64,000 bases of DNA from Lingula anatina. Lineage: Eukaryota; Animalia; Brachiopoda. How positions within the stretch are numbered: position 1 is the first letter of the stretch; the number at the start of each line of letters is the position of its first letter. A model generated the notes under the pieces. The model saw nothing but the letters and a program-made list of their open reading frames with translations. It did not search any database and was not told the DNA's origin. Shown piece by piece: positions 1 through 64,000 of the stretch. A program made the position numbers and the translations under genes. The stretch spans positions 31,998,401 to 32,062,400 of the forward strand of contig CM120641.1 of the NCBI GenBank assembly GCA_051362555.1. Reading direction: 5' to 3'.

Positions 1-477
1 AAGTAATACTTTTTGATCATATTTTAACAGATAAATGCCATAAATTAATGTTGCCAAAAATAACTCTTTCATCATCTCCTGACGAATCTTGCAGCCTGTC
101 AACCATCTTGACACAGTTTTTAACTGTGTTAAACCTTGAATCCAGTAAAAGAATTAAGCTTGAAGATATGACAGATTTTGAAAAACCATCACTCAAGGGT
201 GGGTTAAAGACTTCTTACTTCTTTCAGATTATTAGAGTATCAGGAAAGTAGGATCAAAAGAAGGTTAATCAGAGGAAGAATACCATAATTTAAATGTGTC
301 TGATACAAATGTAATTTACGCATGCATTCTTCTGAGTGGGTTGGACTTGCCATAAAATATTGTTTGATGCTGAAAATTTATAAATGACAGAATATAAAAT
401 ATTCATTTTTTGTAACCTTTATTGACTTATTCAAAAGATTATTTTAATTGGTTATGATATGACGCTTTAGAGCTTAC

Positions 478-3400
478 CTTATCAACCTCTGTGTTACATA
501 TGGATGAAGGTTGTCAAACTGAGCAGACATATTGGCTAGAGCTGCCAGACAGTTGGTGTGTAGGTACTTGTCCTGGAAATGTGATAAGAACATGTACATG
601 TCTGAGGCTACATTGCCACAACTGACATGTTTTGTTTTAAATATTATTTTTATTCTTTAGATTATTTTTAATAATCTTTAGTAAATTAAGAACTTTAAAA
701 AGCAATTCATAATTTTTCACCATTAATTTTTAAGGTGCATAATAAATGTGCCTTATAGAAAGTAATAATTATTACAGTTAGTATTAGTATTAACACTACT
801 GTTATTATAAACCTTATATAAAACAAGACTACTTGGAAAGGGTCATTTTCAACCTTAGGGCACAATACAAACAATCTCTTCTAGCTTTGGATATATTACC
901 CCGTTCACACTACAGTTGCCAAAATGCGCATTTCTATAATTCGGATTTTTCGTAAGGAATCCGATTCAGTATTGTGTTCACACTCGCTAAGCGAATCCGA
1001 ATCCCATGTTGAAAATTTCAGGTTTAACTTCCTGTTTTGAACACTCGCGCATGCGCCGCACAGGAAATCTTAAAATATCAACAAAAATTTGTGACGACAA
1101 ATGCAACTCAAAAGACATTCCAGCATTCTTGAGAAGTATAAGGTGGCAAAATAAGTTTGTTTCCTCATGTTGTAGTGAGTGGTGACCTCCAAATACGTTT
1201 GGTGCAATCGCTAAAGTAATAAACCAGCGTTCATAGATACCCGCACTTATCTGCACACATGCGCAGTAAGATCTGTACAGGTGTCGATTCCGGTAAGTTA
1301 TCCGGATCGCGCTTAGAAATCCACCTCGCTTGCAGGATTTTGAAAATGCGCATTTTCAAAATCCTCTTGCGTTCACACTATTGCATTTATTCGAATTGTG
1401 ACCTAATTCGCAACTTATCCGGATAACTGAGCGTAGTGTGAACGGGGTATTTAAGGTCTGGGTAAACCTACTTTTGCGCAAAAGACCTTATGATAAAATA
1501 ACCAAAAAAATATCCATGGATAAATTTTTATTTTTGTTGCTGGGCCATAACTTTGTTTGATTTTTGCACGGCACTCAGTATTCTGCCATTATTTTTGTCC
1601 CCACTCTCTTCAATGTTTAGTTTCAGTCTGTTTTTCTATTTATTGCTGGAATTTTGAAATGCTAGATGCTACTCACCCTCATTTTGGTCATATTGTACTG
1701 TATTGTCCTGATTACAACTAGCACCAGTAAACCACCAAGAGAGATCTCTGATATTGTCCTTTCTTTGAACCATGCTATATTTGTTATTGTCTGGAAATAG
1801 AAGTAGACAACATCTGAATCCTGCATATACATAGAACCTGTCATATACATAAACTGTATGCTTTAAAATGTAGTTTGTTTTCAAGTAAGACCAGCACTCT
1901 AGGTCTGGAGACAAAGCCTAGATGAATAAAATCATGCTCAAACACCATGTAAACTGTGTAGATCTTACAAAGAAATGTTACAACATTTTTCACTGTCCAA
2001 AGCCAGCTACTTTGACAATGGATTATATGCACAATTTGGTGTCAGATTGACCTGAAGTTGACCTATAGCATGCTTTTACCAGATGACAAAAGCACTAATT
2101 TTAATATTTTAGACAAACACTTTTTCTCAGTAATGGACAGTAATTATTTCTTTGTTACTTACTAATTCATGTACGGCTTTATTAAAAGACTCATCTTCAC
2201 TCAAGATTAGCAGAATAATTAAAGCCATGTAAATGTGATGAGAATTTTTGTCCTCTGCATGGTACAAGATTTTTAATATTGGCATAACCTGAAAAAGACA
2301 AATAAAAAGGTCTAGACAACATTTTCATTCTTAATGTCTGATAAACATCACTGATAAATAGCAAGTAATCTTTTACGTCAGCTTAAGGACATACTGTTAA
2401 GGTCTGTATTGTTCCTCTTCCAGGTTCTATATGAAATATGACTTGTCATTGAGCTTTGATATGTCCAGTGAGGAATCCACTCACCACTTGGTCTAAATTT
2501 GTCCTAGAAAGCACAAAGGTTTTGAAGTTGATATTCCTATGTATGAGCAGATAGAGTAGCAACGTGGTTTGGTCGTCTCTCATGTTTTGGCACAGTGCCT
2601 TGTAGAGCTTGGGGAAGTCCATTCTGAATGTGGCCAAGGCCTCTGTGGGGGCGCCAGCCTCACCTGGGGAGAAAAATAGATTTCTACATATCAGGTATAC
2701 TTGGTATGATTTATCTAAAGGAGACTCTCCACTCAAGAGTTTTTTTTTTTTTTTGTGCTAGAAATTTGATAACTTAGCATTGGAAATTATTTTTCCCGAA
2801 ACTATCAGTCAGCCTGAAATACTCTTAACAGGTTATTGAATTTACAGTTACTGTTGGTTACAATTATAGTGAAAACAATAGAAATAATCTGACACTATTC
2901 AATAGTCTTGCCCTCTGATAAAAACAGAACTCAATTCATTATATGGTATTAGGGAACTGACCCTTGAAACAATGCTGGTTGTCTCCAGTGAGGACGAGTG
3001 TTACAGAGGACATACAGAACAGATGATCCGCAGACTTACTGATCCATGTACTAAATATGGCCGACCCCACATAAAAGGTAGCCCCTGATGGTCTTCCCGC
3101 CTCCACACACACCGTCCCTGCAGGGACCTAGCAATTAAACCTCAGACCTGAGATTTAATCTGTTTAATGGCACGTGTGAGGGTGGTGAGACCATCATGGT
3201 TTGGCCATATTTAGACAGCAGATCAGGAAGTCCACGGATCATCTGTTGTGAACGCACTCATGGTCTATTTTCTTGAAACATGCTTTCAGTGTGTGGATTG
3301 AATAATTATGGTGACAAGGGGCCAAAGCGGGAAGTTGTCAAGGCTCAGGGAGACACAGCGGTGAGACATTCTTCATAATCAAGTAAAAAGGATTGAAACA

Positions 3401-6400
3401 GCCTTGCCATTGGCATGGGAGAAAAGCTGGGTATATTTGTAGAAGGCAATGAAGGGTTTATTGTAGCACACACTCCCAGACATGACAGTGGAGAAATACC
3501 ATAGATTATGTCCACTGGTTCTTGGCAGCATTATGAAAACCGACACTGATCCTTTTATTTCCTAGGTTCTCTATTACAGAGTTATGTATATTTAACAAAA
3601 CTTTGGATTATGTCCTTGAGAATTTTTATAATTATTTCTTTATTAATCTGCCCCTAGTTACTTCTCTCTCAAAGCTCACAAGAGACTCAGGACAGTTACT
3701 CAAAAGAGAGCTGCCTGAACAGATATATTTTAATTATTAAACTGCCAAATATCATAAATGTACAAAACATGTACAAAGCAGAGAGGCCTTACAGGTCACT
3801 GGATAAGTACCATCAGCTGATTAGGCATGCCAGATATGATAACTAATACACATGAAATTGTACCTGTGATAACTATCTTAGGCAAACACAAGTGCATAGA
3901 GTTTATATATATATATATCTTCCAAAGTTTAAACCAATTAGAAAATGAGCCAAATAAAAAATATGTACACATAACCTATACCAGTTAAACATGAAGACTG
4001 CCAAAGAAAAAAAATACATACACAACCTTATTTGTACATAAAAAAATGGGTTCTTCTTACCATGCGAGTCCATAAAAGAGCAAAGGGCCTGTCTGTAAGG
4101 ATTGTTCACCTCACGGTCATTTGTACAGTGGTTGACAAGGACAAGGGTCAGCAGGATACTCTGCTGGGCCAACAGGTTCCTGTCCACTTCATTCTCCTGT
4201 GTCTTCTGACCAGTGGCCAGTCCTAGTGTCATCACTGTCCACAGGCCAGCTGGACATATAGGAACAAAATTCTCAACACTACAACTGTATAGGCTAAAAT
4301 GTGGTTCATGAATGTAGGATACAGAATTAACCACAAAATGATTAATTTTTGAAAGAACTATAGATCTAGCCAATATGTTGATTTTATTGATCAAATTTAG
4401 TGTGATAATGTTTAAGACATGATTTCCTTGCAAATGCAATTAAATATAATGGATCTCGTGTGAACAAGATCTTTATGTTGTTAATCAGGTTAATGATAAA
4501 CATAAGACAAAGGCGTTCACTTACATGCCATGGCTGAGGTAAGCCCAGACAACCCTCCAGAGTGGTTCTTTATTAAGGAAGCCGGACACTTTTCTTGTGC
4601 CACAAAGTTATGGAGGAGGCTCTTCATCAACATGCATGCATGGATAGAGCTTAGGGAGGATTGAACACAACAATGTTAGTAAGTGTTGAGATAAAAAATT
4701 ACAGTAAAATCTTTAAGTGTGTTTGTCCATAAAAATATAAGGTATATTAATCAGATCAGGCCAATTATAAAACTTGATTGGCATCAAAGAATTATGAGTA
4801 ATCCCCGATTCATCTTTAAAGGCTTGGTTTTAATCTTATAAGTCACAAATCTAAATAACACTTTTCTTTAAGAAGCACCGTTATAAGGGGGCCATAACTC
4901 CAAAACAAAAACATTTAAATCACAATTTACATACAAAATTTTTGTTCATACCCTGTTGGCTATGAATGTGTGTTGGATGAGTTACTATTCTAGGGACCAT
5001 TTCCATAACTCTATCATACTAGCAGAATCAATCTATCACAGAAGGGATTCTCGCTAATTGCATTCAGTTTAAGCATGCATGAAAGTTAATTATCCCCTAG
5101 CAGCTTCAGTGGGCGTGACAAACATTTAAGCCGCTTAAACTGAATGCAATTTAGCAAGAATCCACACAGAGTTAGACCAATCCTGCTAGTACGATGGGTT
5201 TATGGAAACCAAGTCTTACATTTGTATGCTTACCACTTTCCATGCATAATGTATCTATAAAGCATAGTCTCACCAGCTGGCTGTGGCTGGAACATCTGGA
5301 TAGACAGCAGGATTAGCAGACAGTTCAGAGCCTCCAGGTGCAGGGCATATGTGTAACTTCTGTTAAAACAGGAGGAAAAAGTGTTTTGACCAAGTACAAT
5401 GTGACATATCCAACACAACTCAAAATATGCAATTCAACTGTAACAAAAAGTTTTTAAAATCTGTTTAAAAGGAGGTCTTAAATCAAACAAAATTTCTCAC
5501 GCACCAGTTTCTCACTGTTGGTGTTCTACCTTATTTTCTATAAAACCTAACACAATCTGTGTCACATCTGTTTGAATATGCATCACACCTAACACAATCT
5601 CAGCCAAATCGACTACATCCTCCGCTGGTACCAGCTAAAGCAATGTGTCACACCTAAGATAATTTGTCACATTTGATACAATCAATTGTACATGTGACAC
5701 TATCTGTGTCACACTAAAGCAATCTGTCACAATCTATGACTGACTACTCACACCACTGTGACATCAACTATCAGCTCTATCAGAGCACTTAAGAAATCCT
5801 GGCAAAGGTCTTCCTCTGCATCTTCAACTGAAAAAGAACTCTTAAAATACAAACTGTATCACAGGAGATTCCTATTTGCATTATCTAAGCATAGCCATGT
5901 GGCTACAGTCACCACAAAACATTTAAGGTTACCTAGAAAGTGGTGTTGCAACATCTTGAATGTCAATCTTACATTATTAAGTGTTTGAGAAAAAAATCTC
6001 AAAGTAGTAAGTAGTGAATAGAAAATGTGTATTTTCCTTGCCAATCATTTAAATAAGTAATGGAATAAAAAAAATATCTGAATTTTACCTCAGTCACTCT
6101 TGGATTGACTGTATATAAAGTTAAACACTTACCTTCCCCTGTGGGCTGAGCCTTAAACTGTTCCAACAGAAGTTCCTCTGATAAATTCTCCACAAAATAC
6201 TTGCAAATGTTCCTTACAATAAACAGGGCATTGTATGTCTGCCAGATAAATAGGTTGCTGAAAGAGGAAAGAAAATACTGTAAATATCAATATTGAATTT
6301 TTTTTCTCTGATATTTTTCCCCCAGGACAATGCTCTCCTTTTATACAATCATTCTATTTATATGTTATTTTTTGTCAAAAGTACATAAAGTTAATTTTTA

Positions 6401-7606
6401 AACTAAGTTATACTGCGATTTGTGTTGTTCATATATCTTTAAGAATGTGAATGTGTGTATGTTTATATTAATTGAAATATTATGTAAAATGAAAAATTTT
6501 TAATTAGGAGGATATGTTTTTTAAATATGTAAGTAAGAATACTCTGTTTTGATAAACCGAAGTTTATAAAAATTGAAAATATGATGACTGGCACATGTGT
6601 CTCAATTTTAAGAAGTGCATATATCTTAGTAATGGTATTTATATTAGAAAATCCTGAAATATTTCAAATCCTTCAGTGATGAAAATCTAAGTATAAAACA
6701 CTAATTACCTTAATGACAGCTTTATCGATGCAAATTAAATGGAAAAATAACTTTCTCACTCACTCATCACACTGTGTAGATGCTTTCAGTTCTGCTGCCC
6801 TAATTAAGAAGACCCTGACCAAGGCTCCGAAGTTACCAGACTGAAAGTTGTTGATGGCCAGGTTCTTGCATATGCCTGATATAGACTCTTCTAATAGCCT
6901 GTTGTCTGAACTAAAAACAAAGATAACAACAAAATAAGACTACACTGATCTCCAAAGGCATCAAACAAATTAACACTAAGTTACATGTATCATCTACTTG
7001 CATTAGCCCTTATATATATTATACATATATAAATACAATATGAGCAACTGTTTCATATTCACAGGTTAATAAACTAACTATGCCTGCCTGCATAATGATT
7101 ACCAATGCCATGGATAAATAATGGAATTCTAACAGATGATGACCATGAGTGGCACTGTGCTGGATGCACGGTGGGAACAGGGAAAAAGTTAAGAAACAGT
7201 TTCAGTTTCTTAGAGACTCTGGAACAGGGGTGGATCCAGAGATATTTTCTGACAGTCTTCCAAATTATCTTTGTTCATCCCCGTCCATTTTTGAGTCTTC
7301 CGACAGAAAAAAAATTAGATACCCGTCAAGGTAAACTTGGAAAATCTGACCGTCTTCTAGAAGACCCAGAAGACGGCCTCAATCTGCCCCTGTAGAAACT
7401 GTAAATAACATATTATATCTAATACTTGCAAATCTTGTAGTGATATAAAGACACAACTATAACTACCTGTTGTGAGGAATCTGCAATGTGAATGACAGCA
7501 GCTGATTCCAGAAAGGATCATTCTTGGAGACTGGGTCTGTGCCACACAGCTTGGCCAGGTAGGTATTACTGGACAGCTCACTGATACTACTGCTGTTGGC
7601 TCCCAT
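478..7606 (-). CDS. DYM: Dymeclin, 5' portion (11 coding exons; gene continues off the left edge)
   Basis: GT-AG exons with consistent phases: 7467-7606 ([39 protein letters not shown]), 6764-6910, 6133-6257 ([13 protein letters not shown]), 5752-5827, 5234-5359, 4525-4649, 4061-4249, 2485-2663 ([12 protein letters not shown]), 2163-2288 ([22 protein letters not shown]), 1677-1790 ([24 protein letters not shown]), 478-572 ([16 protein letters not shown]). Motifs match dymeclin from recall; N-terminal Gly2 is compatible with myristoylation. Confidence 0.96.
899..1447. mobile_element. MITE with terminal inverted repeats in a DYM intron
   Basis: Left ccccgttcacactac, right gtagtgtgaacgggg, flanked by TA on both sides; internal copies of gttcacact; no ORF of note. 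Superfamily (Harbinger-like TIR versus TA-target) is ambiguous. Confidence 0.8.
3018..3247. mobile_element. Decayed hairpin MITE
   Basis: aacagatgatccgcagacttactgatcc...taaatatggcc (3018-3067) is the inverted copy of ggccatattta...gatcaggaagtccacggatcatctgtt (3198-3247). Confidence 0.65.
4991..5218. mobile_element. Palindromic MITE (related copies at 7855-8152 and ~15902-16110)
   Basis: Long imperfect inverted arms (ttgcattcagtttaagc / gcttaaactgaatgcaa); shares the tagggacca...ccaagtctta ends with the 15902-16110 copy. Confidence 0.6.
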
Positions 7607-7854
7607 GTTGCCACTGGAAATAGATATAGGATAAAGACATTATACATTTTTCAAATTATATATAAGACAGTACAGTGTTCTTTATTTGTCATGAATTTAT
7701 TTATTAGAGTACCTTTATTTACCACAAGCAAGAGTGTATATCCTGTATATTTTACCTATTATGTATCTGCTAATTATTCTTCTGTTATACTGCAGTTTAA
7801 AATATCAGTGACCTTCGTCACAGACCCATGCAACATAACCTAGTGGGGTTCTAA

Positions 7855-8152
7855 GGCTGTGTTCAGAAAAGAAGTTATCATACTAGTTCAAGCTGGATTG
7901 ATCTATCTCAGCAGGGATTCTCACTAAGGCACAGTCAATGTAATCACCTTATCTGTCTAGCACGCCCACTTTGCAAAGCAATATAAACAACATCATGGAC
8001 CACAGAGTTTTCCCTGACTTTATTCAAGTACTTGAAGTTACCATGGGGCATGCCAGACAATTAAGCTGATTATATTGACTGTGCCTTAGTGCAAAAACCT
8101 GCTGAGATAGACTGATCCTGTTAGTATGATTACTTCTTTTCTGAACATAGCC
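7855..8152. mobile_element. PIF/Harbinger (Tourist-like) MITE
   Basis: TIR ggctgtgttcagaaaagaagt / acttcttttctgaacatagcc, TAA target duplication at 7852-7854 and 8153-8155, arms complementary for ~130 bp. Confidence 0.85.
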
Positions 8153-8804
8153 TAATACTGGCAAATGCAAAACGGTTGCTCATGAGATATTTTATGAAGC
8201 AACTTATTTGACTGAGATAAAACTACAAAAAATGTGAAGTGTCATTTAAAACAACTTTACCCAGAGTTGAACAGAGAGCAAGTTTATGTGGGAAGCCTTA
8301 CAAACTTAATGTTATATCAGTCTTTTGTTAAATGCTTATTAGCCTACTGATCACTATATAGAGTGAAAATGTACACAACAATACCAAGACATTGTGGGTT
8401 TTGAACTAAAAGTGTGTGTGTGTGTGTGTGTGTGTGAGTAAGTGATTTACTGGGCATGTGGAATCTCAGGTGTAGGACACTTAAAATATGAGACTGACAG
8501 TGACATCATGCCAACGCTGTAGGCTTCAGATTATTGTGGAAGTAATTTAATTCAGTTTCAACGGCAGGTGATTAGATCATAATACCAAATCTTGCTGCAG
8601 GAGACACCAAGAGACATTGATAAGCTGATATCCTGCGCTGCCAATTCAACGCTGGAGTTTAAAAATAGAAATGAGTCGGATTCTCAATCTGTCTGACTCG
8701 GAATCACCCCTAACCCCACCAACTTCGTACAAATCACACCGTCAATAATCCTGAAAACCATGACATAACCATTACTATGTCAGAAAATCTTAAGTAAAAC
8801 ATAC

Positions 8805-9215
8805 CTTTTAACCTATGTGTCACAAAATATTGTGTGATTGCACCTGAAGTTTGTGCACAAAATATATCAGGAGAATTCCTTCAATATTTACATCCTCTGC
8901 AACATTTCTATCATGGTTGCATCCACGTTCACTTCCGTCGAATTCGGGTGCTTCCGACAAATAGAAACTTGTCTTTTCAAGTATCCGTACCTTAATAAAA
9001 CTCGCGCATCGTATACTCTTGTTTGATTATTATTTTATGTCATATGGCTACAATGAAAATATTCTCAAAGTATAAGAAAACATTAATGACAAATAATTGG
9101 AAATGACCTTGACCTTTACTTCGACATTTTCCGGATATCGGCGCGAAATTTGATGCGTTAAACAAACAGTGCAGTTCTATGCAAAGATAATCATGACGGG
9201 TTCAGGAAGTGGACA
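8805..9215 (-). promoter_or_regulatory. Probable DYM non-coding first exon and promoter
   Basis: The DYM ATG exon is preceded by an acceptor (tttccag|tggcaacATG); donor gtatgt at 8799-8804; CpG-richer segment with ETS-like acttccg (8931) and caggaagt (~9204). Confidence 0.45.
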
Positions 9216-11863
9216 GGGCTGCAGAGGGAAAATATACTCCAGGGCTCGACATTAACATTTTTTTCACAGGGTTGCTATTGAATGCAACCAGGTCTGGTGG
9301 TTTGGTTGCGGTTCCAGATTAAAATAAAATTCCAAACAAAAGGTTATGGCCGTTTCACTACTTTTTTTTCTACAAAATGAGATTGCAGAAAACGTGATAT
9401 ATTCAGTATTTAAGTATTTTATTGTTATCTCATAACACAAACAACTACTGTGCACGTTTATCAAGAGGAACATAAAACATACTGTAATAAAACATACTGC
9501 CATAAAACACACTGTAAAACATAACAATAAATGAAAAATATTCCAAATGGAATCAGTTGCATTTTGGACAATTGCTGGTGGGCCATTCTGTTTTTTTTTC
9601 CCCCCGTTTTGGAAGGAAATTTGACACTTCAAATGAAAATATTTTAAAAAGCAAAAAAAAAAAGTTGGAAGGCCCATTTTTTTGTTCGTTTATTCCTCTA
9701 TATGTAAATTATATTTAGGCAAAAAATTAGGTTATAGTTAAAGTTATAGTTACGAAAAAATTATAATAAATAGCATCTTGGAAGGACGTGAAATGGACAT
9801 GGAATTTTAACTTTCAACTTTAGAACCAAAATTCTGCTCTGTCTGTGGAGATATTTTTAAGGTCATTGACTGTCAAATTAAAATATGAATATTTGATTAT
9901 AATTTCACTTTCTCAATATATGATTTTTTCTTTTGGAAAAAAATTAATTTGAAAATTTTGCATATAAAAAAAATCAAGTATGCATCTCGGAAGGACGTTT
10001 TGTCCACTGCTAAATAACATGTAAAACAAAGCTTAATAATTATATTTAATGATATATTTACCAAGATAAGTTTGATGAATAATATCAAAGGTAAGCATGT
10101 CTTTCCATGATCATATATTTCATCTTCAAACATGTTACCATTTTTGACTATGATACGAGTTCTCATCTGCTCTGATCATCTTTAAATAGTATTGGGACAT
10201 AAAAGAGAAAATCGGACCAAATTCATTAATTATAACTATAATAAATTGACTAAATTATAATAACTTCAAAGTTATTCATTCAAATGAAATGTTTCTCAAT
10301 TTAAAAATGCTTCTATATATTAATATGTTAATAATAATTGTGCATTTTTAAGTTCACATTATCTTGAAAGGCATAAGGGTTTTTGGGCTCATTAGTCACA
10401 TGACATCACGACCTCTTATTGTCCAATCAAAATGCCCCACTTGTCCTTCCACAGTGCTAGGTGTCATGTTTAATGCTTATGTATTTTAATTTAATTTCTC
10501 ACTGAAGTGGTTCTAAGCAAAAATGTCTTCAAATCTTATGGGCCCATATCATGTTTGAGGTGAATATGAAGTTATACGATTTTAGCTTTTGTAGTTACTG
10601 AGAAAACTTAAAAAATACGTAGGTACCAAAATCATCTTGGAAGGATAATTTGATATTAATTAATCCATTCTTTTATAATCAACTATATCTGAATCTGATG
10701 CACTTGACTTAATGTAAGAAATAAGTTATATTTAATGCATTTAGCCTTTATTATTTAAAATGATCATTATTATGAAAAATATATCAAAGATAAAAATGTC
10801 CTTCTGTAACACCATTTTATAAATTTTCCAGATAAAAGTGTCAATAAAATCATAATTAATCATCAAAACCTAAAATTTCTTTGGATTCTGGTGTCTTGTG
10901 GTGTCTGGCTTCAGAAATTATGTTTTGTAAGAAGCAGTCTTGTTTTTAATTTTAAGGTCTGCGGACCAAATACCAAGGAATGGCCCTGGTCAAGATTTTG
11001 TAAGATTTCTGACCTCAGCATTTGCTCTATCATAATATAAAATTTTATTTATTTATTTATTTATTTTTTGTTTCAATTTCTTCAGGTGTCTGGACAAGTT
11101 TTCTGGTGCCTTGCAGTTTTCTACCGAAGCTGCCTGCAATATACTTTCATGGTTTTGGTTACACAACCTGTGCATGCGTAGACACCCAAATTATTGAAAC
11201 TGTCTACACCGTATATATCTGAAAATGTAAACAAGATTGTTGGGCTTGTATTGGAGTGTGCATGTTATAAAATCTTGGGTTTGGTACATCTTCTGCTCAA
11301 TCTCCTTACAAATACATCTAAAACATATGTCTACAAGGAGAGAATCCAATCATTTATTTCACAATTTTTCTTTTGTACTTTCCTTTTAGATATTTAAGCA
11401 GTTTCTCTTATTAACTCCAGCTCTGCCAAACTCTTTTTATTGGAAGCTTGCAAACTAAGTATTCATCATAATTGCCAAGTAATCTCCAATGTGGCTCTCA
11501 TCATATCCAGCCAATAATCTGGTATCCCAGGTTTATAGGAGTAGCGAGTATTAGCCTTACAAACACAAACCATTTATTTCTCTTTAACATAGACATCTCT
11601 CATTCAATAATTAGAAGTGTTTGTTTTGCCAGTGTTATTTTGACATGAAACCATCATACATGTGTATTCCACTTTCACATATGTCCTTGTTTTGATCTTA
11701 TTCTGGCAGTGTCCAAACATTTTGTTTTTATCCAGTTTGGGTACAAAAAGAATGTATATGATATTTACAAGATCAAAGTTCATATCTGATATCATTCAAA
11801 TGCAGAATTGTGGACATACATTGTGGTTCAGTAAGTCACTTTAGAGGATGAAAGTCATACATG

Positions 11864-26348
<14,485 letters not shown>

Positions 26349-26728
26349 TTTATCACACCAGAGAAAGAACTAACTGTATGCAGGCTCTGAAACAAAATAA
26401 TGACAATCATTAAAAAATAAAACATTAAAAACACTGCATGGGAATATAGTGCCTATCGACTGAAGATGCCTAAAATGCCACTAAACACACAAAAAGGTGC
26501 ATGATCTACTCTGGTATTAAAATGTGGCTTAATTACAATGCATGTTTAGCAGATACTGTTCCTGTGATTATAAGTGGCCAATGGAACATCTTGAGTACAG
26601 ATGATATAAAACGTGAAAAAATGCAGCTTCTACTTAATCATTCTGGAGGGGAAAGTTTTTTTTTTTTTTTTTTTTTTTGCCAAAGATGTGGTTACATGAC
26701 AATGATACAACTGAACACATACTGTAAG

Positions 26729-27100
26729 AGGCATCGTTCACATGGAAAGTCTATTTTCTAAAAATCTATTTTCTATTCGCAGTATCTTATGATCACGGTC
26801 TGTGCCCTGAATATCCCGCGGCGTAATTACTGGCAGCGCGAGCCAGTTACTTATACAAAGCTTTAATTAATTCTCGGCAAGTGCAACCGTCATGATCCGA
26901 TGGCAAGCGATGCGGCAGCGGAGGATGAGATTTTATAGAATGCGAGCACAGCCGAGAATTAATTACAGCTTTGGAAGTAACTGGCTCGCGCTGCCAGTAA
27001 TTACACCGCGGGGTATTCAGGGCACAATCCGTGATCAGAAGATATACCGCGAATAGAAAATAGATTTTTAGAAAATAGACTTTCCATGTGAACGAAGCCT
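26729..27100. mobile_element. Near-perfect 372-bp palindromic MITE (Harbinger-like) in the PMS2 first intron
   Basis: aggcatcgttcacatggaaagtctattttcta... / ...tagaaaatagactttccatgtgaacgaagcct with ~150-bp arms; 3-bp AAG duplication at 26726-26728 and 27101-27103. Confidence 0.85.
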
Positions 27101-27473
27101 AAGATACTCAGTACAATCTGAATATAAAAAGGCAGATCTGCTCGTCCAAACTACTGCACTGTACATATACCAGTAGAGATGCGTTTCAGGATGAAAAAAG
27201 TGGACTTTACAAACACAGATTAGATTTCCAACACAATAACTCTGTGTCTGTACATAAAAATGGAAGTAACTTGTTGAAAAGAGGAATATTTGATTCTATT
27301 ATAACTGCAGATCGATATAATAAACCTACATCATATCAGCTACTAGTAGAGCTATCGTCGCCTTCTGACGTAGGATTTGCTATTAGAACTAATTGGAGAT
27401 AAATAATCTCCTTAGAAAGCTAGCAGCCGATTCCTTTATTTTGTGTTGTTGCTCATTACCAAATATGACTTAC

Positions 27474-27584
27474 CAAAGATGCTAATTTGGGTCAATCATA
27501 GTTGTGGTTAGAGCTCCCGCCACACTGCGATTGGGTCAGCCCAAAGCGAGACTGCCACACTTCCTGTGTTAAAGATCTGCCGCC
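27474..27584. promoter_or_regulatory. Bidirectional PMS2/ECSIT promoter with both non-coding first exons
   Basis: Minus-strand donor (gtaagt, 27468-27473) and plus-strand donor (gtgagt, 27585-27590) bracket a CpG-rich 111-bp segment containing ctcccgcc, attgg (CCAAT) and acttcctg (ETS). Both ATG-bearing exons begin with acceptors. Confidence 0.65.
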
Positions 27585-27973
27585 GTGAGTATGCATCGTA
27601 ACTACTAGCAGTGTTAGAAATTAAGGCTGGACCGTCTGCCCGGGGTGACAACTTTCAGAACGGGCTGAGAAGTTTTCCCACCTGGCAGACATTCAGTCCA
27701 GCTACTTTTCAAGATGGCTAGACTTTCGGTCCAGCAACTTATTTTCCTAAGAGGCAAACACTGGTTACCAGTAGTTTAGATATCACACTTTTTATGTTTA
27801 CAACTTTCAGTGGAAACTTTCGGTTGTGTTTGCATTATAAACCGTTACAGCTGGCAGTTAAGTAGATCTTGCACATATTTTCCACAGGCATGTATCAGGC
27901 ATAATCTGCTAGTCTAGTCTACCATAATTTAACCAGAAAAACTCTCCGAGAGCGTATACCTTCGCCAAGGCAG

Positions 27974-28007
<34 letters not shown>

Positions 28008-28528
28008 GATTATTGATTGATTATTGATCCGAATCACCACCGAAAACTAATTACTTCAAAGTTAACCCATTTCTGACCTATCCTGAAAATTTCATCAAAA
28101 AATCCTTATAACTTTTGAGTTATGTTGATGATTGATTTTTGATTATTGATTGATTATTGATTCGGATCACCTCCAAAAACTGATCACTTCTAAGTTAACC
28201 AATTTCTGCCCTAGGAAAAAATCAAAATGTCTTATAGAAGGTCAGTATCTTTTTAATACAGAGATATGTTTATTATTATGGACAACTGATAAAGCATACC
28301 TGCATGAATCGCACATGGTTTTCCATCTAACTGAAAGCATAATGGCATGTATTCAACACTTGGTTGTCATCCTTGTGAGGCAGTAATTCTAAAAACCATT
28401 AAAACATTATTTTCAAAATAATCTTTCCTACTCCACCAGGTAGCAGAAAGTTACTTCCATTTAATATGTTAAATTGTAATGACTACATTGACTTTTTCAG
28501 ATAATGCAGTTCAGTGAATAAGTGGAAA

Positions 28529-30623
28529 ATGATGACTGCATCCCAGGCATATCTCACAAGAAGAGTAATTCTTGGCTCCCAGTGTCATTTAGGATGTCCT
28601 TTAAAGAGTGCTGGAAGGCTAGTAGGTGTTGTCATAGGCAGATATCTGCACAGACACCATCATGGATCAGAGCATGGTCAATGCAGTTTGTGCCCAGTGT
28701 CAAGTGACTCAGATACATGGAAAAAGAACCTTATTGTTACTTCTCCAAAGTGTCATCACTGGACAATCAACCCTAGAGACACAGCAAGCAATGTGTATGA
28801 TTTTAAACATGTTTTATTAAGTGCCCCGAGGATGGGAGGGCGACACTTTGAGGTAACTAACTCATTGGATACCAAACTGTCACACCTAACACATCTGATA
28901 AGACAAGCCAATGTTATCACTCTACCCAACAGATGTCACCACTCATCAGCCAATTCGAGATGCGCCAGAATGATTCTGACCAAGAGATATTTGTTTTGTA
29001 CTAAACCAAAAAGGAAAGTTGAAGAAGAAAAGGGGGTTAAAACGAAAGGCAGCTTCCTACAAGGTGTGGTTGCAGACCTTACAGAAGCAACTGATGACAG
29101 CCACATAACACAGTTACAAGAGGAGCTGTTCCAGAAACCTAAAGAGAAAAACAGAGAAACTTTCATTGCTGCTGTGTCTCAGTACAGGAACACACCTAAT
29201 GTGTATCGCAGGGGAGAGGTACTTTGTTAAAAACACCTGCATCCATTAGTGTTATCCCTGTTATAGATGATGCATTTTTATATTCAGACACTGTAAGTGT
29301 CTGTATATATTCTGATTGGTCTGTCTGTCCGCATTGTCACTGTTACTGTCCAACACATGACGTTCGCCCCATAACTGCCAAACCGTACTTTTGTTTTACT
29401 TTAAATTTACTGAGTGGCTTTGTTTGGTAAAGAAGCAGATTGCTTTTGAAAATTAGCACAATCTGTTTACATGTATGGTAGTTATTCTGTTTTTTGCACA
29501 TTTTGGTGATGTTTGCCTCTTAACTTCAAAACCGTATTTTTGTTTTTCTTATAAATTTACTGAGTGGCTTTGTTTGGCAAAGAAGCAGGGGCCCGTTTCA
29601 CGAAGCAGTAGTTAGTTAGAATAACTAACTACTGAACTATCTCACTAACGAGAAAACTTTAGGGGTGTTTCACGAAGCAGTCGTTAACTCATCGCTAAGT
29701 TCAGTCGTAAAGTTCGGTCGTTAGTTCTCTCGTTACTCACCGTAGTCTCGAAACAGTTTACTGGAAGTGGAACTCTTGCGTAAAAGTGTCGCGAAAGCTC
29801 TAACTCTCCAATTTCCGGCAGCTGGAAATGCATAAGAACGTCTGCTTTGAGGTCGTCGTAAAGGATCTCTACCACATTTTTGCCGCTCTTTTTGTCACAG
29901 CTAGGCGCAACCTCTCGTAAATTGCATCATCGCGTGTATATTCTAATAGATTCTGCCTATCATAAAAACCTCGTAGTGTACGTTGCCGTCTGGTGGTACA
30001 GATAGTAAGAAAGGTCGTTGCCATATTGGATACAAAGACAAACGACAGACAACGGTAGCTAAGCAACCTTTCTATTTCATTCATTACGCATGCGTACGAT
30101 GAAACTCTAAAGTTAGCGACTGGTCTGACCAGTCGCTAAATATCCATGGTAACAACGACACAATACAGAGCGAGAGAACTAGCGATAGCTTCGTGAAATG
30201 GCACTCATAACTAGCGAGAGGCTAACTACCGATCTCTAACTAACTACTGCTTCGTGAAACCGGCCCCAGGTAGCTTAAATGCTGTATGATAAGGTAGAAT
30301 TCCAGATTAAGAGCATATGGCGATCTTGCTCTTCAAGTCTATGGACCAATTGAGTGGAACAATCTCCCTATTTTCTTAAAAATGATAGAGTCTGAGGACA
30401 ATATCAAAAAAGAATTAAAAACTTATATCTTCAAAAAGTTTTATCTTTTACATTGTACAATTTATTTTTAATATCAGTTGCATTTTCAATTACATTTTAG
30501 TTCACATCTTAATTTCTTATTATTTTAACTACCTTTTGATTTTACTTTATTCATCTCATTCTGTTCATTTTACCCATGTAAAGTCTACTGAACATTTTAT
30601 ATGGATTTTAGACTATAAATAAA

Positions 30624-30656
<33 letters not shown>

Positions 30657-32840
30657 ATTTACTGAGTGACTTTGTTTGGTAAAAGGGCAGGTTGCTTTCA
30701 AAAATCGGCATGATTGGTTAACATTTACAGTAATTATTATTATTATTTTTTCCACAATTTTGGTGACCTTCGCCCCTTCGCCTTGTCCATGTTACCTGTA
30801 GTACTTAATGTAAGAGGATAAGAGTGATTACGCTGTTTTAAAGCATTATGTAATAGTGCATCAAAATTGGCCAAAGCATTATTTGGTGCACTCTTTTCTG
30901 CATAATGTCTGAACATTTGTCAGCTTTGATGCCTTGTTTCCTGTATTGTGTCTGAATCAGGGGTAGCGCTAACACTCGCTAATTTAGCCAAATGCTAACT
31001 GACTTAAGTTAGCTAAACAAAAACTGGTTGATTTGACTGAAGTCAAATTTCAACCATTTGGAGAAAAAAGTGATAAAAAAGTAGTGATTTGGCTTAGAGA
31101 AAAAATTGCCAGCGCTACCCCAGTATGTTTGTCAGCTTTACTGTCTAGTTTTAGATTACTACTATAATCAAAGCCATTATTTTGACAATAATTATCAGAT
31201 TATATTAAAAGTCACAACTGAAGATAGAATTTTACAGTTAAAAATGTAAGAAAACAGTATAATCATATGAAAAGATAACAGTAAATTCCATTGTAATACC
31301 ACATACATAAATACTGTATGTTCTTCAGCAGTTTGACACAATATAAAATGCTGTTATCTGTTTTTAGGTTGAATTCATCAATTCAGCACTAAAACATATG
31401 AAAGATTTTAATGTCAGTGATGATTTGGATGTGTACAAAGAGATCGTGGATATTTTCCCAAAGGGCAAGATGAAGGCATCAAATGCCTTGCAGGCAGATT
31501 TTATGTGGTTTCCCAAGCATCAGGATTTGGCCCTGAAGTTGATGCATCAGATGGATGAGAATGGTAAGTGTGCTTCTTGGATAGTTGAGCCATTGTTCTG
31601 AATTTTGGTAGGCGAGAGATGCTGTCACAGTGTGTTACAGTATTTTCTGTCATTGCAGTTGTGTCACAGCCAGTTGCTAAACCCAACAATTTTTATGACT
31701 GGAGTGTTTGGGCTGTCTACCAGAAATCTTCCTGTTAAAGATGCTAATGCCAACACATACTTTTAAATAGCATAACTTAAAGAAATACCAAATGTCATAA
31801 TTTAATATTTCCAAAAGAATGATATTATATGAAAAGATATTTCTGCCTCTTTCTGTGTTATATATAACCCTTCGTTGTTTTCAGCAACTTATTTGAATAA
31901 TTGTGGCAACGGCAATGCATTATATACCCGTTTGAAAATCCCTGCATGTCATTTAACATTAATTTCAGGTGTGTTACCTGATGAAGAGTTTGGTCATCTC
32001 CTTGTAGACATCTTTGGGTTAAAATCTTTTGTGGTGCGCAAGTATCGACGTACTTTATACTGGGCAACCAAGTTGAAGTATGAAAACCCTTATTATGTAC
32101 CAGTTAAGTTGCCCTCGGATCGCTTGGAGCTTGCAAAGATGGCTTTGGAAAAGATTTGTGTAGATTTGGATAACAGGATAACTGTATTTGAGGTAATATT
32201 TACATTTATGAGATATGGACATTGAGTTCAAGTCCATGCGTTTAACATAATAATGTGAAGTTAAAGGGTTAACAATTCTTTGTATTAAATCTATATTTCA
32301 CAATAAAAACATTGTTAACAACTCAAGGAAATATAATATATTCTATTTCACCACCAAAAATGGCAGTTAAAGCAATTATTCTACAATCTGTTCTTGTCAT
32401 CCAACTATGTGACCTCCATAGATGGCTATAATAATCTCTTAAAAGATTATAACAAAAAAAGCAAACTTTCTAAAAAAAAAAAAAAAAACGAACTAAATAT
32501 GAATGTAGAAATGGATTTATTAACCATTGGTAAGAATGGGAAAATTGTTGTTTACCCCAGGGAAATTCTTTTTTTTTTTTGGCTAAAATGAACAGTTGTT
32601 ATCCCTTTAAATTTTAAACAGATTAATGTGTGTTAATCACATATAATTATCAGGCATGCCATTAAAGCACAGATGTAGATATTGAAGTTTTACATAGTTA
32701 CGGCTAAACTTGGATCTTAATAATTTGTGTTTAAAATGTTTTGATTTAGTTTTCAGTCTAAATATTTTAAAATTCCATGATTAGTTGTTTATATTTGTTG
32801 TAATTTATTAATGTTAGAAAATAGGTTCATATGTCATCCA

Positions 32841-32895
<55 letters not shown>

Positions 32896-35034
32896 CCAGC
32901 GAAAAGTTCAGCCAATTGAAAACTTACATATGACATGAAATTACAAGCATGGCAATATGTACAATGACTGCAAAGTCAAATAGACATTCATGTGTTTAAA
33001 GTAATAAACAAACATTTTAAATATACATGAAACAAAAACTTCAGATTGCCTATGGATGTCATATAAAAATCTTAGTATCTCTGAGAATTTTATTACACAA
33101 ACACACACATAGAAACTTTTAAAAAATTATCAAATTAAAACTGCTGTTTTGTTCTGGTAAAAAAATACTTTCTTGTTGATCACGTCCCAATGGCTGATGG
33201 CAAAAACACTGGTCTTGTTATGAAGTTCTTAAATGTAATTGATATCATCAGTGGCACCTACACAATCATCGGATTTTTTCCTGCCTCTGTGCTGCCTCAT
33301 CTTAATTACCATTCCCATGTTTCAGAGTAGTGCCTTGTCAGAGACTGCAACCCCAGAAGAGCTATTCATAGCCACAGCTCAGAGTGGTCAGCAGCAAGCC
33401 CTACTGGCTGTCCACCCTACTGACCAGCCAGTGGTAGTGGAGGGAGGGTTCCTGGTCTGGCTGAGACGGGTACCTGTGACTTTCTTTGTCTTGAAATCAG
33501 AGAATGTGGTAGGACACCCAGAGGACACCACCAAGGAAGAAGATGGTGAGTGCTTTTGTGCAATGTGACTGGTCATTTGCCAAGGTTCCAACAGGCTTTT
33601 AACACTATTCCTACTTACCCTCTCTACCAGGGCTGCAGTTATTATATATAAACTGTCCGGAGCATTTATGCACAATTATAATAAATAAATAAATAAATAA
33701 ATAAATAAACAAGATATGTGTGAACCCCAACTCTGAGTTTCATGGGCATACCCATAATGTGTGCCTGATCATCATTTTTAAATGGTGTTAGAACGGTTTA
33801 TTTACATGGCGTGACGACACTTACATCACACGCCATGGCAGCTATGTCACCTTGTGACGACACATGGTAATAATTTTAGTTCTTTTATTTAGAGTATCTG
33901 AAGCAGACTCAACTGAATATTCAACAGATCCACGGTAAAAGTTAGTTACTGTTGTACGAAAAGCATTCAGCAAATTATTCATGGCCTTAATAAGAAAATA
34001 CTCAAAAATATGTCAGTTAGTACTCAAGATAAGAAATGCAATTGTAGATTTCCAAACAAGTGCTCTTTGAGAGGGGAATGTTTGTCCACCAATATTGTGT
34101 ACCAAGCAACATTCACTACAAAGAACAAATGTGTGAAATATATAGGCCTTTGTGTTGGCTAGTTAAGATATAACAACCACACTTAAGTCATTTAGGGACA
34201 AATATATGCTGTTGAAACTGAGCTATCTAAATATATTCAGAAATTAAAAGAAAGTAACACTCAGTATGACATTAGGTGGGACGTCATAAAAAAATCAGTG
34301 GCACAAAGGAGAAATCAACATCTATGCAACCTTTGCCTAGATGAAAAACTGCTAAATATGATAACACCAGATACTCTAAATAAAAGAATTGAAATTATTA
34401 CCATGTCGTCACAAGGTTACATAACTGCCCTGAATGTGTCATCATGTCGTGTAAATAAACGGTTGAAACACTTTTTAAATAAACACCTGATGATCGGGCA
34501 TACCCCAGAGTTGGGGTTTACACACGTTTTGCGTTTCTTTATTTATGTGCGTGTGTTTGTGGTTGCCCAATTATTACAGTGGAGAAATGTATATATTTAT
34601 GTTGTGTAAGTTGCCTGGTTAGTAGTGATTTAAATAAATAATTGAAATGTTCAGTATTAACTTTTCTATTATTGCTCTTTGTCACAAAAATATCTAAGTT
34701 GCAGTGTTATTTTTGGAAATTTATATATTCAGCTCTTATTGCCTTTTTATCTTTTTTTTTTCTAGAGTTTGACTTTTCCTTCACCTCCTTCTTTGGCACC
34801 ACAGAGGGGGGAGTTTGCCCACCTGACACCTCTTGTGAACACCACCAGGAGGATGGAACCATCTATGCCATTGCAATCACCTCATCTGGCAGTAAACCTT
34901 CCCTTATCTCATGGATCGACTGTTTACAGAAAACAAACCCCAGACTGAGGGAGCTGACTGTTTTGTTTAAGATGAGAACTCCAGAGAGTGGCATACAGAA
35001 AATGGAGAATGACAGTCAATCTGCCAGACAGTGA
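28529..35034 (+). CDS. ECSIT: ECSIT (evolutionarily conserved signaling intermediate in Toll pathway; complex I assembly factor)
   Basis: Exons 28529-29218 (...KNRETFIAAVSQY...VYRRGE), 31368-31563 (VEFINSALKHMKDFNVSDDLDVYKEIVDIFPKG), 31969-32192 (GVLPD..FG...RKYRRTLYW..KLKYENPY), 33326-33545 (QQALLAVHPTDQPVVVEGGFLVWLR..YFVL-like), 34766-35034 (HHQEDGTIYAIAITSSGSKPSLISWIDCLQKTNPRL..LTVLFK). Phase-consistent; the start codon choice is uncertain. Confidence 0.93.
29589..30266 (-). mobile_element. Internally deleted Harbinger DNA transposon with transposase N-terminal remnant
   Basis: 31-bp TIR gggcccgtttcacgaagcagtagttagttag (1 mismatch), CAG duplication at 29586-29588 and 30267-30269; minus-strand remnant RRQRTLRGFYDRQNLLEYTRDDAIYERLRL..VEILYDDLK resembles Harbinger/HARBI1 N-termini. 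Confidence 0.85.
30301..30654 (+). mobile_element. 5'-truncated L2/CR1-group LINE 3' end
   Basis: Translates LRAYGDLALQVYGPIEWNNLPIFLKMIESEDNIKKELKTYIF, the GDRAF..P..WN.LP......FK..LKT.LF type ORF2 terminus; followed by a 3' UTR, AATAAA and an (ATT)n tail. Confidence 0.7.
33700..34546 (+). mobile_element. Penelope-like element remnant (GIY-YIG endonuclease end) with inverted pLTR
   Basis: Decayed CNCRFPNKCSLRGECLSTNIVYQATFTT...KYIGL, ETELSKYI, CNLCLDEK, TLNKR at ~34037-34400; 33700-33835 is an inverted copy of 34434-34546. Confidence 0.8.
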
Positions 35035-35363
35035 ATTGCAAGTCTTTTGAAATCTGGGTGAAGTTTAAATGAGGGGTGGGAGTTTGAAGTCCTCAGTTGG
35101 TATCAGGATCTTGATGTTGACTTTTATACCACTAAATCCAAGATTAACTAGAGATTAACTAGAGAGGCGATATGAACTCCAGGTATTGTACCACCAGCTG
35201 GTGGTACGAATAACAGTGCTTTTGTATTCGCACATCTGTTTTAATTTCTTTATGGAAAATCTACTTCAGAAGCAGAAATAAAAAAAAAAAACATGAATAT
35301 ATAATACAGTGTAATATATTTCTTAAAAGGTCAAATTAAGAATTAGAATGTGAAACATGCAAG

Positions 35364-36045
35364 CCCTTACGAAAAAGTCCTATAGGATCCTATGAGATCC
35401 TCTAAAATTCTATAGGAAATTGACCCAATTTCTTATAGGATCCTATAGGATTAAATTTCTTCTTTAAACCACACATAATGATTGCCAAGACTTGAAACCC
35501 CTAGGTAACACTGCACAAAACTAGTTATTGAAGTAAAAAAACTCATCAATGCCCAAGCATGTGAAGAAACTAGAAATTTAAAAATAAAAAAGAGTAGTAA
35601 AAGTCTTTTGAAAACCTTATTCCATGTAAATCTCATTATCTGTGTACAGTGATAGTAAGACATGGATCTTGATGCCCCTATTTCACACAGACCACGAATC
35701 CCACAAATCGCCAGGAATTGACAAATTTCAGGATTCATGAGATTTTGCAAATTTTCTGGCCTAATTGGACACACTCTATGCTTCAGTTACGATACAGGTG
35801 CAATAGTGTTACGAATATTCGTGGAATTCGGCTGAAATCCCACAAATATTGTTAAAAATTCACTACAATTGTTTTGGAATCGGGAGTTCGTGACCAAAAT
35901 TTTGAACAGCTCAAAAATTTTGCCACGAATTCCCGATTGATCAAGAATTGCAAGAACTGACTATGATTATATACGAATCTGTTAAGAACTTCACGAACTG
36001 ATTATGATTCAACCACGAATCCTGAAATTTGTACCCTGAGTGTCA
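35364..36045. mobile_element. Fragments of DNA transposons with modular sub-terminal repeats
   Basis: cccttacgaaaaa followed by repeated tcctatagga, then repeated ccacgaat/attcgtgg units in both orientations. Confidence 0.45.
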
Positions 36046-37559
36046 GAGCAACGTAAAAGCTAGCTTGTTAAATATATACCTTGTGATGGAGTCGCTTTTA
36101 CTAGCTCTGACGAACAACGACAATCTGAGGGCGTTCTTCTTCAAAATTTTGCCTGGGGCGCTTCCATATTTGGAAGTCACACGTCACAGCTGTGTCCGCC
36201 TGGATCCATATTTGGAAGTCATAAGTCTTGTACGTCACAGGTTTGGCCGCCTGTAGCTGCCTTTCCCGCCTCGCGCTGAAGTTATCTCGTGCAGACGAGA
36301 CAAGAAGCAAAGTGCCTGATGAAGTTTGAATTGAAAATATCTTGCAGTCGAAGGTCAGTGCCACAATAGAAGCAACATTCTGCTTTAAAAACTGATTTTG
36401 GTGTAGCCATTGCGCAGCCCTTATAGTGGTATCGGGCATATAGTGTAGCTGTCAAATTTGGCACACGGCAAACACGTGTATTGCGCACGTGTACATCTCA
36501 GGACTAAATGTTCTTTGATAAGCAAAAGATACAAAAACATTGGATATATCTTTTCTGTTCGAAGAATATTATTATTTTTTCTCTTTACATCTTAAGTGTG
36601 TGTCCATGATGAGACCAGTCAGAGGGTGGCAAGGTGGGGGTCAACAGATTTCAACCAAATTCATAATATAGTTGCATATATAGGAGATATTCACATTGAA
36701 GGCAACAATCCCAAAAGAAATCATTGGATATAATTTTAATATAATATTAAATGTTTTGGCCATTTTTGGCTTGATTTTCAGCTTCGGTCAATAAAGCTAC
36801 TTCATAAGCAAATATGTCAAAACTGATGACTTTTTAAAATAAATTGATAATTTACCTATTTAAACCAGCCATTTGCCATTGAGAATATGTTACCTATTTC
36901 AGTTTAACCCACAAACTAACAAGCCACGCCCATTTTTATAACCCCACCCCCCAAACTCACTTTTCTACCAAGCAATGTTCAAGCATTCATATCTCTCTTT
37001 TTGCAGGGTTGACAGCCATAAAATTGTATAGGGATCCTGAGCATATATTGGTCTCATCACACAAATTTTAAAAAGTGTGTTAAACACAACAGAAGATATT
37101 GAAAAAGTGCCTCAAACTTTAGCAATTTTAGCAGAAAACCAAACGACTGAAATCAAGATATCAGTACATTTTGAGATAATACCTTCCAATAATCAAATTT
37201 AATCAAAGACTCACAGCCAGGAATTCAAACAATGCTTTGATAAGGGCAAATCTATCCAATTTTTATAAATACAAGATGGCTGCCATCAATTCTGTCCCAA
37301 AATACAGTTACTGTAATTCCTCAAAATAATCAAGAGGCCCATTTTTGCAGGTTTTTTATTTTGAGATCTGTAATACAGGATTGCTCAGATAATATTCTTT
37401 TCAAACAGAGCCATACAACTTCTGAATAAATTTAAATTATTAGTGACAAGTTATTCACCCCCCCCCCCCCCCTTACTGTGCATATCCAATGTCATCAGCA
37501 TTGTGTATATACCTTATTTTCAGGGAGCAATAGAGAACAAGGCAGCAAAGCTGTCAAAT

Positions 37560-38784
37560 GTACAGACAAAAAACAGAAAATAAAGATGCAAAATAGGTCA
37601 TTTTGTCAATTTTGATGCAATGATAAATAATGCTTATAATAGCACTGTCAGTCAACACTGAATTTTAATCATGCACAACTGGTAACATGGTCAATAACAG
37701 GAGTGGACCCAGAGATATTGCAAAATTTACCTGCATAATTATCACTGCTTCCTTATTATTAATCTAGCAGACTGGCTTAATCTTTGGGAGTTTACAGGGA
37801 AATATCAACAACTGTGCTTTATGTAATCTCATTTAATAACCTATTAATTAGGCAAATGACTTTATAACTCTGAACTTAGCTTAGTGACACCCAAGGGAAA
37901 TTCACAGACTGACCCTCTCAAAGGTCTTTCAGGCCCATAAGTCACATCTTAAGAAAAGCACAAAGTAATAATGCACAAAATAGGATGCTGTCAATTCTGA
38001 TGCAATAATATATTACGCTTTTAAGCAAAGTCAACATCAAATTTAAATTATGCAAAACAGGTAATACCGATGAAAGTAAAAGCAGGCCCATGAGAGTTCA
38101 AGTTCATACTTAGAAAATGCCAGAATGAGAAAAATGAGAATTTCACAAAATGTTGCGTTAATTCAATAAAAAATGATAATCCAATAGAGCTGGTTTTCTT
38201 ATTTGAGCTGTATGTCAATCCTAAGAATCATTCTTTTAAGCTAAAAACAATAATAAGTAACACAGTTTGCTTTTTATCATAACGTTTGTGATGACAGTGC
38301 ATGAAGTTGGCTTTTTGTCAATTTTGATGCAATATTACATAATGATTAACTATAATTACCACCATTTATTTTTATTAATAACGTGGTCATTTAGAAAATT
38401 TGATTACCACTGGGCTTCATGACCATGGGAGTTCCAAGTCCCACATTGAAAATGCCAATATATGAAAGATAACAACTTCACAAACATGTACAACAGAAAA
38501 AGAAACCAATTAGATTGCTTTTCCAACACAGGCTGCATTTTAGACCTGTGTTTCTTTCCTGTAAGTTTTAAGAAGAGTAAGTAACATGGTTTTTCTTTAA
38601 TGGTCACTATAAAAGCAGTGTCCAAAATAGAGGTTTCTTCATTTTTGTTGCAATATTAGATAATGCATAATGACCATCAATTTTAATAATGAAATAAAAT
38701 TATCATGGATATTCAGACTAGCAAAGGTCTTCAAACCCATGGAAGTTCAAAGTCACACCTTGAAAATGTCGATATGTGAAAAAT
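37560..38784 (+). repeat. Dispersed complex repeat family (probable large Helentron-like element)
   Basis: Colinear similarity with 59755-60830 and 62210-62720; hallmark ttttgatgcaatattacataatg also at 20400-21290; 7090-7395 matches 61690-61850. Confidence 0.8.
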
Positions 38785-41700
38785 TTAAGGATGAGTGCAG
38801 ATAACCATTGGCAAAGTGCCCATCGTCAAATTTTTAAAATAATTTGCTATTATAAAGTTTATGCATATATTTGTTGTGTGAAAAAATATTATTTGGTTTG
38901 AGGCATCGTTTGAGGCATCGTATTTTTAATGAGTAATATGTGGGGGTGGAGGTAACCAGATTTACCTGTTGTATGCAGTCTAATATGAATCAGAGCAAGT
39001 TATTTCAGCATATATATTGCATAAATAATTTTTTCTAATGAAACTTGTCTTGTGGTGAAAAAAAGAGTTATATGTTAAATAATTGCGATGTGGCACAAGT
39101 AAATGGGAAAGTAATTGGTTTTTTTTTTTTTGTTTGTTTGTTTTTTTTAATCCTAGAGAAGAGAGGGAGGGGTGGTGTATTACAATATTTTCTCACAGAA
39201 ACCATCACTGATTTCACTTAACTGTATAAAAGTCTTGTAACTAGAAAAACTTGTATCAGCGTATTTATTAATTTTATATAACTTTTCTCACAGACCAGCA
39301 TTTGTTGGTCTAAATAATTATATTGTTAACCAATACACATTTTGTACAAAGCCCTATAGAATAGTAAAAAATGCTAAAAGCAAAAGGCTGTTACAGTAAC
39401 ACAAAAAAATCATGTGTTAAAGCACTCTAAACACCTATTTGGAATGTTTCCATTAACCATACAATAAACAAGGTATAAATTGTACCACAATAATGATAAG
39501 GTAAAAGTAAAAACTAAATGAAAATATAGTACACATAATAACAGTAATGGCCAATAATCTGTATGACAATGAAAATAAATCACCTAAAAAGTACTTCATA
39601 TATGATAATGTATGTGATAAAGACCTTGTATAGAAAGCAATGCAAGAGTTATTTTATACAAAATATATAAATATGAGAATAAAAAATGTATAATAAACAA
39701 TAGATAATTAATCAGATGTGCTGTCTGAAACACTTTCTGCCTCGCTAATACTCTCACCACTCGATGTTGGTAAATGCAAGAAGTTATAATGAGACTCTTT
39801 ATAACTTCTTGGTAAATGTGAGGCATCCTACCTCCCTACCTCCCCCCCCCCCCCCCCCCCCCCCCATGCACACACACACAAACACACACGCGAAGTTTTT
39901 TTAAACCATGCCAGTTCTGAACTGTGAATAGGGGAACTATGGGTCGCTGCATGCCATCTTCTTTCAAGCAAATCAAAGAAATGTTAAAATATTTAAGCAA
40001 TTATAAATAGTAACTAAAACATTTTAATTTAAAAATCACACCAAGCATATTATCTTTTCGTTATCCTTTCTCCTTGCAAAATCAAAGCAACCAAAAAAAC
40101 TGGACAACTCCACATAAATATTAATAGCAAAAATGTATTATCAATTTATCTTTATTGTCATCATCTGTGAAACAAGATATGGAATGAAAGTTTCTTCAAA
40201 GTGCATTGTGGATCAGTGTATATTGTGGATAAGTGTTCCAGTGTACGCGGACAAGGTCGTTCAATGACGGCCTGGGGCAGGTTAGTAAACTTCAAGTTGA
40301 TATCATGTCAACAAGATGCAAGGACACTGTCAATCACAATTAGGGGAGAGGCATGCGTGGTTTCCCTTCAAAAACTATTATAGCCTAACATTGATTCTTC
40401 CCTCCGAAGTAATTGTGTGATTTTTTTCTTTTTAAACAAAAAAGTTAAGGTATGAAAACGCTGAATGTATTTCAAACGTAGGTGTATATACAATACAAAT
40501 AATGAAATCTGTGTCTCACTCTCACACGACACCCCCGCGTCCAAACTGACAGGATGGTGGCGACAGCAACGCCCCCAGTCGACAATCTAAGATTGGAAGT
40601 CTATGAGCGACAGACTAATCAATGCCAAATTTCCGCATGACAACGATTTATAGACTCCCGGGAATTATTTTCCCTCAACGCTCTTTGTCGCACTGGCGGT
40701 CAATGCAGCATTTATTTCAAAACAAGTTGACCGCAAATTAAGCACGATTTTGCACCTTCAAGTTCCGTGTCACGTTTTCATATCATGCATCTTTTATTTC
40801 TACAAGTATTCTCTGCCCAAAATGCGTAAAAAAAGAGTTATCTTACCAGGTTGTTTAGAAAATTTCTTTTTCTTCCGACTACACGTCTTCTCTCCCGTTC
40901 ACCTCCAGGTTAAAATGACCACTCAGCTTCGCTTCTAACACCACTACACGTCACTTCCGGGCACAATCAGTCTTCTCCGATTCCCTTTATTAACACACGT
41001 AGGAACTGCAAGTCTTCAAAATGGTTGAGTTTAAATCAGTGAAAAGGGATCCAAAAAATATTTTTTCATTTTAATACTTATCATTCATCAGCTTTTGCAT
41101 TTTCCATCTATTTTATCTCAGCTGCTTATGATAAGTATTTAAATTATCAATTAATTCTCGTAAAATATAAATAGTTTAAGTCATGAATAATCCTTAGATA
41201 TACACCCAATGCATATTTTCAAAGATGCCAGTGTGTTATTGTGATGTTATACAAGTTGTTATTATTTTAACAAAAGTTAAAAGAAAATGATAAAAAAACA
41301 CCAGACTAAGATATGGGTCCCGTGACAATCTTCCTTCTACAATCTAAGTGTGAATTACTAGTAACTATGAAAACAGGAACTCACAAACAATATTACAATC
41401 ACCATTTACCGAATCTGTATTAATTATTACTTTCAACCTTAAAACATTTAAGTCAACCATGAAACAATCTATAAGAGAATTGAATTGTGTTAATGGTATG
41501 GCAACTCCTGAGAACATCTTCAGTTATAATATAATGGCAGTGTTCCAAAACCACGATACATATATATTAAATACAGGCTTGCTTAATCTTAAACGGAAAG
41601 GAAGTATTATCAAGTGTTGCACCTGCTCAGCAAAGCTGCAAATTTTATTTTGCAGCATCACAATTTCACTAGCACAAATCAGTAATAATTGTTAGTATAT

Positions 41701-42632
41701 ATGTAACATATTTAATATTCGTCATTTGCCTCTAATCTTCGCTTAACATTATTAAAATATTACCACACATATTTATGATAAATGTATGCATATTTGTAAT
41801 AACTAAATTTTGTCATTTGCTACGGGAATGGGGGGGGGGGGGGTCTTAAAAATAAAAATTTTGGGCCGCAATTCCCACAGCAAATATGAAGGAGTACCAG
41901 TAGATAAGGCCGGTGCCATGAAACTGAGGGTCCGTGTGCCAGAAAGTCCGTCCTCCATATAGTTAGGGTTAGTTTGACCTAAGTAGGTCAAAATCTAGGG
42001 CGAGGCTCACTTGTACAAATGAATGGGAAGCGGACTCTCTGTCATGGGGGACTTTCTGGTACATATGTCACCGGTGATGGCACAGAAATGGTAAAATTCT
42101 TGGTTTTGTCTAGTTTTGCTTGCATTATACATTTATATAAAATCTTATTCTCAAAATAAATGCAATCGGCAAGTATTATGCTACAGGGATGGGAGTGAGG
42201 TGTTCTTAAGAATAAAAAAATTGGGCCTTAATTCCCTCAGCAAATATAAAATAGTGCCAGTAGATAAGGACAATAATGGCACAAGGATGGAAAAAATCTT
42301 GGTTTTGTCTAGTTTTGCTTGCTATATGCATTCATATAAAAAATTGGGCCTCAATTCCCACAGCAAAAAAAAAAAAAATAAAAATAAAAATAAAAAAAAA
42401 AAAAAGGGCCAGTAGATAAGGATAACAATGGCACAGGAATGGGAAAAAACTAGTTTTTTTCTCGTTTTACTTGTGTTATAGTCAAGAACATATACATTTA
42501 TACACAATGTACCCCTTCGTTAACATTAAGAGGTGTTGGGTTCTTAAATCTACAGTGGGATTTATTTAAGTAAGATAGTTACTTCTCTAATTTGACTCAG
42601 GAAAGTCTAGGTAACGGCTCGAGTTATTCCTG

Positions 42633-42781
42633 GGGCTCCGTAACTAAAAAGCATCGCGTATTGCGAACGGCGATATCACATAGAGGCTACAGTGTATTAC
42701 ATGGGGCGAGCATGGGCAAGTAATGGAATCGAGACGCTTGCGCTCGGTCGCAATGCGCGCTGCTTTCGAGTTACGGAGCCC
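42633..42781. mobile_element. Short Harbinger-like MITE
   Basis: gggctccgtaactaaaaagcatcgcgtattgcga / tcgcaatgcgcgctgctttcgagttacggagccc inverted arms. Confidence 0.7.
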
Positions 42782-45699
42782 GGGAGAGCAAAGTAACGCA
42801 GCACCACAGCTTTGTATCCAAAAACCAAAATTCAACTCATTACCTGGACATTGGCTAGTTTTATGGAAGAAATTGGAGTGACAGAAATAGTGACGAGATT
42901 GTAAAAGTTTAAGTGAGAGGCGAAAGAGGATAATTTCTACTAATGATTAAACGAGCATACATGCGAGTCCATTTAAATTTATTTGCAAGTCTCGCTTTTT
43001 TTTAGCGATCTGTACACGACCACTTTTTTTACAAAAAAAAAAAAAAAAAAAAAAAAAAGAAGAAAGAAAATTATAGAATATTTTTTATTCAACTATTATG
43101 TACAATTTTGAATATTTACAGTTGATTTAAAAAGGACTAATAATCAGTAATGAACTACGTAAACGCAATGAATTAATACATAGCAGTATACTATATATTA
43201 TCAAAAGTTCCAAGATTTTCCATCGTCTTCATCTAGCGTCGGAACGCACACAGTCCGATAATGCAGGTCTTGTGGTCGGAATCTGGTACCAGATGCTCTC
43301 GGGCCGTGGGGAAAACCCCGTCTAAACCCTTCGTGGGGAATGCCGGGAAAGTGCCCACGCCCGGATAATTCGGTCCTTATAACATGACGAAATCGGTTTC
43401 TATTGGCACGGCGCTGCGTATAGTTCAAGAATCGTCCCGTTTTAGACAGCATTGTGTGACGGAATAACCTTTGTGTTGACTAACTATTCTCTATATATAC
43501 TATACACGAGGTGAAGCATAAAAACTTATTAAAGTAATTCTTACAGAAAAAGGCACTGAAGCCAATAAAAAACTAACAAGAGACATAACAATTAAACAGG
43601 ATCATTTTGACTTTATCTTGGAGAATTAAAACCATAAATAAAGTTAATCATTTTACAACTGCAAGCATCTTTCAAAACTTGATTATAGTTCTCTTTATGA
43701 TAAAATGCAAACAGATTCAAGTAATAAATATGATTATAACTCGGGAATATCAACGATTTCAACTAAACTTTGATATATAATTCGACTTAAAATACCAGGT
43801 TTCTAAAATGTAACTTTGCACTGAAATCGCAACTACCTGATACAAGTACAGAATAAAGCAAGCTTGCTTCAAAATATTTCGGATCTCACATTACACTGTA
43901 TGACCGCCCATGTAAATTTCAATCTGAATTTTTTTGATCCGGAGAAAAGGTGCATATGTGATGAAGTGGATGTATTTGTCAAGTATAACACTTGAGAAAA
44001 TCTGAATATTAGTAATGTGATCTCTATCTTGAGAGATGACAGCATCTCTCAAGAAGAGCAGACTGTACAAAAAATATAATGAAATATTTTCTCACACGTA
44101 AAATATTTCATTACAGATTTTGCACAATCTATCAATGTTAAATCTCTTCATGTAAAAGCGTTTACATGAAGTCAGATTTTACAAAGATGTGAGGGTTTGT
44201 TAGTAAGGTTAGTGTGCAGGTTAAGACCTTTTCAAATGCCATACTGACAAACAACTCCACATCATCAAAAGCACAAATTTGAAAAATGACCATCCCAGAT
44301 TGAAACAAAACACAGACGACCCCAAGTGGTGGGAATGTTTTTGTGAGCAAAAAACTATCTGCATTCAGGATGTGGATAAAGCAACTATATTCAAATTTAT
44401 TAATATAATAATTATAGCAACTGTAGAGGTAGACTTTTCCTACAGAAGCACACATCTTATTCAATTGATCTTGTATGGAATGAAGAATTATCTTGAACCT
44501 CAGTTTTCTCTTCTGTTATTGAAATAAAATGGTTCACTGCATTAAGGCATAAAATACAAATGAAATTTGATGCAATATTTCACCTTGACATGTTTGTGAC
44601 CCATGAACCCCAAATATTCTCAGCATCCAAAAGACTGATACATTATTAGACTGTATTCCCACTACATTCAGTACTGTATATTGCCTTCATTACCATTCCA
44701 CATTCTTTATATTTGTTTGCAGAACAAGCCGTGTCCTTCAACACCAAAACTCGTGGGATGTCCGAGCATCCATGAAAGTGTCCACAGGGCTCCTTGCTAA
44801 CGCTGTACAGTGTTCAACATCTTGGACATTTGGTCTTGGGTCGACGTTATCTGACATCATGCAGGCGTAATTATTGGAAAACTCCCAATTCGTAGCCTAC
44901 AAATGAAATCCAACTTTTACTCAAAAGTATGAAAAGCTATATCGAAAGCTTGCAGTAACTGCAACAAAGAAAGTATATCACTGGTATTTACACACCGTTA
45001 ACATTAATGAAAAGCTTGGTTCTTAAAATGATCAGAGCGTTATTTCCAAATGTACAATGAAATATGCTTCCTTTATTGAAATATATATATTAACTTTTTA
45101 GAGTAAGTAGACAGCAGTCTTCAAAAAATAAATTATTTCAAACATTTGACAAAAAAGTAAGAAAAGATGTTGCTATATTGAATATTGTAATGTTAGCCTA
45201 CATGTTAAATTGTTGACTGTCTGTGCTACTTCTAATTCTACTGTTTGTTTACATAGGATATAGTTTTTGATCACTGTCAATAATAAGAAATGCCATAATA
45301 CACCAATAATAATACTTAAAAAATTCAGAGCCACTTTTCTTAAGTTGTTGATCCCCAATAACTTACAAAGTTATCTGTATAAAGATCCCTCAATCCTGAA
45401 GAAGTGTTTCATCTGGAGGTTTGGTAGTTGCAATCTTGATTTTTAGAATCCACCACTTTTGGTAGCCTGCAAATTTAAATAATTACTTCAAAATGTAATA
45501 AAAGTCAACCATTTGTATATGAAATGTGTTTTTAAAGTTTCAGCAGTTTGATGGGAAATAAATATAAAAAGCACTTTTGTCACAAACTTGGAAAACACAT
45601 TCAAGCGAAATATTTTGACATGCCACTGGCGACCTTCAGACTTAATGTCACAATGGGGTATTGCACAAATTAGTTTTAACGAAGGAAAAGGAACACTAA

Positions 45700-46075
45700 C
45701 AGCATTTAAACGACTCTACTCAAAGACAAGTTTAAGTAAAGCCTGAACAATCTAGATCCAGCGGGAGGAGTGTACTAATATTCCATCAAGTGTTTAATTT
45801 GTGAAGGATTTATATGGGAGAGACAAAGAGAAAGTTGAACGTTAGAGTTAAAGAACACAGGAAGGAATAAGAAAGGGTACCCGAAGAGGGAAAAATACAC
45901 TACAGCCCAAGGTAGCCTTCTGCTACAACGAACCATCACAAAAAAACATTGATTGGGAGAGTGCCAAGATTCTACAAAAAGAAAGTGACTGGAGAACAAG
46001 AGGCGTAAAGGGAGGCATATAAACCAGGAAAATGCCTAACAATCTGAACAATATAGAGAGATGGAAATAAATACT
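45700..46075 (+). mobile_element. Penelope-like GIY-YIG remnant
   Basis: Frameshifted GVY.I..C..C...YMGETKRKLNVRVKEH...IDWESAKILQKESDWRTRGVK. Confidence 0.7.
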
Positions 46076-46149
46076 CACTTCTACGGTGGCCTTTTATTAC
46101 CACAACCACAGCACTGGAGGTGGGGGTGGTAGCTGCTAGTATACAATTT

Positions 46150-46788
46150 CTGGACCAGTGACAACGTCCCGGAGTCACATTGGTGGTGGGTGTTGGGGGC
46201 GGTAGCTCCAAGTAATCTGGACCAGTAACCATGCCCTGGAGTCACATTGGTGGTGGTGGGGGCGGTAGCTCCAAGTAATCTGGACCACTGACCACGCCTC
46301 GGAGTCGCATTGTTGGTGGTGAGTGGTGGGGGCGGTAGCTCCAAGTAATCTGGACCACTGACCACGCCTCGGAGTCACATTGTTGGTGGTGGGTGGTGGG
46401 GGCGGTAGCTCCAAGTAATCTGGACCAGTGACCACGCCCCGAAGTCACATTGGTGGCGGTGGGTGGTGGGGGCCGTAGCTCCAAGTAATCTGGACCAGTG
46501 ACCACGCCCCGGAGTCACATTGGTGGCGGTGGGTGGTGGGGGCCGTAGCTCCAAGTAATCTGGACCAGTGACCACGCCCTGGAGTCACATTGGTGGTGGT
46601 GGGTGGTGGGGGCGGTAGCTCCAAGTAATCTGGACCAGTGACCACACCTCGGAGTCACATTGGTGGTGATGGGTGGTGGGGGCGGTAGCTCCAAGTGATC
46701 TGGACCAGTGACCACGCCCTGGAGTCACATTGGTGGTGGTGGGTGGTGGGGGCGGTAGCTCCAAGTGATCTGGACCATTGACAACGTC
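46150..46788. repeat. 70-bp GC-rich tandem repeat, ~9 copies
   Basis: Unit ctggaccagtgaccacgccctggagtcacattggtggtggtgggtggtgggggcggtagctccaagtaat; one copy is shortened. Confidence 0.95.
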
Positions 46789-48232
46789 CTGCAGAATATT
46801 GAGACTGTTGAGGATCTGAAAGTTGACGAATGGCATGTCAAAATATTTTGTATGAATGATAAGGTTTTTCCACATATGTGACAAATAAAAAGAGCTTTTT
46901 ACCTGTGAAAAATGAGCACTGAATTTGCTAGAGTAAATTGTAAATAGAAAACAAATGCCTGTCCCAAACATTCTTAAAACAATTGTCTAAGACCTTGCAC
47001 AAAATGCTCAGTTTGTTGGAGTTGCACTGATAAAAGATTTGTATTATCTATACAATGAATGACAATCTAGTTCATTTACCCTTATCCTGTCCCATAACTT
47101 ACCTTGAATGCTCTCTAATCACAACTACTGAAGGGCTCTTGAAACACTATGATATAGCTGACATGGCTTTCTCCATTTTAGCCTTGTTAACCTTGTTAAA
47201 ATGGACCGTCATCAGGACAGGCGCTCGCCAATGCTATCTGCCTCCACTACAAAATAAAAAATTATAAGTCAAAAGTTTCCCTCTTTACTTCTCCCACCCA
47301 AATCCAATCTACTAACCATAAATATCTTAATCCTAGGAGTGGGTCATGGGTAAAAGACATTGCCTTCTGAATGTGAGCTGTCAAATTAATGTGGCTAACG
47401 GTTTTTAGTTTTTCAAGGTATGAAAAATCACTTAAGTGTTTTGTTTTCCCCCAAAAACATGAGTGATATGTACCTTTTAAGGCTTGATAGGTTTCCACCT
47501 CTGTGAAACGCCATATGCTTCTGATGCTCCCCCATGCAGCCCCCTAACGTACAGACCATGGCAGGACAACCATGCACCAAGGATTGAATGTGACCCTCTT
47601 CTTGCACCTCTTTCAAAAAAGCGGGACTTTATCAGGAATTGCCCTAATTGAGTTCTGTAAATAGAAAGGAAAATTTGATTAGTTTTCAAAAATTGTATAT
47701 CAAAAGCAGTCTGCAGCCAGAAAAATTGTTGGAATCGGTAGATTTCCAGAATGTGTCAATTTGGTGACATGGCTGTTAGATTTTTTCTATAAGTATGAAG
47801 AAGAGCTTTTGATTTATTTTAAATGTAACTGTTACATCATGATTTGAGAAAAATGTCGAGGTCTTGTTAATACAAATATTAATGCAATCCAGTCTAGTCC
47901 TATTGAACTTTGTATTCGAACCAGTGAATCAAGATTCAGACATCTATATCTAGTTTTTAGGAAAGAAGGTGGACTGAATGGCCAGTAGGGTGAAAAGTTT
48001 ATGGCACAGACTGCTGCTGAAAAATTAATTTTAGTGTATTGTTCTCGCCTGTAACACGGGTTACCTTGCAGGTTTTTCCGCCTCAGTGAAACACCATATG
48101 CTTCAGACGCTTCTCCAATGCAGCCTCTTCAACAGACCGTGGCATGACTCACTGGCACCAAGGATTGAGGGATGTATCAGAAGTGTGCATGTGGCCCTCT
48201 TCTCCTTGCAGTTCCCATGAAACGTTGGACAG

Positions 48233-48606
48233 GACTCGCTGGACGCTTCCTAGTGCAGCCACCTCGTAGTCAGACCATGGCAGGACTCGCTGGACGCTTC
48301 CCCAGTGCAGCCACCTCGTAGACGGACCATGGCAGGACTCGCTGGACGCTTCCCCAGTGCAGCCACCTCATAGACGGACCATGGCAGGACTCGCTGGACG
48401 CTTCCCCAGTGCAGCCACCTCGTAGACGGACCATGGCAGGACTCGCTGGACGCTTCCCCAGTGCAGCCACCTCGCAGATAGACCATGGCACGACTCGCCG
48501 GACGCTTCCTTAATGCAGCCACCTCGTAGACAGGCCATGACAGGACTCACTGGACGCTTCCCCAGTGCAGCCACATCAAAGAGACAGACTATGGCAGGAC
48601 TCGCTG
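48233..48606. repeat. 52-bp tandem repeat array A, 7 copies
   Basis: Unit gcaggactcgctggacgcttccccagtgcagccacctcgtagacggaccatg; markers at 48233, 48284, 48336, 48388, 48440, 48492, 48544, 48598. Confidence 0.95.
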
Positions 48607-48776
48607 GCACCAAGGAATGGTCAAAGTAGCTTAAGTGTAGATGTGGGACGTCTCCTTGCAGTTGTGTTCTGTCAACAGAAAGAAAAATGAATTAATGACT
48701 TTTCATACTATGTCAGCACTCTGCAGTCAGGCTTACCTTTAAGTGGTTTCCATCTCATTGAAACACCATATGACAA

Positions 48777-49150
48777 GACTCGCTGGACGCTTCCCCAGTG
48801 CAGCCACCTCGTAGACAGACCATGGCAGGACTCACTGGACGCTTCCCCTGTGCCGCCACCTCGTAGACAGACCATGGCAGGACTCGCTGGACGCTTCCCC
48901 TGTGCCGCCACCTCGTAGACAGACCATGGCAGGACTCGCTGGACGCTTCCCCAGTGAAGCCACCTCGTTGACAGGCCATGGCAGGACTCGCTGGTCGCTT
49001 CCCCTGTGCAGCCACCTCGTTGACAGGCCATGGCAGGACTCGCTGGATGCTTCCCCAGTGCAGCCACCTCGTAGACAGACCATGGCAGGACTAGCTGGAC
49101 GTTTCCCCAGTGAAGCCACCTCGTAGAGAGACCATGGCAGGACTCGCTGG
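48777..49150. repeat. 52-bp tandem repeat array B, 7 copies
   Basis: Same unit; markers every 52 bp from 48777 to 49141. Flank 49151-49225 duplicates 48608-48685. Confidence 0.95.
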
Positions 49151-49211
49151 CTCCAAGGGATGGTCGAAGTAGCTTAAGTGTAGATGTGGGGTGTCTCCTT
49201 GCAGTTGTGTC

Positions 49212-50380
49212 CTGTAAACAGAAATAAAAAAGAGATTAGATATCTTTCATTTCTCAAACTCCCCTTCCAAAAAGAAAAAAGATTACATACCTTAAGGAGT
49301 GTAGTCGAAGTCCCACAGGTGGCACCCATCATCTTCTATGTCCTGTAAACAGAAATAAAAACGAGATTAGATTTCTTTCATTTCTCAAACTCCCCTTCCA
49401 AAAAGAAAAAGATTACATACCTTAAGGAGTGTAGTCGAAGTCCCACAGGTGGCGCCCATCATCTTCTATGTCCTGTAAACAGAAATAAAAACGAGATTAG
49501 ATTTCTTTCATTTCTCAAACTCCCCTTCCAAAAAGAAAAAAAAGATTACATACCTTAAGGAGTGTAGTCGAAGTCCCACAGGTGGCGCCCATCATCTTCT
49601 ATGTCCTGTAAACAAAAAATAAAAACGAGATTAGATTTCTTTCATTTCTCAAACCCCCCTTCCAAAAAGAAAAAAGATTACATACCTTAAGGAGTGTAGT
49701 CGAAGTCCCACAGGTGGCGCCCATCATCTTCTATGTCCTGTAAACAGAAATAAAAACGAGATTAGATTTCTTTCACTTCTCAAACTCCCCTTTCAAAAAG
49801 AAAAAAAGATTACATACCTTAAGGAGTGTAGTCGAAGTCCCACAGGTGGCGCCCATCATCTTCTATGTCCTGTAAACAGAAATAAAAACGAGATTAGATT
49901 TCTTTCACTTCTCAAACTCCCCTTTCAAAAAGAAAAAAAGATTACATACCTTAAGGAGTGTAGTCGAAGTCCCACAGGTGGCGCCCATCATCTTCTATGT
50001 CCTGTAAACAGAAATAAAAACGAGATTAGATTTCTTTCACTTCTCAAACTTCCCTTCCAAAAAGAAAAAAAGATTACATACCTTAAGGAGTGTAGTCGAA
50101 GTCCCACAGGTGGCGCCCATCATCTTCTATGTCCTGTAAACAGAAATAAAAACGAGATTAGATTTCTTTCATTTCTCAAACTCCCCTTCCAAAAAGAAAA
50201 AAGATTACATACCTTAAGGAGTGTAGTCGAAGTCCCACAGGTGGCGCCCATCATCTTCTATGTCCTGTAAACAGAAATAAAAACGAGATATTTCTTTCAT
50301 TTCTCAAACCCCCCTTCCAAAAAGAAAAAAAGATTACATACCTTAAGGAGTGTAGTCGAAGTCCCACAGGTGGCGCCCAC
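49212..50380. repeat. ~131-bp tandem repeat, 9 copies (exon+intron cassette on the minus strand)
   Basis: cttaaggagtgtagtcgaagtcccacaggtggc starts at 49291, 49421, 49554, 49686, 49818, 49950, 50082, 50213 and 50342. Confidence 0.95.
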
Positions 50381-50736
50381 CAGTTTGCAGTCTGCTTCCT
50401 GGACCTGTAATAAAAAGAAACCTGGAAAGCATGGGAATATGCAATGACACTACGACTCCAGCCCACGACAGCAAAAAGGTGAAGTATCCTGCGAAGATGA
50501 CCGAGCGACGATTCCTCCTGGGGAGAAGCGAAGATTTTAGCTGGCCAGCTAAGAGAAACGCCGAATCCACCGTCTAGACGTCTACGTGTGCAGGGAACAA
50601 TATGTCGAAGAGCGATGCGTTGACGTAGGATGAGTAGAAGATTCGGAGAAATGGGAGTCGACTCCCGTGTCCTTTGTGCTTGATACAGGGCGCAGCACAT
50701 GGCATCCGTCCTGTTGCTCTAGGTCTGTCCGCTGTT

Positions 50737-50818
50737 GAGTGAACGCACTTTTAAAATTTTGCGCTTTTATACCTTTGTTGACGTATAGTCACATGATGGT
50801 GTTCTTGTTGTCACCAAT
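50737..50818 (-). promoter_or_regulatory. TATA/Inr core promoter
   Basis: Minus strand: TATAAAAG begins 31 nt upstream of the A in TTCACTC; a CCAAT element lies at 50814-50818. Confidence 0.6.
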
Positions 50819-51983
50819 GGTCAACTTGTTCAAAGGGGATGGCCTTTGATAGTGATGCGCAAAGTTGGTAATAATATCTTATCAACATATACATTTTCTT
50901 TTATATTTTGATTATTCTGCCTGTCAGTTTGTTTATAATAGGAGTAATAAGTTCTAAGCAATGTCTGCGAAATGTGCAGGCAAATTTGATGAAAATTTCT
51001 GAGCAACATACCTTCTCCCTAAAATTTTTATAGGTACGATGTCCGTTAAGCTGGTAGCTGTGAACTTCTCGCAGGCTACTTTAGTGTGCGTGTATTTGAA
51101 CACTGATCCAAAATGTGAATAATGTAATTTGGCGTAGGGTGACTGCATTTTTGAGGCAGCCTGAGGGAGTATGGTTGTTCTGATTGTAGTGAATTGTAGA
51201 GAGACAATTGGAAGTACACTGGACTTAGCATGTTCAGTCACCCAAGTACTCTGAAACACATTTTGTAATCAGCTGACTTGTTATTCTGAAAAATGAAAAA
51301 ACAAATTATATTGATTTACAAAACTGGAAGACAGAAGCAGTGGATCATATTACTAATGCCAGGCAGAAGAAACGACTGAATGTAAATTTTTATATTCAAA
51401 ACGTCTACTGATTTAAAATATTTAAAATATTTAAACTTCCCATACTTTGAGGCATGCATGAGTCGGAAAATGTTTGCATAATTACATAAAAAACTAGAAT
51501 TATCTCTTTATGTGACCACAGTTTACTCATGTGCCTTACATCATTCCCTTAAACCCTTTCCCAATATCGATTTCAGATATTTTTGACACATTTTGTCTTC
51601 ATCTGAATCACGTGAACGTTATCAAGTGTCATAAGGCGTACATTACGAAAATATTTAGGTCTTGGAACGTGATTTGATGACTTTTTTAAATGCATATATA
51701 TACAATTATAAATTTATAATTAAGTTATTTAATATCAAATTATAAGTTCTGACCGAGTTTTAAAATTTATTTTAGGAGGGGTAAAAAAACCCAACCCCAT
51801 CTAATATATATTGGATACATCCGTAGGCTTATGTCCTTAGAACTAGGCGTTCAAAATGTGTCTTCTAGCTAAAGTTATTATTATGGTGTATGTGTAATTA
51901 AAAAAAACTACGTAAGAGTGACAATAGGTCATGTGTTTCGAATGCACCCCCACTCTCCGATCAGACATTACTTTTGTATAATT

Positions 51984-52764
51984 GGGGTCCGCCATATAGA
52001 TAAACGTCCCAATAAAATATTCGCCCCGATAGATACGTCTCTATACATACACGTCTCAATAGATTTACGTCTCGTTAAATTTACGTTCCGATAGATCCAC
52101 CAACAGATTCCTATAAACCCACGTATCTTTAGATCCAGGTACCGCTAGATCTATCTATCTGACATCGTAATCGGCTAAAAGGCCCATATCAACTTGCGTT
52201 GTGAAATTTAGAACACATTTTTATGTTCTTTTTTGTTTTGTTTTGTTAAGAACACATTTACATGTAAATTCAGAACACTTTTTACGTGTTCGAATGTTGC
52301 ATTTTGAGAACGCTTTAAACAGTGTTCTGACGCTAGAACAGTAATTAAGCGTTGTGAAATATAGAACACACTTTTGTTCTTTTTATGTTCTTTCACTGAG
52401 TATTGTGTGAAAACGATCTAGTAGAATAATATATTGCTGACTGCATACTGCCGTTTTAAAGAAGTGCATTTTATGTACTGAGTAGTATACCAACCATTTC
52501 GAGCAATAGTGTACCTGTAATGGATCTATCGGTATTTGGATCTAAAAATACGTGGATCTATAGGTATGCGGATTTAAAGGACGTGGGTTTATGAGGACGT
52601 CATATCTATAGGAACGCAAATATATAGGACAGCAGAAAAAAATCGGATCTATCGGTATTTAAATCTAAAAAGATGTTTTTTCCGTTTTTCCTTTATGTAT
52701 CTATCGGTAACGGGAGTATAGGGACGTGTAATATTTTGGGACTAAATTTTATCCGTACGTACCC
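51984..52764. mobile_element. Foldback-type (MULE/FB-like) element
   Basis: Inverted modular arms (atagat..acgtc / gacgt..atctat); 8-bp duplication gtataatt at 51976-51983 and 52765-52772. Confidence 0.75.
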
Positions 52765-54414
52765 GTATAATTCACAGTCCATCTTCGTTGTAGTTTGTGA
52801 CTTTACGTCATTTCTTAGTGAAGCGGTGTTGTCCTCAATTTACCTTAAATGTCCAAATTACTAAGAAGAAACCACTTGCAAGAATTATAAGGCTTTTTAT
52901 ACTGCTAGGTCTATAGACGTGATACACACGATATCTTGCAACCCCACAAAATCTGTTTCTTAAAATTTTGGTTCCACCACAAAGCTTAGCACTATCATTC
53001 TTTTTTGCTTTATTGATATATTTTCAGTACATAAATAACCATTGTCTGTTGCCCAATTTTGCACAAAATTATTAAGATAATCCCCAAAACCTCATTAATT
53101 GTGTTTCCTCCATCCCAAAAAATATTAAAAATTTCTCCTCATAATTTAGTAGTGCACTGGCATCTACACAGTACATAAATGTATCATTATAATAACATCT
53201 TGTTCTTACTGATAACATAATTAGCTTAATTCCATAACAATTCTAAAATATTAATAACAATGAAAATTCAAAGTAGATGGCAAGATTCTTATTGTGCTGA
53301 TAAAGATAAAATATGTAAATTCAATACTGATTAGGTACTGTATACTGGCTCATTGAAAAAAGGGAACCGTTTCACAAAAAAATTAAGCTTAGACTGCTAA
53401 ATCTGGATAGCCAACTATACAAAGTCAACTTTGCGACATTGTCTTACAACTACAATTTTTTAAGAATGATTGGTCCACAGTTGATGAGTAGAATATACAT
53501 AAATGGGCTACTGACACCACTGCAAGTAAAAGACTTGCCAAGACAATCAAAATGTAAATCAAAGGAAAGCGAAAAGAAAGTAAAAAGACTGGAAAAAATG
53601 AGGCAAAATTGATAACTTGGTTAATGAGCGAACAATACTCTAGTTTTGATTAAATCAGAACTTTTCTTGCACCTTTTCTTGGGGAATAGGGGATTGGTGT
53701 AGTGAAAGCCCAACCTTAACCTTTGGATGCTATTCTCATTAAACATATGCATAAAAGACAAAATTTAGACCACAAATAGATTCATGCAATCTACCAACCT
53801 TTTTTACAGTGAGTCATTGCAACTTATCAGTTATTTCTGGCCTAGGCTATCTGTAAGATTCTTACAACTGTGAAGTGCAACTTAGCCAGCTAAGTCTTTA
53901 TAGGCTCAGATTTTAGACTACAAACCAGCTTCAAACATTTAGTAAAGCAAGTGCAAGGAATAGTTAGTTTGAAGGCTCTGTCTCCCCATAGGGTGAGAAC
54001 AAACACAGTCACACTGTATGATACATTACAGAAAACATTGGTTAAAAATATACTCTGGAATTTTACATTTTCACTAGTATAGAATCAATTTGATTTCTAA
54101 AACTGACTTATTATAAAAATACTCCTGTCAATTTAAAACTTTTTCATAAAGCATATCTGAGATACACTGATAAAATGTTATTAAAAATATTAAAATTTGA
54201 TATTCACAGATAAAATAGGCTCAAGTCAAAATGATTAAGACAATTATTGAAGCATTATTCAAACCCCAATTTTGATTATTTTCATACAATTAGTGATTCA
54301 CAAGTTCTTTAACAGAGTTGTACCTAATCTGACTACATGATATCTATCAAAATCTCTCTAAAATCAAGTGACAAAAAATGCCCACAGTTTCAAGCACCAT
54401 AAAATATGGCTTAA

Positions 54415-55990
54415 GGGATCTTGGATATTAACGAAAAAGTCCAAAACTAATGCAGCTAATGAAATTTCCTATTAACTTAAAGAAAAGGTCTAGCAAGCCA
54501 AACAATTTTTCAAAGTTTGTAGTCACAGTGTAACACGAGTGACGTAATATCAGCGTTTTGAGGCTAAAATTGTCTTTTTTTCAATCAAGAATTTCTCTTA
54601 AACAAAAAGCCCTATTAATACGATTGAAATAGCTATCTAAAGGTTAGCACAAACTCCTTTAAACTCTGTCAGGATTTTCTCTTTTTATTTTTACTTTTGA
54701 TTTTATTTTGATAAAACGTGAATTTTACGAAATATATATGGACCTTCCAATTTCAGTATTAATAACTTCAAAAATAAAAGGTCAATCCAAAAACCAAGAC
54801 TCAGACGACTAGATATTATACTGAAACAGAGACACATCAAATTTCATGTCAATCTGACAGTTACAGAATAAGATATGGGGATTGAAGTTTAGACTATGTT
54901 ATCAATCTTCAAAGCTGAGAAATCGCCCCTAAACCATTTTGCTCAGGTAATTGGGCTATTTAAGCAAAATAATTGCACCTCCACCTTACCTGTTATCATC
55001 ATGTTGATCGGGAAGGTCTATACACCATTACGTGTTAAAATTGGGTTGTTTGTTTCTATCTAGATGCCAGAAAATCTTACTTTTGTATGCAAACTTATTC
55101 GTACCACGAAAGTCGCTCTTCCCTGGGAAATGATTGACAGCTGAGTAGGTCTACCTACTCTCGTTTCACTGACGTAATTAATCATAATTGTGCCTGACGC
55201 AGTAGGAGTCTGTGCGCTGTCTAGGAAGTGTCTAAGGAAGCGCTTACAAACAAAAAGAGGATTACTTGGTGTGCCAGCAGAGGACAATGCCACCCGTCGT
55301 GCGTGGGCGCCGCTCTACACACCAAGACGCGAAAATTGAGAAAGTAAAGCAAGATTTACTCCGAGAAATGGCCGAATGTGGGTACGTATATGCCATGATG
55401 CCACACAGTGCCAAGACCGTAATATGCGAATTTGAAAATGTTTTGGGTGGCAATATTACTTTAAAACTTGCTTGCTATTACAATCTTTATTGTGCATAAA
55501 ATGATTGCCTAACGATTTTTTTTCTGACAACCCCAGACGTTGTACGAATACTCAGCAGTTCAAGTGTGATCTCGAGTCTTTACCGCGGGGTTTCTCCATC
55601 CACCAGAAGCACTCTCTTTCAAAATTCTCTTGCTTTCCTCGCTCATCCGTTTTCTCACGACTTTCTTTCTTCCCATGACTGTGTATATAACTGTGTTCTG
55701 CTTAGCTGACGTAAGACTTATGAGCTGCCAGGGCACGCGTAACAGCTTAAGAAGTTAGACAACCATTCTTGCCCCGCCCCCCATAGTAACGGTGCTTGAC
55801 AACGGAGGCGGAGCCTAAAGCCTGCCACCCGTACCAGTCAGGACAGGTAGAAAAACTCGTCCAAATGTATATTTTTAGTCCGTGTTTCACAAATATAACT
55901 TAATTGAGTATTAGATACAAAATTGATTATTTCTAACGTATAAAAAACTAAAAATCGAGTTTTAGACGTATTTTTAATATCCTAGACCCC
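54415..55990. mobile_element. TTAA-specific DNA transposon (Kolobok-like), non-autonomous
   Basis: TTAA at 54411-54414 and 55991-55994; TIR gggatcttggatattaa / ttaatatcctagacccc; CpG-rich core with short ORF remnants. Confidence 0.75.
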
Positions 55991-56306
55991 TTAAGTAAGT
56001 AATATCCTCAATTGTTTCATAATAAACGTCATGTCACTTGAATGTACCATTCTCCAGAAAAAAAGATGAACTTGCAAGGTTTGATAAGTCTGCGTTTACA
56101 GGTAGATGTCATAGTTTAATATACATGAGGCAGCTTTATATCGTGGTCAACAATATTATATTATATCAGTTTCTCTAGCCTCCATGTCTTATTCGTCATA
56201 ATATTTTGATTTTCAAATTCAGGGTCCCCTAGTAAAAGATCTTGCATTTCCTCTTGATCACAGAAGAATCTGAGTTGAGAATACAGTTGAGAATACAGAG
56301 TTAAAA

Positions 56307-56412
56307 TTAGGCCTCTCCTCTCCACTCGGGGTCCTCTTGCAACTGAACCTGGCTGACATCCATGGTTACATCTTGAAAAATAATATATTCCCAAAAAAGT
56401 TTTAAAGGTGCA

Positions 56413-56450
<38 letters not shown>

Positions 56451-58994
56451 TAAAATCAATAAATCTTGGACACATTACTTGTCGTACGTCTGAATAACAT
56501 GACAGACAAGAAGAAAATAGTTGCTCTTGAAAATGGACTTTAAGTAATGAAAATGCAAGATGACAGCTAGTAGACAGTACATGTGCATGCAATTTATTTG
56601 AAATTCTGACTTTTCAGTTTCATTTAACAGTCTGTCTGAACTAAAACATGGTAGCTTTCTCTTTTTAATCTTTCTATCCTCTGTTTTTTTTTGTCAGTCT
56701 GTCTGAACAAACATTAAAAATTTAATTTATGAACTTTATTAAATCCTTAACATTTCTTTTTTTGTTGGTTTGTCTGTCTGTCTGAACAAGAGCTCTTAGA
56801 AACAATGAGATTAAATAAAGATTAAATAAAGGAAAAAAAATTTTGAACCTAACATGGCTGATTTGTGTTTGGTTTGAAAAAGTCTTATAATTTGATTGAA
56901 CTTTTTTTGCTTACTGATCAAATAAATTAAAATAATTCACTTCACCTGTTCCAATGTTTATCTTGCGAAAGAAGAAACGGATCCCCTACAACAATCAATA
57001 GGGCCTTTGCTCTTGTGATCGACACATTAAACCTCTGAAAAAAAAATTAATCCCACATGTAACTGTATGTGCGGGTGAACACTGAAGACAGTATAGTCTG
57101 AGACTAACTGTTCATATCTCTTCTGTGAATTCCGCATCACATGGCATAGTCTCTGCAGTGCCATAGTGGAAAGAAATGGTGATGAAAATAGTATGGACTA
57201 TAGCTGTTTAAATAACCTTACATTTCAAAATATGTGTGTGCACATCCACATGTACAAAGTCTTATGAATTATGTGTTCACGCATGTACACATGCCACAGC
57301 ACAATCATGGTAATGACACTATCTTTTCAATGGGCAAAAATTATCAAACTTTCAAATGTATACCTTTATAAACACATAAAGTATATAGTATTAGTGGTAC
57401 TCTTACTGCACAGATTAGAACTATAGAGTAGCTTACTTTTTTATTCTGTTGTGACCATCCAATAGGAATTGGGTAGGAGTATCAAAATTTTAAAAATTAA
57501 TGGCCTAAAAAATACCGCATCTGTAAAATTCACGATTTCCCCCCCCCCACTGAAAAAAATCAAGTTATTACCATATGCTGAGGTGGCACTAGCAATTTTT
57601 TCTAAAGCCAAATTACTACTTTTTCATCACTTTTTTCTCCAAAATGGTTTAAATTTGACTAAAATAAGTCAAATAAACCCTATTTTGTTTAGCCAATTGA
57701 AGTCAGTTTTAGCATTTGGCTTAATTGGGCAGTGTTAACTCTACCCCAGTTTGTGTGTCCACATGCATAAGTGTGCATTTACAGGCCCGTAACCAGCAAT
57801 TTCGAAAGGGGGTTTCTTTTTCTGAAAAAGTGGACCTTTTTCCATAAAAACTTCATGTACCTAGATCAAATTTTACCCACAGTGGACCTTTTCCCAGCAA
57901 AAGTGGCAGTTCTTTAAAACCCCCGAACCCCCCCTGGCTACGCGCCTGATTTAATACTCATCCGTTACATTCAGCATTTACTTTATCTTTATCTTATTTT
58001 ACTAGTAGTTAGCCATAACTCTGAACAGGCTGCATATTGTTAGTACATTACATTATAACCAAGCTCAGGTGGATTAGTAATTGAATTTGCCATGTGAGAT
58101 GGGAGTGAGCAAATTCGCCACAATTTTAATTTTAATTTTTTAAATTTTTCTTTATACTTTATCACATGTACACTTCTGTAGTTAAAGTAGGACTTTTCAT
58201 AAGCCTAACAGTACCATATCTATAACATACTATTAACTCAGATGTATTGTGGCTGTACTTTAAGGTAAATGGAATGTTGGACCTTTAAAGAATGTTGACT
58301 ACTGGCTCTTTAGAGCTACGCCGCATTCTTAGAATCTATTGCCCTAACTCAGCAAAAAGGCCCAGTTAATAATTGTAAACAAATTTGCAAAGTTTTACTA
58401 GGCAGCTTCAATTAATTGGCATTTGGCGTAAAGCCCGATTTGATATTGCAAACTGTTGTTAGTAACTTGAAAAGGGAGAGGGACTGGGGAGGGGTTGCCT
58501 GTATTCATCATGGAATAAGCTCTGTCATATTTCCCTCACTTGTTTTCTGTAGGGGGAAATAATTCCAATTTCATTCTGCAAGACTTGAATGCCTCTGGCC
58601 TCCAGTAGCTTCTCCACATATCCCAACACAATAGTTGCTTCTTCTGGATTGAAGAATGATGGACTCCTTTCCTCCCTCATGTCCTCCCCAACCACTCCAT
58701 GGAATACAAAGGGACACCCCATTTTTGGTAAACCTTCCCAGTTGCAGAGGGACTCCCTGGCAAGTCGGTCAGCACAGGCTTCTAGCTCATTGTCGTAGAA
58801 CTGTTCGTTTGGAAGCTTGAGGATAGCAGGATGTGATCTGTAGTTTTTGAGGAGTTTTGTAAGGAGGAATGGGTTGTAATGGCCTTGACGTTGGTACAGT
58901 ACATCTTGATCGTCGTCATCTGAGCCAGGACTCGAACCACCCCTCTTCTTGTACACATCACAGTAGGTCTTGTATCTTTCTAAGAGTGAGAGTC
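56307..58994 (-). CDS. MOV10: MOV10-like SF1 (Upf1-like) RNA helicase, 3' exons; upstream exons lie beyond the window
   Basis: Exon 58540-58994 (LSLLER...TKLLKNYRSHPAIL...FHGVVGEDMREERSPSFFNPEEA...IGIISPYRKQ), exon 56946-57034 (RFNVSITRAKALLIVVGDP...W), possible 11-nt exon 56479-56489, last exon 56307-56371 (QLQEDPEWRGEA*, resembling the MOV10 EPEWRNEL end). Expected intervening exons were not found. Confidence 0.88.
57782..57948. mobile_element. Small MITE (partial relative at ~25964-26045)
   Basis: TIR caggcccgtaaccag / ctggctacgcgcctg; attta on both flanks. Confidence 0.7.
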
Positions 58995-59754
58995 CTGTAA
59001 GACATTAAAATAATGAGACATTTCATATACATGTATAAATATATAAATGAAGTTATTCTTTATCAAAGAAACTAAATAACTATGAGGTTCAAAAGGTTTT
59101 AATTTCACCATTATATGTACAAAAGAGATGAAAGAGACATTTTGTCAATGCTTAAGTACAAAATCTCTACTACCACATGTAAAAGTATTTCAGTGTTTGC
59201 AATTTACCAGAGCTTATAGAACTACCAAAAAAAACTGATCCTTGTCAAAACCTAGTCCTAGTCAAAAGAAAGACTTTCTTTTGTCAAATTTAAAATTATT
59301 GAAGGAATAATTCTGGGCACATCCATAGCAGTAAAAATGTTTCATAATTGCATTACCTTTTATTTTACTTAAATCTTAGAAGCAGAAATCACTGGTCAAT
59401 AAAAAGCTTTTAGAATAAGTCCTACATGTATATGATTTTACCAGACTCTCAAACACCTTTGTAAATATTATAGTTAATCATAGTACTTTTGTCCACAATT
59501 TTCAACTTCACTTTTCTTTTAGTCATAGTCTTATTTCATTTTTATTTAAGCCCAAGGTAGTAATGTAACTTCCCCTTTTAATGCATTTCATAACACATAC
59601 ACTCACACACACTGGCAGATTAAAACTTTACTATTACTCATATTATCATTTTTATTATAATGGCTGTTGGGGGCATATTATTATAATTAAATATATTAAA
59701 AACTATTATAATTATAATTATATACATTAAAAACTTATTTGCAATATAAAACAA

Positions 59755-62700
59755 AATTTACCTGCATAATTATCACTGCTTCCTTATTATTAATCCAGCA
59801 GAGAGCTTAACCTTTGGGAGTTTACAGAGAAATATCAACAAGTGTGCTTTATGTAATCTCATTTAATGGCCTATTAATTAGGCAAATGACTTTATAACTT
59901 TATAACTTAGCCTAGTGAGACCTAAGGGAAATTTACAGACTGACCCTCTCAAAGGTCTTCAGGCCCATAAGTCACACCCTTAAGAAATGCACAAAACAAT
60001 AATGCACAAAATAGGAGACTATCAATTCTGATACAATAATACATTGTGTTTAACTGCACAGTCAACATCAAATGTTTTAAAATTATGCACAACAGGTAAC
60101 ACCGACGAAAGTAAAAGCATAAGGCTTCAGGCCCATCAGAGTTCAAGTTTATACTTAGAAAGTGCCAAAATGAGAAAAATGAAAATTTCACAAAAAATGC
60201 ATAAATTTAATAAAAGTGATAATCTAATAGAGCTGGTTTTCTAATACCGGTATGAGCTGTATGTCAATCCTAAGAATCATTCTTGTAAGACACGTTGAAA
60301 AATTAGAAAGTAACAGTTTTCTTTCTATAACGTTAATGGTGGCAGTGTACAAAAGAGGTTTTTTGTCAATTTTGATGCAACATTACATAATGATTAACTG
60401 TATAAATACCACCAATTTTTAAATATCTACTATTAAAAACATGGACATTAAAAAAAGGTGATTACCACTGGGCTTCATGCCCAAGGGGGCTCTAAGTCCC
60501 ACATTGAAAATTCCAGTATGTGAAAGATAGAAATTTTCACAAAAAAACCTCTATAACTTCCAGAAAATTAACTAATGAGACAGATTTTCCAACTGAAGCT
60601 GTATTTCAGTCCTATGTTTCTTTCCTTTAAGTGTAAAAAGAGCAAGTGACATGGTTTTCCTTTCACGGTCACTAAGGAGGCAGTGCCTAAAATAGGGTTT
60701 TGTTCAATTTTGATGCAATATTACATAATGCTTAACAGCATAATAACCATCAGTTTTTTAATGATAAAATAAAACTATCATGGATATTCACAAAATGTGT
60801 CTAGCCCATAGAGTTCAGAAACACTTTGAAAATCCCAAAATCTAAACAAGAGAAACTGTATTAAAAAGAGTTTATTTCCATTTTCAATACCTTTTTTACA
60901 TGAAAAAAAATAATTGATTTACTGTCATTTTTATATGATCAATTAAAATATGTTGTCAAAGGAAAAATATCAATAGAACAAATTTAAATGCCCAACTTGC
61001 TCCATTCTGAGATTCTTAACTTAGTGAATGATTGAATCTGATGAACTTCAATGATATGAGTTCCCTTCCATTTTTGATACTTTATTACACAATGCACAAT
61101 AAAAGGTGTACTGTCATTTTTATATAATCAACTAACAATATTTTTAAGAAGCAGAAAATGTCAAAACAACACTTTTACATATCTAATTTGTTCCATATTG
61201 AGACTGTTAACATGCCTAAGAATTAAATCTGAAGAAAAGCCACTTATATGCAATAAGGCTAATAACTTCATCAAAACTTAACTGATCAAGCTTATTTTCA
61301 AACTTGATCTGTATATTAGTCAGACTGATCACTCCTGTAAGTTTCAAGACAAAAGGCTGATTGGTTTTCCTTAAAATGTGTTATCAGTGTTGCATATATG
61401 CTGAATAATGGAAAAAAACAGCATAACTTTAAATTTGTAAAAATAGTCCAATCAAGCCAATTTTCGAACTTGACCTGTGTATTATGAATGTTCATCAGTT
61501 CTGTAAGTTTCAAGCCAAAAGGTAAAATGGTTTTCCACTTATCGTGTTATCAGTGCTGCATATGTGCTGAGAAAATGCAGAAAATGGTTCATTTTGTTAA
61601 TTTTGATGCAATAATAAATCATGCCTACAATAGCACTGTCAATCAACACTGAATTTTAATCATGCACAACAGGTGACATCGTCAATAACAGGAGCGGATC
61701 CAGAGATATTTTCTGACAGTATTCCAAATTATCTTTGTTGATCCATCCTACATTTTTGATGGTCTTCCAACAGAAAAAAAAACAGATACCCATCAATATG
61801 AACTTTAAAATCTGAAAGACCCAGAAGACAGCCTCAATCCACCCCTGCAATAAGATTACAGTTTCAACTTTCAGGACCAAATTCACATAATGAAAATCCC
61901 AATATTTGAATAATGATGACAATGCATAAAATAATATTACATAATGTTTAAAGACATAAAAACCAATGCAACTGTTTATGTGGAAATACAGAGAATGTGA
62001 AGAGCTTCAGGTGGATGGGAGCTGAAAATGCCAGTGTTTGAAAAATAAATTAAAAAGAAAACACAACAAAAATATCCCATTAAAGCTGCTATTCAAACTT
62101 TTAATCTTGCTGTAATAACATGATATGAATAACCCCAATGTGTTTGAGGATAATAAGGCACTGTTATTCAAATTTTTTTCTTTTGTTAACTTATTTGCAA
62201 TATTAAACAACATTTACCTGCATAATTATCACAGATTCCTAATTATGTGACACAGTTAAGAGAGCTTAACCTATGGGACTTTACTGGGAAATCTCAACGT
62301 GTGTTTTATGTAATCTTATTTAATGGGCACTTGGAAATTAATTAGGCAAATAGCTCTGAATTTAGCTTGTGACTACCCAAAGGGACAATTACCACCATCC
62401 ATAAACAGTAGCCCCATATAGCACTCTATGGAGCTGCATTGCTTCCAGAACAGAAAACAATCACTCTGATTTTCCAACACAAACTGCAAGTCAGTCTTAC
62501 AAAACTTTTCAGTAAGTTTGAGTATCATAAGTAACATGGTTTTTCCTTAATGGTCATTCCGGCAGCCATTTCCAAAATAGGGTTTTCTTCAACTTTTATG
62601 CAATATAACATAATGACCATCAATTTTTAATAATAAAATAAAAGTATCATGGATATACAGAAAATGTGACATGGAAAGGTCTTCAAGGCCATGGAAGTTC

Positions 62701-63682
62701 AGAGTCACACTTTCAAAATGCCAAAATGTACCTGTATACAAGAGATAACTGTATTGAATTGATTTTCTTCCATTTTCAACACCTTTTTTCCATATAACAA
62801 AGTAATCAATTTACTGTCATTTTTAAATGAACAACTGAGAAAATTGTTGACATAGGAAAAATATCAATAGAACAATTTTAAATGTCCAGTTTGCTCCATT
62901 CTGAGATTCTGAACATGGTGAATGATTGAATCTGACAAACTGTAAAGATATGAGTTTATTATTATTTCCATTTTTTGACACTTTATTACACAATTACAGG
63001 TTTACCATCTTTTTTATATAATCAACTAACAATATTGTTAAGATGCAGAAAATGTCAAAAGAACACCTTTACATATCTAATTAGTTCACAGATGAGATTG
63101 TTAACATGCCTAAGAATTAAATCAAAGGAAAAAACACTTATATACAAAAAAGGCATAACTTCACCAGAACTGAACCAATGGAGCTTATTTTCGAACTCCA
63201 TCTGTATTTCAGTAAGACTGATCACCCCTGTAAATTTCAAGACAATTGGCCAATTGATTTTCCTTGAAATGCGTTATCGGTATTGCATACATGCTAAAAA
63301 AAGTGAAAAAAGAGCATAACTTCCATAAAAATGGCCCGATCATGCTGATTTTCGAACTTGACCTGTGTATTATGTATATTCATTAGTTCCATAAGTTTCA
63401 AGCCAAAAGGTAAAACGGTTTTTCACTTATCGTGTTATCGGTGTTGCATATATGCTGAAAAAAGTGAAAATACAGCATAACTTCCATATAGATGGCCATA
63501 TCATGCTGATTTTCGAACTTGACCTGCATATTATGAAAGGTCATCAGTTCTGTAAGTTTCAAGCCAAAAGGTAAAACGGTTTTTCACTTATCATGTTATC
63601 GGTGGTCAAAGTGCACGGCGACGACGACAGACGCAGGTGATGGCTACATGTGCAGACACATCTGTGTCTGTACATAAAAATT
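59755..63682 (+). mobile_element. Large Helentron-like composite repeat in a MOV10 intron, with internal duplications
   Basis: 60600-61560 recurs at 62470-63600; ~165-bp units at 63300-63600; ends in hairpin gcagacaca-tc-tgtgtctgtacataaaaa, also seen at ~21264-21290 and ~27241-27260. Confidence 0.7.
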
Positions 63683-64000
63683 AAAAAAAAAAATTTACAA
63701 AGGATTTTTCTAAAGGTAAAAGGGAATGACTGTCTCATTTTATTAGTTTTCTCAAGTGCAGCACTAATTAATCCACTTGAAATGATTTATATTGCATTTT
63801 TCAACCATTCTTTTTCCTTTCAAATGATTCATAGGTTTTGTAATCACATGTGATATCTTGAAAAGGTCGCCAGGATATCCACTACTATATATCTATATTC
63901 TTTTTCTATAAAGAAAATTTAAACAGAGTCAGCAACAAACAATGACAGGAGGAGTACTTTATTTTCATATTATCAATTGGACAGTAAAAGAATAAAGCAG

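What the first reader, a model, noticed from the sequence alone, without database searches (positions are those of the whole stretch)
49212..50404. Tandem array of nine complete exon+intron cassettes that would build a ladder of overlapping uORFs
On the minus strand every ~131-bp unit has a strong donor (AAG|GTATGT), a ~78-81-nt intron with a CTAAT branch point (altered in one copy), a pyrimidine tract and a TACAG|G acceptor, then a 52-nt exon (GACATAGAAGATGATGGGCGCCACCTGTGGGACTTCGACTACACTCCTTAAG). Length variation falls in the intron homopolymer runs; the exons stay 52 nt. Each exon has a stop in all three frames but also AAGATGATGG. Once spliced, each ATG would open a 30-codon ORF (MMGATCGTSTTLLK|DIEDDGRHLWDFDYTP*) that ends in the next cassette. 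Only the last cassette's ATG runs in frame into the open 475-nt exon 48737-49211 (~184 aa in total). Inference: a copy-number or splicing-tunable uORF/poison-exon device, a repeated micropeptide, or a source of identical short intron RNAs. It could also be a neutral recent expansion.
Basis: partly seen in the sequence, partly recalled or inferred. Interest (0 to 1): 0.8.

Follow-up and report, generated by a model that had tools for sequence, protein, structure and literature searches.

The report
Repeat-built, mostly unspliced brachiopod RNA
In a lamp shell (Lingula), one short exon and its intron stand head to tail about nine times at the front of a polyadenylated, likely non-coding RNA; reads show most of these introns left in place, so the array likely acts as a repeated RNA element rather than as a ladder of small peptides.

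Summary
The array is real: nine 77-81-nt GT-AG introns and eight 52-nt exons; the ninth 'exon' is the end of a ~400-nt first exon. The animal is a Lingula brachiopod; the locus matches RefSeq's uncharacterised LOC106172600 beside MOV10. PolyA reads show minus-strand transcription starting near a TATA box at 50771, at depth fitting about 8 units per molecule. The splice sites are used, but only 8-31% of unit boundaries are spliced, at least partly piecemeal. No frame looks constrained: the exon-1 ORF is broken by two 1-nt indels, downstream repeats are 52 and 70 nt, relatives are Lingula-only predictions, and 17 AUGs precede the last cassette's. The uORF ladder is not supported. Best reading: a lineage-specific repeat-built lncRNA, likely kept in the nucleus by its retained introns; a neutral expansion is the main rival. 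One hint of constraint: diverged animals differ about 1-2% in the unit against about 6% in flanks (rough). The scan noted a similar exon-intron satellite in another genome, without RNA data.

The parts
50765..50771 (-). TATA box (TATAAAA), 31 nt upstream of a TCA at 50740, the predicted start
   Evidence: sequence; X1 depth 12.3, 8.07, 0.66 in bins 50402-50608, 50609-50815, 50816-51022 fits a start near 50740; exact start not mapped
50342..50740 (-). First exon, ~400 nt; last 38 nt are the start of the repeat; holds an unconstrained ORF from ATG 50700 (RefSeq LOC106172600 prediction)
   Evidence: 1-nt frameshift against RefSeq near 50413 and a 1-nt deletion at 50637 in 8 of 15 X1 reads
49212..50379 (-). 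Tandem array, period ~131: introns 50341-50265, 50212-50134, 50081-50002, 49949-49870, 49817-49738, 49685-49606, 49553-49473, 49420-49343, 49290-49212; 52-nt exons 50264-50213, 50133-50082, 50001-49950, 49869-49818, 49737-49686, 49605-49554, 49472-49421, 49342-49291
   Evidence: transcribed on the minus strand, mostly unspliced
49212..49290 (-). Last intron of the array; predicted 10-12-bp hairpin covers the pyrimidine tract with the branch-point motif in its loop (same stem predicted in the other copies)
   Evidence: skipped in 5 X2 reads, CT..AC on + strand; folds, predicted only
48737..49211 (-). Following exon (475 nt) with ~7 copies of a different 52-nt repeat
   Evidence: transcribed on the minus strand, depth 130-150 on one unit in X1-X3; its donor at 48736 is predicted
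48669..48736 (-). 68-nt intron, retained in at least some reads
   Evidence: 9 X3 reads run from the next exon's start into this intron (loose end at 49230, matched by eye)
48065..48668 (-). Predicted exon, duplicate of the module 48737-49211, with ~7 more 52-nt repeats and an older second module
   Evidence: self-alignment 89%, module alignment; reads matching its variants seen; donor 48064 predicted
47474..47654 (-). Predicted exon, oldest copy of the same module
   Evidence: 76-78% identity to the other modules, alignment; no reads laid
46149..46786 (-). 70-nt tandem repeat (~8-9 copies) in a predicted further exon (donor 46078, AATAAA at 46098); membership of the same RNA untested
   Evidence: no reads laid

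Best explanation
The array is the 5' part of a polyadenylated minus-strand RNA that is likely non-coding and Lingula-specific; reads show its nine short introns mostly retained, and the retained block of repeated splice signals likely holds the RNA in the nucleus as a repeat-bearing lncRNA instead of yielding peptides. Shown: transcription, strand, a start separate from MOV10, about 8 units per molecule in other animals, a spliced minority at the exact GT-AG sites, broken frames. Inferred: (1) the 131-bp unit grew by unequal exchange, and 52-nt frame-shifting exons were tolerated because no protein is made; the gene has done this repeatedly (module duplications, 52-nt and 70-nt arrays). (2) Splicing is slow despite consensus sites because a predicted hairpin covers each pyrimidine tract, and/or spliced molecules are under-counted because their short ORFs send them to nonsense-mediated decay. 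(3) Nine unspliced donors and U-rich tracts per molecule would bind U1/U2AF-type factors and block export.
For: Strand and start: X1 depth 89.2 vs 2.3 by mate orientation, same orientation as MOV10; zero depth at 51437-51643 in 4 of 4 runs. Retention: intron depth 127-146, 179-201, 81-94 against exon depth 144-150, 214-222, 98-104 in X1, X2, X3; spliced boundary share 9/107, 21/156, 9/63, 9/29 in X1, X2, X3, X9; control: 96 X1 reads spliced at MOV10's last acceptor. Units per molecule 7.6 and 8.7. Non-coding: two 1-nt indels in the exon-1 ORF; repeat periods 52 and 70; a stop-free 52-mer arises in 12% of shuffles; protein relatives with real similarity only among Lingula predictions, singletons at 90% identity; no convincing Pfam match. 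Hairpin: predicted unpaired share of the tract 0.09-0.17, 1st-6th percentile of 97 acceptor-like sites of the window. Constraint hint: in the diverged run X9 about 30 of about 50 array reads are at least 95% alike, fitting 1-2% divergence, against about 6% for reads over 50195-56400. Repeat-rich exons that confer nuclear localisation are described for Firre (PMC4820808, passages read); lncRNAs are often poorly spliced (PMC6344860, passages).
Against: Nuclear localisation, factor binding, NMD and any function are untested. The nine copies are one sequence, so the hairpin percentile is a single observation, and whole-intron fold z-scores are not significant; PMC6344860 found secondary structure not a major determinant of lincRNA splicing and strong donors with T-rich tracts to favour splicing. 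Variants in other animals fall in exon and intron alike (46 rows not shown). The conservation contrast is rough: my aligner differs from the tool's, flank reads include transposon copies from elsewhere, and exon 1 is CpG-rich (0.065 vs 0.023 per nt). Related loci exist on three other scaffolds of L. anatina, so some reads on the downstream repeats come from paralogues. No DNA run was laid, so intron-less DNA copies are not excluded as a source of joined reads. RefSeq predicts a 132-136-aa protein here, and its two isoforms differ by in-frame (3- and 9-nt) indels.
Confidence: 0.5

Rival explanations
1. Neutral minisatellite in a transcript without function: a small exon plus intron was amplified by slippage or unequal exchange in a young, repeat-prone non-coding locus; splicing is sloppy because nothing selects for it.
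For: Units 96-97% identical; the locus holds three unrelated arrays and nested duplications; variants hit AUG and stop codons of the exon in other animals (3-nt deletion at 49332 in 4 X3 reads, 49338 in 7 X1 reads); nothing found outside Lingula.
Against: Defined TATA-linked start, about 97% strand purity, roughly 2-12 RPKM in four runs; copy number about the same in other animals (7.6 and 8.7); unit seems less diverged than flanks in X9.
Confidence: 0.3
2. One reading: spliced cassettes build overlapping uORFs or act as poison exons that tune a downstream 184-aa protein or the RNA level through NMD.
For: Splice sites are used; spliced share differs between runs (8% X1, 31% X9; intervals 4-15% and 15-51%); both cassette AUGs have A at -3; NMD could hide spliced molecules; skipping from exon 1 to a late cassette cannot be seen with short reads.
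Against: Most RNA unspliced; no conserved main ORF; 17 AUGs before the last cassette; exon-1 ORF frameshifted between haplotypes; no internal start site listed (table 6).
Confidence: 0.08
3. Precursor of small RNAs (piRNA/endo-siRNA type), in which stalled or suppressed splicing routes the transcript into small-RNA processing (mechanism recalled from other animals and fungi, not from a call).
For: Repeat-rich, poorly spliced, multi-locus family; level varies strongly between runs (X4 about 1 vs X1 about 89 on the unit).
Against: No transposon sequence recognised in the transcript; antisense reads only about 2-3%; no small-RNA data laid.
Confidence: 0.07
4. Host gene that releases nine near-identical intron RNAs (mirtron- or snoRNA-like).
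For: Architecture resembles repeated exon-intron host genes (recalled); introns are 77-81 nt and near-identical.
Against: No Rfam match at gathering or E<=1 in the array; two short hairpins with unpaired ends instead of one long one, z -1.5 to +0.2; no C/D or H/ACA boxes seen; introns mostly not excised; introns vary at least as much as exons.
Confidence: 0.05

Closest known systems
Firre lncRNA with exonic local repeat RRD (PMC4820808; 12 of 25 passages read)
   Same: Spliced non-coding locus built of local repeats; one repeat makes up many exons (7 of 13 human, 11 of 23 mouse); lineage-specific sequence.
   Different: RRD is exonic only and was shown to be a nuclear-localisation signal binding hnRNPU; here the repeat unit is exon plus 80-nt intron, head to tail, about 97% identical, and mostly unspliced; no sequence relation was tested or is claimed; localisation unknown.
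Poorly spliced lincRNAs in general (PMC6344860, three passages read; PMC5204342, listing only)
   Same: Polyadenylated, modestly expressed, incompletely spliced, no conserved ORF.
   Different: In that study strong donors and T-rich tracts go with efficient splicing; here both are strong yet 69-92% of boundaries stay unspliced.
Repeated exon-intron host genes of intronic small RNAs, such as SNHG14/SNORD115-116 and the C19MC cluster (recalled, no call)
   Same: Tandem exon+intron units with frame-shifting exons in a non-coding transcript.
   Different: No small-RNA payload found; introns far shorter and mostly retained.
RefSeq gene LOC106172600 of Lingula anatina (XP_013408834.1, XP_013408835.1)
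   Same: The same locus: consecutive accession to MOV-10 on a scaffold of the same length; first 96 residues 99% identical; its model splices exon 1 to a cassette.
   Different: Annotated as an uncharacterised protein; the frame is shifted in this window and in 8 of 15 X1 reads at a second site; the array is not described in anything I found.

Membership tests
Long intergenic non-coding RNA with local repeats (Firre-like) | Transcript over 200 nt, polyadenylated, own start, not overlapping a coding gene | tested here: met
   PolyA and oligo-dT reads over 49095-50800, minus strand, gap to MOV10; 3' end not mapped
Long intergenic non-coding RNA with local repeats (Firre-like) | No constrained open reading frame | tested here: met
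   Frameshift polymorphisms, non-triplet repeats, Lingula-only singleton predictions; translation itself not measured
Long intergenic non-coding RNA with local repeats (Firre-like) | Repeats confined to the locus | tested here: inconclusive
   131-nt unit only here within the window; the downstream module has relatives on three other scaffolds; no genome held
Long intergenic non-coding RNA with local repeats (Firre-like) | Nuclear localisation driven by the repeat | not testable with these tools
   needs fractionation, FISH or a reporter
uORF-regulated mRNA | A conserved main ORF downstream of the uORFs | tested here: not met
   184-codon frame has no relative outside Lingula predictions
uORF-regulated mRNA | The uORF-bearing spliced leader is the main RNA form | tested here: not met
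   8-31% of boundaries spliced; upper bound 15-43% fully spliced
Poison-exon / NMD-coupled regulation | Spliced stop-bearing form rises on NMD block and controls a productive isoform | not testable with these tools
   no NMD-inhibited library identifiable; no productive isoform found
Mirtron or snoRNA host gene | Intron folds as one pre-miRNA hairpin with paired ends, or carries C/D or H/ACA boxes (criteria recalled) | tested here: not met
piRNA precursor | 24-31-nt 1U small RNAs from the locus | not tested
   no small-RNA run among the 9 listed

The most novel reading that the evidence does not exclude
A brachiopod nuclear lncRNA whose functional domain is a conserved, copy-number-stable stack of about nine deliberately retained introns: each unit offers a perfect donor and a hairpin-masked acceptor, so one molecule parks many early spliceosome factors, and release by regulated splicing (8% to 31% between samples) switches it off through decay. 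This would be a repeat domain made of splice sites themselves, in a phylum for which my searches found no characterised lncRNA.
Probability: 0.15. Interest if true: 0.7.

Novelty: new variant of a known kind. Interest (0 to 1): 0.38.

Why it matters
It is a clean, RNA-supported case of an exon-plus-intron unit expanding as a minisatellite inside a living transcript, and shows that textbook splice sites can stay 70-90% unused. If the unit proves conserved and the RNA nuclear, it gives a natural test of whether stacked unspliced introns serve as a retention or scaffold domain, and a first repeat-type lncRNA candidate in brachiopods. If neutral, it is still a useful warning: RefSeq calls a protein here that is frameshifted between animals.

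Tried and rejected
Whole genome: none held, so genomic copy number and paralogues could not be searched. Indexed RNA holders: none was listed; the nine raw-read runs came by species label; 6 of 9 were laid (X1, X2, X3, X4, X7, X9), X5, X6, X8 were not. Reads were laid on one unit at a time (50195-56400 and 49095-49360), so all copies pile on it and single introns cannot be told apart; 43000-49094 has no direct read evidence. Rfam: 0 at gathering over the window; one chance hit outside the gene at E 0.93. Pfam on 15 ORFs: only MOV10, ECSIT and dymeclin pieces pass cut-offs; three sub-threshold hits on the 175-aa ORF are repeat artefacts. Of 11 hits in the 1.8-billion search, 2 are Lingula predictions; 9 at 22-31% identity were set aside as period-52 matches (6 of the 9 sequences viewed). 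ESM Atlas gave no answer. A 24-nt exon motif had 0 exact matches in viral and metagenome contigs. The plus-strand 211-aa repeat ORF was rejected: transcription is about 97% minus strand. An upstream exon 51285-51012 spliced to the AG at 50405 was considered and rejected on reads. Read-through from MOV10 rejected (zero depth at 51437-51643). No terminal inverted repeats flank the transcript among the 25 longest of 87 pairs shown. The bacterial promoter scan is not applicable. Literature: no paper holds the four LOC ids; 0-2 irrelevant papers for tandem-exon/lncRNA term sets; 20 of 32 listed for Lingula + lncRNA, none on a Lingula lncRNA; PMC13121700 main text has 0 hits for five terms, its supplements were not looked at and could list the gene.

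Full report
Observation. Tandem Repeats Finder gives an array at 49208-50379, period 132, 8.9 copies, 97% matches. On the minus strand there are nine donors AAG|GTATGT and nine acceptors TTACAG|G, introns of 77-81 nt and eight 52-nt exons with one variable column. The first intron lacks the CTAAT motif. The most upstream 'cassette' shares only 38 nt with the unit.

Setting. No genome is held. The window carries dymeclin, ECSIT and MOV10 pieces. The MOV10 exon is 97% identical to Lingula anatina MOV-10, so the animal is a Lingula. The ORF from ATG 50700 matches one cluster only, L. anatina LOC106172600 isoforms X1 and X2, whose accessions follow MOV-10's on a scaffold of the same length. The RefSeq protein ends in the sequence of a spliced cassette, so that annotation also uses these sites. 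Downstream lie two exons with a different 52-nt repeat, older copies of the same module, and a 70-nt repeat. The downstream module has predicted relatives on three other scaffolds (LOC106164805, LOC106153014, LOC106173768).

Expression. Nine raw RNA runs of the same species label were offered; six were laid. In stranded X1 the unit has depth 89.2 against 2.3 by orientation, the same orientation as MOV10's 3' end; depth is 12.3 and 8.1 in the two bins upstream, 0.7 in the next, and 0 at 51437-51643 in 4 of 4 runs. This fits a start near 50740, 31 nt behind TATAAAA at 50771, separate from MOV10, whose UTR ends near 53050. X4 has depth about 1 on the unit. Rough levels are 9, 12, 6 and 2 RPKM in X1, X2, X3, X9. 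Unit-boundary reads per exon-1 link read are 7.6 (X1) and 8.7 (X2), so other animals carry about the same copy number and the array is not an assembly artefact; intron variants seen among the window's units recur in reads.

Splicing. Intron depth is close to exon depth (X1 127-146 vs 144-150; X2 179-201 vs 214-222; X3 81-94 vs 98-104; X9, both orientations, 28-37 vs 46-48). Exon-to-exon joints number 9, 16, 9, 9, and the last intron is skipped in 5 X2 reads with CT..AC ends; unspliced unit-to-unit joints plus short overhangs number 98, 135, 54, 20. The spliced share is 8%, 14%, 14%, 31%; these counts have unequal detection windows and rows under 3 reads are not listed. If splicing were all-or-none, at most 15-43% of molecules are fully spliced; if independent, practically none. 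An X2 joint with 66 letters on its shorter side needs retained introns on both sides of a spliced one, so some splicing is piecemeal. The 68-nt intron 48669-48736 is also retained in 9 X3 reads. As a control, 96 X1 reads are spliced at MOV10's last acceptor. Joined reads were not checked against DNA runs (table 5b not given).

Coding. The exon-1 ORF is shifted by one base against RefSeq near 50413 and by a 1-nt deletion at 50637 in 8 of 15 X1 reads. Against this, RefSeq's two isoforms differ by in-frame 3- and 9-nt indels; gene predictors favour open frames, so I give this little weight. The 175-aa genomic ORF that contains most of the 184-codon frame finds 3 proteins among 305 candidates, all Lingula predictions, and 11 in 1.8 billion, of which 2 are Lingula and 9 low-identity repeat matches. 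Its openness is unremarkable: 12% of shuffles of the 52-mer are stop-free in all frames. In a spliced RNA 3 exon-1 AUGs and 14 cassette AUGs precede the last cassette; by ordinary scanning (established knowledge) the 184-codon frame would hardly be reached. In unspliced RNA the cassette AUGs give 25-52-codon ORFs that differ with homopolymer length. Other animals carry exon changes that remove an AUG or a stop.

Why introns stay. All five array introns folded show a 9-12-bp stem that pairs the purine middle with the pyrimidine tract; predicted accessibility of the tract is in the 1st-6th percentile of 97 acceptor-like sites of the window. This is one sequence counted nine times, whole-intron z-scores are not significant, and a human study found structure not to be a main factor (PMC6344860, passages). 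Decay of the spliced, short-ORF forms would give the same steady state. Both are inferences.

Constraint. X7 and X9 come from animals more distant from the window: 342 of 527 X9 reads over 50195-56400 are 90-95% alike, which fits about 6% divergence, and X9 reads at 50584 in exon 1 carry at least 7 other differences. On the unit, about 30 of about 50 X9 reads are at least 95% alike to a copy that itself departs from the consensus, which fits 1-2%, and no fixed difference from the array consensus is among the rows shown (46 rows hidden). This is suggestive only, for the reasons given under evidence against.

Comparison. It works most like a repeat-built, poorly spliced lincRNA; Firre is the best-described case of exon-forming local repeats with a nuclear-localisation role (PMC4820808, passages). 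It meets the transcript and non-coding criteria; localisation cannot be tested here. It fails the tests for a uORF-controlled mRNA and for a mirtron or snoRNA host. What differs from the known cases I read is that the repeat unit is the exon plus its intron and is mostly left unspliced. My searches found no description of the locus; most subscription papers and all supplements were not seen. Place and sequence look-ups returned nothing.

Verdict. Observation largely right, uORF ladder not supported. Non-coding repeat-built transcript about 85% likely; a role for the retained array about even against neutrality. Interest 0.38.

Noticed in passing
window 56310-59000, minus strand: The MOV10 gene lacks two internal exons of the L. 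anatina protein (about residues 966-1022 and 1053-1091) in all six frames of the window, yet 96 X1 reads splice from the last exon into sequence matching the second one. A deleted haplotype or an assembly fault; residues 400-812 are also not found up to the window's end.
   Followed up: partly
window 54410-55995: 1.58-kb element with 22-nt terminal inverted repeats and TTAA at both ends inside the MOV10 3' UTR; 166 X1 reads skip it, so likely an insertion polymorphism of a DNA transposon (Kolobok-like termini, recalled).
   Followed up: partly
window 51023-51436, plus strand: Opposite-strand reads (X1 depth 14.8) just upstream of the TATA box, with a go-back joint and loose ends at 51415; divergent transcript or reads from a related locus.
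   Followed up: no
window 49096-49117 (loose ends): Reads carry 52-nt-repeat and module-end variants not seen in the window, resembling the predicted proteins of three other scaffolds: a small family of related repeat transcripts.
   Followed up: partly
P0036 / P0037 (RefSeq isoforms X2, X1): The two 'isoforms' differ by substitutions as well as indels in exon 1, which suggests two copies or haplotypes of the first exon in that reference; the window has one.
   Followed up: no
window 37721-38767, 59752-63604, 20686-21294: Dispersed blocks of a ~161-bp satellite-like repeat, 67-80% identical.
   Followed up: no
window 26729-27100, 7854-8153, 42633-42781, 52067-52676: Long palindromic or inverted-repeat elements, MITE-like.
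   Followed up: no
window 19639-19754, minus strand: 21-nt in-frame repeat (5.5 copies) within an open frame in the dymeclin region.
   Followed up: no
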